63,790 nt of DNA from positions 1 to 63,790 of the forward strand of contig JABDMI010000127.1 of assembly GCA_013001575.1 (NCBI GenBank). Direction: 5' to 3'. Position numbers and translations under genes: made by a program. Positions 1-63,790 of this stretch are shown in pieces. This DNA is from Gammaproteobacteria bacterium (GTDB taxonomy: Bacteria; Pseudomonadota; Gammaproteobacteria; Steroidobacterales; JABDMI01). How positions within the stretch are numbered: the stretch's first letter is position 1; each line of letters starts with the position of its first letter. The notes under the pieces were generated by a model that ran no database searches, was not told where the DNA came from, and was given only the letters and a program-made list of their open reading frames with translations.

Positions 1-1
1 A

Positions 2-1663
2 CATTTACACATTCGCCATTTTGCCATTATTGATGCACTCGAACTCGAACTCGATCAGGGTTTCAGTGTATTAAGCGGTGAAACGGGTGCAGGAAAATCA
101 ATCTTACTCGACGCCCTAGGCTTGATCATGGGTGACCGCGCTGACACTGGCATGATCCGTGCCGGACAAGATAAAGCCGATATCACCGCAGAGTTTTCGG
201 TTGTACAAAACTCACCACTGGATTCCTGGTTATTTGAAAATGACCTGGAAGCCGCTGAAGATGATAATAATGTTTGTCTGATTCGCCGGGTCATCAATCG
301 CAATGGGCGTTCACGCGCTTTCATCAATGGTCAACAAGCGCCGTTGCAAAAACTCAAGGAATTGGGTGAATTACTGCTCGACATTCATGGTCAGCATTCA
401 CACCACTCCTTATTAAAAACGCCCAAACAATTGGCCTTGTTGGACGAATACGCAAAATGTGGTCAAGAACTCGATGACACCAAGAAGCATTTTCTGGAAT
501 GGCAAGCGTGTCAGCAAGAACTGGAAAAACTTCAACAAGATAATATGCTGCGCCAAAACCGGCTTGATTTTTTACAGTTTCAGTTAAAAGAGCTTGATGC
601 ACTGGCCCTGGTTGACGGTGAAGTTGAATCTTTGGAAAAAGAAATCCTGCAATTGAGCAGTGGCAGCAAACATCTTGAAGCGCTCACTGAGCTGGATCAA
701 CTACTGAATGCCGAGCATGCCATTAACGACCAACTTGCCAGGGCATCCGGTGTTTTGCAGGAACTGGCAAGGAAAAACAACTTGTTTAAGGATCTTGCCG
801 AAACCTTAGAAAGCGCCGACATCATGAGTCGTGAAGTGGCCGCTGATATCGCACAAAAACTGGAAAACGTTGACGCCGACCCACAACGTGAAGCCTGGTT
901 GAATGACCGCTTGGGCGCCATTCAGGGATTGGCACGCAAGCATCGGGTCTCCGCTACCGGCTTATTCGAGTTTTCGCAAAAAATTCGTATTGAGCATGAC
1001 AGTCTTTTAAATGCAGACGATCGCATTGTTGAATTAAAAAATTCCCTGAGTTCCCTGGAAACCGGGTATCGTGAGTGTGCCAGGCGCTTGTCTGATAAAC
1101 GCGACAAAGCTGCAAAAGTTTTGCAAAAAACGGTCAGCGACAGTGTGCAAAATCTCGGTATGCCGAATGCACAATTCGAGATTAAAATTCAATTTGATAA
1201 TAACTCTGATCCAAAACTGCTCGGACTGGATGTGATCGAGTTTTTATTCTCGGCCAATCCCGGACAAGCACTCGAACCCATCAGAAAAGTTGCCTCGGGC
1301 GGTGAGTTGTCACGCATCGGACTGGCGCTGGCGGTAAGTAGCCAATCTAAAAAATCGGCACCTGTTGTGGTGTTTGATGAAGTGGATGCAGGCATTGGCG
1401 GGGTAACCGCAAATACGGTGGGCGAATATTTACAAACCCTGGCCACAGACTATCAAGTTTTGTGTGTCACACATCTGGCGCAAGTGGCGGCCAAAGCCGA
1501 TCATCAATTTCGGGTTATGAAAATGACGGATGGCAAAACCACACACACCCAGGTGCGGCATTTGAACAAAGATGAACGGGTCACGGAAATTGTCAGAATG
1601 CTTGGCAGTCAGGACAGTGACAAGGCATTAACTGAACATGCGCAGAAGTTACTCGAAAATTAA
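2..1663 (+). CDS. recN: DNA repair protein RecN (5' end outside window)
   Basis: Frame is open from the window edge. Has GETGAGKS Walker A at the start, a long coiled-coil middle, an SGGELSRIGLAL signature and VVVFDEVDAGIGG Walker B near the C-terminus. Confidence 0.9.
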   Translation, partial: HLHIRHFAIIDALELELDQGFSVLSGETGAGKSILLDALGLIMGDRADTGMIRAGQDKADITAEFSVVQNSPLDSWLFENDLEAAEDDNNVCLIRRVINRNGRSRAFINGQQAPLQKLKELGELLLDIHGQHSHHSLLKTPKQLALLDEYAKCGQELDDTKKHFLEWQACQQELEKLQQDNMLRQNRLDFLQFQLKELDALALVDGEVESLEKEILQLSSGSKHLEALTELDQLLNAEHAINDQLARASGVLQELARKNNLFKDLAETLESADIMSREVAADIAQKLENVDADPQREAWLNDRLGAIQGLARKHRVSATGLFEFSQKIRIEHDSLLNADDRIVELKNSLSSLETGYRECARRLSDKRDKAAKVLQKTVSDSVQNLGMPNAQFEIKIQFDNNSDPKLLGLDVIEFLFSANPGQALEPIRKVASGGELSRIGLALAVSSQSKKSAPVVVFDEVDAGIGGVTANTVGEYLQTLATDYQVLCVTHLAQVAAKADHQFRVMKMTDGKTTHTQVRHLNKDERVTEIVRMLGSQDSDKALTEHAQKLLEN

Positions 1664-1673
1664 ACGAGCTGTT

Positions 1674-2093
1674 TTATTGTTGTTTTTGACACTCCGGGCA
1701 AACCCCGTAAATGTGCAATGAATGATCGGTCATTTGATAGCCTTTTTTTTCAGCGATCTCTTTTTGGCGTAACTCAATCATATCGTCTATAAATTCATCT
1801 ACTTTGCCACATTTCACACACACGATATGATCATGATGGGTGCCGCGTTCAATCTCAAAGACCGAATTCGTGCCTTCAAAATGATGACGTGTGACCAGAC
1901 CCGCGGCTTCAAACTGGGTTAACACGCGGTACACCGTGGCCAAACCGATCTTTTCCTCGCCAGAATCCCTGAGCATTTTGAACACATCTTCAGCACTCAT
2001 ATGACGTTGCTCACTGGTTTCCAGCAACTCCAGGATTTTCACTCGGGGCAGAGTGACTTTTAATCCGGCTTGACGAAGGTCTTTAGATTCCAT
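1674..2093 (-). CDS. fur: Ferric uptake regulator Fur
   Basis: 139 aa. Winged-helix N-terminus (ATVYRVLTQFEAAGLV), HHDHIVCVKCGKV and CPEC metal-site motifs typical of Fur. Confidence 0.9.
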   Translation of the reverse strand: MESKDLRQAGLKVTLPRVKILELLETSEQRHMSAEDVFKMLRDSGEEKIGLATVYRVLTQFEAAGLVTRHHFEGTNSVFEIERGTHHDHIVCVKCGKVDEFIDDMIELRQKEIAEKKGYQMTDHSLHIYGVCPECQKQQ

Positions 2094-2165
2094 CGATTGG
2101 GAACTCCTGCTGGTTCTCGTTGTATAATGACTGACTATTAAAAACTATTTTAGCGAAAAATCACT

Positions 2166-2492
2166 ATGCGCAAACTGTTAATTATTGCCTCACTGGCATT
2201 AAGCCTGCTTTTCACATCTGCCTGTGTATACCGCACCGGCGTTATTCAAGGTGGTCAAGTTGATGAACGTGCAATTAAAAGAGTCGAAGTTGGCATGGGC
2301 GCAGACCAGGTTCGTCGCTTGCTTGGTACACCCATGATCCAGGACATTTACCATCCCGACCGCTGGGATTATGTCTATTACACGATCAATCTAGGCAGTA
2401 ACAAAGTGCAACGCGTGAGTATCTTTTTTGACAAAGGGATTGTTAGCAAGATCGAGAATACGGAAGCTGAAAATAAACAACCAGCCAGTTAA
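2166..2492 (+). CDS. bamE: Outer membrane protein assembly factor BamE (SmpA/OmlA lipoprotein)
   Basis: 108 aa with signal peptide and lipobox (LFTSAC). SmpA/OmlA-like core (GMGADQVRRLLGTP...DRWDYVY). Conserved position next to fur. Confidence 0.85.
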   Translation: MRKLLIIASLALSLLFTSACVYRTGVIQGGQVDERAIKRVEVGMGADQVRRLLGTPMIQDIYHPDRWDYVYYTINLGSNKVQRVSIFFDKGIVSKIENTEAENKQPAS

Positions 2493-2510
2493 AGATTTAA
2501 CGACTTCTGT

Positions 2511-2864
2511 TTAGACCGGTTTCTTTTTTCCCAAGGTTTTCCCTTCCGCTGCCAGGCGGCGTCTGACCTCTTTCGGGTCTGCCAACAAAGGTCGATACAA
2601 CTCAATGCGATCACCGTTGTGTAATTCATAATTTTCAGCGATCAACTTCCCAAATACTCCGAGCTTTACCGATTCCACATCGATCTCCGGAAATTCATGT
2701 TTGATCGGGGATTGCCGCACGGCCTCACGTGCCGTGGTACCAACAGGAACGTTGACTAATACTATTTCCTGCTTATCGGGAGTTGCATAAGCCACTTCCA
2801 AGGTAAGCGTATGCTCTTCACTGGTAATCTTTTCAGCGTCTTCAATCAAGGCTACGTGGTCCAT
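2511..2864 (-). CDS. rnfH: RnfH family ubiquitin-like protein (RatB/UPF0125)
   Basis: C-terminal DRIELYRPLLADPKEVRR motif typical of RnfH. Start set at the internal ATG (MDHV...) that overlaps the end of the upstream ratA-like gene. The track start 2888 is also possible. Confidence 0.75.
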   Translation of the reverse strand: MDHVALIEDAEKITSEEHTLTLEVAYATPDKQEIVLVNVPVGTTAREAVRQSPIKHEFPEIDVESVKLGVFGKLIAENYELHNGDRIELYRPLLADPKEVRRRLAAEGKTLGKKKPV

Positions 2865-3303
2865 AGATGTGTTCAGCGCGGTGTACAAAGGCGTCCATCA
2901 TATCCGAGATATCGTTTTGCAATGTGCGAGACAGTAAATTTGCGATGCCGTGCTTGAACTGAAAATCCATGTACAGACCCACCTTGCAACCGGCTTCCTG
3001 ACCTAGCGGGGCCTTGCCGAGTGGATCAAAACTCCACTGCCCGCGTAAGCGTTTGAATGGGCCATCGAGTAATTGCATTTGAATAGTCCAGGGTCTGTCA
3101 TTGGTATTGCTGGTAGTGAACGAATCTTTGATCAGGCCTTTTTGTATTCCCAAAGATGCGCTTAATTGACCGTTTTCACTCGAGTGCAACTCACCGGAAG
3201 CGCACCAGGGTAAAAATTCCGGATAGCTTTCAAAGTTATTGACCAAGTCAAACATTTCTGCACAGGTGTATGGCACCAGAGCATTGCGCTCAACAATCGG
3301 CAT
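2842..3303 (-). CDS. ratA: SRPBCC / ubiquinone-binding RatA (Coq10-like) family protein
   Basis: MPIVERNALVPYTCAEMFDLVNNFESYPEFLPWC resembles the RatA/YfjG N-terminus. Conserved ratA-rnfH pairing. ATG at 3303 preferred over TTG at 3312. Confidence 0.8.
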   Translation of the reverse strand: MPIVERNALVPYTCAEMFDLVNNFESYPEFLPWCASGELHSSENGQLSASLGIQKGLIKDSFTTSNTNDRPWTIQMQLLDGPFKRLRGQWSFDPLGKAPLGQEAGCKVGLYMDFQFKHGIANLLSRTLQNDISDMMDAFVHRAEHIYGPRSLD

Positions 3304-3320
3304 AACAAGCAAACTGCATA

Positions 3321-4691
3321 TTAAGGATTAACAAAACCAAGCTTAACCAACATAACAAAAAGCACAGCGAGTGGCGCGATAATACGCGACAACCACAACC
3401 AGGTGGTGTAGCGCCAGTCGGTTCCCAATCCCAGCTCGTCCGAGGTTGAGACCCTGCACATTATCCAGCCTGCAAAAATTGAAATAAAGAATCCGCCCAG
3501 TGGCAACATAATATTGCTGGACAAGTAATCAATATTATCGAAAATAGTTCGGCCAAAGAATTGATATTCTTCCCCACTCCAAAGATTGAATGAGAATACT
3601 GTTCCAAGACCAATTACCCAGATAACGATCCCGATAATTATTGCGGCTTTTTTTCTTGACCATTTAAAACTTTCTACTGTCCAGGCAATCGCCGGTTCAA
3701 GCAAGCCAATCGCAGATGTTAAGGCGGCAAAACTTAAAAGCACAAAGAACAAGGTAGAAAACAATGTAGTTAGCGGCATTTGGCTAAATGCGACAGGTAG
3801 AGTGCTGAAGATCAAACCCGGACCCTCGCCCGGATTCAATCCATTCGCAAGTACGATCGGAAAAATCACCAATCCGGCAAGTAATGCTATCAGTGTGTCA
3901 GCAAAAACCACCATGACCGCAGTAGAACCGATCGATGTATTTTGTGGCAAATACGCTCCATAGGCCATAATCGCACCCATTCCAACACTTAATGTGAAAA
4001 AGGCGTGTCCCATTGCAACGATCCAGCTGTTGGCATTCAATTTGCTGAAGTCGGGTTCGAATAAATATTTAACCCCGTCCATAAAGGAACCACTTTGCAT
4101 GCTGTAAACCAGTAATACCAGGAGCAGAAAAAATAATGCCGGCATTAAAAATTGCACCGCTTTTTCCAGACCTCTTTGCACTCCACGTCCGACAATTATT
4201 GCGGTAATGATCATGAACAAGGTATGCCAGAAAAGCAAACTTTTCCAGTCTCCGAGATGATCACCCAGGGTATTTGCTATGGCCGCTGTTTCTGCACCGG
4301 TGAAGGCTCCAGACATACTTTTCAAAACATAGGCTAATGCCCATCCAGCGACTACCGAATAAAATGACAGAATCAGGAAGCCGGCCAAAATGCCCCACAT
4401 TCCCAACCATTTCCAGTGTTTAGAATTGCCTTCCTCTTCGCCAAGGATTTCCATGGTTTTAACCGGGTTACGGCGACCACGTCGACCCATGAGTATTTCC
4501 GACATCAAGATCGGCAAGCCAACAGCAAACACGCAAAGAAGATAGACCAGAACAAATGCACCTCCACCATTTTCACCTGTGATGTAGGGGAATTTCCAAA
4601 TGTTACCAAGGCCGACGGCTGAACCGGTTACCGCCAGAATGAAGGCCATGCGGGATGACCAATTACCATGTAGGGATTCACGTTTTGCCAT
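3321..4691 (-). CDS. Sodium-dependent transporter, neurotransmitter:sodium symporter (SNF) family
   Basis: GSAVGLGNIWKFPYITGENGGGAFV motif and about 12 hydrophobic segments. Start set at MAKRESLH (ATG 4691). The longer track ORF would run into the smpB promoter region. Confidence 0.85.
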   Translation of the reverse strand: MAKRESLHGNWSSRMAFILAVTGSAVGLGNIWKFPYITGENGGGAFVLVYLLCVFAVGLPILMSEILMGRRGRRNPVKTMEILGEEEGNSKHWKWLGMWGILAGFLILSFYSVVAGWALAYVLKSMSGAFTGAETAAIANTLGDHLGDWKSLLFWHTLFMIITAIIVGRGVQRGLEKAVQFLMPALFFLLLVLLVYSMQSGSFMDGVKYLFEPDFSKLNANSWIVAMGHAFFTLSVGMGAIMAYGAYLPQNTSIGSTAVMVVFADTLIALLAGLVIFPIVLANGLNPGEGPGLIFSTLPVAFSQMPLTTLFSTLFFVLLSFAALTSAIGLLEPAIAWTVESFKWSRKKAAIIIGIVIWVIGLGTVFSFNLWSGEEYQFFGRTIFDNIDYLSSNIMLPLGGFFISIFAGWIMCRVSTSDELGLGTDWRYTTWLWLSRIIAPLAVLFVMLVKLGFVNP

Positions 4692-4871
4692 AATTAGATT
4701 CTTATATTTGATTTTAAATGGGCTTGATCCAGAACCAGCTGAATATTTAGATGACCATTGTAATGATTTAAGGTTGATATTTTTAGCAAAAAATGAACGA
4801 ATTCGTATAATTTTCTGTGCATTCAGGCGCTTGAAAGCACTTAATGTGCTTAAATCTTTTATAATTTCACA

Positions 4872-5348
4872 ATGCCAACCGATAAAAAAACCAAAAAAAG
4901 CAATAATCAAATTGCTGTCAATCGTAAAGCCGGACACGATTTTTTCATTGAACAGCGCTTTGAAGCGGGCCTTGCCCTGCAGGGCTGGGAAGTGAAAAGT
5001 TTACGCATGGGTAAGGCAAATCTGACCGACACCTATGTACGCATTATCAAAAACGAAGCGTGGTTACTGGGTTTACACATCACCCCGTTACTCTCGACCT
5101 CCACGCATGTACACGCCGACCCCACCCGGGTACGAAAATTATTACTGAATCGGCGTGAACTCGATATGTTGATCGGCGCGGTAGAACGCAAAGGTTATAC
5201 CCTGGTTGCGCTGAAAATGTACTGGAAGAATGGACGTGCCAAACTCGAAATCGGATTGGGTAAAGGCAAAAAGAGTTATGATAAACGCGCTGCTGAAAAG
5301 AACCGTGACTGGAATCGGCAAAAAGCACGTATTTTAAAAGGTCGCTAA
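4872..5348 (+). CDS. smpB: SsrA-binding protein SmpB
   Basis: 158 aa. [29 protein letters not shown] and a basic C-terminal tail are typical of SmpB. Confidence 0.95.
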
Positions 5349-5386
5349 TTTCTACTGACACTAGTGTCAAACATCAATTTACAACA

Positions 5387-6559
5387 ATGACAGATTTAAA
5401 ACCCAGCAAAGAACAGGTTCGCTTACAGATCAATGAACTTGACCAGCAATTACTCAAAGCATTGGCCAAACGCAAAGAACTGGTCGCCGATGTGATCGCC
5501 GACAAGATACGTGCCGGTCATCCCATTCGTGACACCGATCGTGAGCAGGCGCTGCTTTCGCGTCTGGTGGCAGATGGCATCGACCTGCAACTGAATCCGC
5601 AATTTGTATTAGACGTTTACCATCGTATTCTGGATGACTCGGTGCGGCAACAATATACCCACAGCTTGAATCGTGAAAACAAAGAGCAAATAAAAGAACT
5701 GCTCATTGCGCATTTGGGTGACCAGTATTCGTATAGCTATTTGGCAGTCGAGCGGCATTTCGCCAATTACCCGACAAAATTCGTGGGTCAGGGATTTGAT
5801 CATTTTCGAGAAATTTTTAACGCGGTGGCAAATCAGGAAGTTAATCTGGGATTGTTACCATTTGAAAATACCACTTCCGGCACCATTAACGAGATCCACG
5901 ATCTGCTGCGTGAATTTTCTTTATACATAGTGGGCGAGGAAAGTGTGGCCATACGCCATTGCCTGATCGGATTCCCGGGCAACAAGATCCATGAATTGAA
6001 AGATGTGTATTCACATCCTCAAGCCTTGGCACAATCCGGCGCGTTTTTACAAAAGTATCCCAATTTGCATGCCAATTTTTACGCCAGCACCTCAACCGCG
6101 GTAAATTACATAAAAGAGATAGGCGATCCAACAAAAGCCGCCATTGCCAGTCGCGAAGCGGCCATGCATGCTGGCCTAAGTGTGCTTGCCGAAGACATCG
6201 GCAATCAAGCCGAAAACTACACCCGCTTCATTATTATTGCCAGAAATCCGGTAAGCGTGCCCAATAATTTACCCGCAAAAACCACCTTATTGTTTGCTAC
6301 CCAGCATCAGGCCGGGGCTTTGGTGGACGTCTTGAATGTATTAAAAGAACACAAGATCAATATGACCAAATTAACCTCACGCCCTATTCCTGGCAAAGCC
6401 TGGCAAGAATTGTTTTTTGTGGATTTCCAGGGCAATCAGGCTGACGAGAATGTGCACGAAGCTTTGAACGAGGTGGAACAGCACGCGGCCTTTATGCGGG
6501 TTTTGGGCAGTTATCCCGAGCATTCCATTGATCCTACCCAGATTCAGTTGAAAGACTGA
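5387..6559 (+). CDS. pheA: Bifunctional chorismate mutase / prephenate dehydratase (P-protein)
   Basis: 390 aa. N-terminal chorismate mutase helix region, a central prephenate dehydratase region (ENTTSGTINE, YTRFIII) and a C-terminal ACT-like region. Confidence 0.9.
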   Translation: MTDLKPSKEQVRLQINELDQQLLKALAKRKELVADVIADKIRAGHPIRDTDREQALLSRLVADGIDLQLNPQFVLDVYHRILDDSVRQQYTHSLNRENKEQIKELLIAHLGDQYSYSYLAVERHFANYPTKFVGQGFDHFREIFNAVANQEVNLGLLPFENTTSGTINEIHDLLREFSLYIVGEESVAIRHCLIGFPGNKIHELKDVYSHPQALAQSGAFLQKYPNLHANFYASTSTAVNYIKEIGDPTKAAIASREAAMHAGLSVLAEDIGNQAENYTRFIIIARNPVSVPNNLPAKTTLLFATQHQAGALVDVLNVLKEHKINMTKLTSRPIPGKAWQELFFVDFQGNQADENVHEALNEVEQHAAFMRVLGSYPEHSIDPTQIQLKD

Positions 6560-6657
6560 CCCGTAACCCCATATTGAACCTATCCAGACAAGCAAAGTCT
6601 GAGATAATAGGAATTGTCGTAGATCGTAACGACAACATCGGTGGACCAATCTGATTC

Positions 6658-7016
6658 GGGGGCGACCTGGCTTCGACGTGGATAGCGAAACTTTTTGTGC
6701 ATACCGAGCTGTAGCGACTCGTTAAACCACTGCAAACCTTATAGTTGCAAACGATAACAACTACGCATTAGCTGCTTAATAACCAGTTTTAATGCCCTTG
6801 GCCCACAATGAGCCTATGCGTTGTGGAATCCAGGGTTACTTTTATAGGATCGCGGCGAGTGATGTTCAAGCGCAGACCGTTAAACTCTTACTTGAACTGG
6901 CTTAGTGGCTTCCCTGACAGTCGGGTACTGCTAAGTAAGATTAAAGACTGAATAAGTATGTAGAGCGAGAAGCGGAGGATTTGCGGACGCGGGTTCGATT
7001 CCCGCCGCCTCCACCA
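6658..7016 (+). ncRNA. ssrA: tmRNA (SsrA)
   Basis: The 5' GGGGGCG pairs with the 3' CGCCUCC-A-CCA, including a G3:U pair. The T-arm GGGTTCGATTCCC is present. Tag ORF at 6747-6779 is GCA AAC GAT AAC AAC TAC GCA TTA GCT GCT TAA TAA = ANDNNYALAA. Overall close to the E. coli ssrA layout. Confidence 0.92.
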
Positions 7017-7025
7017 AAATAAAAA

Positions 7026-7050
7026 GTCACCCTTGCGGTGGCTTTTTTAT
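7026..7050 (+). terminator. Intrinsic terminator of ssrA
   Basis: Hairpin gtcaccc-ttgc-ggtggc followed by a T6 run, 10 nt after the CCA end. Confidence 0.7.
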
Positions 7051-7080
7051 TTATGCGGCGTGCTGAGAAGCCGCGTAGCG
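7027..7080 (+). repeat. Direct repeat copy 1 (terminator module after ssrA)
   Basis: tcacccttgcggtggcttttttatttatgcggcgtgctgagaagccgcgtagcg. Near-identical to 7199-7251. Confidence 0.85.
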
Positions 7081-7198
7081 GGTTCACTAAAAACGCCTGG
7101 AGCGTTTTTGAACATCGGAGGAACGACGATGGCCCCAACAGGGTGAGGCACACGATGTGCCGAATAATTCCCTACAAATCCAAAATTCAAATATTCGC

Positions 7199-7251
7199 CC
7201 ACCCTTGCGGTGGCTTTTTTATTTTTGCGGCGGGCGAGAAGCCGCGTTGCG
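7199..7251 (+). repeat. Direct repeat copy 2 (terminator module)
   Basis: ccacccttgcggtggcttttttatttttgcggcgggcgagaagccgcgttgcg. It keeps the same two hairpins as copy 1. Confidence 0.85.
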
Positions 7252-7327
7252 TCTACTGCATAATGATTAAAACAGTGCGCAAGCGCCTCATGCTAAAATT
7301 CCTGCAATTCAATAATAAATTATTCGC

Positions 7328-8200
7328 ATGACCAGTCTCCTTACTGAAACCATTCTCCCCATAAGCTTATTCTTCATCATGCTTGGCATGGGCATGACCT
7401 TGCTTGTGGATGACTTTAAACGGGTACTGGTTTATCCCAAAGCAGTCAGTATTGGAATAATCGGACAACTTTTGTTATTACCAGTTTTCGGTTTCTTGAT
7501 CGCCTTTAGCATCCCGATGCCGCCTGAATTGGCGGTTGGTATTATGATCCTGGCAGCCTGCCCTGGTGGCAGCACCTCAAACATCATTTCGCATTTGGCC
7601 AAAGGTGATACTGCCCTTTCCATCACGCTAACCGCGATCAGCAGCACCATTACCGTTTTCAGTATTCCGGTGATCATAAATTTCGCCTTGCAAAACTTTA
7701 TGGGAGATGGCGCAGAATTGTCCTTGCCCATATTCAAAACCATGAAAACCCTGTTTACCATCACACTTTTGCCGGTAGCGATCGGAATGTTGATAAAAGC
7801 CAAAGCCCCGGGTTTCGCCGATCGTCAGGAAAAACTGGTCAACAATTTTTCCGGCGGTTTTTTTGTTTTTCTGGTTATTTTCATTATCGTGGTGGAGCGC
7901 GATAATTTACTGCAAGCCTTACTGGTTTCCGGCCTGGCCTGCTTGATCCTGAATGTTGGGATGATGTCACTGGGCTACATAATGTCTCGCCTCAGCCAAC
8001 TGGATAAGCGCCAGAGTAAAACCATTACCATTGAGGTCGGTGTGCAAAACACCACCATGGCTTTTGTGATCGTGGGAGCATTCCTGCACGATACAGCCTT
8101 TGCCTTACCGGCTGCGATCTACTCATTGATCATGTATGCAACTACCGGCAGCATAATTGCCTATTCAAGAAAAAATATCCCGGAAACCCAAATCAGTTAG
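7328..8200 (+). CDS. Bile acid:sodium symporter (BASS) family transporter
   Basis: 290 aa polytopic protein. LGMGMTL..DF and AACPGGSTSNI motifs are typical of the BASS/SBF family. Confidence 0.8.
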   Translation: MTSLLTETILPISLFFIMLGMGMTLLVDDFKRVLVYPKAVSIGIIGQLLLLPVFGFLIAFSIPMPPELAVGIMILAACPGGSTSNIISHLAKGDTALSITLTAISSTITVFSIPVIINFALQNFMGDGAELSLPIFKTMKTLFTITLLPVAIGMLIKAKAPGFADRQEKLVNNFSGGFFVFLVIFIIVVERDNLLQALLVSGLACLILNVGMMSLGYIMSRLSQLDKRQSKTITIEVGVQNTTMAFVIVGAFLHDTAFALPAAIYSLIMYATTGSIIAYSRKNIPETQIS

Positions 8201-9252
8201 GCGCACCATTCCAGGCTGTTATCGGTGACACCAAAACTCGATGAATTTCGCTTGCTATTTGCGTAAACATCAAGATCTTTCGCACCCGCAAATACGGGCT
8301 GTAAAAAATCTATCAACTGTTGATACTCGATCAAGAACGCATCATGACCGTGAATGGAGTTGATAATTCCAAGCTTGGCCGGTTTACCTACTGCGAGTAA
8401 TTTTTCCAAGGTGTCGTAATTTTCGGAATTTATATAGAAACCGTCACTATCGATTCCAATCAAATGGATGTTTGCATCGAAGTCAGCCACAGTACCTTCA
8501 AAATCCCCGGTGCCATCAGTGATGTCCCCAGTAGCGAGTAGATGATTCAACAGTTTGTATGAGGCTAATGCAAAGCGTTGCTCAAGTTTATCACCGTGAT
8601 GTTGTAACCAGCTTTCTACATTGAATAAGTCAAGTTCGGCATGCTTTGAGCGCGCGAATTTTTGTTTGAGTGAAGCGGCACTACGGTAAAAGGTCATTGC
8701 GTGCATACGCGCATCTTGCAGCGGTGAGTCGGAATGTTGCAAGATCTGTTTTTGTATACGCACATTAGCGATCAACCAGTCCGAGGCTTTCCAGTCTGTT
8801 GCGATCGGGATCAAATGCTCGGTAACATCCGGCTTTAACGCAGCAATTTCCCAGGCAAGTGCCCCACCGATACTTCCACCGATAATTGCAAACAGACGCT
8901 TGATCTTCAACTCCGAAAGTCCAGACAAAAATATTCTGGCAATATCTCTTAGAGTAAATTCCTGATAATTGTCGGTGAGCTTTTCATCGATTTGACTGAA
9001 ACCATTGCCCGGTATGTCAAAGGCCAGGATGGTGTAACGTCCGGTATCGATAATTTTGTTGTCACCAATGAGGTCATTCCACCAGCCTTGCGCACCCGTT
9101 ACGCTGGAGTTTCCAGTAAGTGCATGATTGACGAGCACAACTGGCGCTGTTCCCAGCTCGCGACCATAGAGTTGATACGTGAGCGTCGGGTCATGTCTGA
9201 AACCCGACGCGGTCACAAAGTCACTGACCACCAGTGTGTGTATTTGACTCAT
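8197..9252 (-). CDS. metX: Homoserine O-acetyltransferase-like alpha/beta hydrolase (MetX family)
   Basis: N-terminus LYGRELGTAPVVLVNHALTGNS, nucleophile elbow GGSIGG and a C-terminal HGHDAFL-type motif. Sits immediately downstream of metY. Confidence 0.7.
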   Translation of the reverse strand: MSQIHTLVVSDFVTASGFRHDPTLTYQLYGRELGTAPVVLVNHALTGNSSVTGAQGWWNDLIGDNKIIDTGRYTILAFDIPGNGFSQIDEKLTDNYQEFTLRDIARIFLSGLSELKIKRLFAIIGGSIGGALAWEIAALKPDVTEHLIPIATDWKASDWLIANVRIQKQILQHSDSPLQDARMHAMTFYRSAASLKQKFARSKHAELDLFNVESWLQHHGDKLEQRFALASYKLLNHLLATGDITDGTGDFEGTVADFDANIHLIGIDSDGFYINSENYDTLEKLLAVGKPAKLGIINSIHGHDAFLIEYQQLIDFLQPVFAGAKDLDVYANSKRNSSSFGVTDNSLEWCA

Positions 9253-9269
9253 TAGAATCCCTTTTCCTG

Positions 9270-10565
9270 TTAAGCGGCTTTGGAAATCGCCCGGAGCTTG
9301 CTGAAGGTGTTTTTCAAGTCCTGTTTCAGGTCTTCGATGTCCTCCAGACCAACGGATAGACGAATCAAGTCTTGTGTTACGCCGGTAGATTCCTGTTGCT
9401 CTTCCGTCAGTTGTTGATGCGTGGTACTCGCCGGATGAATGATCAGCGATTTTGAGTCTCCGATATTCGCCAGCAAAGAGAAAAGTTTGGATTCGTCAGC
9501 AATAGTTTTTGCCGCTTCGTAACCACCGGCAACGCCAAAGGTCACAATTCCGCTTTGACCTTTAGATAGGTATTTGTCAGATAATGATTTGTATTTGCTA
9601 GTCTTGAGTCCAGGATAGTTCACCCATAACACCTCGTCTTGAGCTTGTAACCATTCGGCCAGCGCTAGCGCATTTTCACAATGCTTTTTCACACGCAAAC
9701 TTAGGGTTTCGAGTCCTTGAATGATCTGGAAAGCATTGAATGGGCTAATTGCACCACCCAGATCGCGTAAGCCTTCGATACGAACTTTGGCAATAAACGC
9801 CGCTTCGGCCAACGCTTCGGCATACACCAGTCCGTGATAACCCGGCGATGGCTGAGTAAATTCTGGGAATTTTCCGTTAGCGTAATCGAATGTTCCAGCA
9901 TCAATAATCGCGCCACCCAGTGAAGTGCCATTGCCATTGATGTATTTTGTGAGGGAATGAATCACAATATTCGCGCCGTGTTTGATGGGATTCAACAAAG
10001 CAGGAGTTGCTACAGTGTTATCGACGATAAATGGGACTTGTACGTCTTTGGCAACGGAACTGATGGCATCCAGATCGAGAACGTCGAGTTTTGGATTACC
10101 GAGTGATTCGACAAAGATCGCACGAGTGTTGTCTTGAACCGCCTTGGAGAAATTTTCTACATCATCAGGATCAACGAATGTCGTGGTTATCCCGAAACGC
10201 GGTAAGGTCACGTTGAGTAGATTATAGGTACCACCATATAAGCTGTTGGAGGCTACGATATGGTCACCCGATTTTAGTAAAGTCAGCAAGGTTGTTGAAA
10301 TTGCCGCTGTACCAGAAGCCGTCGCCACCGCCGCAATTCCGCCCTCCACCGCTGCCAGGCGCTGTTCCAGGATGTCTACGGTCGGGTTATTGATGCGGGT
10401 ATAGATATAACCCGGCTCGGCAAGTGAGAACAGATCCGCCGCGTGTTGGGCATTGTTAAACACATAAGCCGTGCTTTGGAAAATAGGCACTGCACGGGTT
10501 CCAGCCGTTTGACCAACGTCGTGTCCGGCATGTAAAGCTTGTGTATCGAAATTATGAGTTGTCAT
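9270..10565 (-). CDS. metY: O-acetylhomoserine sulfhydrylase (aminocarboxypropyltransferase), PLP-dependent
   Basis: TQALHAGH..TRAVPIFQSTAYVF, YTRINNPT and SLTKYINGNG (PLP lysine) motifs. Start set at MTTHNF (ATG 10565). Confidence 0.85.
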   Translation of the reverse strand: MTTHNFDTQALHAGHDVGQTAGTRAVPIFQSTAYVFNNAQHAADLFSLAEPGYIYTRINNPTVDILEQRLAAVEGGIAAVATASGTAAISTTLLTLLKSGDHIVASNSLYGGTYNLLNVTLPRFGITTTFVDPDDVENFSKAVQDNTRAIFVESLGNPKLDVLDLDAISSVAKDVQVPFIVDNTVATPALLNPIKHGANIVIHSLTKYINGNGTSLGGAIIDAGTFDYANGKFPEFTQPSPGYHGLVYAEALAEAAFIAKVRIEGLRDLGGAISPFNAFQIIQGLETLSLRVKKHCENALALAEWLQAQDEVLWVNYPGLKTSKYKSLSDKYLSKGQSGIVTFGVAGGYEAAKTIADESKLFSLLANIGDSKSLIIHPASTTHQQLTEEQQESTGVTQDLIRLSVGLEDIEDLKQDLKNTFSKLRAISKAA

Positions 10566-10610
10566 TTGGGTTTCCCTTTGTAACTGTTTGATATTAATGT
10601 TAAAAATGGC

Positions 10611-10643
10611 AAAAAAAATCCCCGGCACTGTATGTATCGGGGA
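10611..10643 (-). terminator. Leader terminator 45 nt upstream of metY start (attenuator element)
   Basis: Minus strand reads GAUCCCCG-13 nt loop-CGGGGAUU followed by a U8 run. The 5' arm can alternatively pair with CGGGGA at 10678-10683. Confidence 0.5.
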
Positions 10644-10668
10644 TCGAATTGATTAGCGTTAATCAGAC

Positions 10669-10728
10669 TTAATCAGCTCCCCGGCGTGCTGGCATACACG
10701 CACAACGACATGGCATACACATCGGCAT
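10669..10728 (-). CDS. Candidate Met/Cys-rich leader peptide (MPMCMPCRCACMPARRGAD)
   Basis: Hand translation: ATG CCG ATG TGT ATG CCA TGT CGT TGT GCG TGT ATG CCA GCA CGC CGG GGA GCT GAT TAA. The last sense codons overlap the antiterminator arm. No strong SD seen. Confidence 0.4.
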   Translation of the reverse strand: MPMCMPCRCACMPARRGAD

Positions 10729-10768
10729 ATGGGGTTTGATGAATTTGGACAATTTGTTCATTGGTGGC

Positions 10769-10812
10769 ATATTAAGAATATTTCATTTAGACGTCTAAAC
10801 GTCTGGACGGCT
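10769..10812 (-). promoter_or_regulatory. Predicted metY promoter with three tandem MetJ-type met boxes
   Basis: Plus strand has AGACGTCT (10789-10796), AAACGTCT (10797-10804) and GGACGGCT (10805-10812). On the minus strand there is -35 TTAGAC (10793-10798), an 18-nt spacer and -10 TAATAT (10769-10774). Confidence 0.5.
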
Positions 10813-11299
10813 TTGACTATACAGAGATGGGCGGGAGATTGCAAGGGACAATTTAAGAAAATCTGAAAACCAAGAATGCAAACCACCTGGAACTCAAACA
10901 TTTCCAAATTTAACTGATGCAAAAAGATCGGATTGATACCCACGCTTTTGGTTACGATGGGGTGATAAATCTGAAGAGTCTGGGTTTAGCTCAAATAGAT
11001 CTAATGTTTCTTACGACGAAGAATTCTTAATTGAAAATACATCGAGTAAATCCGTAACAAAGAATTCCCAAGTAGAAATACCTTTAGAAACAGTAGCTCC
11101 AAAAAAGATCGTATTATTGAAATACAAATTATTCATTAGTTTACTCAAATAATGCTGATATCTTTTCAGTGTGTAAAAAACAATTTGAAGCAGTTACTAA
11201 TGAAGAGACAAATGAGAATACAAGCCCACTCGCGAAGCTGATGTCTATTTAACTCGCCAAGCATCGGATTAAGGCACTTAATGCCTGTTCACTCGACAA

Positions 11300-11851
11300 T
11301 CATTCATTGCACCAGGAATGTTCCTTGCTTTTACGACAGTATTCATCCGCATCATATTTAAACCACAGATCAAGGGCCTTTTTAGCATCAATACTCTTAT
11401 CATCAAGATCAAAATCGTCAATAAACAACATGAAGTCTCCCGAAATACCACAGGCGTGTTGTATAAATTGCCAATCAGCAAGACCCGTTCTTTCAAACGT
11501 ACGCCCGTTTTGTTCAGCAAATAACTCCATTTTAGAAATATAGGATTCCGCAAGACAGGTTGCAGCTGAATCCGCAAGGCCAGTGGCCCAGGGAATAGGC
11601 GTCTCACTCTCGTAAACTTCGTTCTCGCATACGCGTGCGAATATCGTTGCAGGCACGTTAGTACAAGAGTCCGGAGCACTAAGGACCTTGTTCCACGCAT
11701 CTTCTTTTGCCTGCTGCATCTGAAATTGTGCTTCTCTTAAAATTTCAAAATCGGACTTTTGATTTGCCTTTTCAATCATGATAAATGTAAAGATTCCCAT
11801 TGCGGCAACCAATACACTCATAATAATTGTGATAATTTTTTTCTTAGACAT
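11300..11851 (-). CDS. Hypothetical membrane-anchored, Cys-containing protein
   Basis: 183 aa with an N-terminal TM anchor (IITIIMSVLVAAMGIFTFIMI). No motif I recognise. A hairpin lies downstream at about 11268-11288. Confidence 0.55.
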   Translation of the reverse strand: MSKKKIITIIMSVLVAAMGIFTFIMIEKANQKSDFEILREAQFQMQQAKEDAWNKVLSAPDSCTNVPATIFARVCENEVYESETPIPWATGLADSAATCLAESYISKMELFAEQNGRTFERTGLADWQFIQHACGISGDFMLFIDDFDLDDKSIDAKKALDLWFKYDADEYCRKSKEHSWCNE

Positions 11852-11934
11852 GATTCCCCCTGGAAAATATGCACGCAGAATTTAATCATATCCAATATTG
11901 ACTGGGAATGTGCAATCTATGCAAAAAAAGAAAA

Positions 11935-12021
<87 letters not shown>

Positions 12022-12102
12022 AAGGGTCTCGGTTCAGGACGAATGCCTGAAAGGGATGCGCATAGTAGTCCTGAATGCCAGATTTGTCAAAGAGTTAGCC
12101 CT

Positions 12103-12129
12103 AAAGAAAAGCCGGAGACTGTCTCCGGC
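12103..12129 (-). terminator. Intrinsic terminator downstream of amtB
   Basis: Near-perfect palindrome gccggagac-t-gtctccggc followed on the minus strand by UUUUCUUU. Confidence 0.7.
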
Positions 12130-12157
12130 TGATCAAATATCCAGTTTTTGACTGAAA

Positions 12158-13453
12158 TCAGGTCTCGTAACCGCGCTCACCGTGTAGCGCCAGATCCAGG
12201 CCTTCGATCTCTTGTTCTTCACTAACCCGAAGTCCCATGATCTTGTCGATGACTTTTAACAAAATGAAAGAAACTGCAGCCGTGTATAAGATGGTTGCAC
12301 ACACGCCGGTGGCTTGCACCAAAAACTGTGACCCAGCTGCCATACCTTCGTTATAGCCTTGACCACTTAATAATCCGATTGAATCGGAAGCGAAAAAAGC
12401 AACGGCCAATGTTCCTAATATACCTCCCACGCCATGCACCGGGAACACATCCAGCGAATCATCGATCTTCAGGGTATTTTTAATAAACTGGGTCGCGTAA
12501 TAACAAACCACACCCGCAGACAAGCCGATCAACAATGCCCCTCCAGGTCCGACGAATCCCGAGGCCGGTGTGATGGTGCCAAGCCCTGCTACCATGCCGG
12601 TAACGATCCCCAGAACCGATGGCTTGCCATAACGGATCCACTCGACCGTCATCCAGGCTAATGAACCGGCAGCGGCTGAAATGTGCGTGACTAAAACGGC
12701 CATCGCGGCATCGCCATTGGCCGCAAGCGCTGAGCCCCCGTTAAAGCCGAACCAACCGACCCAAAGCATACCCGCACCGGCCACCGTTAACGGCAGACTG
12801 TGCGGAGGCATTGGGGTTTTTCCGTAACCGTTACGATTACCGATCACAATGGCGCAGACCAGAGCCGCGACACCCGCGGTTATATGCACAACAATACCAC
12901 CGGCAAAATCCAGCACACCATTTTCGCCCAACCAGCCACCGCCCCACACCCAGTGACATACTGGTGCATAAACCAAGACCAGCCACAGCATGGAAAACAG
13001 GAACATGGAAGAAAATTTGGCCCGCTCTGCAAACGCACCCACGATTAGTGCGGGTGTGATGATGGCAAAAGTCATTTGAAACATGGCAAACAGGGTTTCG
13101 GGCAAGTCTCCACTTAGTGTGTCTTCACCAATGCCTGCAAAAAACGCTTTGGAAAGATCACCCACAAACCAGTTGCCTTGTGAAAATGCGAGGGAATAAC
13201 CGGCCACATACCACACGATTGAAGCACCACAACAGATCGCAAAACACTGCATTAAAACCGAGAGTACATTCTTGCTGCGCACCAGGCCTGAATAAAACAA
13301 TGACAAGCCAGGAACGGTCATGAACAGAACCAGAGCCGTTGCGGTGAGGATCCAGGATGTATTGGCCGGGTTTAATTCATCCGCAAACAGCGACATGCCA
13401 GACACAGCGATGATGAAAAAAATAATTGTTTGCAATAAGCGGCTGTGGCTCAT
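12158..13453 (-). CDS. amtB: Ammonium transporter AmtB
   Basis: Motifs FAMFQMTFAIITPALI, DFAGGIVVHITAG and VHGVGGILG. Start set at MSHSRLL (ATG 13453), which has GGGAG 7 nt upstream. Confidence 0.9.
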   Translation of the reverse strand: MSHSRLLQTIIFFIIAVSGMSLFADELNPANTSWILTATALVLFMTVPGLSLFYSGLVRSKNVLSVLMQCFAICCGASIVWYVAGYSLAFSQGNWFVGDLSKAFFAGIGEDTLSGDLPETLFAMFQMTFAIITPALIVGAFAERAKFSSMFLFSMLWLVLVYAPVCHWVWGGGWLGENGVLDFAGGIVVHITAGVAALVCAIVIGNRNGYGKTPMPPHSLPLTVAGAGMLWVGWFGFNGGSALAANGDAAMAVLVTHISAAAGSLAWMTVEWIRYGKPSVLGIVTGMVAGLGTITPASGFVGPGGALLIGLSAGVVCYYATQFIKNTLKIDDSLDVFPVHGVGGILGTLAVAFFASDSIGLLSGQGYNEGMAAGSQFLVQATGVCATILYTAAVSFILLKVIDKIMGLRVSEEQEIEGLDLALHGERGYET

Positions 13454-13604
13454 ATGAGATCTCCCAGTGATTGACGATACTGTTTTATGCACTATTTAAG
13501 TGCGAATTATTTGAATTATGTGCATCTATGGTGCGTAATTTTTGGAATATTCCCATGAATTCAGTGATGCCGAATGTAACAAGGAAAATCCCTGCACTAT
13601 GCGA

Positions 13605-13620
13605 TGCAAAAAGGATGCCA
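13605..13620 (-). promoter_or_regulatory. Candidate sigma-54 promoter for amtB
   Basis: Minus strand reads TGGCAT-CCTTT-TTGCA with canonical -24 GG / -12 GC spacing, about 150 nt upstream of the amtB ATG. Confidence 0.5.
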
Positions 13621-13648
13621 ATATGCAGTAAAGATATAAAAATCGACC

Positions 13649-14101
13649 TTAATGATCACCAAGCTCAACCTGGGCTTTTGCTTCTTTGGGCAAATTAATG
13701 AATTTCTCGATAATGAAATAACCCAACAGCATACTTCCAGTGAACAACCAGGGCTCATAATGACCGAAGGCCAAACCAGCCAATGCCGGACCTGGACAGA
13801 ATCCAGTCATTCCCCAACCGGCGCCAAACAGTGCGGCACCTATCAGCAGCTGTTTATCCACCATGGTTTTGGTGGGTAAGTAGAACTGGCCCTCGAACAA
13901 AGGGGCTTTGCGCTTCCAGGACAAGCGATAACCAATAAAAGTTGTGACCACCGCCCCACCCAGCACGAAAACCAGACTGGCATCCCATTGACCTAGTAAG
14001 TTTAAAAAGTTCATGACCTTATCCGGATTGGCCATCCCCGACACACTCAGTCCGACACCGAACAAGGCGCCTGCGAATAATGCACTGGATCGTATTTTCA
14101 T
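13649..14101 (-). CDS. YeeE/YedE-type sulfur transport membrane protein (half-size)
   Basis: 150 aa with 4 TM segments. Has GAALFGAGWGMTGFCPGPA, a motif typical of the YeeE/YedE-related family. Confidence 0.7.
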   Translation of the reverse strand: MKIRSSALFAGALFGVGLSVSGMANPDKVMNFLNLLGQWDASLVFVLGGAVVTTFIGYRLSWKRKAPLFEGQFYLPTKTMVDKQLLIGAALFGAGWGMTGFCPGPALAGLAFGHYEPWLFTGSMLLGYFIIEKFINLPKEAKAQVELGDH

Positions 14102-14129
14102 AATATTTAAACCTGAATTAGATTGAGTT

Positions 14130-14555
14130 CTACAGAAAGAATTGACTGGTCACAATGGCCGCGATGACCCCGACCAGTAGATACACCGCGGTGGCCAGAA
14201 TCGAGCGATTGGAGACTCGCGAGATTCCGCAGATACCATGGCCACTGGTACAGCCAGATCCGAGGGCCGTGCCAATACCCACCAGCAAGCCTCCTATGAC
14301 GATCAAGCCCTTTGGAAATCCTTCCCGGTAGTCAAAATACATGGGCGTGAAGTGGTAAAACACCAAACTTCCAAAAACAATCCCGATAATGAACATGATC
14401 CGCCAAAAGCGACCCGGTTTATTGAACAAAGCCGTCTTGATAATACCGCTGATACCTGCGATACGGCCGTGAAAGAACATCAACCAGATAGTTGATATGC
14501 CGAGTAACATCCCGCCGATCAGGGAAAGCCAGGGAGTAAATTCTGTTGGATTCAT
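14130..14555 (-). CDS. YeeE/YedE family membrane protein (half-size)
   Basis: 141 aa. Motifs GRIAGISGI and LGSGCTSGHGICGISR (conserved Cys motif). Confidence 0.75.
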   Translation of the reverse strand: MNPTEFTPWLSLIGGMLLGISTIWLMFFHGRIAGISGIIKTALFNKPGRFWRIMFIIGIVFGSLVFYHFTPMYFDYREGFPKGLIVIGGLLVGIGTALGSGCTSGHGICGISRVSNRSILATAVYLLVGVIAAIVTSQFFL

Positions 14556-14665
14556 TCTATTTTCCGTTGTGTTATAAAAACTGAAACCATTAAAACTGTC
14601 TCAGCGTTAAATGTAAGTAATTTAAAGCGTGCCCTAAAGTGTTTCCTTAAGCGTACTCATTGACA

Positions 14666-15439
14666 TTACAGCAATTGCCATGCCGATTGAGCGAGTATGA
14701 AGATGCCCATGACAATTAAAAATATTGCAAAGCCTTTTTTTAATTTGGCTTGGGGCAATTTGCCAGCGAGCGTACTGCCAACAAAACTACCAAGCACACC
14801 CAGTACGGAAACCAGACCAAGCACGTGCCAGTCCAGCGCCAGATCCAGTTCATTCAGTACGTCGATATATTTTATAAAACCGATAAACGATTTCAGTGCC
14901 ACGATCATCAAACTGGTGGCTACGGCCCTGTGCATGTTCAAGCCACCCAGCAAGACCAGTGCCGGAACGATCAGAAACCCTCCCCCGACGCCGACCAGTC
15001 CGGTGATCACACCAACGACCAGGCCATCAATCACGATCTTGTACCGGGCACGCGCCTGATGTGGTGTTCGATCATCAAGTTTCAAGGGTCGCAACATTAA
15101 ACCGGAGGCCAGTAACATGATCACCGCAAATAACATCAGTTGCACCAGCCCTGACATAAATACCGATAACCACGCACCAAGGTAAGTTCCAAGCATACCC
15201 GGTATCCCGAACATCCAGACCATGCGCCAGTCGATACGCTTTTGTTTGACATAAGGCAAACTGCCGATCAGGGCAATAATTCCGACAATGGCGAGAGATC
15301 CGGCAATAGCAATTTTTTCGTCCTGACCAAACAGGTAGATCAGCGCCGGCACAGTGATGATAGAACCACCGGAGCCAAAAATGCCAAGACTTAGGCCAAT
15401 GGCGATGGCACTCAACCACGCAAACACGGAAAAACTCAC
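14666..15439 (-). CDS. TauE/SafE family sulfite/anion exporter
   Basis: 257 aa polytopic protein. The GSGGSIITVPALIY and VGGGFLIVPALV duplicated motifs are characteristic of DUF81/TauE. Confidence 0.8.
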   Translation of the reverse strand: MSFSVFAWLSAIAIGLSLGIFGSGGSIITVPALIYLFGQDEKIAIAGSLAIVGIIALIGSLPYVKQKRIDWRMVWMFGIPGMLGTYLGAWLSVFMSGLVQLMLFAVIMLLASGLMLRPLKLDDRTPHQARARYKIVIDGLVVGVITGLVGVGGGFLIVPALVLLGGLNMHRAVATSLMIVALKSFIGFIKYIDVLNELDLALDWHVLGLVSVLGVLGSFVGSTLAGKLPQAKLKKGFAIFLIVMGIFILAQSAWQLL

Positions 15440-15469
15440 GAAACCAATCTCGCTGTAGAAACGATTTGC

Positions 15470-16342
15470 TTAAAGTGCATTCAGCGGGATCTTCAAATAG
15501 CGAATACCGTTTGAATCCGGCTCGGGCAATTCGCCGGCCCGTATGTTGACCTGGATCGACGGCATAATAAGTTTGGGCATATTCAGGGTCTTGTCACGTG
15601 CCGTGCGCATAGTCACAAACTGTTCTTCAGACACACTGTCATTGATATGCACATTTTGGCTACGTTGTTCGGCTACTGTGGTTTCCCAGGCGAACTCGTC
15701 ACGTCCAGGCGCTTTGTAGTCGTGACACATAAACAAACGCGTGTTTTCAGGCAACGCGAATATTTTGTGAATAGACCGATACAAAGTCGCTGCATCACCA
15801 CCCGGGAAATCGCAGCGTGCCGTACCGTAATCCGGCATAAACATGGTATCTCCAACAAATGCAGCATCATCGATCAGATAGGTGATACATGCCGGTGTGT
15901 GTCCAGGCGTATGCAAAACTGTAATAGTCAAGTTGCCAAGCTGGAAACTTTGACCGTCTTTAAACAGCACATCAAAATAAGCACTACGATTTTTGAATTC
16001 TTCAGCATCCAGATTGAATACTCTGGTGAAAACCTCTTGAACGATCTTGATGTGTTCGCCTATTCCTATTTGTCCACCCAGTGTTTTCTTGATATACGGG
16101 GCCGCTGATAAATGATCGGCGTGAGCGTGAGTCTCCAATATCCACTGCAAAGACAAGTCATGCGAACGGATAAAGCTTATGACCTCGTCGGCACTGGCTG
16201 TTTGGGTCCGCCCGGAGGCTGCATCGTAGTCCAGTACGGAGTCGATAACCGCACATTGCTTAGTATCAGCATCCCAGAGAACATGCGTAACGGTATATGT
16301 GGTCTCATCGAAAAAACTTCTAATTTTCGGTGCTTTAGACAT
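15470..16342 (-). CDS. MBL-fold hydrolase, persulfide dioxygenase-like (Blh/ETHE1-type)
   Basis: THAHADH metal motif, HTPGHTPAC and a FMCHDY tail. About 290 aa, like Blh-type persulfide dioxygenases. First gene of the sulfur operon. Confidence 0.75.
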   Translation of the reverse strand: MSKAPKIRSFFDETTYTVTHVLWDADTKQCAVIDSVLDYDAASGRTQTASADEVISFIRSHDLSLQWILETHAHADHLSAAPYIKKTLGGQIGIGEHIKIVQEVFTRVFNLDAEEFKNRSAYFDVLFKDGQSFQLGNLTITVLHTPGHTPACITYLIDDAAFVGDTMFMPDYGTARCDFPGGDAATLYRSIHKIFALPENTRLFMCHDYKAPGRDEFAWETTVAEQRSQNVHINDSVSEEQFVTMRTARDKTLNMPKLIMPSIQVNIRAGELPEPDSNGIRYLKIPLNAL

Positions 16343-16525
16343 TATCTTACATCCTGATTGTGAAATCGAATTCAGTCCGGGTATTTTACATTAGTTTTTC
16401 CTAATATAATGATTAGATCCAGATTTTTCAAGTCCTGCGAATACTGAAAACACCCAATTGAAAATTTTACCCTGTAGCTGCTATATACTCACAACAAATA
16501 TGAATTTTGTACTCGGGGGTACTTG

Positions 16526-17119
16526 ATGAAAATATTAATCCAAAATACTGGCCTGCTTATTCTACTGCTAAGTCTTAGTGCGTGTGGCCAATCTTCTCAA
16601 TCACAAAAAACCCAAGATCACGAGCCGGTAATCAACGCCAAAGCCACTCTGGATAAAGCGCAAAGTGACATTGATGATGCCGTAGGTACAAAGCTTGAGC
16701 AAATGGCAAAAGTCGATCTTCTCGACATTTACGAGAACGCCGAAGCATACCTGGCCATGAATACGAAAAAACCCGGCGTCAAGGTAACGTCCAGTGGCTT
16801 ACAGTATCGAATCCTAAAACAAGGCAGTGGGGCAAAACCCACGGCTGAAAGTTTTGTAAAAGTAAATTACCGCGGCACTTTCCCGGACGGTAGAGAATTC
16901 GACAGTTCGTATAAACGCGGTGAACCTTCAGAATTTAAAGTCGGGGGTGTCATCAAAGGCTGGTCTGAAGCGTTATTACTGATGCAAGAAGGTACAAAAC
17001 TGGAATTGGTGGTGCCGCCGGACTTGGCCTATGGCGAAGAAGGTGCTGGAACGGTAATACCGCCTGACCAAGTTCTTAAATTTCAGATCGAATTACTGGA
17101 TGCCGACGTTCAACGATGA
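16526..17119 (+). CDS. FKBP-type peptidyl-prolyl cis-trans isomerase, lipoprotein
   Basis: Lipobox LSLSAC. C-terminal FKBP domain (VNYRGTFPDGREFDSSY...GVIKGWSEALLLMQEG). ATG 16526 preferred over TTG 16523. Confidence 0.85.
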   Translation: MKILIQNTGLLILLLSLSACGQSSQSQKTQDHEPVINAKATLDKAQSDIDDAVGTKLEQMAKVDLLDIYENAEAYLAMNTKKPGVKVTSSGLQYRILKQGSGAKPTAESFVKVNYRGTFPDGREFDSSYKRGEPSEFKVGGVIKGWSEALLLMQEGTKLELVVPPDLAYGEEGAGTVIPPDQVLKFQIELLDADVQR

Positions 17120-17378
17120 TTCTGAAGTCTGTATGCATGCTTGAGCGAAAAATTCGCATGTTAACGGCCTGAATGCATAAAAAATGGCGCGTCTGTAATA
17201 CGCATCTGGTCAATACAGAGCAGGTTATTAATAATATAACCATATAAATCAACAATATAGCAAGAATTACTCATGCAATATCTTCTTTTATATGATAAAA
17301 AGAAAGTATAACTAGAACTTATAACGCACCAATCATTCTTAAAAAGCGTTACAAACGGGGGCTGTACACCGCATTACT

Positions 17379-20300
17379 ATGGATATTTCTGTCCAACAAA
17401 ATCCAGATATGGCTAAAGCCATGTCCAGTCTTGAACAAGAATACTTTAATCTTGCCAGAAACGGTTTGCTTTGGGAAAATGAAATAGACCTGTTTTTCCG
17501 CAATGCCTGCAAGGTAGTAAGTGATGCCTTAGGGGCTGAACGTTGTGGCATATTTTTTCTGAATAACGAGAACAAGTCACTTCGTCAAATTACCCAATAC
17601 ACAGCATCCAATAAATCGCATAGTTTGGGGTTAAACCTCAAAAAGCGTAATTATCCCGAATACTTTGACCTGATCGAGAACACTCGTTTGATCGCGATCA
17701 ACGATGCCAAGCACGATAATCGCTCCCAAGAATTCAATACAAGCTATTTTGAACCGCTTGATATAGCAGCCAAACTCGACTGCACCTTAATTAAAACCGG
17801 AAAGATTATCGGTGTCTTGAGCATCGAAGATGGACCAAACCCGCGCGTGTGGAATGAAGCGGACAAACATTTTGCCTTATTGGTCGCCGATCTGGTATCG
17901 CAACGTTTGCTTTATGAAGAATTAAAATCAAAAAGCACTTATTATTCTGAACTCAGCGCTTTTGATGAAGCTTTATTAAATGCTTCTACCTATTGTATTA
18001 TTTCGCTGGATGAGAGTGGTCAAGTTAGAACCATTAACCAAGCAGCATGTCACCTTTTAGGCTATAGCAGTGAAGACATTATTGGCAAAGATTTTTGCGC
18101 AAACCTGCTTGGTGTACCAAGTGATGATCAATTAAAAAATGAAAACACCATGGAGCTTCCTGCACTATTGAATTTTGATATGTTCAAACAACGTATCAAG
18201 GAAGGTCATGATAAGGACTCGGAATGTTTTTTCAGACACTCTCACGGACACAACATCCCGGTCAGCATAAGTCTTAGCGAATTCAAAAAAACCGATGAAA
18301 GTGTCAGCGGCTATTTATGCATCGCCGCTGATATCACACAGCAGATTAGCACCCGCAAAGCACTGCAAGAAGAAGAAGCACGTTATCGTTTTGTTTTTGA
18401 AGGATCTGCTGATGCAATATTTTTGATGCAAGGCGACACCTTTGTTGATTGCAACAAGGCCAGCCTCAATATGTTTGGTTGCAGTCGTGGGCAACTCATA
18501 GCCAGCACCCCGATGAAGTTTTCACCAGAGTTTCAAGCGGATGGCAGGCGCTCCAATGAAAAAGCCCTGGAAAAGATCAATGCCGCACTTGATGGTCAAG
18601 CACAAAGTTTTGAATGGCTACACTGTCAATACGATGGCACACAATTTGATGCAGAAGTAACTTTGAATCTAGTCGAATTACACAATCAACCACATCTTTT
18701 GGCGAGTGTGCGCGATATCAGCCAAAGGAAATTATCCGAGCGTGAATTAGCCGAAACCCGTCAGCTGATCGTTCAAAAGAACATTAGCCTTGCCCTGTTA
18801 AATGAGCACTCAAATTTATTGCGCGAAACGGATTCTAAAGAACAGATTTATACAAAAACCATTTCAATTCTGCAGAAAATGCCGCAAGCTCCGCAAATTG
18901 CTATTTATGATATCGATGACAGTGCTGAGAATATGACTCTGTTCATGCAGGCCGGCTTTTCCATAGAGGTAGAGAACCAATTCGCGAATGTTCCCTTAAA
19001 TCTGGATATTCACAACGAGATCACGAAAAGTGGAACCCCCTTATACATTCCGGAATTACTGAAAGACACACGCACCCTGCCTCACTTGCGAGAAGCACTG
19101 ATCAAATTGGGTATTCGCTCTCTTGCCCAGATTCCGGTAATGGAGAAGGCGGCGCGGGTAGCTGTCATCTATTTAACCTATACCGACGGCGATTGCCTGA
19201 ATGACGACGACCTTGAAACCCTGCACTCGCTGGGTAAAACGGTATCCTTGTCACTCGTGAATGCCAAAAACCGCTCTGAACTGGAATTCATTGCACACCA
19301 TGACTCACTCACGGGGCTGAGTAACCGCGCCTACTTTCACCAGCAGTTTAAACGTGACATTCTTAAAGGCGGTTATGAAGCAGCGGCCCTGTATTTACTC
19401 GACCTTGACCGCTTTAAGGAGATCAATGACACCCTGGGGCATTTTACCGGTGACAAGATCCTGCAACAGATTGGCTCACGTCTGAATAACATCAGTAACG
19501 AGAAGGAATATCTGATCAGTCGACTGGGTGGCGATGAATTCATTGTGGTTGTGTATGGCGTAAAAACTGCCGCCGAAGCCGAAGACTTTGCCCGGCGTAT
19601 AATCACGCGCCTGCAAAAACCCTTCAAAATAGACGATATGTCTCTGGAAGTGGATGCCAGTGTGGGGGTTGCGATATACCCTTACGATGGTCTGGACAGT
19701 AACGCCCTGTTGCGTTCGGCCGATGTCGCTATGTATCAAGCCAAGCGCTTAGGCACAGGCTTTGCATTCTATGACCAGGATCGGGATATCCATACTCCGG
19801 AACGGCTGGCAATGATCGCCGAGATGAGCAGCTCGATCAGTACCGGACAATTGTTTTTACATTATCAACCCAAATTAAACTTGTTGACCGATGAGATCAC
19901 AGGATTTGAAGCTTTGGCCCGTTGGGAACACCCGCGACTGGGCTTATTAGGTCCTAGTATGTTTATTCCCCTGATCGAAATGTCGAACTCGATATCGGTC
20001 TTAACCGAAGAAGTCTTGCATCAAGCCCTCGCACAACAAATGCAATGGCGTAAAAAAGGTCTGGACTACAGTATAGCCGTGAACATTTCCGCTCGCAGTC
20101 TGGTGGATGATGCTTTATTCCAGTTGCTCAAAGACTTGCTGGATTTTTATGACACGCCGCCAAAAATGCTGGAGCTGGAAATAACCGAAACCGCTTTAAT
20201 GCACGATACCTATCGAGCCGTTGAGTGCCTGACCCAGATCGCTGAACTCGGGGTGCAATTGTCGATCGATGATTTTGGCACGGGATATTCATCCCTGGCC

Positions 20301-20576
20301 TATTTACAAAACTTGCCCATCCACAAACTCAAACTCGATCGCGAATTTGTCATGGGCATGTTAACCAATGAGCAAGGTGCCTTGATCGTTGAAACCATTA
20401 TTTCACTGGCGAATGGTCTGGATCTGGAAGTAATTGCTGAAGGCGTAGAAGACAAAGATACTTTGGATAAATTACGCCAAATGAATTGCCACATGGCGCA
20501 GGGCTATTACATTTGTCATCCCAATTCCTGGGAAAGCATCGAACATTGGCTGACACGCACCAAGGAAATTTCCTGA
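17379..20576 (+). CDS. Multidomain c-di-GMP signalling protein (GAF-PAS-PAS-GAF-GGDEF-EAL)
   Basis: 1065 aa. Has intact RLGGDEFIVV (GGDEF) and FEALARWEHP...DDFGTGYSSL (EAL) motifs. The PAS and GAF regions are inferred from spacing and sequence character. Confidence 0.85.
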   Translation: MDISVQQNPDMAKAMSSLEQEYFNLARNGLLWENEIDLFFRNACKVVSDALGAERCGIFFLNNENKSLRQITQYTASNKSHSLGLNLKKRNYPEYFDLIENTRLIAINDAKHDNRSQEFNTSYFEPLDIAAKLDCTLIKTGKIIGVLSIEDGPNPRVWNEADKHFALLVADLVSQRLLYEELKSKSTYYSELSAFDEALLNASTYCIISLDESGQVRTINQAACHLLGYSSEDIIGKDFCANLLGVPSDDQLKNENTMELPALLNFDMFKQRIKEGHDKDSECFFRHSHGHNIPVSISLSEFKKTDESVSGYLCIAADITQQISTRKALQEEEARYRFVFEGSADAIFLMQGDTFVDCNKASLNMFGCSRGQLIASTPMKFSPEFQADGRRSNEKALEKINAALDGQAQSFEWLHCQYDGTQFDAEVTLNLVELHNQPHLLASVRDISQRKLSERELAETRQLIVQKNISLALLNEHSNLLRETDSKEQIYTKTISILQKMPQAPQIAIYDIDDSAENMTLFMQAGFSIEVENQFANVPLNLDIHNEITKSGTPLYIPELLKDTRTLPHLREALIKLGIRSLAQIPVMEKAARVAVIYLTYTDGDCLNDDDLETLHSLGKTVSLSLVNAKNRSELEFIAHHDSLTGLSNRAYFHQQFKRDILKGGYEAAALYLLDLDRFKEINDTLGHFTGDKILQQIGSRLNNISNEKEYLISRLGGDEFIVVVYGVKTAAEAEDFARRIITRLQKPFKIDDMSLEVDASVGVAIYPYDGLDSNALLRSADVAMYQAKRLGTGFAFYDQDRDIHTPERLAMIAEMSSSISTGQLFLHYQPKLNLLTDEITGFEALARWEHPRLGLLGPSMFIPLIEMSNSISVLTEEVLHQALAQQMQWRKKGLDYSIAVNISARSLVDDALFQLLKDLLDFYDTPPKMLELEITETALMHDTYRAVECLTQIAELGVQLSIDDFGTGYSSLAYLQNLPIHKLKLDREFVMGMLTNEQGALIVETIISLANGLDLEVIAEGVEDKDTLDKLRQMNCHMAQGYYICHPNSWESIEHWLTRTKEIS

Positions 20577-20607
20577 GTCCCGGTTAAGCTTCACAAACCA
20601 CATATTC

Positions 20608-22449
20608 TCAAGCAACATCCGCCTTTTTCGCCATACGCCCTTCGCGTTTGCGCTCATGCTCTTTCAGGAATTTTTTACGCAAGCGAATACTTTGCGGGGT
20701 GACTTCCACAAGCTCATCGTCATTGATGAATTCCAGAGCCTGCTCGAGTGAGAATTTGATCGGAGGCGTCAGGATCAAGCTTTCATCCGTACCGGCCGCC
20801 CGAATATTGGTTAGCTGCTTGGCTTTAGTCGGATTGACGGCCAGATCATTGTCGCGCGAATGGATTCCAACCAACATGCCTTCGTATATTTCTTCTGCAT
20901 GCCCGATAAACAAACGTCCACGCTCTTGCAGATTAAATAAAGCATAGGCAAGTGACTTACCTGCAAGCATAGAGACCAATACGCCTTTTTGGCGTTGGCC
21001 AATATCCATTTTGACCCGACTGTCATAGCCATCAAAAATACTATAGATCAATCCGGTACCCGCTGTTGCGGTTAAATACTCGGTGCGAAAACCGATCAAG
21101 CCACGCGATGGAATGCGGTATTCCAGGCGCAAGCGGCCTTTTCCATCTGGCAGCATACTTAGCATTTGTCCTTTTCTGTCCGCCATGCGAGATATGACAT
21201 TGCCCTGGTGTTCTTCAGCGAAATCCAGGGTAACTTGCTCATACGGTTCCTGCAGTTCACCATCGATCTCACGCACAATAACTTCGGGGCGCGAAACCGC
21301 CAATTCAAATCCTTCACGGCGCATGCTTTCCAGTAACACCGAAAGGTGTAACTCACCGCGACCCGAAACCCGGAATTTGTCCGGGTCATTCATTTCCTCG
21401 ACTCGTAAGGCAACGTTATGCAGTAGTTCCTGATCCAGACGCTCTTTGATCTGGCGGCTGGTCAGGAATTTTCCTTCCTTGCCGGCAAAGGGTGACTTGT
21501 TGACCTGGAAAACCATCGAAATGGTGGGTTCATCAACACTCAAGGGCGGCAAGGCCTCTGCCTGATCTCGCTCGCAAACGGTGTCTGAAATGTAAAGTTC
21601 TTGCACACCGCTGAACACAATAATGTCACCGGCCTGTGCCTGTTCAACCGGCACTCGTTCAAGGCCATGGAAACCGAATATCTCCAAGACGCGAGCCTGT
21701 CTGGTCTTGCCCTCACGGTCAATAATGCTCACTGGCGTATTTGGCGTAATTTTGCCACGGGTGATCCTGCCAATACCAAGCAAGCCGGTGTAGGTGTCAT
21801 AGGTCAGACTGGAAACTTGCAATTGCAATGGGCCGCTCACATCAACTTTTGGTGCTGGCACATGTTTTGTGATGGCTTCAAATAAAGGTGTCATGTCACC
21901 ATCGGTTACGTTATCTTCCAAGCTCGCAAAACCATTCAGTGCCGAGGCGTACACCACCGGAAAATCCAGTTGTTCATCACTCGCACCAAGATTGTCAAAA
22001 AGTTCAAAAGTTTGATCCAGAACCCAGTCTGTGCGTGCCCCAGGTCGGTCGATCTTGTTGATCACCACCAGAGGAGTAAAGCCCTGCTCAAAGGCTTTTT
22101 GGGTAACAAAACGGGTTTGCGGCATTGGGCCATCGACAGCGTCAACCAGCAACAGCACGGAATCGACCATGGATAAGACTCGCTCAACTTCACCGCCAAA
22201 ATCGGCGTGTCCCGGTGTATCGACAATGTTTATGCGCCAATCATTCCAGGCAATGGCTGTATTCTTGGAAAGAATCGTGATGCCGCGCTCTTTCTCCTGG
22301 TCATTGGAATCCATGACCCGTTCACCAAGATTTTCACGAGCGTCCAAGGTACCAGACTGCCGCAGTAGTTGATCAACCAGGGTAGTTTTGCCGTGATCGA
22401 CGTGAGCAATAATGGCTATGTTACGTAATTTAGAAATATCGTTATGCAT
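20608..22449 (-). CDS. typA: Translational GTPase TypA/BipA
   Basis: 613 aa. [29 protein letters not shown] and NKIDR G-motifs. EF-G-like domains without domain IV. Confidence 0.95.
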
Positions 22450-22609
22450 AAAGCATCCAGTCTTTTGTATAAAAATGACAGATTTAAAAGTAAATTTGCG
22501 GGAATTTGTGGAAATCGCCTTAGCGATAGTGTGATTTGTCAGGCGCGCATTATAGTGCCTTAGAGCACTCTGTGCTCAGGCTTCATCAGGAAATACAGTA
22601 ATTTAGGGC

Positions 22610-23074
22610 CTAGTCTTTTTTCAAAGGGTCGTCTGGCCAATCAGGACGACGGAACTGGTCAGTGGCCTCTTGTAATCGACGCAATTTTTCCAGTTTCTCT
22701 TTTTGCCATTTTTCAGCCGCGATCTCGGCCTGGATCTGGCGCGTTACTTCATCGAGTGGATCTGATGGTTTTTCAGTAAAGTCGCTGGCCGCTTCAATAT
22801 TCAGGGGATCAAGATCGCGAATTACCGGCTTGCTAGGCTTTTTTGGTGCTGGCAGATCAGGGAGATCTGGCAAGCTATCGGGTATCTCGTTCATGGCCTG
22901 GATCTCAACCGTTTCGACAAATCGCTTTTTCGGTTTTAGATCAAATTCTTCGGCTAGAATCTCGTCCGTGGTTTCGTGTTCACTCCACAATTCATCGGCA
23001 TCACGAAATCCTGCATCGGCATCGCGCAATGCTTTCTTTTTGCTACCAAACAGCTTTTTAAAAAATCCACCCAT
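22610..23074 (-). CDS. Hypothetical acidic protein
   Basis: 154 aa. GGAG SD 8 nt upstream. Amphipathic basic N-terminus (MGGFFKKLFGSKKK), then an acidic, Pro-rich and probably disordered body. No recognised family. Confidence 0.55.
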   Translation of the reverse strand: MGGFFKKLFGSKKKALRDADAGFRDADELWSEHETTDEILAEEFDLKPKKRFVETVEIQAMNEIPDSLPDLPDLPAPKKPSKPVIRDLDPLNIEAASDFTEKPSDPLDEVTRQIQAEIAAEKWQKEKLEKLRRLQEATDQFRRPDWPDDPLKKD

Positions 23075-23177
23075 TCATTGACTCCATGATTAACAAAATC
23101 ATCCCAAATTTAACCCCGTCTGACAAGCCCCGAGAGTGAAAATTTATGACTTTTTGACAAAAATACTCTATTTCCGT

Positions 23178-23627
23178 TCAGCGTTTGCTGACTTTTTTAC
23201 TCACACCCCAGATTCGCATGGCGTCCACACATTTTTCTGAAAATAATTTCTTAATACCCGGTGAGACACCCGGCTTGAACTGAATCTCGTGTAAATCCAG
23301 TTTTTTAGTGCGTGCCGCGGAATACGGCGATGTTGCAATGTAATATTTTCGAGCAACCAGATTTTCTCTAAAAAACTGGTATACACTTTGTGGTCTGGGA
23401 TCTGCATAACGAATAACACTTGGGCTGCGCCAGGTGATCATACTGCGGCGAATTCGCGGATTGCATTCGACTGAACCCAGTGGCGATGAGACGCCATTGA
23501 TTACACCTGTGAGAATACGAAATGGTCGTTTACCAGTCCGCTTGAAATTACCATCTGTACTGCTCTCATACAGGGTAATTATAAAATAGCCGTTCATGTC
23601 TTCCAGAACGGGAATCGAAACAACCAC
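23178..23627 (-). CDS. Hypothetical protein
   Basis: 149 aa. GTG start preceded by AAGGTGG. No motif I recognise. Confidence 0.45.
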   Translation of the reverse strand: MVVSIPVLEDMNGYFIITLYESSTDGNFKRTGKRPFRILTGVINGVSSPLGSVECNPRIRRSMITWRSPSVIRYADPRPQSVYQFFRENLVARKYYIATSPYSAARTKKLDLHEIQFKPGVSPGIKKLFSEKCVDAMRIWGVSKKVSKR

Positions 23628-23791
23628 AGCCCCACCTTTTGCCTATTTGCGAATTCCAATTAAGATCGTTGAAGTTCGCGAATTATATTTAGCAGTTTTT
23701 ATTGAATTTTAGTTTATTGCTATCCATGCGAGTTATTCGAACATTATAGGATGCTATACGGATAATTGGCACGCATTAGCAATTTCCAGGG

Positions 23792-24091
23792 CTATATCAC
23801 CTTAATGTAATAAAGACCGACCAGACCCAAACTTCCCCACATCACAAATTGCCAGATAAAGCGCGAGGATTTCTGTTTTTGACTGGTGATAAAACCCATC
23901 CACGCAACAACCGTGAGAGGTATAAAAATAGCTATATGCCTGGGGATCAATTTGAGCTCGCTGCTGACCCTTGCACTGATCTCGGGATCTTGTGCAGATA
24001 GGAATAAAAGCCCCCAGACGGCAATCAAACAAATACTGATTGCCAGGCAACTACCGAGAATAATAAGAGTCAATACTGTAATTGGTCGCAT
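23792..24091 (-). CDS. Hypothetical small membrane protein (3 predicted TM)
   Basis: 99 aa hydrophobic ORF with no clear SD. A sigma-54-like motif lies antisense just downstream (see rejected list). Confidence 0.4.
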   Translation of the reverse strand: MRPITVLTLIILGSCLAISICLIAVWGLLFLSAQDPEISARVSSELKLIPRHIAIFIPLTVVAWMGFITSQKQKSSRFIWQFVMWGSLGLVGLYYIKVI

Positions 24092-24287
24092 AATTATGTG
24101 AAATTGGCTTTAGAATTAAGTCCTAAGACATTGATAAATTGTAAATTTTACAGGAATGTCGTGAATGTGTTGAGTAATTCCTTGATATCATATCAATTAG
24201 AAACATAGTGACCAAAGTCACCTCTGGCAATTTTTTTCAATCTCCAGGGTCTTTATTGAATAACAACTCGTGTTTGTGGATTAATGT

Positions 24288-26495
24288 ATGCGTAAAATTT
24301 TATTTATCGGGGTAATTATTGCAATCGGTTTAACCGGGGTATTTCTGAGCTCTCAGTTAATGTCCTCTCCCGATAATGTCCTGACTGCCGAGGTTTCGGA
24401 GACAAAATCAAGCCAGGTCAGAGCCCCGGTCGAAACACCTGTGCTAATACCCGAAAAACTGAGTCCAACCGAGACGCATCGTAAAATTGCGCGTAATGTG
24501 ATCAAGAAAACCACTCGAGGTCACTACGCACAAAAATCCCTGAATCTTGAAATATCGCAAACCGCATTTGATCGTTACATAGAATTGCTCGATGGCAACA
24601 AACATTACTTTCTAGCCGGTGACATTAAAAAATTCACAAAATTCCGCGATGAATATTTAATCGCGGTCAGTTCCGGTAAAGCCACCCGAGCATTCGACTT
24701 ATTCAAAATTTATCAAGAGCGTGTGCGCGATCGTATGCAATATTCAATCGACTTGCTTGATGCCCAACCCGACCTCAAAGGCAGTGATTATTATGTTCAA
24801 GATCGCGAAAACCTGGACTGGGCAAGTAACCAGGAAGAATGGGACACGCTCTGGCGCCAGCGGGTTACCCATGATGTGATCAATCAACTACTCGCCGATA
24901 AGGAATGGGAAGAAGTTAAAAAAACCCTGACCACACGTTATCGCACTGCTTTGCGCCAAGTCGATCAACAACAATCTGATGATGTATTTCAGTTATTCAT
25001 CAATGCCTACATTGACTCACTGGATCCACATTCGGGTTATTTCAGCCCTAAAAATGAAGACGAGCGCAACATTCAATCCAGCCTGACCTATTCCGGTATT
25101 GGAGCCAGCCTGAATATGCAAGACGAATATGTCACGGTCGCCAATATCATTCCGGGAGGACCTGCTCAATTGACTGAACTGGTCAAAGTTGATGACCACA
25201 TCATTGGCGTTGGTCAAGAAGGCGAAGAGATCCAGGAAGTGTTTGGCTGGAGGCTTGACGACGTTGTGCAACTTATACGTGGCCCGATTGACACTAAAGT
25301 ACATTTACGTTTGATTCGTGATGAGGCCGGCGTTGGCGAGAATGAGATCGAGATCGAGCTCATACGTAATCAGATAAAACTGGAAGCCCAGGCCGCTAAA
25401 AAAGAAATTTTGGACCTTGAGCATAATGGCGAACAGTATAAGCTCGGGGTTATTGCCATTCCCAGTTTTTATCAGGATTACCGTGGCAAATGGGCCGGCG
25501 ATCCCAATTACAAAAGCACCACCAAAGACGTTTACAAATTGATCCAGGAGCTTGCTGAAGAAAAAACCGACGGCTTGATCATCGACTTGAGAAATAATGG
25601 CGGAGGTAATCTAGAAGAGGCCATAAATCTGACCGGCTTATTTATTGACGAAGGTCCAATTGTTCAGTTTCGCGCAGCACGCAGTCGCGCCCAGGTGTAT
25701 GAAGACAGCAATCAATTAACCCGGATCGCCTACAACGGGCCATTAACCGTATTGGTGAACCGTTATAGTGCTTCGGCTTCAGAGATCTTCGCGGCCGCAA
25801 TTCAGGATTACCAGCGTGGTGTTATCGTTGGACAAACAACATTTGGCAAGGGCACCGTACAAGAACAAATACCTTTGGATAATATTTTTAACAAAAATGA
25901 ACGCTTCGGATTATTATCCTTAACCATTGGGAAATTTTATCGCGTCAACGGTGGCAGCACTCAACACCGCGGGGTAATCCCGGACATCGAATTACCGTCG
26001 TATATTTCCATCGAAGACGTTGGTGAAAGTTCTGAACACAATGCCCTGCCCTGGGACCAGATCCCGCAAAGTAAATATCAGCAAAGTGGTTTCATCAAAC
26101 CCGATCTGATCAGTGACTTGCAACAAAAGCAGTCTCAACGAGCCATGGTTGATCCCGATATGATCTATTTGCAGACCGACATTGCATCAATTCAGGAATT
26201 ACGTAAACGTAAAAGCTTTTCCTTGAATCTCGAGCAAAGGAAAGCAGAACGCAAATACAATGAGCAACAACGTGTAAAACGTGAAAATATTCGTCGCACT
26301 GCCCGGGGACTTGAACAGATTGAAAAGTTATCGGATATACAAGAAGACGATGTACTTGATGTTCAATTAAATCAAGCCAGCCTGATCATGGCTGACCTAT
26401 TGTCGCTGCCTTTTACTGACAGTATTTATCGCAACGCCCAAACTCGCGTCAACAAGCAACCCGACAATGCGTATGCAACCAGCCCGATTAATTAA
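24288..26495 (+). CDS. prc: Carboxy-terminal processing (tail-specific) protease Prc
   Basis: 735 aa. Signal anchor, PDZ region and an S41 core (DLRNNGGG, SASASEIFAAAIQDYQRG, TFGKGTVQ). Confidence 0.9.
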   Translation: MRKILFIGVIIAIGLTGVFLSSQLMSSPDNVLTAEVSETKSSQVRAPVETPVLIPEKLSPTETHRKIARNVIKKTTRGHYAQKSLNLEISQTAFDRYIELLDGNKHYFLAGDIKKFTKFRDEYLIAVSSGKATRAFDLFKIYQERVRDRMQYSIDLLDAQPDLKGSDYYVQDRENLDWASNQEEWDTLWRQRVTHDVINQLLADKEWEEVKKTLTTRYRTALRQVDQQQSDDVFQLFINAYIDSLDPHSGYFSPKNEDERNIQSSLTYSGIGASLNMQDEYVTVANIIPGGPAQLTELVKVDDHIIGVGQEGEEIQEVFGWRLDDVVQLIRGPIDTKVHLRLIRDEAGVGENEIEIELIRNQIKLEAQAAKKEILDLEHNGEQYKLGVIAIPSFYQDYRGKWAGDPNYKSTTKDVYKLIQELAEEKTDGLIIDLRNNGGGNLEEAINLTGLFIDEGPIVQFRAARSRAQVYEDSNQLTRIAYNGPLTVLVNRYSASASEIFAAAIQDYQRGVIVGQTTFGKGTVQEQIPLDNIFNKNERFGLLSLTIGKFYRVNGGSTQHRGVIPDIELPSYISIEDVGESSEHNALPWDQIPQSKYQQSGFIKPDLISDLQQKQSQRAMVDPDMIYLQTDIASIQELRKRKSFSLNLEQRKAERKYNEQQRVKRENIRRTARGLEQIEKLSDIQEDDVLDVQLNQASLIMADLLSLPFTDSIYRNAQTRVNKQPDNAYATSPIN

Positions 26496-26752
26496 TTGAT
26501 CAGAGTTAACGATATTCGTCATGGACCTGAAATACATATCATGCTTATACGGATAATTACTTGAAATTCATGCAAATCGACAACTTTGCTAAAAATATTG
26601 GCTGTTTAATGTACAAATTGCAGGCAATAAAATTAGATTCAAAGGAATAATTCATTGTTTTTATTAGGTTTATCAAGATTTAACAGTTTGTTGCACTTTG
26701 GTAGTTTGGTGTTATACTCTACTACAACACTAATTCACACAAGGTCATTCTA

Positions 26753-28057
26753 GTGCAAAACTCAGCATTTGAAACGCCCCAGCCGTCACGATTCAAGAAA
26801 TTCCTGAAATCTCTGGTATTTTTCTTACCTTTGTTAGCATTACTTGGCTTACTGTATAGCGGCAACGTCCAATTCGGACCAGGCAGTGATAACCAGCAAT
26901 CCAGTCAAAATGACAAAAACAGCGATACATCAAACAAAGATCGCCGACGTAATGGTAAAAATGGCGACAAACAAGAAAAAGAGATCAAAATTCCCGTTGA
27001 AACCAATCTTCCAGGCACAGGTACCCTGTATGCGTATTACAGCGGAACCGCAAGCTTGTACGCGGAAAATAAAACCGAAGTAGCTGCCAAGATCGGCGGT
27101 CAAGTGGTACGCATTCTGGTTGAAGAAGGCGATATTGTGAAAGCCGGACAAGAACTTGCCACCATTGAAGCTGACCGTTATCAACTTGAAATGCAACGGG
27201 CCGAAGCAAACTTGAATAAAATTACTCAAGAAATTACGCGCAAACAAGAACTGTATGAGCAAAAACTGATTCCCCGTGACAGTTTTGAAAGTTTACGTTA
27301 CGACAAACAAAGTGCGGAAGCTGCATTGGCACTCGCCAAACTCGACCTTAGTCATACCCGTATTCGTGCACCGATCTCAGGCATCATTTCATCCCGAATG
27401 GTGCAAAAAGGCAATACTCTGGGTGTAAATCAAAGCGTGTATGAGATCACCAGTTTGAAATCATTGCAAGCTGATCTGTTTGTACCGGAACGCGAACTGA
27501 GTCGCATCAAGATCGGGCAACAGGCCAAGGTAAGTTTTGACGCTTTACAAACCGAGGACCAGACCCCGATCATTGCAAGCATCAAACGCATAAGTCCGGT
27601 GATCGATTCCAAGACCGGTACTTTCAAAACCACTCTTGAACTGGACAATTCGGCAGGTTTTTTTAAACCCGGGATGTTTGGACGCTTTAATGTGGTGTTT
27701 GGTGAGCACGCTAATGTAATGACCTTGCCGCGTAACGCAATTCTCGAACTTGATAGTGAACGCTCTGTTTTTCATATCGTTGATGACAAAGCGAAAAAGA
27801 TAGCAATCCAGACCGGTTATGAGAACAATGGCGTGGTTGAGATCACATCGGGACTAACCGGAGACGAAGCGGTAGTCATTCTTGGTCAGGCCGGACTGCG
27901 AGTTGGTACCAAAGTGAATGTGGTTAAAGGACCTAATCCACGCACTCCCGAATATCAGGCCGAACTCGACAAATTGAGCAAAGAAAAGTCCGATAACGAG
28001 GTCCAGGAAACCGCCAGTGACACTGACGGTGGCGATAGCAATAACGCAGGAGGCTGA
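26753..28057 (+). CDS. RND efflux membrane fusion (periplasmic adaptor) protein
   Basis: 434 aa. Lipoyl/hairpin/beta-barrel pattern (AKIGGQVVRILVEEGDIVKAGQELATIE, IRAPISGIIS). GTG start. Low-complexity N- and C-terminal tails. Confidence 0.85.
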   Translation: MQNSAFETPQPSRFKKFLKSLVFFLPLLALLGLLYSGNVQFGPGSDNQQSSQNDKNSDTSNKDRRRNGKNGDKQEKEIKIPVETNLPGTGTLYAYYSGTASLYAENKTEVAAKIGGQVVRILVEEGDIVKAGQELATIEADRYQLEMQRAEANLNKITQEITRKQELYEQKLIPRDSFESLRYDKQSAEAALALAKLDLSHTRIRAPISGIISSRMVQKGNTLGVNQSVYEITSLKSLQADLFVPERELSRIKIGQQAKVSFDALQTEDQTPIIASIKRISPVIDSKTGTFKTTLELDNSAGFFKPGMFGRFNVVFGEHANVMTLPRNAILELDSERSVFHIVDDKAKKIAIQTGYENNGVVEITSGLTGDEAVVILGQAGLRVGTKVNVVKGPNPRTPEYQAELDKLSKEKSDNEVQETASDTDGGDSNNAGG

Positions 28058-28059
28058 TC

Positions 28060-31000
28060 ATGCGATTAATTGATATCGCTACCGAGCGTCGTGTCACGAT
28101 CGGGATGGCCATGATTGCCATCGTCATATTTGGTCTGGTCGCACTTTCCCGTTTATCGGTGACATTGTTACCCGACCTGAGTTATCCGACATTAACAATT
28201 CGCACAGATCTGAGTGGCACCGCACCTGAAGAGATCGAAACCCTGATCACCAAGCCAATTGAAGAAAGCTCGGGTGTTATAAAAAATCTTAAACGTGTGC
28301 GTTCGGTGTCCAAGGCTGGACAGTCTGATGTCACCCTGGAATTTAACTGGGGCACCAACATGGATCTGGCCTCGGTCGATGTTCGAGAAAAGATCGATCT
28401 GTTGAATTTACCCGAAGAAGCTGGAAAACCCCTGTTGTTACGCTTTGACCCGGGATCTGAACCCATTATTCGTTATGCCTTGGTTGCTTCGTCTGGCGCA
28501 ACGCCGGAAAGCGACGACCCGTCCGGGGCCAGTTTAGAATCAAGTATTGAAACCCTCAAGCGATTACGCCGTTTTGCAGACGAGCGTCTTAAAACCGACC
28601 TCGAAGCAATTGACGGTGCCGCCTCAGTAAAGATCAGTGGTGGTTTTGAAGACGAGATCCTGATCACGGTCGATCAGGAAAACCTTTCACAAAAAGGTTT
28701 AAGCATTCAAAGCATTGCTGATCGCTTGCAGCAGGAGAACATCAACATGAGCGGGGGTCAAATTGAAGAAGACCAACGTCGCCTGCAAGTACGCACAGTG
28801 AACCAGTTTGAATCACTGGATGACATCAAGAATACGATTATTGCAATTAATGACAGCCGGCCTACTTATTTGTATGAAGTGGCCAAGGTTGAAATGCTGT
28901 ACAAGCAGCGCAAAGCTATCTTTAGAGTAAATGGCAACGAAGCCATTGAACTGGCCATATATAAAGAAGGTGACGCAAACACTGTTCAGGTTGCCAAGCG
29001 TATTCGTAACGCTGTCGAGTCCTACGCTGCCCAAAAGCAAGCGAGCGACCCGGATAAAGAAAAGTCTGACGCCGAAGATCCCGACGGCAAGCCTTCCGGC
29101 CAACAGTCGCGGAATAACCGTGGAGATGGCCAGGGCTTTATGGCAAGCCGCAAACAACCCTTGCCTGCTGGTTCAGACCTCAAACTGGTACAAGATCAAT
29201 CGGTCTTTATTGCAGACGCCATTTCACAAGTTCGTTCAGCCGCTGTATTGGGCGGGCTGTTGGCCATATTCGTACTCTACGGTTTTTTACGTGACGCCCG
29301 CTCTACCTGGATCATTGGCTTGACCATTCCGGTGTCGGTCATCGGTACCTTTTTCCTTATGTATCAAATGGACCTGAGTCTGAATATTATGTCCTTGGGG
29401 GGTATTGCACTTGCAATTGGTTTGCTTGTGGACAACTCCATAGTCGTGCTAGAGAACATTGCACAAAAACGTGAAAAAGGCCTGGATCAGGTTCAAGCCG
29501 CAAAAGAAGGAACGACCCAAGTCGCCATGGCGGTTACTGCATCAACCTTTACAACAGTCGCGGTTTTCTTTCCTATGGTGTTTGTTTCCGGAATTGCAGG
29601 CCAACTTTTTAAAGACCAGGCCCTTACGGTCAGTTTTGCCCTGATCTTTTCACTTATAGTGGCCTTAACCTTGATACCGATGCTGAGTACTTTGGGAACC
29701 ACTAGACGCTTCGAACAAGACGCTGAGCATGAACTGGCACAGGGTTTCAAGCCGGATGATTACGGATCTATAAAAAAAGGCTTCTCTTATATAGGTCGCT
29801 TATTCCTGGTTTGGATACCGGTATTGATCACGAAGATTATTCAAACTGTGTTTAAGCTGGTCAGCACCCTACTGCATTATGTGTTAAAACCGTTTGTGTG
29901 GGTATTCAACCGACTATATACCCTGATAGCCAGATTATATGCACCCTTCCTGACCTGGTCATTAGGCAATCGCTCACTGATTGTGGCCACGAGTATTATG
30001 GCTTTTGCTGCAAGTCTGTCTCTGGTGCCCCGTCTCGGAACAGAGTTGATCCCGCAACTGGCGCAAGGCGAATTTTATGCGGATATTCGATTGCAGCCCG
30101 GTACACCGATCTCCTCAACCGATTCCGTATTGCGTCAGGCGCAAGAGAATATGCGCAACGATGACCGCATCAAACTCCTGGCATCCGTTGCAGGCACCGG
30201 TAACCGGCTGGATGCCGCCCCGGTAGACAGCGGAGATAATGCCGGCCGCCTGAATGTTCAGATCAACAAAGCGGGTCAACAGGGAAACCGGATTGAAAAT
30301 GGCCTACGCAATGACCTCAGGGAACAATTAAGTGGATTGCCAGGCGTGGCTTACGAATTCGGCACACCGGAACTGGTAAGTTTCAGCACTCCGTTGCAAG
30401 TTGTCATTGGCGGATATGACCTGGATCAGTTACAAGCTGCCAGTCAACAAGTTATTCAGCTTATGCAAAATACCGGATTGTTTAGCGATATCCGTTCAAC
30501 CATTGAACAAGGTCAACCAGAGATCCATATTATTGCCGACACCCAGAAAGCAACTGCCCTCGGTTTGAATGAAAGGGATATTGCCAATAGCGTGGTCAAT
30601 AAAGTACGCGGAAAGATCGCAACCAAATACTCCTGGCGCGATCGTAAGATCGATGTCCTGATAAGAAGCCTTGATGCGACCGATACCTCACGCGAAGAGA
30701 TCAATAAGCTGATTATCAATCCGCAAAGTGATCGTCCTGTTCCACTCTCCTCAGTAGCCAGCATCGAGGAATCGTTGGGCCCCTCATCGATCAACAGGAT
30801 TGACCAAAGACGGGTTGCACTTATTTCTGCCAATGTGCTTGACGGTGATCTGGGTTCGGCCGTGGACATACTTGATAATGAGCTCAAGCAGTCAAGCTTT
30901 CCAACAGGTATCAACGCGGAGATCAAAGGCCAAAGCGAAGAAATGCAAGAAGCCTTCAAGTCATTGCAATTTGCCATGCTTTTCGCGATCTTTCTGGTTT

Positions 31001-31458
31001 ATCTGGTCATGGCCTCGCAATTTGAGTCACTGGTTCATCCTTTTGTCATTCTGTTCACCATTCCCTTGGCATTGATCGGCTCAATCCTCGCCTTGTACGT
31101 CACCGGTACCACCATCAACGTCGTTGCCCTGATCGGTTTGATCATGCTTGCCGGCATTGTGGTGAATAACGGAATTGTGTTGATTGATCTGATCAATCAG
31201 TTACGCGCCGCAGGCTTGGCTAAAACCCAGGCCATTCTTGAAGGCAGTCGTGACCGCTTACGTCCGATTCTCATGACAGCAATGACCACCATTCTCGGCC
31301 TTTTACCCATGGCTATTGGAGTCGGCGAAGGCGCCGAGATACGTGCGCCGATGGCGATCACTGTGATTGGCGGTATGCTGGTTGCAACTTTGCTAACATT
31401 AATTGTGATTCCGGTGGTGTATTCATTACTGGATAACAAACGCTACCAAAGCGTGTAA
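28060..31458 (+). CDS. RND efflux transporter permease (AcrB/MdtB-like)
   Basis: 1132 aa. 12-TM RND layout with conserved GIALAIGLLVDNSIVVLENI and GLIMLAGIVVNNGIVLID motifs. Confidence 0.9.
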   Translation: MRLIDIATERRVTIGMAMIAIVIFGLVALSRLSVTLLPDLSYPTLTIRTDLSGTAPEEIETLITKPIEESSGVIKNLKRVRSVSKAGQSDVTLEFNWGTNMDLASVDVREKIDLLNLPEEAGKPLLLRFDPGSEPIIRYALVASSGATPESDDPSGASLESSIETLKRLRRFADERLKTDLEAIDGAASVKISGGFEDEILITVDQENLSQKGLSIQSIADRLQQENINMSGGQIEEDQRRLQVRTVNQFESLDDIKNTIIAINDSRPTYLYEVAKVEMLYKQRKAIFRVNGNEAIELAIYKEGDANTVQVAKRIRNAVESYAAQKQASDPDKEKSDAEDPDGKPSGQQSRNNRGDGQGFMASRKQPLPAGSDLKLVQDQSVFIADAISQVRSAAVLGGLLAIFVLYGFLRDARSTWIIGLTIPVSVIGTFFLMYQMDLSLNIMSLGGIALAIGLLVDNSIVVLENIAQKREKGLDQVQAAKEGTTQVAMAVTASTFTTVAVFFPMVFVSGIAGQLFKDQALTVSFALIFSLIVALTLIPMLSTLGTTRRFEQDAEHELAQGFKPDDYGSIKKGFSYIGRLFLVWIPVLITKIIQTVFKLVSTLLHYVLKPFVWVFNRLYTLIARLYAPFLTWSLGNRSLIVATSIMAFAASLSLVPRLGTELIPQLAQGEFYADIRLQPGTPISSTDSVLRQAQENMRNDDRIKLLASVAGTGNRLDAAPVDSGDNAGRLNVQINKAGQQGNRIENGLRNDLREQLSGLPGVAYEFGTPELVSFSTPLQVVIGGYDLDQLQAASQQVIQLMQNTGLFSDIRSTIEQGQPEIHIIADTQKATALGLNERDIANSVVNKVRGKIATKYSWRDRKIDVLIRSLDATDTSREEINKLIINPQSDRPVPLSSVASIEESLGPSSINRIDQRRVALISANVLDGDLGSAVDILDNELKQSSFPTGINAEIKGQSEEMQEAFKSLQFAMLFAIFLVYLVMASQFESLVHPFVILFTIPLALIGSILALYVTGTTINVVALIGLIMLAGIVVNNGIVLIDLINQLRAAGLAKTQAILEGSRDRLRPILMTAMTTILGLLPMAIGVGEGAEIRAPMAITVIGGMLVATLLTLIVIPVVYSLLDNKRYQSV

Positions 31459-31487
31459 CCCAGGGATTCAATACAAGGTAACTCCTT

Positions 31488-34400
31488 ATGAATTTGACCG
31501 CCGCCGCATTGAAACGCCCAATCACAACAATCATGGCCTTTGTTGCCATGGCCATTATTGGACTGGTCTCTCGTCCCTTAATCCCGCTTGAAAGCTGGCC
31601 TGAAGTCGATGCACCTTTTCTTGGAATTCAAATTCCCTACCCGAATGCTACCGCAAAAGAAGTCGAAACCGAGATCGTTAGACCCCTGGAAGAAAGTATT
31701 GCGACCATGACGGACGTGCAGCGTATGTTCTCCACATCAAACCGTAATGGCGGATTTGTCGGGATATTTTTTGGCTGGGGCGCCGACATGGAAGGAAAAC
31801 GTATCGAGCTGCGTGCCAAGATCGATGCCATTTCCGATCAATTCCCGATCGACCTCGAACGTTTGCCGATTTTCTCGTTCAATACCGGCGATGCACCCAT
31901 CTTAACCATACGCATATCCACCGAACGAGACTTGTCCAATGCCTATCAAATGCTCGATAGGAACGTCATTAAACGATTATCACGCCTGGAAGGAGTTGCC
32001 AATGTTCGTTTGGACGGGGTGTTTCCCAAACAAATCTCAATAAAGCTGAATGCCGACCGGGTTGCCGCACATAACATCAATCTCTTCAGCTTGCGCCAAC
32101 AGTTGCAAAAGACCAATTTTACCGTCAGTGCTGGTGAGATCACGACTTCCAACCAGAAATGGCTGGTTCGACCGCAAGGAGAATTCAACAGTCTGGACGA
32201 TATTAGAAATGTTTTGATCCAGCCCCAAGGCATCAAACTCTCGGACATTGCTGAAGTTGTTTTGGAGGAACCGGAGCGTGAGCATGGTCGTCATTTGAAT
32301 GGAACCTATGCGGTTGGGATCGACATTCAAAAAGCCAGTGGCTCAAATCTGGTCAATGTTGCCGATTCGGTTCTCAAGGAGATCTCGGTGATCGGCGGAC
32401 TGCCTGAAATGCAAGGCATTGAGCTCTATGTAATGAATAATATGGGCGAAGATGTAAAACGCTCATTGACCGAACTGGTCAAAGCCGGAATGATCGGAGC
32501 CATACTTGCCTTCATAGTACTCTTTTTGTTTCTACGCGAACCCATGAGTACTCTCATCGTTGCAATGTCAGTACCTTTTTGTTTGCTCATTACAATCGGC
32601 GCTATCTATTTTTCCGGCTACAGCTTTAATATCTTGACTTTGATGGGCATGATGCTGGCCATTGGAATGCTGGTTGATAACAGCGTGGTTGTCACGGAAA
32701 ATATTTTTCGCAAAAGACTGGAAAACAGTGACCCCTACGCAGCCACGATCGAGGCCACCAAAGAAGTCAATCTGGCGATCACTGCCGGCACCCTGACGTC
32801 GGTTATTGTTTTTGCGCCAATTGTGTTTAGTGAGGCAAATCCTTTGTTTCTGTTTTTGAAGCACACTGCATTCACAATTATTGTGGCACTTTTGGCTTCG
32901 TTACTCATTGCTCAGACTCTTATTCCAATGTTGGCGTCGCGCATCAAGTCGGTAAAAGTAAAAGGCGAAGGCCGGATTATGCGCTGGCTTTCCGGTAAAT
33001 ACGCCAAAATTCTGGCGATTGCCCTGAATAAAGCGCGTTACAGTGTGTTGGGATTAGTGGCCATATTTGTATTGACGGGGGTCGCCATGAACGGTTTCAA
33101 GGTGGATATGAATGATGAAGAATCCAGTGACCGCCTGTTCTTGCGTTACAACGTTATCGGCATCCACCCCTTAAGTAAAACCGAGGAAGCGGTCAATATC
33201 ATTGAAGAATATCTTTTTGCCAATAAGGAAAAATACACCATTGATTCGGTCTATTCCTTTTTCAATACTGACAGGGCTGAATCTACGATTATCTTAAAAC
33301 AGGATTCACATCTCAATCCGAAACAGGTGCAAAAAGACATTGAAGAAGGATTGCCACAATTGGTGATCGGCACGCCCAGCTTTGAGCGACAACGCATTGG
33401 TGGTGACGAAGGATTCAAAGTTCAACTCTATGGCGATTCTACAGAACGTTTACGCGAGATCAGTCGCGAGGTTATGGCAACCTTGCGTGGTGTTGAAGGA
33501 CTGACCAATGTGTTACCCGACATCTTCCGGTCAGGGCGAGAAGTACAGATCAAAATTAAAAAAGATCGGGCAGCCCAGCTGGGAATTAGTCCGTTATTAG
33601 TCGCCAACAGTGTCGCCACCGCTCTACGCGGGGATAGACTACGCAGTATGCGAACCGAAAATGGTGAAACCGAGATCAGGGTTGAATTCGCAGATAAAGA
33701 TGCCCAGAGTATCTCTAATATTAAATTGATACCCGTATACACCACTAGCGGTGATCGAGTTAATCTTGAGCAAGTTGCCGATGTGATCACCGAATACGGC
33801 ACTAGCATAATCCGACGTGAAGATCGTCGCACAACCCTGGGCATCAGTGCCGATTTTGAGGAAGACGCCGATATTGCTCAAATCCGGGAAGCCACAAACC
33901 AGTTATTGGCAAGCTATAACTTCCCGCCGGGTTATGGCTGGGGTCTCGGTCGCTCATTCCAGCAACAGGATGAAGATCAAAAAGCCATGATATTTAATGT
34001 TTTGCTGGCGATCCCGTTGATTTTTATTGTCATGGCCGCATTGTTTGAATCTCTGCTCTACCCATTGTCGATCATCACCTCGATCGGTTTTTCTTTTATC
34101 GGTATCGTTTTGTTTTTTGCCGCAACTGGCACAACCTTTACCCTGATGTCGGCGATTGGTGCCCTGATCCTTATTGGCATTGTGGTCAACAATGGCATCG
34201 TCCTGGTTGAACACATCAACTTTTTACGCAAAACCGGGCTCGAACGTATTTCAGCGATCATTCAGGCGGGTAGAGATCGTCTGCGACCCATTTTAATGAC
34301 TGTGATCACAACGGTTTTGGGCATGGTGCCGCTGGCGGTAAGTTCAAGCACATTGGCTGGCGCTGACGCGTCTTATGCCCCAATGGCCAAAGCCATTATT

Positions 34401-34511
34401 GGCGGTTTGCTTTTTTCCACGGTGGTTTCCTTGATCATCGTTCCGGTGATCTACTTGTGGCTTGACAACATGTCAAGATGGGGTCGTGCGGTACGCCAAA
34501 GAGCGGCATAG
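31488..34511 (+). CDS. RND efflux transporter permease (second, MdtC-like)
   Basis: 1007 aa. GMMLAIGMLVDNSVVVTENI and GALILIGIVVNNGIVLVEHI motifs. Tandem to the first permease. Confidence 0.9.
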   Translation: MNLTAAALKRPITTIMAFVAMAIIGLVSRPLIPLESWPEVDAPFLGIQIPYPNATAKEVETEIVRPLEESIATMTDVQRMFSTSNRNGGFVGIFFGWGADMEGKRIELRAKIDAISDQFPIDLERLPIFSFNTGDAPILTIRISTERDLSNAYQMLDRNVIKRLSRLEGVANVRLDGVFPKQISIKLNADRVAAHNINLFSLRQQLQKTNFTVSAGEITTSNQKWLVRPQGEFNSLDDIRNVLIQPQGIKLSDIAEVVLEEPEREHGRHLNGTYAVGIDIQKASGSNLVNVADSVLKEISVIGGLPEMQGIELYVMNNMGEDVKRSLTELVKAGMIGAILAFIVLFLFLREPMSTLIVAMSVPFCLLITIGAIYFSGYSFNILTLMGMMLAIGMLVDNSVVVTENIFRKRLENSDPYAATIEATKEVNLAITAGTLTSVIVFAPIVFSEANPLFLFLKHTAFTIIVALLASLLIAQTLIPMLASRIKSVKVKGEGRIMRWLSGKYAKILAIALNKARYSVLGLVAIFVLTGVAMNGFKVDMNDEESSDRLFLRYNVIGIHPLSKTEEAVNIIEEYLFANKEKYTIDSVYSFFNTDRAESTIILKQDSHLNPKQVQKDIEEGLPQLVIGTPSFERQRIGGDEGFKVQLYGDSTERLREISREVMATLRGVEGLTNVLPDIFRSGREVQIKIKKDRAAQLGISPLLVANSVATALRGDRLRSMRTENGETEIRVEFADKDAQSISNIKLIPVYTTSGDRVNLEQVADVITEYGTSIIRREDRRTTLGISADFEEDADIAQIREATNQLLASYNFPPGYGWGLGRSFQQQDEDQKAMIFNVLLAIPLIFIVMAALFESLLYPLSIITSIGFSFIGIVLFFAATGTTFTLMSAIGALILIGIVVNNGIVLVEHINFLRKTGLERISAIIQAGRDRLRPILMTVITTVLGMVPLAVSSSTLAGADASYAPMAKAIIGGLLFSTVVSLIIVPVIYLWLDNMSRWGRAVRQRAA

Positions 34512-34599
34512 CCATACAAAATAAGCTTGCCAAAAAGAACAAAAAAAGGTTAATTGAGAGTCAACTAAATTTAATCGGAGAATGCATCCGCGTACTGAC

Positions 34600-35634
34600 T
34601 CAGGGGATCATCAGGTCGTTGAGACCCCAATAATTTTCATTCAGCACATTCACTTCCAGATTCACATCGGTGATCGTGGTGGTTAGGGATGTACCGCTGA
34701 CATCATTGACCAGTTTTGTGATGGATTCGGGATCAGGTATCGAATCATCCGGCCGTTTGTATTCGATGTTCTCTTTGAGTTTCGCCATCCGGGTTTGCAC
34801 TTCGGCCCCCAGATCTTTCAACTGGGCAAATAATTCCAGTTTTTGGGCGCAGCGATGAACAATCTCGTTTTGCTCTGCGGCGGAACCAAATGTGATCTCC
34901 CAGGGCTTTTTCCTTTGTGCCTGATAGGTTTTATTGCCCAAGCCCAATTCAGTCAATGACATATAAAAATATTGTGCCAAGGCAATCATGGCGAGATTGA
35001 TTGAGCGCTTTCCTGCCAGGTCCAGACCATCAAACTCTGGCCAGGGTTGGCTCTCGATCTTGATGCGCTGGTCATACATGGCCTGAATTTCCGAGTAGGC
35101 CTCTGACTGGGTTTTCATAGCGATGGCGCGCTGTTTGGAAACGCCCTGTTTACCCAGAAACTGCCAGGGATATTTGTAGGATTCCATCTTTTTGCTCAAC
35201 TCATCGACCCGCGCATTCACACCGTCGAGCAGCTTTTTGCGATTATCGATGCTTTTATTGATCTTGTTAAGTTTGTCGGTTTTTTGTTGATTAAATTCCA
35301 TCAACTGCTGTTTGCGCTCACGGTCGCGTTGTTGATCGACCAGACGGTCACGAAACTTGTGGATATAACGATTACAAGTGTCCCAGACTTTACGCAGCTG
35401 GTAGTACACGCGCAAGTTCGCGTATTTTTCCGGTTTTTTTAATAATTTTTCCAGCATGACCAGATCTGTTTCCAGTTCTTCGATCCGGTGAGCCTGGGCA
35501 TCGGTGGTCCTGGTCAGGAGAAGTTTATCTTTCTGGAGCTGGTTGAACTCCTGTTTAAGTTCGGCACGACTTTGAAACAGTTGCATCAACCGTTCTTCAG
35601 TATTCCCGTCTGGTTTTTTACCGGCAGATGCCAT
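34600..35634 (-). CDS. Hypothetical coiled-coil protein
   Basis: 344 aa. The N-terminal half is heptad-rich (QLQKDKLLL..IEELETDLVMLEKLL). No recognised family. Confidence 0.55.
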   Translation of the reverse strand: MASAGKKPDGNTEERLMQLFQSRAELKQEFNQLQKDKLLLTRTTDAQAHRIEELETDLVMLEKLLKKPEKYANLRVYYQLRKVWDTCNRYIHKFRDRLVDQQRDRERKQQLMEFNQQKTDKLNKINKSIDNRKKLLDGVNARVDELSKKMESYKYPWQFLGKQGVSKQRAIAMKTQSEAYSEIQAMYDQRIKIESQPWPEFDGLDLAGKRSINLAMIALAQYFYMSLTELGLGNKTYQAQRKKPWEITFGSAAEQNEIVHRCAQKLELFAQLKDLGAEVQTRMAKLKENIEYKRPDDSIPDPESITKLVNDVSGTSLTTTITDVNLEVNVLNENYWGLNDLMIP

Positions 35635-35675
35635 GTATTCTCCGCAAGCTATAATTTATTATCTAGCTTATTATC

Positions 35676-36155
35676 CTAACTATCTGTATTTTCATCGATT
35701 TTACCTGTGAAAACAAGCTTTCTGGACAAACAATACGCCAACCATTTATTCAAAAACATGTTTTGTTGCCACAAAACCCGCAGTCGGCTCTGATTCAGCG
35801 GGAGTGATTTTAGCTGATAATCGGTATTTTCCTGAATACTCGACGTTACCGCCGCACACAAAGCGTCATGATACAGCCGAATACGAAAATGGTTGATGCG
35901 AACCGGCTCACCTTGATCAAACAGGTCTTCATCGATACACACCAGGCTTGTGTAGGTGGTTACATCCTCGATCCTGCAGTGCACCGCGTGCTTGTCATAA
36001 CGAATGGTCGCCTCACCGTAATCGATATGTTTGCGGTCTGCGTTGAGAAAACGCATGAGTTGAATATAGTTACTTTCGTATAAAGCCATTAAAGCCGCAA
36101 AACTGACCGGTTTGCTTAAGCGTGGGATAACAATGCGACTGTCGGAATATTTCAT
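35676..36155 (-). CDS. DUF1249 (YqiB-like) protein
   Basis: The ESNYIQLMRFL, IRLYHDALCAAV and NMFLNKWLAYCL pattern matches my recollection of YqiB/DUF1249. Confidence 0.6.
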   Translation of the reverse strand: MKYSDSRIVIPRLSKPVSFAALMALYESNYIQLMRFLNADRKHIDYGEATIRYDKHAVHCRIEDVTTYTSLVCIDEDLFDQGEPVRINHFRIRLYHDALCAAVTSSIQENTDYQLKSLPLNQSRLRVLWQQNMFLNKWLAYCLSRKLVFTGKIDENTDS

Positions 36156-36172
36156 GCTTTTATTGTGCGTTA

Positions 36173-37018
36173 CTAGATGCGACGTTTCAAGTCGGTTTGC
36201 TGCAAAATTATACTGGCGATCTCTTCCACCGATGAATGCGTGGTGTCGGTATTTTGAATTCTGAATTTGCGATAGATCGCCGCAGCCTGGCGCACTTCAT
36301 AATTCACTTGCTGCATGGACGCATATCGACTGTCTGGACGGCGTTCCGAACGGATCTGTGCCAGCCGCTCAGGTTCAATATTCAAGCCGAATAATTTATG
36401 GCGATGTTTGCTCAGAGAATCCGGCAATTGCAGTTTTTCAAAATTTTCATCAGCCAGGGGGTAATTAGCCGCATAAATCCCGTACTGCAAGGCCAGGAAC
36501 AAACACGTCGGGGTTTTTCCAGAACGAGACGCGCCAACCACGATCACATCAGCCTCAGCGTAATGATCGGTTCGCACGCCGTCATCATTTGCCAAAGCGT
36601 AATTGATCGCGGAAATTTTTTGTGTGTAGGCTTTGGTATCGGCACTGTGCGCTCGTCCGACCTGATGCGTGGAGGCCTTACCCAAAGCTTTCTCCAATGG
36701 AGCAATAAATGCCTCGAAAAAATCCATATACAAAACAGCACTTTTATCAAAATGCTGCATAAAGATCTCACGCACCTCATCTTGCACCATGGTACTGAAC
36801 ACAAAAATATGTTCACCACTCTGGGCTGCTTTGGCGTGTATGTCCTGAACTGTCTGCGCGGCCTTATCGATGCTGTTAATAAAGGGGATGGTTACCTGTT
36901 TAAAATGAATACCACTGAATTGGGTTAGCAGACTTTTCCCCAGGGTTTCGGCGGTTATCCCGGTTTGATCTGAAATAAAGTACACGTAACGCTTGGGCAG
37001 TTCGGAAGAGTTGGTCAT
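36173..37018 (-). CDS. ppsR: PEP synthase regulatory protein (bifunctional kinase/pyrophosphorylase, DUF299)
   Basis: YFISDQTGITAETLGKSLLTQF and GASRSGKTPTCLFLALQYGIYAANYPL motifs. Divergent from ppsA. Confidence 0.9.
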   Translation of the reverse strand: MTNSSELPKRYVYFISDQTGITAETLGKSLLTQFSGIHFKQVTIPFINSIDKAAQTVQDIHAKAAQSGEHIFVFSTMVQDEVREIFMQHFDKSAVLYMDFFEAFIAPLEKALGKASTHQVGRAHSADTKAYTQKISAINYALANDDGVRTDHYAEADVIVVGASRSGKTPTCLFLALQYGIYAANYPLADENFEKLQLPDSLSKHRHKLFGLNIEPERLAQIRSERRPDSRYASMQQVNYEVRQAAAIYRKFRIQNTDTTHSSVEEIASIILQQTDLKRRI

Positions 37019-37167
37019 TTTATCAACGATTCAGTATGAGGTAATCGGGCATAATTATGCCCCATCAATGAGCAAATCTGTGTGAATTGATCAGGTATTT
37101 TATTTCCTTAATGCTGAAATCTGCCCGATAAAAGATTTCAGCCACATCGAAACAAGAGGACACGCAC

Positions 37168-39537
37168 TTGCAAGATTTTATTATTCGTCTCAATGACCTT
37201 GGCATGCAGGACATTGATCAGGTTGGTGGCAAAAATGCTTCTCTTGGAGAATTGATCTCAAACTTGAGTGAATCCGGTGTGAATGTGCCTGGCGGGTTCG
37301 CAACTACTGCACATGCCTATCGCGAGTTTCTGGAACAGGATGGATTGGCCGAAAAGATCCGGCAAGAAATGCATGGACTGGATGTTGACAACATTCAGCA
37401 ATTAACCCGGACGGGTAAAAATATTCGAAACTGGATCCTAGAGGCGCCGTTTTCAAGTGCGTTTGAGCAAGCTATACGAGTAGCTTTTACCAGCATGACC
37501 GATGAGATTGGTAATGACCTCGCTGTTGCCGTACGTTCATCCGCAACCGCAGAAGATCTGCCCGATGCGTCTTTTGCCGGACAACAAGAAACTTTTTTGA
37601 ATGTGCGGGGAATAGAGAATGTATTGACCGCCATCAAAGAGGTCTTTGCCTCCTTATACAATGATCGCGCTATTGCTTATCGCGTACACCATGGTTTCGA
37701 GCATCACAACGTAGCGCTTTCTGCCGGTATTCAGCAAATGGTACGCAGTGATACCGGCGCCAGTGGGGTTATGTTTACCCTGGACACCGAATCCGGCTTT
37801 CGTGATGTCATTTTCATCACGGCCTCCTATGGGCTGGGTGAAACCGTTGTGCAGGGTGCTGTAAATCCCGATGAATTTTATGTGGGCAAGCACAGCTTGC
37901 GTGAAAACAAGCACGCCATTCTGCGGCGTACCTTGGGCAGCAAAGCCATAAAAATGGTGTATGCCGAGCACAATTCGCACAGCAAAGCCGTCAAAACCGT
38001 GGAAAACAGTCAGGAAGACCGTCAACAGTTTTGCCTCAGCGATGACGATGTTGAAACCCTGGCGCGGCAAGCGCTCGCAATTGAATCACATTACCAACGC
38101 CCCATGGATATCGAATGGGGTAAAGACGGTATCACCGGCAAGATCTATATTCTGCAAGCGCGTCCTGAAACGGTCCAAAGTCGCAGTGGTAATACCCTGG
38201 AACGCTACCAACTGGAACAACATTCCGAGATTTTATTGACCGGGCGTGCCATTGGACAACGCATTGGCGCCGGCAAGGTTCGTGTGATTAAGAACGTGAG
38301 TGAAATGGACAGCATGCAGACTGGCGATGTACTGGTCGCCGACATGACGGATCCGGACTGGGAACCGGTCATGAAACGTGCTTCGGCAATCGTCACCAAT
38401 CGGGGTGGTCGCACCTGTCATGCTGCGATCATCGCACGTGAACTCGGAATTCCGGCCGTAGTCGGATGCGGCAATGCTACGCAAATACTGCAGGACAGAC
38501 AGAGTGTCACGGTGTCATGTGCCGAAGGTGATACTGGAAATATTTATGCCGGTGACTTGGAATTTGTGCGTAATGAGATTGCACTGGATACTTTGCCCGA
38601 AGTACCGGTCAAGATCATGATGAATGTTGGCAATCCGGATCGCGCCTTCGATTTTGCCAGTTTGCCACATCGCGGTGTCGGTCTGGCGCGACTCGAATTC
38701 ATTATTAATCGCATGATCGGCATTCATCCAAAAGCCTTATTGGAATTCGAACAACAGTCTGCCAGTTTACAAAAAAACATCTCGCAATTGATCGCCGGAT
38801 ACAAAGACCCGGTAAATTTTTATATTGATAAACTCAGCGAGGGAATTGCCACAATAGCTGCAGCCTTTTATCCGCAGCCTGTGATCGTGCGCATGTCGGA
38901 TTTCAAATCCAATGAATACGCAAATCTGGTTGGCGGTGAGAATTATGAGCCGCATGAAGAAAACCCGATGCTGGGTTTTCGTGGTGCTTCGCGTTACATC
39001 AGTGACGATTTTCGCGAATGTTTTGCGCTGGAATGTGCGGCAATACGCAAGGTCCGTAACGACATGGGCCTGGATAATGTGCAAGTGATGATCCCGTTTG
39101 TGCGCACAGTGGCCGAAGCCGCGCAAGTGGTAGAGTTACTTAAAACCGAGGATCTGGAGCGGGGCAAGCATGGTTTAAAACTTATCATGATGTGTGAGTT
39201 GCCATCCAATGCCCTGCTCGCCGACGAGTTTCTGGAACACTTCGACGGTATGTCAATTGGTTCAAACGACATGACCCAATTAACCCTCGGACTCGATCGA
39301 GATTCAGGTGTGATCGCACATTTATTTGATGAACGCGACGCTGCGGTCAAAAAAATGCTCAGCATGGCGATCACCGCATGCAAACAACAGAAAAAATACA
39401 TTGGCATTTGTGGTCAAGGCCCTTCCGATCACCCGGATCTGGCAGAATGGTTACTGGATCAAGGCATAGAAAGCATGTCACTCAATCCGGATACCGTGGT
39501 TGAAACTTGGCTGTTACTCGCCGGTCAAAAGGTTTAA
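37168..39537 (+). CDS. ppsA: Phosphoenolpyruvate synthase
   Basis: 789 aa. [11 protein letters not shown], the [24 protein letters not shown] phosphohistidine swivel and a PEP-utilizer C-terminus ([16 protein letters not shown]). TTG start with AGAGGA SD. Confidence 0.95.
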
Positions 39538-39581
39538 GATACACTGGCATTTCGCATCCGTTCCCTACCCAGTGGAGTTAG

Positions 39582-41087
39582 ATGATGACCTGGTTTAACG
39601 ACTACATCGTTCCGGTATTGCAATTTCTTGCAACCTTGTTCATCACAGCAATAGGCATTGCTGTTCTCGCGGTCTTCATCATGTACATCCGCGACAAAAC
39701 CCAGCGCAAAAAAACCATATTGCGCAACTACCCGGTGATTGGAAGATTCCGGTATTTTTTCGAGCACCTGGGTGAGTTCTTTCGTCAGTATTTTTTCGCC
39801 ATGGACCGTGAAGAATTACCGTTTAATCGCGCACAACGCTCTTGGGTCTATCGTGCCGCGAAAAATTTAAGTACCACCACCGCATTTGGTTCGACAAAAA
39901 ATTTGACTCCCGAGGGAACGGTGATCTTTGTGAATGCCGCCTACCCTCCGCAAGAGCACGAAAAACAATCGCCAACCCCGTTAACCATTGGGCCCCAGGC
40001 ACGCAAACCGTATGTCACCTCGTCGTTCTTTAACATTTCTGCCATGAGTTTTGGTTCACTCTCCAAACCGGCGATTCAGGCATTATCACGCGGTGCCAAG
40101 CAAGCGGGAATTTGGCTTAACACCGGAGAAGGCGGTTTATCGCCGTATCATTTGGAAGGTGGCTGTGATGTGGTTTTTCAGCTGGGCACTGCAAAGTATG
40201 GTGCCCGCGATAAAGACGGCAATCTGGATGAAAATAAACTCAAGGAGATTGCCAATTATCCACAAGTGAAAATGATCGAACTCAAACTTGCACAAGGGGC
40301 CAAGCCCGGTAAAGGTGGCATCTTGCCGGCTGAGAAAGTCACCCCAGAGATCGCCAAGATACGCGGGATTCCTGCCGGACAAGCGTCATTAAGTCCGAAC
40401 CGTCACCTTGATGCCGGAAACAATGAAGAACTCATCGATTTGATAAATCGCTTACGTAATGTCAGCGGGCTTCCAGTGGGAATAAAAATTGTTTTAAGTT
40501 CCGAATTCTGGATGGATGAATTTCTGCAGGCCATACTAAAACGCGGACCCGAATATGCCCCAGATTTTATTACTGTTGATGGTGGGGACGGTGGCACCGG
40601 TGCTGCACCCCAGGCGCTGATTGATGAAATGGGTTTGCAGCTCAAAGAATCCTTACCCTTGTTAGTCGATAAATTAAACGAATACGGTTTACGCAAGCGT
40701 ATAAAAGTTATTGCGTCGGGTAAACGTATTAATCCTTCCGAAGTTGCCTGGGCCTTATGCATGGGGGCTGATTTTGTTAATAATGCACGCGGCTTTATGT
40801 TTGCACTTGGGTGCATCCAGGCCATGCAATGTAACAAAAACACCTGCCCAACCGGGATCACTACCCACGATGAAAAATTGCAAAGTGGCCTGGTGGTAGA
40901 AAATAAAGCTGAACGCGTGGCAAATTTCGCCAAGACCATGCGTAAAGAAGTAGAGACTATTGCCCACTCTTGTGGCGCACCAGAGCCAAGAAAGCTAAAA
41001 CGCCGACATGCGCGAATAGTCAGTCAAAACGGATTATCGGTACCTTTGAACCAATTACACCCTGATAAAAGTCCCGCATCCGACTAA
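39582..41087 (+). CDS. FMN-binding glutamate synthase family protein (GltB domain-2-like), membrane anchored
   Basis: 501 aa. N-terminal TM segment, then ISAMSFGSLS, KLAQGAKPGKGGILP and DGGDGGTGAAP motifs. Confidence 0.8.
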   Translation: MMTWFNDYIVPVLQFLATLFITAIGIAVLAVFIMYIRDKTQRKKTILRNYPVIGRFRYFFEHLGEFFRQYFFAMDREELPFNRAQRSWVYRAAKNLSTTTAFGSTKNLTPEGTVIFVNAAYPPQEHEKQSPTPLTIGPQARKPYVTSSFFNISAMSFGSLSKPAIQALSRGAKQAGIWLNTGEGGLSPYHLEGGCDVVFQLGTAKYGARDKDGNLDENKLKEIANYPQVKMIELKLAQGAKPGKGGILPAEKVTPEIAKIRGIPAGQASLSPNRHLDAGNNEELIDLINRLRNVSGLPVGIKIVLSSEFWMDEFLQAILKRGPEYAPDFITVDGGDGGTGAAPQALIDEMGLQLKESLPLLVDKLNEYGLRKRIKVIASGKRINPSEVAWALCMGADFVNNARGFMFALGCIQAMQCNKNTCPTGITTHDEKLQSGLVVENKAERVANFAKTMRKEVETIAHSCGAPEPRKLKRRHARIVSQNGLSVPLNQLHPDKSPASD

Positions 41088-41130
41088 TAATCCTTTAATC
41101 ATCACCAGTATTTCTGTAAAATCAGACAAT

Positions 41131-41694
41131 ATGGAAGACGACCTGATATCTAATATCAAAAGTAAAATCAAAGGCTTGTTCTCGAAAGCACGCTATGATG
41201 ACGACGATGTACCTGAATTCAAGGACGAGTACAGTTTATTGGTTGATAACAAGCGTGTTATTGATTACACCTTGATCAACAACAAACTCGGGATCAAGCT
41301 TCAAGTCGGTTTATACCGTGACACCAATAAATTCCTGACCAAGGGCGTAAGCAAGGAACAAGCCATCGAAAATATCGGTGCGGCACTAAGTGCGGTCAAA
41401 CCGGTCTACATTGCCCTGCTCAAGGAAAAATTCAACAAAGCCAGTAACGACTTCGAGAATGAGACGAATCTGGTTAAAAAGTTTGAGCGCACGTCACGCT
41501 TGTTTAAAATTAAAGGCTTGCAACTGGCTAATGGTGATACCGAAGCGGTGCTTTGTTTGCACTTGTTGATCCGCCCGGATGTTGCTCCGTTTATTATCAT
41601 CGGCAAACAGCCCAAAGGTAAAAAACGCGAAGCGATCAAAGATGATGTGACCTTTGAGGAAACCCAGGACTGGGATCTGGTCGATTTCGATTAA
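41131..41694 (+). CDS. Hypothetical protein
   Basis: 187 aa soluble protein with no recognised motif. Confidence 0.5.
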   Translation: MEDDLISNIKSKIKGLFSKARYDDDDVPEFKDEYSLLVDNKRVIDYTLINNKLGIKLQVGLYRDTNKFLTKGVSKEQAIENIGAALSAVKPVYIALLKEKFNKASNDFENETNLVKKFERTSRLFKIKGLQLANGDTEAVLCLHLLIRPDVAPFIIIGKQPKGKKREAIKDDVTFEETQDWDLVDFD

Positions 41695-41713
41695 TCAGGA
41701 ATTTACTGCGTTC

Positions 41714-42685
41714 CTAATACACCAGCAAGGCAGAACCCCAGGTAAAGCCGCCACCAAACGCTTCCAACAATAAAGTTTCCCCGCGCTTGATGCGCCCGTC
41801 TCGTACCGCCACGTCCAGTGCCATGGGTACTGATGCGGTAGACGTATTGCCATGAATTTGAACCGTTTGCACAACGCGTTCCATTGGCATATTCAATTTT
41901 TTAGCCGTGGCTTTAATAATTCGCATATTGGCCTGATGCGGGATCAACCAGTCGATATCGCTTTTCTGAAGATTATTTTTTTCCAGTGTCTCCAGCACAA
42001 CATTGCCCAATTGCTTAACGGCGGTTTTGAATACTTCATTTCCGGTCATACGCAGTTGCGCTTCTTCACCTTTAAAGGTTTCCACACCCTTACCAATACC
42101 CGCCGGATAGTAGAGTAGATCCTTGTACTTTCCGTCGGCGTGCAAATGGGTTGAGATGATGCCGGCTTCTTCAGACGCTTCCAGAATAACCGCGCCAGCG
42201 CCATCACCAAACAGCACCGCGGTACTGCGATCATCCCAGTCCAGCAAATTGGTAATGCGTTCGCCACCAACCACCAGGGCTTTTTTCACATCGCCGCAGC
42301 GAATGAATTTATCCGCGACGGCTAAGGCGTAAATAAACCCGGTGCATGCTGCCTCCAGACTAAAGGCCATGGGGCCATGAATGCCGAGGCGCTCTTGCAA
42401 TAAACAACCAGGATTCGGGAATATCTGATCGGGTGTTGTTGTGCCCACGATCACACAATCGATGTCTTCGGCACTCACTCCGGCTGCCTCCATGGCGGCC
42501 TTGGCTGCTACTTCGCACATATCCACGGTGGTCATATCTTCTGCGACATGACGTTGCTTGATTCCGGTGCGAGTCTGGATCCACTCATCGGTAGTATCCA
42601 TGATCTTTTCCAGATCAGCGTTGGTTAAAATTTTGGGTGGATTACAGCGACCGGTTCCGGTTATTCGGGAATAAATTCTTTGCAT
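41714..42685 (-). CDS. fabH: 3-oxoacyl-ACP synthase III
   Basis: Motifs TNADLEKIMDTTDEWIQTRTGIKQRH, LEAACTGF (active Cys), HQAN and GNTSTASVP. Start set at MQRIYSRITGTG. Confidence 0.85.
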   Translation of the reverse strand: MQRIYSRITGTGRCNPPKILTNADLEKIMDTTDEWIQTRTGIKQRHVAEDMTTVDMCEVAAKAAMEAAGVSAEDIDCVIVGTTTPDQIFPNPGCLLQERLGIHGPMAFSLEAACTGFIYALAVADKFIRCGDVKKALVVGGERITNLLDWDDRSTAVLFGDGAGAVILEASEEAGIISTHLHADGKYKDLLYYPAGIGKGVETFKGEEAQLRMTGNEVFKTAVKQLGNVVLETLEKNNLQKSDIDWLIPHQANMRIIKATAKKLNMPMERVVQTVQIHGNTSTASVPMALDVAVRDGRIKRGETLLLEAFGGGFTWGSALLVY

Positions 42686-42785
42686 GTGAATTCTCTGTGA
42701 GTGCAGCAATTTGAAACTAACTGTATTCTACTCAATACCAGCAACATTTGTATTATTTATCGTGCAAAAATTGATACCGGAGGCA

Positions 42786-42822
42786 TAAAAAAAGCCGCGT
42801 AGATCAATATCTACACGGCTTG
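42786..42822 (-). terminator. Intrinsic terminator after rpmF
   Basis: Minus strand has a 13-bp stem AAGCCGUGUAGAU-AUUG-AUCUACGCGGCUU followed by a U-run, 18 nt after the rpmF stop. Confidence 0.75.
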
Positions 42823-42839
42823 GATTACTGGATGGTTAT

Positions 42840-43055
42840 TTAGTCTTCCATCTCATCCATCTCGTCCATATCAAACTCATTGACCTTGGGCTTGATGACT
42901 TGCTTGCCACGGTAATAACCATCCGCCGTTACAGTGTGACGCAAATGCGTTTCACCAGTTGTTGGATCGGTCGACAATGTTTTGCCTTTCAAAGCATCGT
43001 GTGAACGACGCATGCCGCGACGTGACGGGGTTTTTTTACTCTTTTGTACTGCCAT
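42840..43055 (-). CDS. rpmF: 50S ribosomal protein L32 (with acidic C-terminal extension)
   Basis: [22 protein letters not shown]...[16 protein letters not shown] matches L32. It carries an extra tail, [13 protein letters not shown]. Confidence 0.95.
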
Positions 43056-43132
43056 TGGTATTCTCCAAAATATAAATCAAATTCTTTTTCCAGCGAGCTT
43101 ACAAGGCATAAGCCACTGGCATAAATTCTGTA

Positions 43133-43708
43133 TTAATGTTTGATCAGGTCTTTCAAACCCGCAAACGGTCGTTGTTTTTCTTCCTCAAAAGTCGCTTCAA
43201 CACTTTGGGTGTCTGCGGAATATTTTTCCCATCCCGACTCTACGCACTCTTCTGCATGTTCATGACGCGGATAGAACGGTATGGCTAATTGCAATTCTTC
43301 GGCCAATAATGCGCCCAAGTCCAGTTCGCCCTCACGTATATTCAGTTGCGATTCCTGATTTGCCAAAACCAGAATCTCCTCATCGGTTTCGACAAACTTT
43401 TCTGCGTCTTTATCCGTTGCCACTAAAACATAATTATTACTGTGTTTTACATCGATGTTCATTTTTCCTAAACATCTTTGACAGCTGACAAATATTGTTC
43501 CATCGATTTGCAAACTAAGTGATTGTTTATCTTCTCTTGTTCTGGTAAATTTTGCCTGAAGGCGTAACACCGGGTCTTCGCCACTTTCGTCTGCGAAAAG
43601 CAATGTGTTTACTCCAGGAAAATCTTGGGCTTTAATGGCCTGCTCGATCAACAGTGCCTGTCCGGCGGCATCCGTAACGCGTATCGGACGCAGTAAATCT
43701 ATCGACAT
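43133..43708 (-). CDS. yceD: YceD (DUF177) large-subunit rRNA accumulation protein
   Basis: 191 aa acidic protein with a CQRCL motif. Conserved position upstream of rpmF. Confidence 0.8.
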   Translation of the reverse strand: MSIDLLRPIRVTDAAGQALLIEQAIKAQDFPGVNTLLFADESGEDPVLRLQAKFTRTREDKQSLSLQIDGTIFVSCQRCLGKMNIDVKHSNNYVLVATDKDAEKFVETDEEILVLANQESQLNIREGELDLGALLAEELQLAIPFYPRHEHAEECVESGWEKYSADTQSVEATFEEEKQRPFAGLKDLIKH

Positions 43709-43814
43709 AACCTGTTATTATAATTACTTTTTTAGGGATTGACCACAGTCTGATCACTTTTAACATCGAGTCTGCATCAGATTTATCCCGGCATTTTCGT
43801 GATCAAGAGTAGAA

Positions 43815-44420
43815 ATGAGCCTAGTAAAGAATAAATTTCATGTCATCCTGGCCTCACAATCGCCCTTTCGGGCTGAACTGCTGAACCGCTTAGGCATTGA
43901 TTTTGAACAAGTTTCTTCAGATATTGATGAAACTTGCCGGCCAGGTGAATCTGCGCAAGAACTCACTCAACGTCTCGCAACCCGTAAAGCTCAATTTGTT
44001 CTCGACCGACTGGAAAGTATGGCGGATGAAACCCTGGTGATCATCGGTTCGGACCAGGTTGCCAGTCATCGCGGGAAAATACTGGGTAAACCGCGTTCCC
44101 GGGAAAACGCGATAAAACAACTTTCGACCTTCAAAAACGACAAAGTAGAATTCTTTACTGCTGTGTCGGTACTTACCCATGCAGAAAAATTTGAACACCT
44201 TGATGTCACTCAAGTGTACTTTAAAGAACTGAGTTTAAAACAAATAGAAAATTATGTAGACGCAGAAGATGTTTTAAATTGTGCAGGCAGTTTTAAGTCG
44301 GAAGGGTTAGGCATTAGTCTTTTCAAAAAGATCAAAAACCAGGACCCGACGGCCTTGATTGGACTTCCGATGATCTGGGTGGCAAATTGTTTGCAGAAAA
44401 TAGGAATTAAAATTCCCTGA
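43815..44420 (+). CDS. Maf-like nucleoside triphosphate pyrophosphatase (YceF type)
   Basis: Motifs ILASQSPFRAELLNRLGI, IGSDQV and GAGSFKSEGLGISL. Confidence 0.85.
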   Translation: MSLVKNKFHVILASQSPFRAELLNRLGIDFEQVSSDIDETCRPGESAQELTQRLATRKAQFVLDRLESMADETLVIIGSDQVASHRGKILGKPRSRENAIKQLSTFKNDKVEFFTAVSVLTHAEKFEHLDVTQVYFKELSLKQIENYVDAEDVLNCAGSFKSEGLGISLFKKIKNQDPTALIGLPMIWVANCLQKIGIKIP

Positions 44421-44430
44421 GCCGACGAAT

Positions 44431-45429
44431 TCAAACAGGCTTGAGTTTATCGATCAGTCTGCTTAGATCATCCGGCAAAGGCGCGCTAATTGACAATTCT
44501 TCGCCAGACTTCGGGTGTGTGAATTCAATATTGTGCGCGTGCAGGAACAGTCGCTTTAAACCCAGTTTTTTTAGCTGCTTGTTAAACTCGCGATCGCCAT
44601 AACGATCATCACCAGCCACGGGATGTTGTTTAGCTTGTGCATGCACGCGTATTTGATGTGTGCGGCCTGTCTCAAGATCAACCTGCATTAAACTGACTTT
44701 AAGGTTTTTGTTTTTTTCAGCAATGTAGTGTTGTAAGCGATTGAAATGGCTAAGTGACTTTTTGCCCTTCTCACTCACGACAACGTGCCGCTCACCGCCT
44801 TTTCGATGTTCAACGTCCAATGGTAAATCCACTCGGGCGCGATCCGACCAATGGTCTTTTAACAAAGTCAGGTATTGTTTTTTGACTTCATTGTCACGAA
44901 TTTGCCGGTGCAATTCACGCAAGGCACTGCGTTTTTTGGCAAGCACCAAACAACCACTGGTTGAACGATCGAGACGATGCACCAATTCCAGATATTGCTG
45001 TTGCGGTTTCAACAAGCGCATGGCCTCGATCACGCCTAATGAAATTCCACTACCGCCATGTACCGCCATGCCCGATGGCTTATCAATGATGAGCAAGCGT
45101 TCGTCTTCAAACAAAATAGAATTCTGCAAGCGCTCAGCCAGTTTTGAACCAAGGCTTAGTTGTGGCTTGGCCTCAAGATTTTCCTGACGCTCCAAAACCA
45201 TTTTTGGCGGTAAGCGGATCTGGTCACCCGCAGACAATTTTTGCATTGGCTTACAGCGCTTTTTATTTATGCGTACCTGACCGGTGCGAACCAGGCGATA
45301 CAAATGGCTGCGTGGCAGATCCTTGAATTCCCGCAACAAGTAATTATCCAGGCGCTGTCCGGCCTCGTCGTCCGCAACAGTGAACAGATTTGATGGTTTA
45401 AGCCCGGTGCTGGATTTTTGCTCAGTCAT
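44431..45429 (-). CDS. rluC: 23S rRNA pseudouridine synthase RluC (RluA family with S4 domain)
   Basis: S4 region (GQRLDNYL...LVRTGQVRINKKR) and catalytic HRLDRSTSGCLVLAK. Divergent from rne, as in E. coli. Confidence 0.85.
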   Translation of the reverse strand: MTEQKSSTGLKPSNLFTVADDEAGQRLDNYLLREFKDLPRSHLYRLVRTGQVRINKKRCKPMQKLSAGDQIRLPPKMVLERQENLEAKPQLSLGSKLAERLQNSILFEDERLLIIDKPSGMAVHGGSGISLGVIEAMRLLKPQQQYLELVHRLDRSTSGCLVLAKKRSALRELHRQIRDNEVKKQYLTLLKDHWSDRARVDLPLDVEHRKGGERHVVVSEKGKKSLSHFNRLQHYIAEKNKNLKVSLMQVDLETGRTHQIRVHAQAKQHPVAGDDRYGDREFNKQLKKLGLKRLFLHAHNIEFTHPKSGEELSISAPLPDDLSRLIDKLKPV

Positions 45430-45971
45430 GCTTAGTTATTGAAAAAAAAGACATTTTACACCTTTGCGTGAAGATTGTGGCATTGCGGCACCCGACTATT
45501 TACTGTATAGTTCGCACGTCTAACGTCTCATTAGACTTTGTTTCAAGTAATTGAAATATAACATTTTTTGAGAACGCAAAGATTTCGCAACCTTGCTGTT
45601 GCGGCATTTGCCCCAATATCAGCAATGTAGCACCTTTTTTTACCACCGGTTTATAAACAAAATAATAAACCCTAAATAATACCAATCTCGATTTGTTGTT
45701 CGAGCACAGAGCCACAACGCAATACAAACGTTTGTCGGCCAATCGAAAATTCAGAGATGACGTAAAAGCGAAAAACACATAACCTTTAAAATGTTATACA
45801 TAGTTTGCTATTTATTAAATTGCCTAACCAGTCTGTTGACACCGACTGTAGCGATTTCAGTACGTCCCTCACACACAGAGACCGGCTTAAGCCAGAATCT
45901 CTTACCAGTTTTCAATTCTTCAAAACACCTCGCACACAACAGATCATGGGATTGGTTGGAAAGCAAAACCC

Positions 45972-48875
45972 ATGAAAAGATTATTAGTAAACGCAACGCA
46001 ATCCGAAGAGATGCGCGTTGCAATGGTCGATGGCCAACACCTTTACAACCTCGACATCGAATCGCCAGCGCGCGAATCACGTAAAGCCAATATATACAAA
46101 GGCGTAATCACCCGGGTCGAGCCGAGTCTCGAAGCCGCGTTTGTTGATTACGGGGCTGAACGTCACGGATTTCTGCCTCTCAAAGAGATCGGCAAAGAAT
46201 ACCTCTCAAACTATAGCGGTAAAGGCAAGCCCAACATCAAAGAAGTGCTCAAAGAAGGCACTGAAGTAGTCGTACAGGTTGAAAAAGACGAACGTGGAAA
46301 CAAAGGCGCAGCCCTAACCACGTTTATTAGTCTGGCCGGTCGCTACCTGGTGTGCATGCCAACCAATGCCAAAGCCGGTGGCGTATCGCGTCGCATCGAA
46401 GGTAAAGACCGTAACGAATTACGTCAGGTCATGAACAATTTGAAAGTACCGGATGGCATGGGTGCAATTGCACGTACCGCGGCAGTGGGACGCAATGTCG
46501 AAGAACTGCAATGGGATCTTGACTATCTGGTCAATATTGCCAATGCGATCTATGAAGTTTCGGAAAAACGCAAAGCCCCCTTCCTGATCTATCAAGAGAA
46601 TAAGCCGATATTGCGCGCCTTACGCGATCATTTCAGTGGTGAAGTTGGCGAGATCGTTATTGATAACGATGAAATTTACCAGGAAGCAAAAAACTTTGTG
46701 GCTAAAGTTATGCCGCAATACGAACGCAAAGTAAAACTTTATAACGATGACGTTCCATTGTTTAACCGTTTTCAGATCGAAGGCCAGATCAATTCTGCCT
46801 TTGCTCACACCGTTGACCTGCCTTCCGGCGGTAGTGTGGTGTTTGATCGCACTGAAGCCTTGACCTCTATCGACATTAACTCCGCGCGAGCAACCAAAGG
46901 TGGCGATATTGAAGCTACCGCTTTAAACACGAACCTTGAAGCGGCTGAAGAGATTGCGCGTCAATTACGCATACGCGATCTTGGCGGCTTGATAGTTATT
47001 GACTTCATCGACATGTACCAGCAACGCAATCAAAAAGAAGTGGAACGCCGAATGAAAGAATCGGTACGGCATGATCGCGCGCGTATACAAATTGGACGTA
47101 TCTCGCGTTTTGGTTTAATGGAAATGTCACGTCAACGCTTACGCCCTTCTCTAAGTGAAGCCAATACCATGACCTGTCCACGTTGCAGTGGCCTGGGATC
47201 AATACGCGACGTTGAATCGCTATCACTGTCTATTCTGCGCTTGATCGGCGACGAAGCCAGAAAAGACAACACCTCACAAGTTGTTGCCCAATTACCCGTC
47301 GATGTCAGCACTTATTTGTTGAATGAAAAACGCGAATGGGTTGCAGAGATCGAAACTCGCAACAATGTGCGTGTGATCGTTTTGCCCGACGCACAACTGG
47401 AAACCCCGCATTTCCATTTGCGCCGCATTAAAGGCGATGAAATGGCCCTGCCTGAAAATCAGGGTTCCAGTGTTGACCTGGCATCCAAAATTGAAGATTT
47501 GCCATTGGTTGATCTGGACAAATTCGGCAAAAAACAAACACCGGAAGTTCCGGCGGTTGCCAATATTCTTCCAGAAACACCTGCACCACAACACGTACCA
47601 AAAAAGAAAACTCAAAAGCCCGTTAAGTCACGTAAACCTACCTCCGAAAAAGCTCCGGTAAAAGAACTTGGACTGATTAAACGAGTGACTAATTGGTTTA
47701 CCGGTAGCGCAACAGAAAAACCGACAAGCGAAGAAAAAGTCCGTAAAGACAAAGAATCTCGTGAACGCAAGGATTCCAAGAGTCGTCAACCACGTGGCAA
47801 GCAGGGCCAAGACAAAAGCCGTTCAGGCAAGCAACAAAGCCGCGGCAAGCAACAGGGTCAGAAATCTCAAAACCAAAAGCGTAATGAACGCGGGCGCGGC
47901 CAATCAAAACACAAGACCCAGTCTGATCGTAGTCAAAGTCAAAAAGGCAAGCAGCAAGATCGCAAACAGGGGCAACGCAAACAACAAAGGTCTCGCGATG
48001 AAAATTCCGATGTAACAGATACAAAATCCACAGACACACAGATCCGGCAAGATAATCAACAAGCCAAGCAACAAAGCGGCGAGCAAAAACAGGGGCGTCA
48101 GCGCCAAGGACGCAATCGCAATCGTAACCGTCGTCGCAACCCGCGTAGCAACGAACAACAATCGCAACCACGTGATGACAAGCCGCAATCCCAAACTGCG
48201 GAACCTGTAAAACAAGCAGCGCAACAAGCCAAACCGGAATCCAAGTCGGCAAGTGTACAGCCGGAGGTCAAGCGAGCAGAACAAAAAGTCGAAACGCCCG
48301 TTTCCAAGCCTGCCGCACCAAGCCAAGCGTCAAATTCTGGTTATGTAGCCCCATTGGCAGCGGCCCCGGATAGCAAACCTGAAAACAAGCAAAGCGAAGC
48401 AATGCGTTTTGCTCCGTCCAAGCCTGAGGTATCTGCAGCACCTAAACCTGCGGCACCTAAACCTGCGACACCTAAACCCGCTGCTCCCAAACCCGCTGCT
48501 CCCAAACCGGCAGCACCTGAAGCTAAGGCAGCAAAGTCTGAGCAAAAGCCGCAACAAGCTCCTCAGACTCCAACACAACACACTCCAAAGCCAGTGACCC
48601 CAAAACCACAAACTCCACCAAGCAAAGCGCCTGCTCAAGCTACCGCCGAAATACCGGCGCCGGCTAAAAGTGGCGGGTTTGGATTCTCAACCACGAGTGC
48701 TGCACAAACAACGACCGCACCAGCCATTCCCAAGGCCGTTGAGAAAAGACCGGTACCCAAGAAAACTGCTGAAGCTCAAAAAGAGACTCCAGTTAAAAAG
48801 ATAAGTGATGGCAAGTCGGCATTCACATTAAGCCATTCCGATAATGTGGTGCCAAAAAACAAAGAAAACGGCTAA
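45972..48875 (+). CDS. rne: Ribonuclease E
   Basis: [30 protein letters not shown] begins a conserved catalytic N-terminal half. The C-terminal scaffold is long, Arg/Pro/Gln-rich and low in complexity. Confidence 0.95.
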
Positions 48876-48896
48876 ACGTCTTTATTTAGCTCAGAT

Positions 48897-48923
48897 GAAA
48901 ACCGGTCATTGACCGGTTTTTTT
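48897..48923 (+). terminator. Intrinsic terminator after rne
   Basis: aaaccggtc-att-gaccggttt followed by a T-run. Confidence 0.75.
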
Positions 48924-48945
48924 ATGTGCGCATTGAAATAGAAAA

Positions 48946-49458
48946 TCAAATCTTGTCATTTAACATCCTGATGTATGCAATCAGGTTTTCGCAAGTTTCA
49001 GTGATCAAGCGCATGACATGATCAAAACCGTCCTGGTCACCAAAATACGGGTCCGGGACCGATTGCAATTCAGCATGACGGGAAAAATCCAGAAATAGTC
49101 TGATCTTGTGCTGCAAGTGTTCAGGGCAGATTGCCATGAGGTCACTGAAATTTGATTCATCCATGGCCAGAATCAGATCAAACTCTTCAAAGTCGCTTTC
49201 ATGTACCGCACGTGCACGGATATGCTCAAGACTGATTCCGTGTTGCCTGGCACTGGCACGCATGCGCGAGTCCGGTAATTCGCCAACATGATAAGCACCG
49301 GTTCCGGCTGAATCTATACGAATGCTGGTATGCAGGTCGGCCTTTTTTAATTGATGTTCAAACACACCATGTGCTGTGGGCGAACGGCAAATATTCCCCA
49401 AACACACAAATAGAATACTGGCGGGTTTTTTTTCGAGTGTAGTATCAGGACTGCGCAT
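48946..49458 (-). CDS. Low-molecular-weight protein tyrosine phosphatase
   Basis: ILFVCLGNICRSPTA P-loop (CX5R-S) and a DPYFG motif. Confidence 0.85.
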   Translation of the reverse strand: MRSPDTTLEKKPASILFVCLGNICRSPTAHGVFEHQLKKADLHTSIRIDSAGTGAYHVGELPDSRMRASARQHGISLEHIRARAVHESDFEEFDLILAMDESNFSDLMAICPEHLQHKIRLFLDFSRHAELQSVPDPYFGDQDGFDHVMRLITETCENLIAYIRMLNDKI

Positions 49459-49463
49459 AGCAT

Positions 49464-50201
49464 TTATTCGGAGGAATTTAAAAATTCGGTAACTTTTTTA
49501 AGATCTTCCTCAGTGTCCACGCCATGCCCGGGAACCCCGTTTGCGGTAGCGATCTTGATCAACAAACCGTTATCCAGTGCGCGTAATTGTTCCAGTTTTT
49601 CTGTTTGTTCGTGCTCGGTCGGACGCAGGGTGATCAGCTTTTTAAGCGTTTTAACCCGATAGGCGTAGAGACCCAAATGTCGGTAGGCAAGAAATTTCTT
49701 GGTGTCGCGCGGGAAGGGTATTGGTGCACGACTAAAGTATTGAGCGTATTGCTGTTTATTAAACACAACCTTGACCACATTCGGATTGGCAAGGTTTTCC
49801 TGATCATGGAATGGCAAACACAATGTGGCCATCGCAGCAGCTGGATCCGAGTCCAGTAAACCTGCAACTTGATCCAGTAATGCCGGCACCATCAAGGGTT
49901 CGTCTCCTTGTAAATTAACCACCAGAGTTTCAGCATCCCAGCCTTGTTTCAAGGCTACTTCGGTTATGCGCTCGGTCCCATTTTGATGGTCTTTTGAGGT
50001 CATAAAGCACTTAACGCCGGAATCTTTTACAGCTTTAGCAATGCGCTCGTCATCGGTAGCCACTATGACTTCACTGGCATTTGATGCCAGGGCCTTGTCG
50101 ATCACGCGCTCGATCATGGTGCGACCGTGAATTAGCTTTAACGGTTTACCGGGTAAGCGCTGTGAATCGTAGCGCGCAGGAATGACTAATTTGTAGTTCA
50201 T
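49464..50201 (-). CDS. kdsB: 3-deoxy-manno-octulosonate cytidylyltransferase
   Basis: Motifs VIPARYDSQRLPGKPL, VNLQGDEPL and EQLR. Overlaps the lpxK stop by 4 nt. Confidence 0.9.
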   Translation of the reverse strand: MNYKLVIPARYDSQRLPGKPLKLIHGRTMIERVIDKALASNASEVIVATDDERIAKAVKDSGVKCFMTSKDHQNGTERITEVALKQGWDAETLVVNLQGDEPLMVPALLDQVAGLLDSDPAAAMATLCLPFHDQENLANPNVVKVVFNKQQYAQYFSRAPIPFPRDTKKFLAYRHLGLYAYRVKTLKKLITLRPTEHEQTEKLEQLRALDNGLLIKIATANGVPGHGVDTEEDLKKVTEFLNSSE

Positions 50202-51223
50202 GTTGTTTGCTTGCTGGTTGGTTCGACTAATGAGCTTATCATTGAGTCAATTGCCTCGGACTGCAAGTTCAGTGTAACAGGAACAAACCAGATATTGTCT
50301 GCCTGCAAGTCCGGGTATTTAACCGCATCTTTTTCGGTCATCAGAATAATTTCATTACTATGCCGTTCAAAGAATTTGTGTGGCATAGCCGCATGATCAC
50401 CCAGCGCATGACGAGTGACCTTTACTTCATACTTTTCCAGCAAATTAAAAAACCGCTCGGGGTTTCCAATACCGGCAAAGGCATGAACCGATCGACCTGA
50501 GAGTGCCGTCAGGGCCTGTTGCCTGCCTGAATTGAGCTGACAAATAACTCCCGGCTCTAGCGTAAAACTTTGTAGCACCAGATTTTGCAATGAATCATGT
50601 ACGGGCTCTCCATTACACAATAAAATATCGGCCTGGTGCAGGCGTGTTTTCTTTTCTCGCAATGGACCAGCTGGAATTAGATTCCCATTCCCCAAGCCGC
50701 GCTGACCATCCAGCACCACGATCTCGTGATCTCGTCCAAGTTTACGATGTTGCAAACCGTCATCACTTAGGATCACATCAACATCCGGGGCATTGGCAAG
50801 CAGGGTTCGTGCAGCCGCCACTCTGGCCTTCCCGATGGCAAATGGAACCCGGGTTTTCTGAAAGATCATGTAGGGCTCATCACCAACTTCCGATGCCAGA
50901 CTGGTGGTATCCAGCATCACACTGGCTAAATGTGATCGACTGCCTCCGTAGCCACGACTGATCACGCCGGGCTTTAATCCATGCTCACGGAGTAATTCGA
51001 TCAAGTGCATAACCACGGGTGTTTTACCAGTACCGCCAACGGTAATATTACCGACCACGATCACCGGTTTGGGCAACTTGACCGTTTTTATTAAGCCTAT
51101 CCTGTATAGCAGTTTGCGAAATTGAAGCAGGAAAACGTACAAGGGAACAAGGCAGCGTAAAAACCACGGGGAGTTTTTCTCGCCGTACCAGACCCTGAGC
51201 AGATACTGTTCGAGTTTTTGCAT
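50198..51223 (-). CDS. lpxK: Tetraacyldisaccharide 4'-kinase
   Basis: VVGNITVGGTGKTP P-loop, SRGYGG and LSDDGLQH motifs. Confidence 0.9.
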   Translation of the reverse strand: MQKLEQYLLRVWYGEKNSPWFLRCLVPLYVFLLQFRKLLYRIGLIKTVKLPKPVIVVGNITVGGTGKTPVVMHLIELLREHGLKPGVISRGYGGSRSHLASVMLDTTSLASEVGDEPYMIFQKTRVPFAIGKARVAAARTLLANAPDVDVILSDDGLQHRKLGRDHEIVVLDGQRGLGNGNLIPAGPLREKKTRLHQADILLCNGEPVHDSLQNLVLQSFTLEPGVICQLNSGRQQALTALSGRSVHAFAGIGNPERFFNLLEKYEVKVTRHALGDHAAMPHKFFERHSNEIILMTEKDAVKYPDLQADNIWFVPVTLNLQSEAIDSMISSLVEPTSKQTT

Positions 51224-51249
51224 CTTAAAATACTTGCCCGGACCCTGTG

Positions 51250-52995
51250 TTACAGCGAACCGGTTTGCAGTTGTTGTAATTTGGCGTATTGCCCGTTTCT
51301 GGCCAATAAGGATTTATGGTCACCTTGTTCTATGACCTGCCCGTTCTCCATCACCAGAATCTCATTGGCCATCTCTACTGTAGACAGACGATGCGCGATG
51401 ACTAATGTTGTGCGGCCTTGCATCAGTTGTTGCAAAGCGTCTTGCACCAAACGCTCCGACTCGGTGTCCAGTGCCGAAGTGGCTTCATCCAGAATGAGTA
51501 TAGGTGCATTTTTCATGATGGCACGGGCAATGGCGATGCGTTGTCGCTGACCACCCGATAACAAGACGCCACGATCGCCCACCATGGTATCCAGACCCTC
51601 GGGCAATTCGTTCACAAACTCCATAACATGTGCGGCCTGGGCTGCGGCAATAATGTCTTTTTCGCTGTATTCATGCGAACAGGCGTAAGCGATGTTGTTG
51701 GCAATGGTATCGTTGAACAAGAACACATCCTGGCCAACATACGCGATCGATCTTCGCAGATCGTGTAAAGCGTATTCACGAATGTCATGCCCGTTAAGCA
51801 AAACGAAGCCGGAACTGACGTCATAAAAGCGTGGGATCAAACTGGCGATCGTGGATTTGCCACTGCCAGAGCTTCCAACCAAGGCCAACATTTTTCCTTT
51901 TTCCAGCGTGAAGTTGAGATGCATGAGAACCGGTTCCGCTTTTCCTACGTAACTGAAACTCACGTCATGAAAACTGAGTTGCAAATTATCCGTCTGCAAC
52001 TCGCGAGTACCCTCGTCAATCTCCCCGGCTTCATCCAACACTTCAAACACACTGGCGGCTGATGCCAGACCCATTTGTATTACTTCATTAACGTTTAGGA
52101 GTTTTTTGATCGGGGTATTGATCATGAGCAAGGCGGTTAAAAACGCCATAAACTCGCCGGTTTGCAGATCGGTGTGACGCGACGCAAAATATATGATCAA
52201 GCCGACCGCAACACCGGCCACCAGTTGCACCAGCAGATTGCTACTCGAACGGGTCAAAAGCACTTTCATATTGCCCAAATAATTTTTCAGATTACTCTGC
52301 TTAAAATCCTGTTGGGCTTGTGCTTGACCACTGTAGGCTTTGACCACCTTGTGGCCGATTATGGACTCTTCCGAGATTTGTGTAATATCCGATACCGAAT
52401 CCAGAATGCGTTCGCTGTAGCGTTTGAATAATTTACTCACGATCTGGATGATCAACATCAAGATCGGAATAATCGCAAACACAAACAAGAACAATTGCCA
52501 GCTTTTCATGAGCATGACAATCAGCAAGACCACAATGGTTAAACTGTCTTCGACCAAAGTGCGTAATGCCCTGCTCGCAGTTTGTGCCACTTGCTCAACG
52601 TGGTAAGTCATTTTTGCCGTGAGCTCGCCATCGTTGGTATTGTCAAAATAGGCGGTCGGTAACAAGGTGTACTTGGCAAACAGATCGTGCCTGAGGTCAA
52701 AGATCACTTTACGTGACAGCTTACCCATAAAAAACGTGGTGCCGGCCGTGGAGCCACCGCGAACCACAAACAATATAAACAAAAACCACGGTGCCCAAGT
52801 CAACCAGAAAGGATCACGTTCGGCGAAGACCTTATCTACTATGGGCTCAATAATACTGGCCAGGGCGCCATTCGCCAGAGCCAGAAACAACAGACACAAT
52901 ATTATGATCGGGAAAAATTGCTTATAACGGAATATATACCCAAGCAAACGCTTGAAGGTCACTTTTCCGGGTGCATCAAGATGTATAAAAGGCAT
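51250..52995 (-). CDS. msbA: Lipid A export ABC transporter ATP-binding/permease MsbA
   Basis: 581 aa. 6-TM domain plus an NBD (GSSGSGKST, LSGGQRQRIAIARA, ILILDEATSALD). Lies in the lpxK-kdsB cluster. Confidence 0.88.
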   Translation of the reverse strand: MPFIHLDAPGKVTFKRLLGYIFRYKQFFPIIILCLLFLALANGALASIIEPIVDKVFAERDPFWLTWAPWFLFILFVVRGGSTAGTTFFMGKLSRKVIFDLRHDLFAKYTLLPTAYFDNTNDGELTAKMTYHVEQVAQTASRALRTLVEDSLTIVVLLIVMLMKSWQLFLFVFAIIPILMLIIQIVSKLFKRYSERILDSVSDITQISEESIIGHKVVKAYSGQAQAQQDFKQSNLKNYLGNMKVLLTRSSSNLLVQLVAGVAVGLIIYFASRHTDLQTGEFMAFLTALLMINTPIKKLLNVNEVIQMGLASAASVFEVLDEAGEIDEGTRELQTDNLQLSFHDVSFSYVGKAEPVLMHLNFTLEKGKMLALVGSSGSGKSTIASLIPRFYDVSSGFVLLNGHDIREYALHDLRRSIAYVGQDVFLFNDTIANNIAYACSHEYSEKDIIAAAQAAHVMEFVNELPEGLDTMVGDRGVLLSGGQRQRIAIARAIMKNAPILILDEATSALDTESERLVQDALQQLMQGRTTLVIAHRLSTVEMANEILVMENGQVIEQGDHKSLLARNGQYAKLQQLQTGSL

Positions 52996-53028
52996 AGATT
53001 TCCCAATTTGCGACTGGCATGGTCGGGA

Positions 53029-53448
53029 TCAGTTCTTATCTGGCGTTACGGTAACAATGTTCAAATTGGCAAAACCCAGGCGTCCGGCCACATCCATGGC
53101 CGCCACCACCGATTGATGCGTGGCGTTACCATCGGCACGAATGGTAATGGGCATATTTCGATCTTCACCAACTTCACGCGAAATGGCTTCACGTAGTGTA
53201 GCCGGATCAGAGTTGATGAGTTCTCTGTCGTTCAAGAAATATTTGCCATCGGCCGTTATTACTATTTCAATGCTTGGATCAATGGACGCCGGGGTTTCGA
53301 CCTCGGCTTGTGGCAAAGTGATCTTCATTTCCGACTCTTTGGTAAAACTGGTCGAGACCATGAAAAATATCAACAACAGGAACACCACATCGATCAATGA
53401 GGTCAGATTGATGCTGGGTTCGCTGAGGATGCGTGGATGAAGATTCAT
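53029..53448 (-). CDS. exbD: Biopolymer transport protein ExbD/TolR family
   Basis: 139 aa with a single TM segment (NLTSLIDVVFLLLIFFM). Confidence 0.85.
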   Translation of the reverse strand: MNLHPRILSEPSINLTSLIDVVFLLLIFFMVSTSFTKESEMKITLPQAEVETPASIDPSIEIVITADGKYFLNDRELINSDPATLREAISREVGEDRNMPITIRADGNATHQSVVAAMDVAGRLGFANLNIVTVTPDKN

Positions 53449-53457
53449 GCTCTTTAC

Positions 53458-54102
53458 TTACTTGATCTTGGTGGCCGTAGGCTCTACCCCGGCCAAGGGC
53501 AGTTTGCCTTCCATGCTTTGCAATAAACGGATCGCTTCTTTTTCCATATCCACAACCAGTTCCGAGACCCTGCCGTGCAAATAGCGATAAGCGATCTTGG
53601 CCACGATCGCAACCGACAAACCGGCGGCCGTGGTGATCAGGGCTTGCGAGATACCACCCGCCAAGACCCCGGGATTGCCCACTCCTTCGGTAACAATGGC
53701 ATTAAATACTTTGATCATGCCCCACACCGTTCCTAACAAGCCTAGCAATGGCGCGGTTTCAGCAACCGTGCCCAGCGAATTCAGGTAGCGTTCCATTTCA
53801 TGTACCACGTGTCGCCCGGTGTCTTCAATACTGCTTTTAATGATGTCGGTGGATTGATTGCGATGTACCAAACCTGCCGCCAGCACACGCCCTAAGGGAG
53901 AACTATTGTGCAAGGCACGCAAGCGTTCCTCATCCACCTGATGATTCTTGATCCAGCTCCAGACGGTTTCGGTCAATTTGGGGGGAATGACTTTTTCTTT
54001 GCGTAAGGCAATGAAACGGTCGATCAATATGATCATTGTGATGATGGAACAAGCCAGTAACGGCCACATGATCCAACCGCCAGCTCTGAATATTTCGTAC
54101 AT
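53458..54102 (-). CDS. exbB: MotA/TolQ/ExbB proton channel family protein
   Basis: 214 aa. APLLGLLGTVWGMI..F and GGISQALITTAAGL motifs. Confidence 0.85.
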   Translation of the reverse strand: MYEIFRAGGWIMWPLLACSIITMIILIDRFIALRKEKVIPPKLTETVWSWIKNHQVDEERLRALHNSSPLGRVLAAGLVHRNQSTDIIKSSIEDTGRHVVHEMERYLNSLGTVAETAPLLGLLGTVWGMIKVFNAIVTEGVGNPGVLAGGISQALITTAAGLSVAIVAKIAYRYLHGRVSELVVDMEKEAIRLLQSMEGKLPLAGVEPTATKIK

Positions 54103-54226
54103 GCAGACTCTCTATCTGTGGGGCGAAAATTATTTGATTTATCGCGTTATTTTAACAGTCATGTCAGCGGAATATCTATTCAATTCAGGATTTTAGCGGA
54201 TTTATTCCATTGACATTGCTGTGGGT

Positions 54227-56722
54227 TTATTGTGCATTTATTGCACAGTCCTGATGCCAATAGCGGCAATTTGTCTCGCGCCAGGATGTGGATTTGATAC
54301 TTCCACCCGGACTTATTTGAAATTCCAATTGACCACTTGCAGCAATGTTGTGAATACGGGCCCCAATCCTTTGCCAGCGCCCGACCACTTCGATCTTGGG
54401 AAAACGCCAACGATTGGCAAAGCCGGCCGCAAAAATTACCTGGTCAGCTTGCGTCGCTTGAACAAATTCTGGGGTGGAGGAAGAAAGGCTGCCGTGATGT
54501 GGCGCAAAAACGATGTCGCTGTTTAAAAGACTATTGTCGTTGCTGTGCTGTTGCAATAACTCGTATTCGGCCAAAGTTTCTATATCCCCGGTTAACAAGA
54601 TCGAGCGACCGGCGTAGGAGATCTTCAGGACACAAGAATAATCGTTATTGTCACCACTAAGTGTGGACGGTGAAGGATGTAAAAACGCAAAGCTGACGTC
54701 GTCCCATGTCCATGTTGTGCCAGCCGTACACGGCATTGAACCGGGAAGTGGATCTTTTGCCGGCGCATACAATACTTTCGGAGCAAAGGCTTTTTGAATC
54801 GAAGCAAGTCCGCCTGCGTGATCATTGTCGCTGTGACTGATGATGGCACCGGAGAGTTGCCGTACACCGCGTGCCTGCAAGTCAGGTATCACCACCATCT
54901 CGGCGGTATTGCCGCCCTGTCGAAATGCCGGTCCGGTGTCATAGATCAACTGATGGTGTTGCGTTTGTATGAATACCGACAAGCCCTGCCCCACATCATA
55001 GACCTGCATGCTGAGACCCGACTTTACGGATTTACCTGGAGCGAAACCACTGATCAAAGGCAGTATCAATACACTTGCATAATGGCGTGCCACAAGACCA
55101 CGGGGCAAGATCAAAGTGATAAGCAAAATAAGCACACACAGGATCTGGAACCAACCCAGCCTGAGATCCTGACTGCTCAGTGACCAGACCGACACCCATT
55201 CCAACATTTGCCAGACTACGCCTAACCATTGATGTTCCCACCAATAAAGCTGTTGAGACAATTCAGGCAAAACGCCCTGCAGGATAACGGCGACCAACAA
55301 TACGGGCACCACACTCAGCGTGAATAGTGGAATAAGCACCAGATTAACCAGCGGCGCAACCAGACTGACTTTGGAAAAACTCATGGCCACCGGTACACTT
55401 AACAGCAAAACCAGTAAAAACTGCATACGCATCAGGCCTGAGAACTTGTGCTTAAAACGTCGTAAGAGTTTTTTCTCAGGTCGGTTAAATACTTTGTCGC
55501 GTTTGGCTAAATAGATTAATACCGCAACCGCCATGAACGACAACCAGGTGCCACTCGCCATAACTGCGATCGGATCCATGGCGGTCACCATCAGCAAAGC
55601 CAAAGCCAAAATTGACACGGCGTGTAAGCGGCGTTTACCAAACACGCCAATACTTGCCACCAACAACATAATGCAGGCACGCTGGGTTGGCACCGAGAAT
55701 CCGGCCAATGCGGCATAGATGAAAGCAAACCCGCCACCAAGTAATAGACCACATTTGAGGGGTGAAAACGCCGGTTGCGCGAGTCTTGATATGCGTGATG
55801 CTGGTAAGGCCCAGGCAAGCCAGAGAATTTTACCCAGATAAAACCCAAACATGGCGGCAATGGATATGTGCAAACCGGATATCGCCAATAAATGACTGGT
55901 GCCGGTATTTTGTAATACCGTCCATTGTTCTGTTGAGATGTCGTCACGTAATCCCAAACTTAATCCAAGGATCAGTGCGGTGATATTCGAATTTCCCGGC
56001 AAGGCAGAACGAATGGTATTGGCCAGACCTTCACGCACTTGCAACCAGGGGTAACGGTTTGTCTCTAAGTCAATTGCCTCAGCACGTAAATACGCCGTCG
56101 CGCCAATGCCCTGCTGATACAACCAGAGTTCATAGTCGAAGGATTCGTTATTACGTAAGCCACGTGTGGTTTTCAGTCGCAAAGTAAAATTCCAACAACT
56201 CCCGGCAGTAAATTTTTTCGGGTCTTCCAGATTGTAGGCATTAACCCGAATGCGACGAATATGCGTGACTTGTTCATCCTGTGGCTGGATCACAAAACGT
56301 AGTACCGAACCCTTGGCTTGCGGAATACTGGCAATACAGGCATCGAGTGAGAGATCTTGCGCCATCACATCCGGTGCGGCGGAATTAGACAAATACACAT
56401 GCGCCTGAATGTGGGCACGCAAGTAACCCATACCGATACCCAGCATTACAAGTAATCCGATCTTCAAAAGGAAAGCGGTTAGTCTTTTAAGCCTTTGCAG
56501 TCGCCAGAGATACAAGCAGAACACTGTAGTTGGCAAAAGAACGCATAAAAGTTCAAGACTCGTGAAAAGTCTGGATTGTTGCTGCACAAAAAATATGCCG
56601 GCAACAAAGGCCAAAGTGAACAATACCAGCGCCAGTGTGCGACTGAGCACACGCGGGTTTTTACTAGACGGCTGAATTGATTTGTGCGGGCGTGCGAGTA
56701 CGCCGCCCCGGGATATTTGCAT
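54227..56722 (-). CDS. comEC: DNA internalization-related competence protein ComEC/Rec2
   Basis: 831 aa. N-terminal TM/OB region, competence channel domain (TGTSHLLAISGLHI) and a C-terminal MBL domain (HSDNDHAGG). Confidence 0.85.
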   Translation of the reverse strand: MQISRGGVLARPHKSIQPSSKNPRVLSRTLALVLFTLAFVAGIFFVQQQSRLFTSLELLCVLLPTTVFCLYLWRLQRLKRLTAFLLKIGLLVMLGIGMGYLRAHIQAHVYLSNSAAPDVMAQDLSLDACIASIPQAKGSVLRFVIQPQDEQVTHIRRIRVNAYNLEDPKKFTAGSCWNFTLRLKTTRGLRNNESFDYELWLYQQGIGATAYLRAEAIDLETNRYPWLQVREGLANTIRSALPGNSNITALILGLSLGLRDDISTEQWTVLQNTGTSHLLAISGLHISIAAMFGFYLGKILWLAWALPASRISRLAQPAFSPLKCGLLLGGGFAFIYAALAGFSVPTQRACIMLLVASIGVFGKRRLHAVSILALALLMVTAMDPIAVMASGTWLSFMAVAVLIYLAKRDKVFNRPEKKLLRRFKHKFSGLMRMQFLLVLLLSVPVAMSFSKVSLVAPLVNLVLIPLFTLSVVPVLLVAVILQGVLPELSQQLYWWEHQWLGVVWQMLEWVSVWSLSSQDLRLGWFQILCVLILLITLILPRGLVARHYASVLILPLISGFAPGKSVKSGLSMQVYDVGQGLSVFIQTQHHQLIYDTGPAFRQGGNTAEMVVIPDLQARGVRQLSGAIISHSDNDHAGGLASIQKAFAPKVLYAPAKDPLPGSMPCTAGTTWTWDDVSFAFLHPSPSTLSGDNNDYSCVLKISYAGRSILLTGDIETLAEYELLQQHSNDNSLLNSDIVFAPHHGSLSSSTPEFVQATQADQVIFAAGFANRWRFPKIEVVGRWQRIGARIHNIAASGQLEFQISPGGSIKSTSWRETNCRYWHQDCAINAQ

Positions 56723-56806
56723 GATCGCTTCCTTGCTGATCGTTTAAAAAATGTGGACTAATTCCTTTAGTCAGCAAAAGTATAACCAAGCCGTTAGAAT
56801 ATCACC

Positions 56807-57376
56807 ATGCCCAGACGCTTTTTTCAACGTGTTCTACCCGACCCGAAAGAGATTCGCGATGCCTCGTATGTCAGTCCATTACGCGGTTTTATCGATAATC
56901 GACAGCTCTGGACCACCAAACGCCGCAATGTGGTGCTAGGTTTGGGGATTGGCATATTTTGCGGTTTTCAACCGATTCCTGCGCACACCATGCTGGCGGT
57001 ACTCTTAGCCATCTGGTGGAAAGCCAATCTGCCTATGTCGATTGTCGCGACCTTGTTCAACAACCCTATCACCATGTTTCCGATGTATTTCCTTGGGTAC
57101 AAAGTGGGCTGCGTGATACTGGGCGTACCGGACCTGGAGGTGCCACCCGACGCCAGCAAAATGGACTGGATCAAAAATTTGATCGCCAACAGTTGGCAAC
57201 CGATCTATTTGGGATGTTTTGTAACCGGGTTGGTGTTGGCGCTAATCGGCAGTTTAGGTCTCAACCAGTTTTGGAAATGGGCGGTTTTAAAACGCCGCCG
57301 CAATCGTTTACTGCGAACCGATGAATCCAAAAGACTGGAACAGGATAATGTGGAGTATAAGAAAAAGATCAAGTGA
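56807..57376 (+). CDS. DUF2062 membrane protein
   Basis: The RRFFQRVLPDPKEIR N-terminus and GIGIFCGFQPIP...NPITMFPMYF pattern match my recollection of DUF2062. Confidence 0.65.
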   Translation: MPRRFFQRVLPDPKEIRDASYVSPLRGFIDNRQLWTTKRRNVVLGLGIGIFCGFQPIPAHTMLAVLLAIWWKANLPMSIVATLFNNPITMFPMYFLGYKVGCVILGVPDLEVPPDASKMDWIKNLIANSWQPIYLGCFVTGLVLALIGSLGLNQFWKWAVLKRRRNRLLRTDESKRLEQDNVEYKKKIK

Positions 57377-57473
57377 CATTAACGCCGCAAGTATGGGCTT
57401 GCAAAAGTGGCAGGTAATTGCACATGCAATTTAAGTGGCGCATCTAACAGTCCAATGCCCTGCCTTGTTATGT
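57377..57473 (-). repeat. attC site (distal, after cupin cassette)
   Basis: The plus strand starts cattaacgcc and ends ccttgttatgt, matching the ends of the other attC sites. R'' ACATAAC follows the cupin stop. The site begins 1 nt after the DUF2062 stop codon. Confidence 0.6.
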
Positions 57474-57478
57474 TCAAA

Positions 57479-57928
57479 CTATTTAGATTCTGAACTTTTA
57501 ATTGGCATTGCATCAAGTGGCTCTACAAAACCGATATACAAAACACAGGGGTCGCCTTTGTGGCAATATGCGGAATGTGGCAGTTTGGCTGGGCCGTATG
57601 CATACTCTCCAGTTTTTATAGTTGCCTTTTCATGGTCGTCATATTGGACATCAAGGGTGCCAGAAACCAGCACCATACGCTCTTGAGATGTGTGTAAATG
57701 ATGTGGTATTACAAAATCACCAGGAACTTTAAAATAGATATCCAGGTTGTTTTTGGAGGGGTCACCCTGCAAAACTGCAATTTCACAACCTGTAGGTATG
57801 AAGTCAGGGCATGGAGCCCATTGAAGTGTTTTATCCATATGGGAGATAACCAAGGGCTTTTCTCCTGCATTTACATGCCCGTACATGAATATTAAAACTA
57901 GCGTTAAAATTAATTGAGTGTTTTTCAT
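57479..57928 (-). CDS. Secreted cupin-domain protein (integron cassette ORF)
   Basis: 149 aa. Signal peptide (LILTLVLIFMYGHVNA), then a cupin-like PHHLHTSQERMVLVSGTL region. Followed by an attC. Confidence 0.7.
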   Translation of the reverse strand: MKNTQLILTLVLIFMYGHVNAGEKPLVISHMDKTLQWAPCPDFIPTGCEIAVLQGDPSKNNLDIYFKVPGDFVIPHHLHTSQERMVLVSGTLDVQYDDHEKATIKTGEYAYGPAKLPHSAYCHKGDPCVLYIGFVEPLDAMPIKSSESK

Positions 57929-57958
57929 TTTTTAATACCTTTTTTGGTTAATAAATCA

Positions 57959-58092
57959 AAACAATACGAAACAATACGAGCGAAACAATACGAGCGAAAC
58001 AATACGAGACACACACCATTTATCCTACACGAAAGTCAGATAACGAAACAATACGAGACACACACCATTTATCCTACACGAAAGTCAGATAA
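57959..58092 (+). repeat. Tandem repeat block: AAACAATACG(AG) core x5, including a perfect 49-nt duplication
   Basis: 57995-58043 and 58044-58092 are identical (cgaaacaatacgagacacacaccatttatcctacacgaaagtcagataa). They are preceded by 10- and 14-nt partial units at 57959, 57969 and 57983. Confidence 0.95.
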
Positions 58093-58151
58093 GGATTACA
58101 AATTTTCTCGGTAGAATAAGTTCTTATATTTAATTTGCAAAAGGATTTGCA

Positions 58152-59129
58152 ATGGCTATTGCCCGTCGTCAGCTTATCGATGCTGAAACCACCCCTTATT
58201 ATCATGTAATGTCTCGTTGTGTCCGTCGTGCGTTCTTGTGTGGAATAGACAAGTTAACAGGGCGTGACTTTTCACATCGACGGCAATGGGTCGAAGATAA
58301 ACTCAATGAATTAATTCCAATATTTGCCATCGATCTCGCGGCCTATGCGATTATGAGCAATCATTATCATCTGGTGCTTCGAGTTGATAGTGATTTAGCT
58401 AGATCCTGGAGTATGGATGAAGTTTTTGAACAATACAGTAATTTGCATGCATGCTCGACGGTTGTGGAGCGGTATCTAAACGGGGCTGTACTTACAACTG
58501 CTGAACTATTTCTAGTACAGGAATACGAAAATGAATATCGGGAACGCTTGAGTTCCATCAGCTGGTTCATGAAAGTGTTGAATCAGCATATTGCGGTTAA
58601 GGCGAACAGAGAAGACAACTGCACAGGTAAATTCTGGGAATCACGCTTTAAATCCCAAGCTTTACTGGATGAGGCTGCTCTGCTTACTTGCATGGCATAT
58701 GTGGACTTGAACCCGATAAGAGCGGGTATGGCTGACCGACCTGAACAGTCGGACTTCACCTCGATTCAAACCCGACTGGATCGTAATAAACGCGTTCCAG
58801 CCAACTCAATGAAACTATTACTCGGCTTTATTAAACTCAAGGCCGAATATGGCGACAAACACATTCCACTGGCTGAATCGGCTTACATCGAATTGGTCGA
58901 TTGGACAGGACGATGTCTAAGAGATGGTAATAAAGGTTCTATCCCGCCTCATTTGGCCCCCATTCTCGAACGCATCAATCTCACCGAACAGGATTGGTTA
59001 CGACATACTCGCTACTTTGAAGCCAGGTTCAAACGCGTGGCAGGCAGTTGGGATTCCATCAAACAAACCGCTGCCAAATTAAAACGTAATTGGTTTCAAG
59101 GCAAACCGCCCAAACCGATACCTAATTAG
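58152..59129 (+). CDS. Y1 HUH transposase-family protein (IS200/RAYT-like, long form)
   Basis: 325 aa. TPYYHVMSRCVRRAFLCG, the HUH motif in AIMSNHYHLVLRV and the Tyr helix MAYVDLNPIRAGMA are typical of IS200-like/REP-associated tyrosine transposases. AAAGGA SD. Confidence 0.75.
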   Translation: MAIARRQLIDAETTPYYHVMSRCVRRAFLCGIDKLTGRDFSHRRQWVEDKLNELIPIFAIDLAAYAIMSNHYHLVLRVDSDLARSWSMDEVFEQYSNLHACSTVVERYLNGAVLTTAELFLVQEYENEYRERLSSISWFMKVLNQHIAVKANREDNCTGKFWESRFKSQALLDEAALLTCMAYVDLNPIRAGMADRPEQSDFTSIQTRLDRNKRVPANSMKLLLGFIKLKAEYGDKHIPLAESAYIELVDWTGRCLRDGNKGSIPPHLAPILERINLTEQDWLRHTRYFEARFKRVAGSWDSIKQTAAKLKRNWFQGKPPKPIPN

Positions 59130-59269
59130 AAAACTCCAACTAAATTAATGGAATTGGGTGCTGCCCAAGGATTGTTATGTCTTCGATTTGGGAAACTCTG
59201 AATTTTTAAGCCAAAAATCAGAAATTGTCGAATTTCGAACTATAAATCCCTCAAAATCTCATGTCTGTG

Positions 59270-59304
59270 CAAATCAAAAGCCTCAAGTTGATGCTTTTGA
59301 TTTG
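59270..59304. repeat. Perfect 12-bp inverted repeat (hairpin, 11-nt loop)
   Basis: caaatcaaaagc-ctcaagttgat-gcttttgatttg. There is no U-run on either strand, so it is not a typical terminator. Confidence 0.9.
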
Positions 59305-59320
59305 ACATATCTGTGTGTGT

Positions 59321-59419
59321 CTAAATTTGCTTTATTGATGGGTCATCAGGTTTCCATTCTTCAATTGGGTCATGAGCAATACAGTCCCATGACTTAATTT
59401 CAGGTCTTAATGTTTCCAT
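59321..59419 (-). pseudogene. Truncated paralog of cassette ORF 60760-61110
   Basis: METLRPEIKSWDCIAHDPIEEWKPDDPSIKQI* aligns with MKTLKPIIKEWDCITHDPIENWEPEDRSMVEF of the intact cassette. Similarity ends at about 59321. It is preceded by the same R' box, GTTATAC. Confidence 0.65.
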
Positions 59420-59422
59420 AGC

Positions 59423-59479
59423 GTATAACGTTTGAGAACAGCGGCGCCGTAGGCGTCCGACTGCTTTGACTTGTTAAGT
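59423..59479 (-). repeat. attC site (57 nt)
   Basis: Plus strand gtataac...cagcggcgcc-gta-ggcgTccgActg...gttaagt. The stem has two extrahelical bases on the 3' arm of the plus strand. Confidence 0.8.
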
Positions 59480-59482
59480 GCA

Positions 59483-59761
59483 TTATAAACATGCACCATG
59501 TACATAACAAACATAGACAATAGAAGCATAAAAAAATAATGGTAAATTAGCAATAAAAAGCCCTATTGAAAAATAGACACTGAACTTTGACTTATTAGAT
59601 ATAAAGTAATATGACAGTGAGCCTAGAGCAGATGAAATTACTAAAAATACTGTGTCAGAAATACCTGACCAGCTCAACGAATAATAACGAGTTATTGAAA
59701 TATATGCTGCTAGTACAACCCCCGAAATTAATAAATTTGAAAACAATCCTTTGATATTCAT
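59483..59761 (-). CDS. Cassette ORF: small membrane protein (about 3 TM)
   Basis: 92 aa from ATG 59761. The track start, GTG 59773, lies inside the R' box. Hydrophobic, with no recognised family. Confidence 0.5.
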   Translation of the reverse strand: MNIKGLFSNLLISGVVLAAYISITRYYSLSWSGISDTVFLVISSALGSLSYYFISNKSKFSVYFSIGLFIANLPLFFYASIVYVCYVHGACL

Positions 59762-59771
59762 ATTAAATGAC

Positions 59772-59861
59772 ACTTAACGCCTTGGTAAGCCGCAGCCAGA
59801 GCGAAGCGGCGGGGACAAAACGCATAAGCGTTTTGCTGTCGGCTTGACCAACTTGTTACGT
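59772..59861 (-). repeat. attC site (90 nt)
   Basis: Plus strand acttaac...gttacgt. R'' ACGTAAC is the complement of the R' GTTACGT that starts its cassette at 60301-60307. Confidence 0.75.
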
Positions 59862-59863
59862 GT

Positions 59864-60286
59864 TTAGTCATGGAAGTGCTCCAAACTTGCAGCCTTGATA
59901 TATGGAGTAAGGGCTTCCACTGCGCCGCTATTTTTGTGCCAGATAATATATGTGTAATCCCATTCTTCACTTATAACACACCCCAAATCTGGAACTACTA
60001 ACTTCAGGAATTCCGAGGCGTTTTTATTCATGCTTACTTCATAGTTTGAAAGTACAGATTCTATATCGCCAACGCTTGTAAGCGACTGCTGATCACAGCT
60101 CGCTATCTCAATAGCGAAGTCTTTAGCTAGGCTTCTTAGTAGCGTATTGAACCGACCCCATTCAACTTCCGTGACTTCGTCCAACTTGTGATAATTCTTT
60201 TTACCAAGCCATCCCTTCCATAAGGACACAAACTCTTTGGAATATTCCGGCTTAACTTCCCAACCTTCAAAGTATTCGCTAAACAT
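59864..60286 (-). CDS. Cassette ORF: hypothetical cytoplasmic protein (140 aa)
   Basis: Clean ATG ORF filling the cassette. Trp-rich, with no recognised motif. Confidence 0.6.
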   Translation of the reverse strand: MFSEYFEGWEVKPEYSKEFVSLWKGWLGKKNYHKLDEVTEVEWGRFNTLLRSLAKDFAIEIASCDQQSLTSVGDIESVLSNYEVSMNKNASEFLKLVVPDLGCVISEEWDYTYIIWHKNSGAVEALTPYIKAASLEHFHD

Positions 60287-60300
60287 GATTTCTCGGTGAC

Positions 60301-60380
60301 ACGTAACGTTTTAGGTAATGGGCGTATGCGCAGCACACGTCCAGCCAGCTTGCTGGCGATTATTAACCGACTTGTTATGT
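60301..60380 (-). repeat. attC site (80 nt)
   Basis: Plus strand acgtaacgttttaggtaat...cttgttatgt. The stop codon of the upstream cassette ORF lies inside R''. Confidence 0.75.
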
Positions 60381-60662
60381 TGCACTTTGCCAATTTTTGG
60401 TAATACCTTCATACTCCCACTCTGCTTGTTCTTTTGCTTCTTCAACTGACTCATGTGCTGAGTCTGATAACTTATTATCTGAGTAGCACATAAATAAATA
60501 ACAATAACCTTGTAAGTCGGTTTTAGTAATAGCAGCCCATTTTGCCTTACCCATTACTTTGCCATCAATTTCATGCGTGCAGTTACTGGTATGAATACAC
60601 GACTCATCAATAATTGCACTCAACATAATTTCAAGAGAGCCTATTTTTTCAGGTATCTGCAT
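60375..60662 (-). CDS. Cassette ORF: hypothetical protein (95 aa)
   Basis: ATG ORF filling the cassette. C-terminal EQAEWEYEG motif. Confidence 0.55.
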   Translation of the reverse strand: MQIPEKIGSLEIMLSAIIDESCIHTSNCTHEIDGKVMGKAKWAAITKTDLQGYCYLFMCYSDNKLSDSAHESVEEAKEQAEWEYEGITKNWQSAT

Positions 60663-60677
60663 AAAATTTCTTTTGCG

Positions 60678-60756
60678 ACATAATGTTTTAGTTAACAGGC
60701 GCTACGTATGTAGCGTCCAGAGAGTGAAACGAACGCTGTTAAACGGTTTGTTATAC
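60678..60756 (-). repeat. attC site (79 nt) with mutated crossover triplet
   Basis: Plus strand acataaTgttttagttaac...tttgttatac. It aligns base-for-base with the left end of the 60301 attC, but AAC is AAT here (R' reads ATTATGT, not GTTATGT). Confidence 0.65.
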
Positions 60757-60759
60757 GCT

Positions 60760-61110
60760 CTATGGTTTGTAATTTTCATACTCCCACTGAAACATTTTTG
60801 ATAACTCCAAACTTATGCCTTGCCAATTAATACCAGAAATATCATTTACCTTAGTATTTAAAATATTTAAGACCTGGCTCCAACTTTCATAATAAGGGAT
60901 AACTAATATATAGTCTTTGTGTGCAAGTTGAGAAAGCATTTTTTCAGTTGTTACATGAACATTAAAATTATCGGCTCCCTTTTGGCCTTCAATGCCAATT
61001 GAAATGTTACACCAAAATTCAACCATAGAACGATCTTCAGGCTCCCAGTTTTCTATTGGGTCATGAGTTATACAATCCCATTCTTTTATTATTGGTTTAA
61101 GTGTTTTCAT
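60760..61110 (-). CDS. Cassette ORF: hypothetical cytoplasmic protein (116 aa), possibly immunity-protein-like
   Basis: ATG ORF ending in MFQWEYENYKP. A paralogous fragment lies at 59321-59419. The family assignment cannot be verified here. Confidence 0.6.
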   Translation of the reverse strand: MKTLKPIIKEWDCITHDPIENWEPEDRSMVEFWCNISIGIEGQKGADNFNVHVTTEKMLSQLAHKDYILVIPYYESWSQVLNILNTKVNDISGINWQGISLELSKMFQWEYENYKP

Positions 61111-61116
61111 GTTTGC

Positions 61117-61176
61117 GTATAACGCCTAGCTAAACGGCGCGGTGTAACCGCGTCCGATTTAAGCGTATTGTTAGGT
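61117..61176 (-). repeat. attC site (60 nt)
   Basis: Plus strand gtataac gcctagctaaacggcgcgg-tgta-accgcgTccgAtttaagcgta ttgttaggt. Confidence 0.8.
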
Positions 61177-61180
61177 GTGC

Positions 61181-61486
61181 TTATGGTGCCCATTTATTTA
61201 ATTTTACTTCTAAAGGCGATAATAAAGACCACAATAATAAACCACACATAGCTACGCCAAAAAATATAATCACTTTAACTGTAATATTAAGTGAAACGAG
61301 GGTTTGTAAATAGATAGATAGTAATCCTATTGCTACTGCAGATAAACACAAAAACACTGCGTTGATAACCCAATGAAACCCTACCATAGATTTACAATTC
61401 TGGCACTTAGGCCTACTCAACATTAAACCAATAATTGAGATTGATTTTTTATTGCAATTGGGGCAATTTCGCTTCAATGAGTACAC
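61181..61486 (-). CDS. Cassette ORF: small membrane protein with N-terminal zinc-ribbon (CPNC...CQNC) and 2 TM
   Basis: 101 aa. The GTG start overlaps R' (GTTAGGTGTAC). The paired CxxC motifs argue for the long form. Confidence 0.55.
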   Translation of the reverse strand: MYSLKRNCPNCNKKSISIIGLMLSRPKCQNCKSMVGFHWVINAVFLCLSAVAIGLLSIYLQTLVSLNITVKVIIFFGVAMCGLLLWSLLSPLEVKLNKWAP

Positions 61487-61544
61487 CTAACGTTTGAACT
61501 AAGCGGCGCCGCTTGCGGCGTCCGACTTAAGTGACTTGTTAGAG
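61485..61544 (-). repeat. attC site (60 nt)
   Basis: Plus strand acctaac gtttgaactaagcggcgcc-gcttgc-ggcgTccgActtaagtgac ttgttagag. Confidence 0.8.
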
Positions 61545-61565
61545 GAACGTAACTTCATAACAAGA

Positions 61566-62069
61566 TTAAATCTCAATTGATCGTAGTAGCTCTAACCATT
61601 TGTATTTATTTTCCATCACCTCAGTAAAATCGATTTCTTTGGCAAAGGGTAATTTATGAGAATAAAATATTGAATACACATCATTACCGTCAGAATAGAA
61701 TCTATTTATTACATACTCATAGCGAGACTTATCTGGTGCTAATAAGGTCAGCAATAAATACACATCTTCTGGGTATGAGGTGTCTTCATTTTGCAAAATT
61801 TCAGGAGCAAGTGCAAACATTGGCTTTACACTATTAACATAGTTTGGCAAAACCTCTTTTAGCTTGGTTTTGTTACTGTATTTGCGTACAGTAATCATAT
61901 TTTTCCAAGCCTCTAAGCTTTGTCCATTAGGCAAATATTCTGATGTTTTTACATCATTTTTATCAGACTCCCAAACTTGACAGAACTCACTTTCACCAAA
62001 CGATATACAGTCAGATGCAAATGCAGTATTAGCAAATATAACAAATAGAATAGCTATATATATTCTCAT
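61566..62069 (-). CDS. Cassette ORF (first cassette): secreted hypothetical protein
   Basis: 167 aa from ATG 62069 with GAGGAA SD. Signal peptide MRIYIAILFVIFANTAFA. No recognised family. Confidence 0.6.
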   Translation of the reverse strand: MRIYIAILFVIFANTAFASDCISFGESEFCQVWESDKNDVKTSEYLPNGQSLEAWKNMITVRKYSNKTKLKEVLPNYVNSVKPMFALAPEILQNEDTSYPEDVYLLLTLLAPDKSRYEYVINRFYSDGNDVYSIFYSHKLPFAKEIDFTEVMENKYKWLELLRSIEI

Positions 62070-62077
62070 TCTAGTTC

Positions 62078-62411
62078 CTCTAACAGTTTTATTCAGCGAC
62101 ACAGTGTCGCATAATTCTATGTCGGTATTTATCCATTAATGTTTGGTTAAATACCACGATTTATTCAAGTTAAACAATAACATAGATTACAACATCTTCG
62201 TTAAAAAAACTCCTACAAAAGCGACACATGAAATCTGAGTTGTGTGTCGGTTTTATCTTACGGATTCTTAAAGAATATCTAAATTATTCCATTAAAACAG
62301 TAACTTACATCATGATGTGAGCCTTTGTTAATGCGACAGTCTGTTTTGTCGGTTTTCAAAGTCTGATAATATTCAATTACAAATTTATTTAACAGTTAAA
62401 AGGATTTAACT
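62078..62411 (-). other. attI region (approximate) with cassette junction GTTAGAG
   Basis: Minus strand reads aaaactGTTAGAGGaactagaATG. The box is the exact complement of R'' CCTCTAAC of the first cassette's attC. The region lies between the array and the intI start. Confidence 0.6.
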
Positions 62412-63407
62412 ATGAAAGACATGGACAATGTCAGGCATGTTTTGCCAAAAACACCTTCTAAATTTATGCACCGTTTGCGTGCGTTCATCAGGGCAAAAAA
62501 TCTCGCCTATAAAACTGAGCAAACTTACTGCTTTTGGATCAAGCGCTATATCTTTTTTCACCATAGGCAGAACCCACAAGAACTGACACCACAACATGTG
62601 GAACAGTTTTTGCATTCTTTGGCTGTGGTTGATAACGTGAGTGTGGGCACACAAAAGATCGCATTAAATGCTTTGGCATTTTTATACAACCAGTTTCTAA
62701 AGCAGCCGCTGGGTCAAATTCATATAACCAAAGCAAAAGTGCACAAAAGAATTCCTACGGTATTCTCACACAAGGAAGCCATTGCCATAATTCAGGCTTT
62801 AACAGACCCTTGGAAACTATTGGCGAACTTGATGTATGGCTCTGGACTACGTACCAGTGAAGCCATCAAACTCCGCGTAAAAGATCTGGATTTTGATAAC
62901 CAGATCATTTTGATTCGCTCGGGAAAAGGCGATAAAGATCGACGCAGTATATTACCCGATTCACTCTACCCTGAGCTCAAACAACAGATCAATCTGGTTA
63001 TTAAAGTGCATCATAAAGACCTGCACGACGGATATGGGTCAGTTTATATGCCAAAAGCATTAAACCGAAAATACAAAAACGGTGCAAAAGAACTGGCATG
63101 GCAATATTTGTTTCCTTCAGAGAGCCTATCGCGTGACCCTCGCAGTGGAATTATTAGAAGACACCATGTCCATGAACGCTCTCTCCAACGTAACGTTAAA
63201 AAAGCCATTCAGGCGGCTCATGTCACAAAGCACGCCAGTTGCCACACTTTTCGTCACAGCTTTGCTACAAGACTATTGGAACAAGGGAACGACATCAGAA
63301 CCGTGCAGGAATTACTCGGGCATGCGGATGTTAAGACTACTGAAATTTACACTCATGTTTTGCATAAGGGGGTATTAGGAGTAAAGAGTCCGGTGGATAG
63401 CCTGTAA
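62412..63407 (+). CDS. intI: Integron integrase IntI
   Basis: 331 aa tyrosine recombinase. Motifs YKTEQTYCFWIKRYIFFH, GSGLRTSEAIKLRVKDLD and the IntI-specific insertion ALNRKYKNGAKELAWQYLFPS. The catalytic HTFRHSFATRLLE...LLGHADVKTTEIYTHV is also present. Confidence 0.9.
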   Translation: MKDMDNVRHVLPKTPSKFMHRLRAFIRAKNLAYKTEQTYCFWIKRYIFFHHRQNPQELTPQHVEQFLHSLAVVDNVSVGTQKIALNALAFLYNQFLKQPLGQIHITKAKVHKRIPTVFSHKEAIAIIQALTDPWKLLANLMYGSGLRTSEAIKLRVKDLDFDNQIILIRSGKGDKDRRSILPDSLYPELKQQINLVIKVHHKDLHDGYGSVYMPKALNRKYKNGAKELAWQYLFPSESLSRDPRSGIIRRHHVHERSLQRNVKKAIQAAHVTKHASCHTFRHSFATRLLEQGNDIRTVQELLGHADVKTTEIYTHVLHKGVLGVKSPVDSL

Positions 63408-63417
63408 TGGCTTACTC

Positions 63418-63790
63418 TCAGGCCTGACGCAGATTGGCAAAATGAAACAAACAGATACCAGTAGCTACTGACACGTTTAAACTCTCCACCGCCCCCGCCA
63501 TAGGAATCTTGATCAGTTGGTCACAGTGCTCTCGCGTTAGGCGTCGCATACCTTTGGCCTCGTTACCCATCACAATGGCAAGCGAACCTGACTCTGTAGA
63601 CTCAAATAAGTCCGACTCTGCTTCACCCGCCAAACCAATAACAAACACCCCGTTCTCTTGCAGCATTCGGATGGTGCGTGCCAGATTGGTCACTTGCACA
63701 TAAGGCACCAGCTCTGCCGCACCCACCGCGACTTTTCTAACCGCGCCGGTAAGGCCGCAAGAATTACGTGACGGTGTAATCACGGCATCC
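63418..63790 (-). CDS. rlmB: 23S rRNA 2'-O-methyltransferase RlmB (SpoU/TrmH family), C-terminal part; 5' end outside window
   Basis: [51 protein letters not shown] and [15 protein letters not shown] are SpoU motifs. The frame is open to the window edge. Confidence 0.8.

Follow-up and report, generated by a model that had tools for sequence, protein, structure and literature searches.

The question raised by this DNA, a stretch of 63,790 nucleotides that was analysed as a whole and is called the window here, is how the metY-metX pair is controlled by the leader that precedes it. On the minus strand, a sigma-70-like promoter is followed by three met boxes, a short ORF, an intrinsic terminator, metY and a MetX-like gene (Table 1). 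The MetX-like gene also follows metY in three orthologous loci (L082, L083 and L087), and its homologues carry the JGI name homoserine O-acetyltransferase. It is a probable homoserine O-acyltransferase, co-transcribed with metY. The product of the pair is homocysteine, formed via direct sulfhydrylation, and members of the MetY family also carry the annotation cysteine synthase. A combined methionine and cysteine signal is thus sensible for these two genes. The leader is probably a ribosome-mediated (leader-peptide) transcription attenuator, predicted to read the supply of charged tRNA-Met and tRNA-Cys and stacked on a MetJ-type operator. A pheL leader before pheA, which would have served as an internal example of attenuation, was looked for and is absent, the gap after smpB being only 39 nt.

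Table 1. Positions of the leader elements and of the genes downstream, in window coordinates.
Feature	Position	Strand	Details
Sigma-70-like promoter	10816-10844	minus	-35 TTGCAA 10844-10839, 17-nt spacer, -10 TATAGT 10821-10816; 9/12 consensus matches
Putative operator, three tandem 8-bp MetJ-type met boxes	10789-10812	minus	AGCCGTCC AGACGTTT AGACGTCT; two boxes at 10789-10804, third at 10805-10812; just downstream of -10
Leader ORF	10669-10770	minus	33 codons + stop, MPPMNKLSKFIKPHMPMCMPCRCACMPARRGAD*; alternative start 10761 (30 codons)
Region 1 (candidate)	10730-10735	minus	ACCCCA; may pair with region 2 if the leader is ribosome-free; -8.4 kcal/mol
Regulatory codon cluster	10693-10728	minus	codons 15-26, M P M C M P C R C A C M (4 Met + 4 Cys); contains both GTGTATGCCA copies
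Region 2, antiterminator 5' arm	10677-10684	minus	CCGGGGAG, codons 29-32; ends 6 nt before the stop codon
Small hairpin nested in antiterminator loop	10651-10664	minus	GAUUAACGCUAAUC; predicted
Region 3, terminator 5' side and antiterminator 3' arm	10634-10645	minus	GAUCCCCGAUAC; three-way pairing table
Region 4, terminator 3' side and U-tract	10611-10628	minus	GUGCCGGGGA 10628-10619 + U8 10618-10611
metY SD-like sequence	10578-10573	minus	AAGGGA
metY, O-acetylhomoserine sulfhydrylase / cysteine synthase family	9270-10565	minus	431 aa; TIGR01326, 638.8 bits vs cut-off 495.1
MetX-like alpha/beta hydrolase	8197-9252	minus	351 aa; MetX models 173 bits, below equivalog cut-off

The initial annotation described a 19-codon leader ORF, running from an ATG at 10728 to the TAA at 10671-10669 and encoding MPMCMPCRCACMPARRGAD, with four Met and four Cys among its first 12 codons. 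The coordinates and the codon counts are correct, but the start probably is not. The frame remains open upstream of 10728 and has in-frame ATGs at 10770 and 10761, and the 19 codons probably form the 3' portion of a longer ORF, of 33 codons from 10770 (or of 30 codons from 10761). At L081, which is from the same species, the codon at 10761 is GTG, and the frame is not closed. By its Met+Cys fraction, the leader ORF takes first place among the 829 ATG-ORFs of 12-40 codons found in the window; the corresponding background values from long ORFs are 2.1% for Met and 0.7% for Cys.

The layout of the window recurs in the three other loci, which are diverged metagenome sequences with MetY proteins 79-83% identical. 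The leader ORF is the first ATG ORF in each of the four leaders and the only frame having a recurring stop position and Met/Cys content in all of them. Its Met and Cys codons are concentrated within 10-12 codons, 4+4 in the window and 3+3 in each of the others, against a background of 2.8%. The order of the residues varies (MPMCMPCRCACM, MSMPCCCM, CCPIMCMPYM and CPMCMPCM) around a core, situated at the same relative place, that reads MCMP in three leaders and CCCMP in L082. The length of the ORF is 25-33 codons, and the N- and C-terminal parts of the peptide are unconserved, as would follow if constraint were limited to the regulatory codons and the RNA arms. In L087, a Cys codon and a Met codon are situated inside or after region 2 and cannot act in induction.

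As the initial annotation had cautioned, a strong Shine-Dalgarno sequence is lacking: none precedes any candidate start of the leader ORF in the four leaders. The metY gene has one in three of the four loci and a weak GAGAGA in L083. The starts of the leader ORFs lie in AU-rich RNA and are predicted to be unpaired in three leaders, while that of L082 falls within a small predicted hairpin. The conservation of the frame argues for translation of the leader ORF, for which there are no ribosome data.

Peptides such as TnaC and SpeFL arrest the ribosome in response to ligands. The same switch might accordingly be driven by arrest of the nascent peptide at an xP-MCMP-C/Y core, sensing SAM, homocysteine, O-acetylhomoserine or sulfide and not tRNA charging. 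The MCMP core is kept with its flanking Pro at the peptide level in three leaders (CCCMP in the fourth), a pure codon-counting sensor needs no conserved Pro codons, and the RNA geometry described below is equally compatible with arrest. However, what is conserved is precisely the pair of amino acids that the pathway supplies, in equal numbers and varying order, and the remainder of the peptide is unconserved. In addition, a biosynthetic operon would need a ligand that signals shortage if it were to be induced by stalling. Arrest is therefore considered unlikely. The preferred reading remains that the ribosome responds to the Met and Cys codons themselves.

The part of the leader RNA that follows the cluster can be paired in two ways. 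The sequence CGGGGA at 10683-10678 can pair with UCCCCG at 10643-10638, which can instead pair with a second CGGGGA at 10624-10619, followed by U8. All of these elements are present at the minus-strand positions given by the initial annotation. The intrinsic terminator that it placed 45 nt before the metY ATG (10565) has an energy of -15.0 kcal/mol as folded with ViennaRNA (z = -4.7, with none of 200 shuffles as good). Its estimate of 6-8 bp for the stems holds for the terminator stem proper (10645-10619), which has 8 bp, but omits a 3-bp inner stem that adds to it. A simple terminator scan did not list this hairpin, because the scan requires a loop of 3-8 and the stem is interrupted; the ViennaRNA folds were used instead. 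The terminators of L082, L083 and L087 have energies of -17.0, -13.6 and -13.5 kcal/mol, respectively, again with 0/200 shuffles as good (z = -3.9 to -4.7). All four have the same interrupted-stem shape and U7-U8 tracts. At the three stem positions 4-6 from the U-run, G-C pairs are exchanged for A-U pairs by compensatory changes.

When the stretch from the transcription start to region 3 is scanned for duplexes, region 3 finds its best partner in the last codons of the ORF in all four leaders. In the window this partner is CCGGGGAG, at -12.4 kcal/mol, which 1% of the shuffles reach. The energies in the four leaders are -12.4, -13.7, -11.7 and -13.7 kcal/mol, the shuffle fractions are 0.010, 0.024, 0.002 and 0.002, and the partners lie at -16..-8, -19..-8, -14..-1 and -18..-5 relative to the end of the stop codon. 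The two pairings, ORF end with terminator 5' arm and 5' arm with 3' arm, are mutually exclusive in every leader, and compensatory changes keep both. Region 2 resembles region 4 within a species and differs between species (CCGGGGA; GGGGA; GUCGAG-GGAU versus GUCUGAGGGAU; GCCGA-GGAU versus GCUCAGAGGAU). The predicted antiterminator of the window itself is only marginally better than its shuffles (z = -1.4); those of the other three leaders have z values of -2.75, -2.96 and -3.54.

A candidate region 1, pairing with region 2, would complete a four-region, trp-like design. The analogous pairing is stronger in L083 (-12.4 kcal/mol), present in L087 (-8.1 kcal/mol) and weak in L082 (-5.9 kcal/mol), and region 1 is the least secure element of the design. 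The small hairpin nested in the antiterminator loop is predicted at the equivalent place in each of the four leaders, where it might serve as a pause site or as a spacer.

The distances between these elements vary little. For the window, L082, L083 and L087, respectively, the -10 element and the first ATG of the ORF are 45, 53, 51 and 49 nt apart. From the end of the stop codon there are 23, 22, 22 and 24 nt to the terminator 5' arm and 50, 53, 48 and 50 nt to the U-run. Between the last codon of the cluster and region 2 there are 9-16 nt, and no more than 6 nt separate the stop codon from the end of region 2, with a 1-nt overlap in L083. This spacing of cluster, region 2 and stop codon fits the logic of a ribosome footprint, in a test that is computational only.

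The initial annotation had suggested attenuation of the trp/his type and had named, among the ways of checking it, the conservation of the ORF, its Met/Cys codons and both stems in orthologous leaders, and the folding energies. The first is borne out by L082, L083 and L087, where all are kept with compensatory changes. For the second, the z values of the terminators are -3.9 to -4.7 and those of the antiterminators -1.4 to -3.54. The position of the best partner of region 3 at the ORF end, the footprint spacing and the co-varying arms uphold the attenuation logic as far as sequence alone can do so. The clade of the four leaders was defined by a neighbour-joining tree. A MAFFT alignment of the four switch regions was out of structural register, and pair tables were made for each sequence instead. 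The sample consists of only four distinct sequences from one gene clade, all of them metagenomes or MAGs of uncultured marine bacteria, and some of the conservation may thus be due to shared ancestry.

The -10 sequence TATAGT is found at the equivalent place in L082, L083 and L087. Two of the met boxes match the consensus, taken from PMC4239095, at 15 of 16 positions, where 0.05 matches are expected by chance in the window. The boxes of L082 are identical to those of the window, L083 has AGACGTCT AAACGGCT, and L087 has GTACGTCT AGACGTAT, which overlap the -10 element. The putative operator at the promoter, together with the attenuator, would provide two layers of control. No match to metJ was found in the 63.8-kb window or in the retrieved loci by tblastn with an approximate E. 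coli MetJ query, an uninformative negative, with the rest of the genome outside the search. Another site that resembles a met box, at 48866-48881, is located at the 3' end of rne and was judged to be due to chance.

Motifs of Cys, Met and Pro occur in metal-binding peptides. It is conceivable that the ORF encodes a functional small Cys/Met-rich peptide, for instance a metal- or sulfur-binding one, that has its own terminator and is co-regulated with metY through the met-box promoter, with metY expressed by leaky readthrough and the pairing incidental. Such motifs, and the conservation of the ORF as an ORF in four species, are the grounds for such a peptide, which is nevertheless quite improbable. 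Its sequence is unconserved outside the M/C cluster and its length changes from 25 to 33 residues. Its C-terminal residues track the RNA arm that matches the terminator of each species. The stop-to-terminator spacing is fixed within 2 nt. Furthermore, the 45 nt after the U-run leave no room for a separate metY promoter, and none was detected there.

The leader matches no Rfam family at E <= 10 (positions 10000-12000), nor is there a match at the gathering score on the whole window; this includes the amino-acid leader families for Trp, His, Thr, Leu and Phe. The weak rows for asX2, NsiR1 and anti-hemB only reflect the terminator hairpin. It had been left open in the initial annotation that a 10-nt direct repeat, GTGTATGCCA, is a protein site. 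This has largely been answered: the sequence, which occurs twice, consists of Cys-Met-Pro codons, and the element found across species is the peptide core MCMP. An element that acts without translation, whether the TGTATGCC motifs or the leader RNA bind a protein or a metabolite (riboswitch-like or TRAP-like), would make the ORF a by-product, and is given slightly less credence still. All four leaders contain TGTATGCC, which is repeated in the window and in L087, and the lack of a Shine-Dalgarno sequence before the ORF would be in keeping with such an element. However, an open frame links a positionally conserved ATG to a positionally conserved stop in every leader, the other frames lack such conservation, the periodicity of the repeat is the reading frame of the Cys-Met codons, and sequences beyond the ORF cluster and the arms show little conservation. 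An aptamer would not fit into the 5' UTR, which is about 40 nt long, and Rfam is silent even at the permissive threshold. Finally, it is hardly credible that a short ORF and a hairpin came together by chance in an ordinary 5' UTR. Both are common and the evidence from the window alone is modest (the antiterminator z value), but the whole arrangement is found at four diverged loci, where the arms co-vary and the spacing is fixed, and the ORF has the first rank among 829.

The attenuator of the preferred reading would operate as follows. Transcription would begin a few bases past TATAGT, and MetJ-SAM bound to the met boxes would repress initiation, if the host has MetJ. The leader RNA would then present its 33-codon ORF to the ribosome. 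When Met and Cys are plentiful, the ribosome would reach the stop codon and cover region 2, upon which regions 3 and 4 would pair and the hairpin with its U8 would terminate transcription ahead of metY. When Met-tRNA or Cys-tRNA is scarce, the ribosome would stall in the cluster, which ends 9 nt before region 2. Region 1 would be covered and region 2 left free, allowing the 2:3 antiterminator to form and RNA polymerase to read into metY-metX. In the absence of a ribosome on the leader, the 1:2 and 3:4 pairings would form and lead to termination. Methionine starvation would also limit fMet-tRNA and hence initiation on the leader, favouring termination unless elongator tRNA-Met is more sensitive. 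What the sequences and their comparison show directly are the elements with their geometry, the alternative ways of pairing, and the fact that these are conserved and co-vary in four species. Translation of the leader ORF, stalling, premature termination, relief upon starvation and MetJ binding are only inferred, in the absence of expression, transcript-end, ribosome-profiling or reporter data.

The design has much in common with the proteobacterial attenuators trpL, hisL, thrL, leuL, ilvL/ivbL and pheL. An intrinsic terminator lies just before the structural gene, the 5' arm of the antiterminator is masked by a ribosome at the stop codon, a possible region 1 makes up a four-region arrangement, and the peptide is unconserved beyond the regulatory codons. 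Unlike in these classical cases, the regulatory codons are those of Met and Cys, interleaved and in equal numbers, with conserved Pro codons within the cluster and no Shine-Dalgarno sequence. The target is metY-metX, a MetJ-type operator is added, and no Rfam leader family matches. No description of a terminator attenuator with Met/Cys codons was found in the literature searched, and the impression in the initial annotation that none had been described for metY stands. To our knowledge, no attenuator with joint Met/Cys codon specificity is known.

Short upstream ORFs rich in Cys codons precede sulfur-amino-acid genes in Actinobacteria, both as cysteine-run leader ORFs of cys/cbs operons (PMC1262725) and as mycobacterial polycysteine leaderless sORFs such as Ms5788A (bioRxiv 10.1101/834739), where they sense cysteine via ribosome pausing. 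They are leaderless, and their effect is on translation: the downstream RBS is hidden in a structure that stalled ribosomes open, and no terminator hairpin was found (PMC1262725; 10.1101/834739). In contrast, the leader described here has a predicted 5' UTR of ~40 nt, a strong hairpin with U8, Met codons as well, and a gammaproteobacterial host. The criterion for RBS sequestration of the mycobacterial type is not met, as the regulated hairpin and U8 exclude the metY SD.

Known MetJ operators likewise consist of AGACGTCT-like 8-bp boxes in tandem, located at promoters of methionine-biosynthesis genes, and metY is listed as a genome-specific MetJ target (PMC4239095). The same study found MetJ only in six gammaproteobacterial groups other than the Porticoccaceae/SAR92-like lineages, and MetJ control there, unlike the arrangement inferred for the window, is not combined with a leader-peptide attenuator (PMC4239095).

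The closest homologues of the window metY-metX pair, with about 80% MetY identity, are flavobacterial genes controlled by SAM-I (S-box) riboswitches. Like the leader described here, the riboswitch is a leader-RNA element upstream of metY/metX and not a protein operator. Unlike it, SAM-I senses SAM directly, by an aptamer of ~108 nt (Rfam SAM model) and without translation. The aptamer is situated before metY in L001 and L004 and after metY in L006, L014 and L079. A search for SAM and SAH riboswitches gave no gathering-score match in the window, L082, L083 or L087; the same search found SAM-I and SAM-II in flavobacterial loci.

The next branch of the MetY tree (P0091/L091) has an Rrf2 gene upstream and no leader, and marks the limit of the leader clade. 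A scan of genome contigs with MetY as the query returned only Flavobacteriaceae and more distant taxa, with no leader-bearing relative, and the promoter/operator DNA pattern had no match in metagenomes. The pattern ATGTGTATGCC-N70-100-GGATTTTTTT had 36 metagenome matches, none with metY downstream, and a recurrent match to 'MCMPY' was antisense inside a gene; both were taken as chance. Four loci with related AmtB neighbours (L084, L085, L086 and L130) have no metY beside amtB. L131 shares the amtB-tRNA-Leu-ORF183 arrangement, and its contig ends before metY. The nearest named relatives of the AmtB are Porticoccaceae/SAR92-like. The metY-metX cassette is Flavobacteriaceae-like, and its flavobacterial relatives have SAM-I riboswitches instead of the leader. 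A fuller proposal is that this is the first leader-peptide transcription attenuator in which interleaved codons allow Met and Cys, both amino acids of a single pathway, to be sensed simultaneously. It would have arisen de novo in a gammaproteobacterial lineage, stacked on a MetJ operator, once a flavobacterial metY-metX cassette had lost its SAM-I riboswitch. The balance tips only slightly in favour of this proposal. In its boldest version, the conserved P-MCMP core would be a nascent-peptide sensor and not a plain codon counter.

Leader-peptide attenuation is a textbook mechanism, and the described proteobacterial cases respond to Trp, His, Phe, Thr, Leu and Ile/Val. The control known for methionine genes is by MetJ, MetR or SahR, by SAM or SAH riboswitches and by Met T-boxes. 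The leaders with Cys codons known to us are all from Actinobacteria and act as translational attenuators. This gap would be filled by an attenuator that works through a terminator and reads Met and Cys codons jointly and, if the proposal is true, a single leader can integrate two tRNA-charging signals. At about 200 nt the leader would be a compact, portable part, and the combination of a Met/Cys-rich upstream ORF with a terminator may serve as a search template for other genes of sulfur metabolism. It would also represent a regulatory rewiring after horizontal transfer, the same enzyme pair being under SAM-I control in Flavobacteriaceae and under a met-box operator and a leader peptide here.

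The gap upstream of metY is 650 bp long and its leader elements are read on the minus strand, where re-reading found all coordinates and sequences of the initial annotation to be correct. Of the 16 positions in two consensus MetJ met boxes, the tandem octamers match 15, a level of agreement expected 0.05 times in the window. The metY product belongs to the TIGR01326 O-acetylhomoserine sulfhydrylase / cysteine synthase family and is followed by a MetX-like alpha/beta hydrolase gene. Upstream of metY are an unknown 183-aa ORF, tRNA-Leu(CAG) and amtB.

Features of the window
Feature	Position	Strand	Sequence or remark
sigma-70-like promoter	10844-10816	-	TTGCAA-17 nt-TATAGT
Three tandem octamers	10812-10789	-	AGCCGTCC AGACGTTT AGACGTCT; MetJ-type met boxes
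Pro beside Met/Cys codons	10693-10728	-	xP-MCMP-C/Y
Leader open frame, stop	10671-10669	-	TAA
Terminator hairpin	10645-10611	-	GAUCCCCG-A-UAC-AUACA-GUG-C-CGGGGAU, then U8
metY ATG	10565	-	45 nt past U8; AAGGGA ahead of ATG
metY-hydrolase pair	8197-10565	-	
AT-rich stretch	10850-11280		about 35% GC
183-aa ORF	11300-11851	-	no family match
smpB-like ORF	about 4870-5348	+	
pheA	5387-6559	+	chorismate mutase / prephenate dehydratase
tmRNA gene	6658-7016	+	215.6 bits
Weaker met-box-like pair	48866-48881	+	AAACGGCTAAACGTCT; 3 mismatches; RNase E gene 3' end

The window MetY has no close relative. In a set of 5.8 billion proteins, the best two share 83% and 81% identity with it, followed by many Flavobacteriaceae MetY at 78-81% identity. 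A neighbour-joining tree of the best 120 MetY hits groups it with the database proteins P0002, P0003 and P0046, whose metagenome contigs are L082, L083 and L087. The next branch, P0091, has no leader; its upstream context differs and includes an Rrf2 gene. The comparative set consists of only four distinct leader sequences, all from metagenomes. L082 is syntenic with the window (amtB-metY-hydrolase), its AmtB being 88% identical. The nearest named relatives are "Gammaproteobacteria bacterium" MAGs and, for AmtB, Porticoccaceae/SAR92-like. TATAGT occurs in all four leaders, with AGACGTCT-type boxes adjoining or overlapping it. Three loci (the window, L082 and L083) have their met boxes 3' of the -10 element; transcription therefore includes the palindrome, which is predicted to fold into a hairpin at the extreme 5' end of the leader RNA and may affect RNA stability. 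The L087 boxes overlap the -10 element and are not transcribed. With no methionine gene in its vicinity, the weaker met-box-like pair elsewhere in the window is probably due to chance.

By Met+Cys fraction, the leader ORF comes first among the 829 ORFs in the window that start with ATG and span 12-40 codons; Met makes up 2.1% and Cys 0.7% of the window's long ORFs. In all four leaders it is the first ATG ORF, and no other has a recurring frame, stop position and Met/Cys content. The stop and sequence of the 19-codon ORF described initially stand, but it is most likely only the 3' portion of a longer, 33-codon frame that opens at 10770, given the position of the first in-frame ATG and the open frame recurring in the four leaders. 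The Met/Cys-rich cluster (codons 15-26 in the window) has the core MCMP in three leaders and CCCMP in L082, and outside it the four peptides are unrelated. Pro codons are conserved beside the Met/Cys codons, and each cluster has as many Met as Cys codons. A simple codon-counting model explains neither feature, and the conserved Pro codons leave room for a nascent-peptide effect.

No Shine-Dalgarno sequence precedes any candidate ORF start in the four leaders; metY has one in three of the four loci and only a weak GAGAGA in L083. The ORF starts lie in AU-rich RNA, predicted to be unpaired in three leaders. The leader region of L081, a second-sample locus of the same species, has three base differences from the window at two sites. 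The second in-frame start, ATG at window 10761, reads GTG (L081 1246) with the frame still open, and AA at window 10590-10589 is GT (L081 1417-1418), between the terminator and the metY Shine-Dalgarno sequence. L081 retains the ORF, the operator and both stems intact. L082 also has a second, overlapping frame (1771-1921, MTLCRCHVVVCHC..., 49 codons) with Cys codons, which continues through the terminator and has no conserved counterpart in the window, L083 or L087.

The four metY leaders compared
Property	Window	L082	L083	L087
ORF length (codons)	33	33	25	29
-10 to first in-frame ATG (nt)	45	53	51	49
Leader peptide	MPPMNKLSKFIKPHMPMCMPCRCACMPARRGAD	MHITDLPIVSKKHGYDSMSMPCCCMPLSLWGIK	MSNPLNYCCPIMCMPYMADTTLSSG	MSAQTRIISINCPMCMPCMRATTRCRLDM
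Met+Cys codons in cluster	4+4	3+3	3+3	3+3
Last cluster codon to region 2 (nt)	9	9	14	16
Region 2 to start of stop codon (nt)	6	6	-1	3
Stop-codon end to terminator 5' arm (nt)	23	22	22	24
Stop-codon end to U-run (nt)	50	53	48	50
Upstream partner of region 2	ACCCCA	weak	AAUCCACUUAACU, -12.4 kcal/mol	CCCAAUGUGUAU
Region 2	CGGGGA	UUAUGGGGA	GUCGAGUGGAU	GCCGAUUGGAU
Region 3	UCCCCG	UCCCCGUAA	AUCCCUUCGAC	AUCCUCUCGGC
Region 4	CGGGGA	UGCGGGGA	GUCUGAGGGAU	GCUCAGAGGAU
Terminator fold (kcal/mol)	-15.0	-17.0	-13.6	-13.5
Region 3 partner, from stop-codon end	-16..-8	-19..-8	-14..-1	-18..-5
Region 3 best duplex (kcal/mol)	-12.4	-13.7	-11.7	-13.7
Shuffles reaching that energy (fraction)	0.010	0.024	0.002	0.002
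Antiterminator fold z	-1.4	-2.75	-2.96	-3.54

The elements and their spacing, the alternative pairings, their conservation and their co-variation are matters of observation. The terminator fold has z values between -4.7 (window) and -3.9, its stem being interrupted in all four leaders. When the entire leader was searched, the best duplex partner of the terminator 5' side (region 3) was found in the last ORF codons in every case; in the window it is CCGGGGAG. Region 3 can pair with either the ORF end (region 2) or the hairpin 3' side (region 4). Regions 2 and 4 co-vary between species, with G-C to A-U double changes at terminator stem positions 4-6 from the U-run. The window antiterminator only modestly exceeds shuffled sequences, so that the window alone would leave the idea open. 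The retention of the ORF, the Met/Cys cluster and both stems in four loci supports the Met/Cys leader-peptide attenuation proposed initially.

Given the distance between the cluster and region 2, ribosomes stalling at the cluster codons would not cover region 2. The stop codon is placed such that a terminating ribosome covers region 2 and falls short of region 3, which is 22-24 nt beyond the stop. In predicted nascent-transcript folds, region 2 pairs with an upstream segment (region 1) in or just before the cluster, suggesting a four-region arrangement resembling that of trp, which would lead to termination when the leader is not translated. This modelled pairing is the least secure element of the attenuator model.

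Two control layers are envisaged, a MetJ-type operator and ribosome-mediated attenuation. In the first, MetJ-SAM on the met boxes would limit initiation. This layer is inferred from sequence similarity only, and the presence of MetJ in the lineage is not established. MetJ has been reported only in Enterobacterales, Pasteurellales, Vibrionales, Aeromonadales/Psychromonadaceae, other Alteromonadales and Shewanellaceae (Leyn et al., PMC4239095), a study listing no leader peptide. In the second layer, ribosomes supplied with charged tRNA-Met and tRNA-Cys would reach the stop codon and mask region 2, the 3:4 hairpin and U8 would form, and transcription would stop at about 10611-10618. Were either tRNA scarce, the ribosome would stall in codons 15-26, regions 2 and 3 would pair, and RNA polymerase would read on into metY-metX. 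Translation, stalling, termination and MetJ binding are all inferred. A caveat is that methionine shortage limits initiator tRNA too. On balance, the attenuation model is considered probable. MetX and MetY convert homoserine to homocysteine using sulfide without consuming cysteine; this route, together with the cysteine synthase annotation of the family, makes metY-metX a sensible target for Met/Cys control.

Both genes of the pair, which lies in a gammaproteobacterial MAG, have their closest named relatives in Flavobacteriaceae, at about 80% for metY and 55-58% for the hydrolase. The pair, located between an SBF gene and tRNA-Leu/amtB, is absent beside amtB in host relatives whose AmtB is 81-84% identical (amtB-DUF1304-SBF in locus L085, amtB-ompA in L130), which points to horizontal acquisition. 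Flavobacterial loci have a SAM-I riboswitch before metY (L001 2766-2886, L004 2690-2805) or between it and the following gene (L006 4352-4453, L014 4350-4451, L079 4364-4466), and SAM-II nearby on the opposite strand. Rfam gave no match in the four leader-bearing loci, suggesting that the cassette changed its mode of control once it had been transferred. Most likely, it was acquired horizontally and its riboswitch then gave way to a met-box promoter plus leader-peptide attenuator. The AT-rich stretch between tRNA-Leu and the metY promoter and the 183-aa ORF, which has a homologue at the same place after tRNA-Leu in locus L131 (2646-2822), may be a remnant of an inserted segment. Elsewhere in the window, the smpB-like ORF and pheA lie just upstream of tmRNA, and no pheL leader is present in the 39-nt smpB-pheA gap.

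The metY leader would work like the trp, his, thr, leu, ilv and phe leaders. It meets the sequence-level defining features of classical leader-peptide attenuators, with ORF translation and physiological response inferred, and is not a member of the Rfam leader families or riboswitch classes. To our knowledge, no Met/Cys-codon terminator attenuator has been described; none was found in the open-access full texts searched, which is absence of evidence and not proof of novelty. Cys-run leader ORFs are known in Actinobacteria (PMC1262725; bioRxiv 10.1101/834739), but, unlike the metY leader, these are leaderless, lack a terminator and act on translation. The mechanism itself is known; what appears to be new in the proposed attenuator is its amino-acid specificity, dual sensing, target and combination with a MetJ-type operator.

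Follow-up and report, generated by a model that had tools for sequence, protein, structure and literature searches.

A probably complete chromosomal integron from beach-sand metagenomes, with widely shared cassettes and a composite distal end

The 63,790-nt stretch of gammaproteobacterial DNA analysed here (the window) carries near its right-hand end a block of small genes between a DUF2062 gene and an rlmB-like gene, which a sequence-only reading had described as a chromosomal integron stocked with orphan genes. The locus thus raises two questions, namely whether integrase, recombination sites and cassettes form a single integron, and whether the cargo is as singular as it had seemed. Our analysis indicates that this is very probably a complete chromosomal integron, hosted by an uncultured bacterium of beach-sand metagenomes. 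It is an ordinary new instance of a well-known gene-capture system, and its cargo is widely shared rather than unique.

The integrase and its flanks

Three genes frame the locus:

56807..57376, + strand: DUF2062 gene, left flank (Pfam DUF2062, E 3.7e-35)
62412..63407, + strand: intI, integron integrase of 331 aa (TIGR02249, alignments, residue mapping)
63418..63783, − strand: 3' part of a SpoU-family rRNA methyltransferase gene (rlmB-like), right flank (SpoU_methylase, E 2.6e-28)

The rlmB-like gene is convergent with intI across a gap of 10 bp. On the other side, intI is divergent from an array of six intact single-gene cassettes, all co-oriented on the − strand, and the array is indeed more AT-rich than its surroundings (GC 0.32–0.43 vs. 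0.46–0.51 in the flanks).

The product of intI is an integron integrase. It scores 417.7 bits against TIGR02249 (cutoff 265), and its residues 16–329 align with full-length VchIntIA (2a3v; E 1.9e-89). An alignment with XerA splits, leaving unaligned residues (about 196–251) that correspond to the IntI-specific segment. All catalytic residues are intact (R147, K172, H278, R281, H304 and Y313, i.e., RKHRHY), so that the segment and catalytic set claimed from the sequence are both present. Six further residues (K220, Y221, W230, P243, H251 and H252) are identical to VchIntIA K209, Y210, W219, P232, H240 and H241, for which roles in contacting extrahelical bases are described (PMC3053210), while the positions matching VchIntIA Q145 and W157 hold K and R, as in IntI1, to which this IntI is 44% identical. 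No exact match to it was found in the collection searched (best relative 68% identical), and we therefore infer its catalytic activity.

attC sites

Two covariance models were used to evaluate the seven attC sites that had been identified by eye. The first (R1), built from three window sites, yielded 59 sites in 80 loci with IntI homologues, every one of them on the intI strand and all but one (58/59) upstream of intI. The second (R2) was built solely from these foreign sites adjoining intI genes in other genomes, and its top seven matches in the window are the same seven sites, at E-values from 2e-13 to 0.21, with the next match at 0.89:

61483–61546, + strand: attC1 (R2 E 9.2e-13)
61115–61178, + strand: attC2 (R2 E 2.7e-12)
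60676–60758, + strand: attC3 (R2 E 0.21, weak)
60299–60382, + strand: attC4 (R2 E 0.001)
59770–59863, + strand: attC5 (R2 E 2.7e-08)
59421–59481, + strand: attC6 (R2 E 2e-13)
57376–57475, + strand: attC7 (R2 E 0.0028; same polarity as the array)

R2 also detects the attC sites that follow aac(6')-Ib' and dfrA14 in class 1 integrons, and gives a partial match beside a group II intron (L168, 1954–2003), taken as an interrupted attC; no further matches at E ≤ 1 were found in 36 kb.

In the attC stem, 12 of 17 pairs covary, and none of 500 shuffles attains the observed score. The model structure places the bulged bases on the 3' arm of the + strand, and attC1 scores 85 bits on that strand vs. 24.7 on the other, which upholds the earlier assignment of the + strand as the recombinogenic bottom strand. 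The second bulged base of an attC is usually G; here it is A, just 3 bp from the bulged T. attC1, attC2 and attC6 are ~80% alike, and the R' box of attC3 (ACATAAT) has T in place of the conserved C.

It is extremely improbable, given these results, that the locus is no integron and instead holds an Xer-type or phage-type tyrosine recombinase beside palindromic repeats (REP-like or terminators). The XerC, XerD and XerA models do match IntI, as weaker Xer-model matches occur for any tyrosine recombinase, but without coming near their cutoffs, whereas the TIGR02249 score clears its own by a wide margin, and the repeats fit a model that finds sites upstream of intI genes as well as known class 1 attC sites. 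We thus rejected an Xer or phage recombinase identity; the cassette boundaries described next also obey the integron rule.

Cassettes and their cargo

The six intact cassettes are delimited as follows:

61491..62083, − strand: cassette 1, ORF 61566–62069, 167-aa secreted protein of Pfam PF27161 (HI_0983 family); attC1
61123..61490, − strand: cassette 2, ORF 61181–61486, 101 aa; attC2
60684..61122, − strand: cassette 3, ORF 60760–61110, 116-aa Imm8 protein (polymorphic-toxin immunity family); attC3
60307..60683, − strand: cassette 4, ORF 60375–60662, 95-aa conserved protein; attC4
59778..60306, − strand: cassette 5, ORF 59864–60286, 140 aa, conserved and widely circulating cassette family; attC5
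59429..59777, − strand: cassette 6, ORF 59483–59773, 96-aa small membrane protein; attC6

The R' box at the start of each cassette is the complement of the R'' box of its own attC, exactly so in cassettes 1, 2, 3, 5 and 6, as had been noticed, and also in cassette 4, over the six cassette-borne bases. By our own arithmetic, the chance of this rule holding in all six is ~(1/64)^6.

The cargo had been described as consisting entirely of orphans, none of them assignable. This did not hold up, as six of the seven proteins, counting the distal cupin described below, have relatives or belong to curated families, with matches to Imm8, Cupin_2 and PF27161, and relatives of three (cassettes 1, 4 and 5) are attC-associated elsewhere. 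The cassette 1 protein has ten relatives (47–59% identity) that carry PF27161, one of them lying between two attC matches (L172), and its AF2 model (pLDDT 84) gives only a weak PsbP/DcrB/EagT6-like fold match. The cassette 2 protein carries two zinc-ribbon-like CxxC pairs, is predicted to span the membrane with two helices, and matches 43 cluster representatives (E ≤ 1e-3, 26–66% identity). The cassette 3 protein matches Pfam Imm8 with 67.9 bits (E 1e-18, cutoff 27). The cassette 4 protein has ten relatives (62–71% identity), including one followed by an attC match (L174). Most widespread is the cassette 5 family, with 111 relatives (46–91% identity) from, among others, Vibrio, Teredinibacter, Marinomonas and Halomonas, which in three loci (L169, L170 and L171) lie between attC matches; its AF2 model (pLDDT 94.2) has no PDB or viral fold match. 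The cassette 6 protein had no match in curated families or local loci. A Pfam/NCBIfam family search of the cassette proteins gave no curated-family match naming an antibiotic-resistance function.

The attI site and natural variants

The array meets the integrase gene at attI:

62078..62411, no strand: attI-to-intI intergenic region (variant joins and comparison with contig L001)

The attI core, CTCTAAC, lies at 62078–62084 (crossover 62083|62084), and differing cassettes join identical right-hand sequence exactly there. The contig that encodes the 68% identical IntI (L001) begins at the homologous TAAC and has an intergenic region of equal length. A palindrome (GCGACAC-A-GTGTCGC, 62096–62110) is kept in that contig despite changes on both arms, and two more GCGACA/TGTCGG inverted pairs lie at 62221–62250 and 62333–62352. 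Neither a sigma-70-like promoter nor a LexA box was recognised between attI and intI, so an assay of excision after SOS induction, as had been suggested, has no support from the sequence; the cassettes may nonetheless be expressed from a promoter near attI.

As a working model, IntI, a tyrosine recombinase with an integron-specific extra domain, would recombine the folded attC bottom strand (here, the + strand) with double-stranded attI, the predicted crossover falling between A and C of CTCTAA|C. Incoming circular cassettes would be inserted adjoining intI and could be excised through attC × attC or attI × attC recombination. The six cassettes of this array probably come from a pool common to other marine bacteria.

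Beach-sand metagenomes hold natural variants at these crossover points. A joint that places cassette 4 directly at attI (60683|62084, as predicted) occurs in five runs (X1–X4 and X6), another first cassette stands at attI in X3, X4 and X6, and the attC4 crossover has at least three different neighbours. Metagenome contigs thus show cassettes exchanged exactly where predicted, which shows that cassette turnover, for which a comparison of related strains had been proposed, occurs in nature.

Could the integron be a fossil, its IntI inactive and the array variants produced by homologous recombination or by different lineages? A missing recognisable promoter and LexA box, the mutated R' box of attC3 and the disruption of the array by an IS-like element (see below) would be in keeping with decay, and among the contigs from the same samples are some of a related, second integron lineage whose attI is shared in part. 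We nevertheless consider a fossil very unlikely: intI retains its full length, none of its catalytic or DNA-contact residues has been lost, several different cassettes hold the first position at attI, and the variant joints are base-exact at the predicted crossover between partners that share just 3 nt, too short for homologous recombination.

The distal end of the array

Beyond cassette 6, the sequence-only reading had placed a seventh attC-bounded cassette. attC7 is real, but the terminal unit (57384–59428) is a composite of a truncated Imm8 gene, an overlooked IS-like element and a cupin gene with attC7:

59333..59428, − strand: 5' end of a second Imm8-type cassette, 28–29 codons, cut at 59332|59333
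58049..59332, + strand: IS-like element of ~1.3 kb, with a Y1 (HUH) transposase gene (58152–59129, 325 aa)
57384..57958, − strand: 3' part of a cupin cassette, ORF 57479–57928 (149 aa, signal peptide and Cupin_2); attC7

The unit fails the R'/R'' rule, as its start box (GTATAAC at 59423) is not the reverse complement of GTTATGT. The earlier list of cargo had omitted the transposase and the truncated Imm8 gene (59333–59419, − strand). The cassette fragment with the latter has the same start box as cassette 3, 72% nucleotide identity to 61025–61110 and, by tblastn, 65.5% identity over 29 aa. The cupin protein matches Cupin_2 at E 3.9e-10; attC7 abuts the DUF2062 stop codon, and the cassette lacks a 5' boundary of its own.

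The transposase has partial, below-cutoff matches to Pfam Y1_Tnp and to the NCBIfam REP-associated tyrosine transposase, an HYH (HUH-type) motif at residues 71–73 and, within AYVDLNP, a tyrosine that is a candidate for the catalytic residue. A hairpin lies at the right end of the element (59270–59304, fold z-score −3.9) and none was found at the left end, whose tip is reiterated in tandem upstream (57959–58048); the usual type of terminal inverted repeat is absent. Metagenomes contain upward of 580 relatives, in which similarity ends 60–300 bp past the gene, and the assembly branches at both ends of the element (58049 and 59332). It would thus appear to sit within the second Imm8 cassette, the right end cutting the Imm8 gene and the left side adjoining the cupin cassette.

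Contiguity of this distal end rests on an assembly path through a repeat-bearing element. In the window, the locus does lie between DUF2062 and rlmB, as had been stated, but in a related MAG the array (C2'-C3-C4, then a GIY-YIG cassette; contig L085) ends at rpsF-rpsR-rplI-dnaB, so that the population contains at least two arrangements, of which the DUF2062 boundary is one. It is quite possible, if somewhat short of probable, that the integron proper runs from rlmB to rpsF and that 57377–59332 is a separate single-cassette locus, joined to it by an IS-associated rearrangement or by the assembly path. That MAG also has the DUF2062-cupin-IS segment, on a contig that stops exactly at 59332, where the right end of the element has three contexts (contig L083 ends there). 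The junction (59362–59417) has zero depth in X1 and X2, which are otherwise the runs most like the window and which contain both blocks (array 8–17x, DUF2062 block 12.5x), the right end there running into other sequence; the failed R'/R'' rule points the same way. Against this, contigs in X3, X4, X5 and X8 span the right end into the truncated Imm8 gene and attC6, and the polarity of attC7 matches the array. Moreover, the IS body is covered to the same depth as the backbone, which indicates a single-copy element, and the alternative left-end context is just a solo 55-nt fragment, so that the left end on the DUF2062 side and the right end on the Imm8 side must share molecules in X3. The DUF2062-attC7-cupin-IS block itself recurs in four other contigs (L081–L084).

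Comparison with known systems

The integrase resembles that of the Vibrio cholerae superintegron (VchIntIA) in its extra domain and its extrahelical-base-contact residues. With the sedentary chromosomal integrons of marine gammaproteobacteria, the locus shares a divergent intI, an AT-rich array and co-oriented single-ORF cassettes mostly of unknown function, and the array of Teredinibacter turnerae T7901 carries a relative of the cassette 5 protein (71% identical) as a cassette. Unlike those integrons, however, it is small (seven attC sites vs. dozens to hundreds), its attC sites are heterogeneous in length (57–100 nt), and its best IntI relative (68%) lies in a different genomic context. To our knowledge, an integron insertion site next to rlmB (or rpsF, in the related MAG) has not been described previously. 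Class 1 mobile integrons (IntI1; aacA4 and dfrA14 attC) have the same architecture and attC fold, but the window is without Tn402/Tn21 context or a 3' conserved segment, and the flanks here are chromosomal housekeeping genes.

The IS-like element shares with IS200/IS605-family and RAYT elements a single Y1-type ORF, a subterminal hairpin at one end and the absence of ordinary terminal inverted repeats. However, its 325-aa transposase is about twice the size of IS200 TnpA, its curated-model matches are partial and below cutoff, and its left end has a tandemly reiterated tip and no detected hairpin. ISHahl1, which adjoins a Halorhodospira CALIN (PMC7923331), is likewise a Y1-type element at the edge of an attC array; the element here differs in being inserted within a cassette ORF and not in an attC. 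Group IIC-attC introns and IS1111-attC elements are also mobile elements in cassette arrays with their gene opposite to the cassette ORF strand, as in L168, a class 1 array whose two group II introns are oriented in this way. Such introns and IS1111-attC elements insert into the attC itself, whereas the element boundaries here and in related loci lie 240–870 bp from the nearest attC.

The integrase and the attC sites

The locus beside rlmB is a real, complete integron of a known kind, whose integrase gene is as follows:

62412-63407, plus strand: intI, integron integrase (NCBIfam TIGR02249, 417.7 bits vs. a cutoff of 265)

The XerC, XerD and XerA models scored this ORF far under their own cutoffs, which argues against a non-integron tyrosine recombinase. 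Residues 16-329 of IntI align with the Vibrio cholerae integrase VchIntIA (2a3v, E-value 1.9e-89), and its alignment to XerA splits into two parts (10-195 and 252-317), so that residues 196-251, aligned with the former and unaligned with the latter, correspond to the integron-specific insertion. Alignment to 2a3v also indicates an intact R-K-H-R-H-Y catalytic set (R147, K172, H278, R281, H304, Y313). The sequence-only reading had noted both the insertion and an intact catalytic set. In VchIntIA, the extrahelical attC bases are held by Q145, W157, K209, Y210, W219, P232, H240 and H241 (PMC3053210). The last six have identical counterparts here (K220, Y221, W230, P243, H251 and H252), and the remaining two of the eight base-contact positions are K157 and R169, matching K156 and R168 of IntI1. 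Within a one-genome-per-species collection, the nearest IntI relative (locus L001) is 68% identical, and exact-protein look-ups of IntI, of the products of cassettes C1, C5 and C6, and of the transposase of the distal element returned no match.

Rfam holds no attC family, and its matches in the window were two ordinary housekeeping features:

6658-7016: tmRNA gene (215.6 bits)
11938-12021: tRNA gene

Covariance models of attC were therefore built for this analysis; a MAFFT alignment of all seven sites proposed by eye was unfit for modelling. The first model (R1), which combined the three window sites most alike, was over-fitted (attC3 at E-value 7, attC4 at E-value 1.1, marginal; attC5 and attC7 missed) and therefore served solely to gather foreign sites. 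Across 80 loci of other species, chosen solely for encoding an IntI homologue, R1 found 59 sites, all of them on the intI strand and all but one (58 of 59) upstream of intI. Locus L025 has an unusual arrangement, with one attC match (1968-2031) downstream of its intI homologue. The second model (R2), for which the 59 foreign sites were the sole input, was applied to the full window without filters, and its top seven matches were exactly the seven sites read by eye:

attC6, plus strand: E-value 2e-13
attC1, plus strand: E-value 9.2e-13
attC2, plus strand: E-value 2.7e-12
attC5, plus strand: E-value 2.7e-08
attC4, plus strand: E-value 0.001
attC7, plus strand: E-value 0.0028
attC3, plus strand: E-value 0.21 (the weakest of the seven)

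The check by attC covariance model thus recovered every proposed site, at E-values of 2e-13 to 0.21, with a model built from none of them. The next match (45775, E-value 0.89) is a 27-nt AT-rich palindrome (45775-45801, ACACATAAC...GTTATACAT) that mimics the attC R boxes, has no L stem, and was taken as a chance match. This palindrome lies upstream of a large ORF (45972-48875), the counterpart of which in contig L081 carries RNase E domains. In three plasmid class 1 integrons, R2 recovered the attC sites after aac(6')-Ib' and dfrA14; a fourth, partial match (L168, 1954-2003) has a group II intron next to it and probably represents an attC that has been interrupted, and there were no further matches at E-value ≤ 1 in those 36 kb.

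In the foreign alignment, which is model-fitted and so biased towards structure, both partners had changed in 12 of the 17 stem pairs, and the observed covariation was not reached in any of 500 shuffles. Both bulged bases of the model lie on the 3' arm (5 bp, T, 3 bp, A, 4 bp), and attC1 scored 85 bits on the plus strand vs. 24.7 on the minus strand; the plus strand is thus the recombinogenic bottom strand, as had been proposed. Homogeneity among the sites is partial, with three of the seven alike.

Cassette boundaries and cargo

For each cassette, we asked whether the 7-mer at its start is the exact complement of the R'' box in its own attC. The match is full for C1, C2, C3, C5 and C6, exactly as had been claimed, and extends to C4 over the six cassette-borne bases, the seventh base being that of attC3, where a T replaces the conserved C. 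By our own arithmetic, which counts three free positions in each cassette, six such matches would arise by chance with a probability of ~(1/64)^6. The seventh unit (57384-59428, 2045 bp) fails this comparison. Among the loci compared, L127 (663-7971) has six attC matches that share the left box CGGTAAC while their right boxes vary, and does not follow the usual R'/R'' rule.

The view that every cassette ORF is an orphan did not survive database searches. C3 is an Imm8 gene (Pfam PF15586, E-value 1e-18, 67.9 bits vs. a cutoff of 27, model positions 3-114 of 114), the last ORF encodes a Cupin_2 protein (Pfam), and relatives were found for C1 (ten, 47-59% identity, including Colwellia and Motilimonas; these relatives carry the recent Pfam family PF27161, HI_0983), C2 (43 cluster representatives at E-value ≤ 1e-3), C4 (ten, 62-71% identity) and C5 (111, 46-91% identity, from Vibrio, Enterovibrio, Teredinibacter, Marinomonas, Halomonas, Pseudidiomarina and others). 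An attC match on the strand opposite the ORF follows each of the relatives of C5 in L169, L170 and L171 (Teredinibacter turnerae T7901), of C1 in L172 and L173, and of C4 in L174 and L175, and most of these relatives also have an attC match before the ORF. Since attC matches adjoin them, these relatives of C1, C4 and C5 are cassettes elsewhere too: cargo without visible function is not lineage-specific, and these three families are carried in other marine arrays. The array with the C5 relative in L169 has an unusual end (9151-10280), where a gene for a Y2 (IS91-like) transposase is found together with an integrase gene that runs convergently to the cassettes.

The 140-aa C5 family is highly conserved, and its model is confident (pLDDT 94.2) with no match among solved (PDB) or predicted viral (BFVD) structures, which makes C5 a reasonable target for functional study. 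The C1 model (pLDDT 84) gave weak PsbP/DcrB/EagT6-like matches (TM ~0.5). Neither PADLOC nor PHROGs matched any window protein, and relaxed Pfam scans of these proteins returned noise only.

Cassette turnover at attI

Words sampled from the array were searched in public beach-sand metagenome runs, and 77-93% of them were found in runs X1-X4. Compared with the window, contigs from X1, X2, X3, X4 and X6 carry a joint from 60680 to 62081 that, with its three ambiguous bases, gives the join 60683|62084. This corresponds, to the base, to a crossover between the R' box of attC3 and attI, and it places C4 directly at attI. Only three bases are shared at this join, which argues against homologous recombination as its source. 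In X3, X4 and X6, the cassette found at this point of attI is another one, ending in ...CCTAATGGGCA, and at least three different cassettes join one sequence at 62083|62084 in metagenome contigs. Within the array, at least three different sequences are joined at the attC4 crossover (60304-60307), with further alternatives at attC1. Such joins, which are indirect evidence of excision and integration by IntI, make the integron apparently active. Its practical value is that of a natural example: where cassettes have been gained or lost at attI, the contigs show the change to the exact base of the predicted crossover.

In two other joints of X1 and X2 (61542 to 62080 and 60756 to 62081), 22 nt of the attI core follow immediately on the right box of either attC1 or attC3, after which the contigs diverge from the window. 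These contigs may come from a second, related integron in which the first cassette is an attC without an ORF.

The contig of L001 begins at the homologous TAAC, and the 330 bp from there to its intI align with the 334 bp of the window. The palindrome next to the crossover has been kept through changes on both arms (GCGACAC-A-GTGTCGC in the window vs. ACGAAC-GAG-GTTCGT in L001), and this conserved first palindrome together with the TAAC start fixes the position of attI. The interval from attI to intI contains three inverted repeats of the form GCGACA...TGTCG(C/G) (62096-62110, 62221-62250 and 62333-62352), which could be bound by IntI or a regulator. A simple, insensitive sigma-70 scan of 61950-62500 recognized no Pc promoter, and a LexA box scan was negative. 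As judged from its sequence, the locus is an integron by mechanism and membership: each of the defining features that can be tested in this way was found, bar a recognized Pc.

The distal element and the end of the array

The sequence-only reading described intI, the seven attC sites and their strand polarity accurately, and needs revision at the distal end, where a truncated Imm8 gene, a putative Y1 transposase gene and tandem repeats had been missed:

58049-59332, plus strand: IS-like element
58152-59129, plus strand: putative Y1 transposase ORF, 325 aa (partial matches to Pfam Y1_Tnp and the NCBIfam REP-associated tyrosine transposase)
59333-59419, minus strand: Imm8', truncated second Imm8 gene

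The stretch 59334-59419 resembles the 5' portion of the C3 Imm8 gene (72% identity), begins with the same GTATAAC box and breaks off after ~29 codons. Both partial matches of the transposase are below cutoff (Y1_Tnp, 21.2 bits vs. 23; REP_Tyr_transpos, 46 bits vs. 80), and its protein sequence contains an HYH (HUH-type) motif and a tyrosine that could be catalytic. Between this ORF and the cupin gene, the left-end tip of the element is reiterated in tandem (10-, 14- and 49-bp units, 57959-58092). One 14-bp unit of the CGAAACAATACGAG repeat (57967-57980) is absent in X1-X3, so its copy number varies in the population.

Independent MAG contigs carrying DUF2062, attC7 and the cupin gene end inside the element or exactly at 59332, and metagenome contigs show three different continuations past 59332. 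The element has more than 580 relatives (best 53% identity), with similarity confined to the stretch from ~60-120 bp upstream to 75-300 bp downstream of the gene. Contig ends, continuations and similarity limits together set the ends of this ~1.3-kb element at 58049 and 59332. Its mobility is indicated by the three right-end contexts and by related elements, 80-90% identical, in unrelated flanks. A strong hairpin (59270-59304, z -3.9) lies near the right end, with none significant at the left end. The flanking repeat units are absent elsewhere in the 64-kb window, and the metagenomes show only a solo 55-nt left-end fragment; many dispersed REP copies flanking a single RAYT gene, the hallmark of RAYT/REP systems, were not found within the 64-kb window and the metagenomes.

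The attC6-attC7 unit is thus a fusion, consisting of the 5' part of an Imm8 cassette, the IS-like element and the 3' part of the cupin cassette. A transposase gene that is itself a cassette is rejected on its mismatched flanking boxes. Targeting of attC hairpins by the element is likewise rejected, its boundaries lying 240-870 bp from attC sites and, here, inside an ORF.

Further variation was seen within the element. Window and contig L083 are identical over 56123-58809 and 59074-59332 and differ at 41 of 264 positions in between (58810-59073, transposase gene), a mosaic segment that suggests recombination between diverged copies of the element; the L081 contig ends exactly at 58809. X1, X2 and X5 show the right end, then AT, then 59241 onwards again, and hence a tandem duplication of the last 92 bp (59241-59332) in some strains.

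Past attC4, the array has a different ending in another genome. Contig L085 (MAG GCA_018677305.1) is identical to the window over the end of C2, attC2, C3, attC3, C4 and attC4, and continues with a GIY-YIG cassette with its own attC and, 230 bp on, rpsF, rpsR, rplI and dnaB. As rpsF lies beyond the array and rlmB on the other side of intI, the L085 integron occupies the rlmB-rpsF gap. The same MAG also carries a DUF2062-cupin-IS contig (L083). The GIY-YIG cassette of L085 (1063-1341, 92 aa) weakly resembles PDC-S14, one of the candidate defence families of PADLOC.

In X1 and X2, coverage is good over both the array and the DUF2062 block but zero over 59362-59417, and contigs of X3, X4, X5 and X8 span from the right end of the IS through Imm8' to attC6. 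At least two configurations exist, and the IS right end is exactly where they differ. The possibility that Imm8' contains another complete IS copy was rejected, since the sole other context of the identical left end is the solo 55-nt fragment (one further context belonging to a diverged element copy) and the IS body is at backbone, single-copy depth. The configuration of the window is fairly likely to be real in some strains, which is more than short contigs can prove. The left boundary of the integron, placed at DUF2062 by the sequence-only reading, is uncertain.

A wider reading, which we regard as improbable, is that the 325-aa Y1 element family prefers the distal edge of attC arrays, breaks or fuses them there, and so moves cassette blocks between chromosomal sites; the window element would then link an rlmB/rpsF integron to a lone cupin cassette beside DUF2062. 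It draws support from a 46%-identical homologue (L035, 7227-8210) that has the same orientation and lies immediately beyond the second attC, on the distal side, in an unrelated integron, and from the two genome configurations that differ exactly at the right end of the element. Among 80 metagenomic loci with homologues (only Y1-homologue loci were counted), eight have an attC within 6 kb (L127, L139, L161, L094, L133, L154, L112 and L115), on one side of the element only in seven of them. Edge preference is weakened as many IS families accumulate in arrays and the element spares the attC sites themselves; IS are present in a fourth of complete integrons (IntegronFinder survey, PMC4889954), and an IS200/605 element beside a CALIN has already been reported (PMC7923331). 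Within the Y1-homologue loci, 14 of 18 attC matches are on the transposase strand.

Comparison with known integrons

These results leave the integron mechanism as known unchanged. What they add is good documentation of one more complete integron, carried by an uncultured bacterium of beach sand that is probably a gammaproteobacterium; its IntI lineage shares only 68% identity with the closest relative. Two observations fit a sedentary chromosomal integron less well: that relative differs in genomic context and does not share the integron site, and only three of the seven attC sites are alike. On the other side, housekeeping genes flank the integron, with no transposition module next to intI. 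Sedentary chromosomal integrons of marine gammaproteobacteria are similar to the locus in its chromosomal flanks, its cargo of unknown function and the partial homogeneity of its attC sites, and it shares cassettes with the array of T. turnerae.

Follow-up and report, generated by a model that had tools for sequence, protein, structure and literature searches.

The 1290 bp segment at positions 58044–59333 of the 63.8 kb stretch of DNA analysed here (the window) is best explained, with a probability of about 0.7, as an IS-like element of the 'TIRtron' kind. It lies at the junction between the integron cassette array next to rlmB and another chromosomal block, and the Imm8 cassette fragment that abuts it marks a junction anchored on the element, not an attC-specific insertion. 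The genome has at least one other, diverged copy of the element, the coding polarity of which is opposite to that of the cassettes. The original prediction was of a segment of opposite polarity, approximately 1.4 kb long, at 57929–59320. A discrete element of this polarity is present, with different limits: the element proper is 58044–59333, and 57957–58043 consists of stubs of its left end.

A small chromosomal integron occupies the right end of the window. Its cassettes are on the minus strand, divergent from intI, and extend leftward from approximately 62100, separated by seven attC sites that show the bulged hairpins typical of such sites together with R″ (xxxTAAC) and R′ (GTTAxxx) boxes. 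In order from intI, the cassettes encode proteins of 178 aa, 101 aa, 116 aa (Imm8), 95 aa, 140 aa and 96 aa. Beyond the 96 aa cassette are the Imm8 fragment, the Y1 segment, a cupin cassette (149 aa), a DUF2062 gene and comEC. The features of the region are:

57379–57473, minus strand: attC-like site of the cupin cassette, 97 nt (R″ ACATAAC and R′ GTTAATG; from boxes and fold)
57479–57928, minus strand: cupin cassette ORF, 149 aa (Pfam Cupin_2, 3.9e-10)
57929–57956, minus strand: 5′ leader of the cupin cassette, 28 nt (from reading of the sequence and comparison with six other cassette starts)
57957–58043, plus strand: four reiterated left-end stubs (TRF and a repeat finder; register follows the left end at 58044)
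58044–58065, plus strand: left terminal inverted repeat, CGAAACAATACGAGACACACAC, with the core AGACACACAC at 58056–58065
58152–59129, plus strand: tnpA, intact, 325 aa, assigned to TnpA-Y1 subclass 2.3 (motifs NHYH, WE, YVDLNP and TS)
59270–59304, plus strand: stem-loop of 17 bp with one mismatch (16/17 bp paired, perfect 12 bp stem), then a T-rich run
59312–59333, plus strand: right terminal inverted repeat, with the core GTGTGTGTCT at 59313–59322 and a conserved outer 11 nt
59334–59427, minus strand: 5′ fragment of an Imm8 cassette (ATG at 59419, 28 homologous codons)
59423–59479, minus strand: attC of the 96 aa cassette (covariance model, 45.7 bits, E = 8.7e-8)
62412–63407, plus strand: integron integrase gene intI, adjoining rlmB (TIGR02249, 3.1e-125, 418 bits against a cut-off of 265)

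A covariance model for attC, built from the local sites, recovered three of them strongly and three partially, and no match in the remainder of the 63.8 kb was below E = 0.1. Because the sensitivity of the model to attC with long loops is poor, the array counts obtained with it are lower bounds. Going from the Y1 element towards the integrase gene, the first attC that is intact is the one at 59423–59479. The attC-like site of the cupin cassette gave only a weak, partial match (16 bits). It is atypical in that its predicted fold consists of two separate hairpins, and it directly abuts the DUF2062 stop codon. Rfam returned no match in 57300–62500, and promoter and terminator scans performed no better than on shuffled sequence. 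Two paralogous Imm8 (polymorphic-toxin immunity) cassettes are present in the array, one intact at 60760–61110 and the other, at 59334–59419, cut to 28 codons.

The gene carried by the element encodes the long-form Y1/HUH protein, similar to those of the RAYT and IS200 groups, that had been anticipated from the HYH and YVDLNPIRAG motifs in its 325 aa product. These are found in the contexts SNHYHLVL at residues 69–76 and YVDLNPIRAG at residues 183–192. In an alignment of 32 sequences, N70-H71-Y72-H73, W138, W162-E163 and Y183-VDLNP are invariant, and T203-S204 and the C-terminal half, including the last 120 aa, are conserved. Scores against Pfam Y1_Tnp (21.2, gathering threshold 23) and NCBIfam REP_Tyr_transpos (46 bits, cut-off 80) fell below the thresholds. 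When an AlphaFold2 model (pLDDT 82) was used to query Foldseek, the best match was the Escherichia coli RAYT 4ER8_A (E = 5.7e-4, probability 1.0, target TM score 0.61), followed by the ISDra2, IS608 and IS200 transposases in 2XO6, 2EC2, 2VJU and 2F4F. A sequence-profile search of the PDB returned only a coiled-coil match, which was judged spurious. The protein has more than 8000 homologues, and the named hosts are marine gamma-proteobacteria, including Kangiella, Hahella, Endozoicomonas and Thiodiazotropha.

TnpA-Y1 subclass 2.3 has been defined by a median length of 325 aa, the motifs NHYH, WE and YVDLNP, insertions of 10 and 55 aa in the core, the latter between β3 and αC, and a TS-containing proximal tail followed by a specific distal C-terminal domain (Quentin 2018, PMC6006769). 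The product of ORF 58152–59129 has this length and all of the signature motifs, on which its assignment to subclass 2.3 is based. In the predicted structure, helices at residues 80–154 are inserted after the strand at 71–78, which fits the insertion criterion. The likeness to subclass 2.3 extends from length, motifs, core insertions, TS tail and C-terminal domain to the marine and gamma-proteobacterial hosts and the several diverged copies per genome: the subclass averages 3.9 copies per genome at a mean identity of 75%, with no associated REP, and flanking DNA structures were not reported for it (PMC6006769). The searchable literature yielded no report on the ends, target or activity of subclass 2.3. 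The genes examined here differ from that description in being flanked by short inverted repeats with the core [AG]GACA[CGT]NCA, which are often reiterated.

In the window, the element is bounded by 22 bp imperfect terminal inverted repeats that are identical at 15/22 positions and include a 10 bp core, AGACACACAC, that is identical at 10/10. The exact core occurs just three times in the whole 63.8 kb, at 58007 and 58056 on the plus strand and at 59313–59322 on the minus strand. To the left of the element, the predicted block of tandem repeats was found to be exact, with a 14 nt unit present three times at 57967–58008 and a 49 nt unit present twice at 57995–58092, both 100% identical. The block is made up of four reiterated stubs of the element's left end, each of which restarts at the left terminus: 57957–57966 (10 nt, one mismatch), 57967–57980 and 57981–57994 (14 nt each) and 57995–58043 (49 nt). 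One other assembly has one 14 nt unit fewer. The perfect 12 bp stem that had been noted in the tail belongs to the hairpin at 59270–59304, for which the predicted DNA fold has an energy of −13.3 kcal/mol (z = −6.1 against shuffles) and which is retained in the three closest copies (the window copy and two others). Across 60 relatives, the predicted folding of the 60 nt on the inner side of the right core is no stronger than that of shuffled sequences (mean z approximately −0.7), and there is no conserved hairpin near either the left or the right end (mean z = −0.55 and −0.72, respectively). The hairpin at 59270–59304 is therefore probably the terminator of tnpA and not a conserved recognition structure.

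The metagenome-assembled genome GCA_013043715.1 carries both the locus in the window (99.8% identical) and a second copy of the element, the product of which shares 79% amino acid identity with that of the window copy. The second copy is downstream of rnt, in an unrelated, non-integron locus with no attC nearby, and its nucleotide homology with the window copy (76%) extends in a BLAST alignment from 58051 to 59336. In a third copy (82% amino acid identity), the right end is conserved to 11 nt beyond the core. As 59323–59333 are conserved in two related copies, they belong to the right end of the element. Recent transposition was not visible, the copies within a genome being diverged (79% amino acid identity here). 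Look-ups of identical proteins for two homologues, P0078 and P0048, gave one locus each, which was the same locus across samples, and neither these nor the other comparisons revealed an empty site or a target duplication. A plasmid search returned 13 records, mostly chromids, and was uninformative on mobility.

To examine the wider family, 80 genomic and 80 metagenomic loci were retrieved, and the pattern [AG]GACA[CGT]NCA was scored in the 71 genomic loci with full flanks. A forward core was found upstream of the gene in 61/71 loci, with five in the wrong orientation, and a reverse core downstream in 54/71, with four in the wrong orientation. Both ends were correct in 47 loci and both wrong in none. 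More than one left core was present in 26/71 loci and more than one right core in 23/71, and the 9 nt just outside the core recur further out at 23/61 left ends and 18/54 right ends. As reiterated ends occur in about a third of loci, the tandem block in the window is a family trait and not a local curiosity. Extra partial copies of the gene, nested or in tandem, were found in 10/84 loci and are mostly N-terminal pieces directly upstream and in the same orientation. In two loci, L054 (3600–5611) and L074 (3165–5093), copies of the element are joined inside other copies, after approximately residue 98 and residue 206, respectively. The downstream copy in L074 lacks a right end, its tail being fused to approximately the final 12 nt of an attC. 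In L025 the left end and eight codons are duplicated, and in L070, L025, L040, L054 and L074 flanking ORFs are truncated or end right at the element terminus.

L025, from Marinomonas sp. MED121, also includes a piece of approximately 95 nt (3189–3285) with a forward and a reverse core and no gene between them, located inside a cassette, that resembles a miniaturised form of the element. A shared stretch of 47 nt comes after both this piece and the right end of the full element. We considered whether the 47 nt might represent a split attC and rejected this, as they have no attC fold and repeat the outer unit of the element.

Among known systems, a similar architecture is that of the TIRYT/TIRtron, in which a RAYT-like Y1 gene lies between terminal inverted repeats that in many cases share the motif GGGGWSAS (Di Nocera et al. 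2013, PMC3733652). Quentin et al. equated TIRtrons with the sister subclass 2.1 (PMC6006769). TIRtrons and the element in the window both have terminal inverted repeats in place of REP hairpins, and the TIRtron motif overlaps the core described here, GACAC fitting WSAS. The match to the full motif is partial, at 6/8 positions in the window (CGAGACAC) and 7/8 in L011. The elements described here differ in that the protein belongs to subclass 2.3, while those of TIRtrons belong mostly to 2.1, in that no HTH or DnaA-C-like tail was detected in the Y1 protein, and in their reiterated ends and nested copies, which have not been described for TIRtrons. With the E. coli RAYT, TnpA-REP (4ER8), the element shares the closest solved fold and the Y---NP tyrosine motif, and, as in REPtrons, inverted copies of what is presumably the enzyme's substrate lie on both sides of the gene. 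However, REP hairpins and a GTAG tag are absent, the protein is twice as long, and the element is multi-copy while REPtrons are usually single. The IS200/IS605 elements (IS608, ISDra2) have the same HUH/Y1 catalytic core and presumably the same single-strand DNA chemistry. They differ in having no inverted repeats and instead subterminal hairpins at both ends on one strand, and in a Y---Q motif in a dimeric enzyme of approximately 150 aa, compared with Y---NP in 325 aa here. The IS1111-attC group and the group IIC-attC introns are likewise mobile elements found inside cassette arrays, but they insert at a fixed position in attC and in a fixed orientation, and the Y1 elements do neither.

At the junction with the array, the right terminus of the element meets the Imm8 fragment at 59333/59334 and supplies its stop codon. 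Comparison of the fragment with the intact 116 aa Imm8 ORF (60760–61110), which covers positions 3–114 of the 114 in Pfam Imm8, revealed 72% nucleotide identity over 86 bp, after which they diverge. The predicted truncation of a cassette is thus borne out, with 28 codons matching the paralog, although the clear end of homology is at 59334 and not at 59321. On the other side, the left stubs meet the 28 nt leader of the cupin cassette, where, on direct reading of the sequence and comparison with six other cassette starts, no R′ box is recognisable 5′ of the ORF. The covariance model found no attC between 57474 and 59423. The loss of the truncated cassette's attC and of the R′ box of the cupin cassette was therefore correctly foreseen, and a truncated cassette at the element's end together with a missing attC is consistent with the proposal of an insertion plus deletion, or a recombination. 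The possibility that the element is itself a gene cassette, with an ORF and its own attC, was rejected on the absence of attC in this interval and because the element is also found outside integrons.

The cupin gene also adjoins the Y1 gene in three other assemblies. The junction of the cassette fragment with the right end was seen only in the window's contig, and other assemblies of the species break at or before it. In a relative, the contig that includes the Y1 gene, the cupin gene, DUF2062 and comEC (L085) is 99.4% identical to the window and stops at window position 59332, at the right terminus. Another contig from the same relative (L173) is 100% identical to window positions 61346–60304, after which a different cassette begins, precisely at the R′ crossover of the attC of the 95 aa cassette. 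At this point (window 60300–60310, L173 1035–1045), the window continues with the 140 aa cassette and the relative with a 92 aa cassette. This difference is a clean case of integrase-level cassette polymorphism. Exact look-ups found no record for the 140 aa and 92 aa cassette proteins, nor for the Y1 protein or IntI. This 92 aa cassette is the last in L173 and is followed by rpsF-rpsR-rplI-dnaB. As rlmB adjoining rpsF is the usual gene order in gamma-proteobacteria and the array in L173 ends at rpsF, the native far boundary of the array is probably rpsF. As the same array ends at rpsF in the relative, the element sits at a rearrangement or deletion junction, and in the window the right terminus of the element is where the array meets the comEC block. 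The description of the element as embedded in the array needs qualification: the Y1-cupin-comEC block is on a separate contig in the 99.4% identical relative, where the array ends at rpsF instead.

The Imm8 junction may have arisen by an adjacent deletion of approximately 350 bp following insertion in situ, or by an inversion or translocation anchored on the right terminus. The cupin cassette is in the orientation of the array, which fits insertion in situ plus deletion as well as it fits rearrangement. An assembly chimera, in which the array truly ends at rpsF and the Y1-cupin-comEC block lies elsewhere, would account for the restriction of the junction to the window, for the breaks in the relative's contigs at 59332 and inside the gene, and for the end of its array at rpsF. 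However, the array and the right end have no sequence in common by which an assembler could be misled, the cassette fragment differs from the intact Imm8 cassette as a diverged paralog (72%) and is not a copy of it, and the fragment reads in frame into the element's terminus. We therefore consider a chimera very unlikely, and less likely than inversion or translocation or insertion plus deletion. It is also improbable, though not to the same degree, that the gene is RAYT-like but has been domesticated by the host and is not mobile, and that the oddities around it reflect unrelated decay of the array. In favour of this, nearly all relatives have an intact ORF, the copies have diverged from one another, identical proteins occupy fixed loci across samples, and RAYT groups are generally inherited vertically (Bertels 2017). 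Against this, the 79% identical second copy in the same genome is at an unrelated locus, correctly oriented inverted-repeat ends are conserved across the family, copies are nested within other copies and neighbouring genes are truncated, and many metagenome contigs of 1.2–1.9 kb carry only the Y1 gene. The original prediction had named a single-copy housekeeping RAYT gene with no sign of mobility as the finding that would count against it, and these observations describe something different. Subclass 2.3 genes have in addition been found in several copies per genome and interpreted as showing 'recent and active spreading' (Quentin 2018, PMC6006769).

The speculation that attC hairpins serve the enzyme as single-stranded substrates to target or exploit, with arrays as a preferred habitat, is not supported, and we consider it quite unlikely. 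A confident attC (E < 0.1) was found within 4 kb of the element in 8/162 relatives including the window (approximately 5%, a lower bound), comprising 7/82 genome loci (with the window, L070, L040, L074, L025, L054 and L042) and 1/80 metagenome loci (L098). As the expectation for random placement, a rough estimate from array sizes, is approximately 1% or lower, association with attC is probably above random, again as a lower bound and in a comparison with chance and not with other mobile elements, for any of which arrays would be permissive landing sites. In every array case inspected, where an attC would be expected next to the element there is none, or only a remnant of approximately 12 nt (residual ends AGGGCGTTAGGT in L054 and GCGTTAAGT in L074), and the element terminus is often 5–14 nt from the stop codon of a cassette ORF. 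However, approximately 95% of relatives, including the second copy in the same genome, have no attC nearby. Among the six arrays inspected, the element is in the same orientation as the cassettes in L070, L025 and L074 and in the opposite orientation in the window, L054 and L040. None of the inspected cases has an attC split into two halves by the element or a junction position in common with the others, the right end in the window is inside coding sequence, and the tail hairpin is not conserved in the family. The pattern fits end-anchored rearrangements in permissive DNA better than recognition of attC hairpins.

Two attC sites in the Simiduia locus L040 (6905–6935 and 7310–7330) contain GGCTGTCC, which is the reverse of the element core. 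Elsewhere, attC stems carry CGGAC(A). Being short, the match may be due to chance. The CGGAC motif was considered as a mimic of the core and rejected, the match being too short to distinguish from chance.

To our knowledge, no biochemistry exists for subclass 2.3, and any catalytic mechanism is drawn entirely by analogy with the TnpA proteins of IS608 and ISDra2 and with E. coli TnpA-REP. By this analogy, H71 and H73 would hold the metal, and the enzyme would nick single-stranded DNA at or beside the core via a 5′-phosphotyrosine on Y183. As the cores are inverted, they could either pair within one strand, so that the ends come together, or each be recognised and cut on opposite strands. Joining of the freed end to poorly specific partner sites could then generate reiterated ends, nested copies and truncated neighbours. 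A broader proposal is that subclass 2.3 elements move in a mode undescribed for HUH transposons, with a precise cut at the terminus and loosely chosen partners, that gives rise to reiterated ends, self-nesting and attC-erasing junctions and is a recurrent driver of array rearrangement in marine gamma-proteobacteria. We regard this as doubtful. If it were true, cassettes within integrons would be fused or stranded and arrays broken apart by such elements.

The protein class had already been catalogued, although it has been little studied, and the modest new content here is a description of ends for subclass 2.3. The locus in the window and approximately 160 relatives provide concrete ends, a conserved inverted core that is often reiterated, which lend themselves directly to assays of cleavage and transposition. 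With respect to integrons, the locus exemplifies array breakage and loss of attC at the site of an element that is not an integrase element, and it provides no evidence for a new parasite specific to attC.

The closest homologues (P0002–P0041) are mostly on metagenome contigs of 1.1–1.9 kb that hold little beyond the Y1 gene, and many longer contigs also end within a few hundred bases of it. Assemblies seem to break at the ends of the element. The second copy in GCA_013043715.1 (on contig L002) is flanked by three solitary right-end-like motifs, TTTTTTCGTGTGTGTCTrrCTTTTC, at 4966–4990, 5458–5482 and 7205–7230, with no attC present. Two of these are just past the stop codons of small minus-strand ORFs for membrane proteins, and the third precedes a duplicated tnpA 3′ end.
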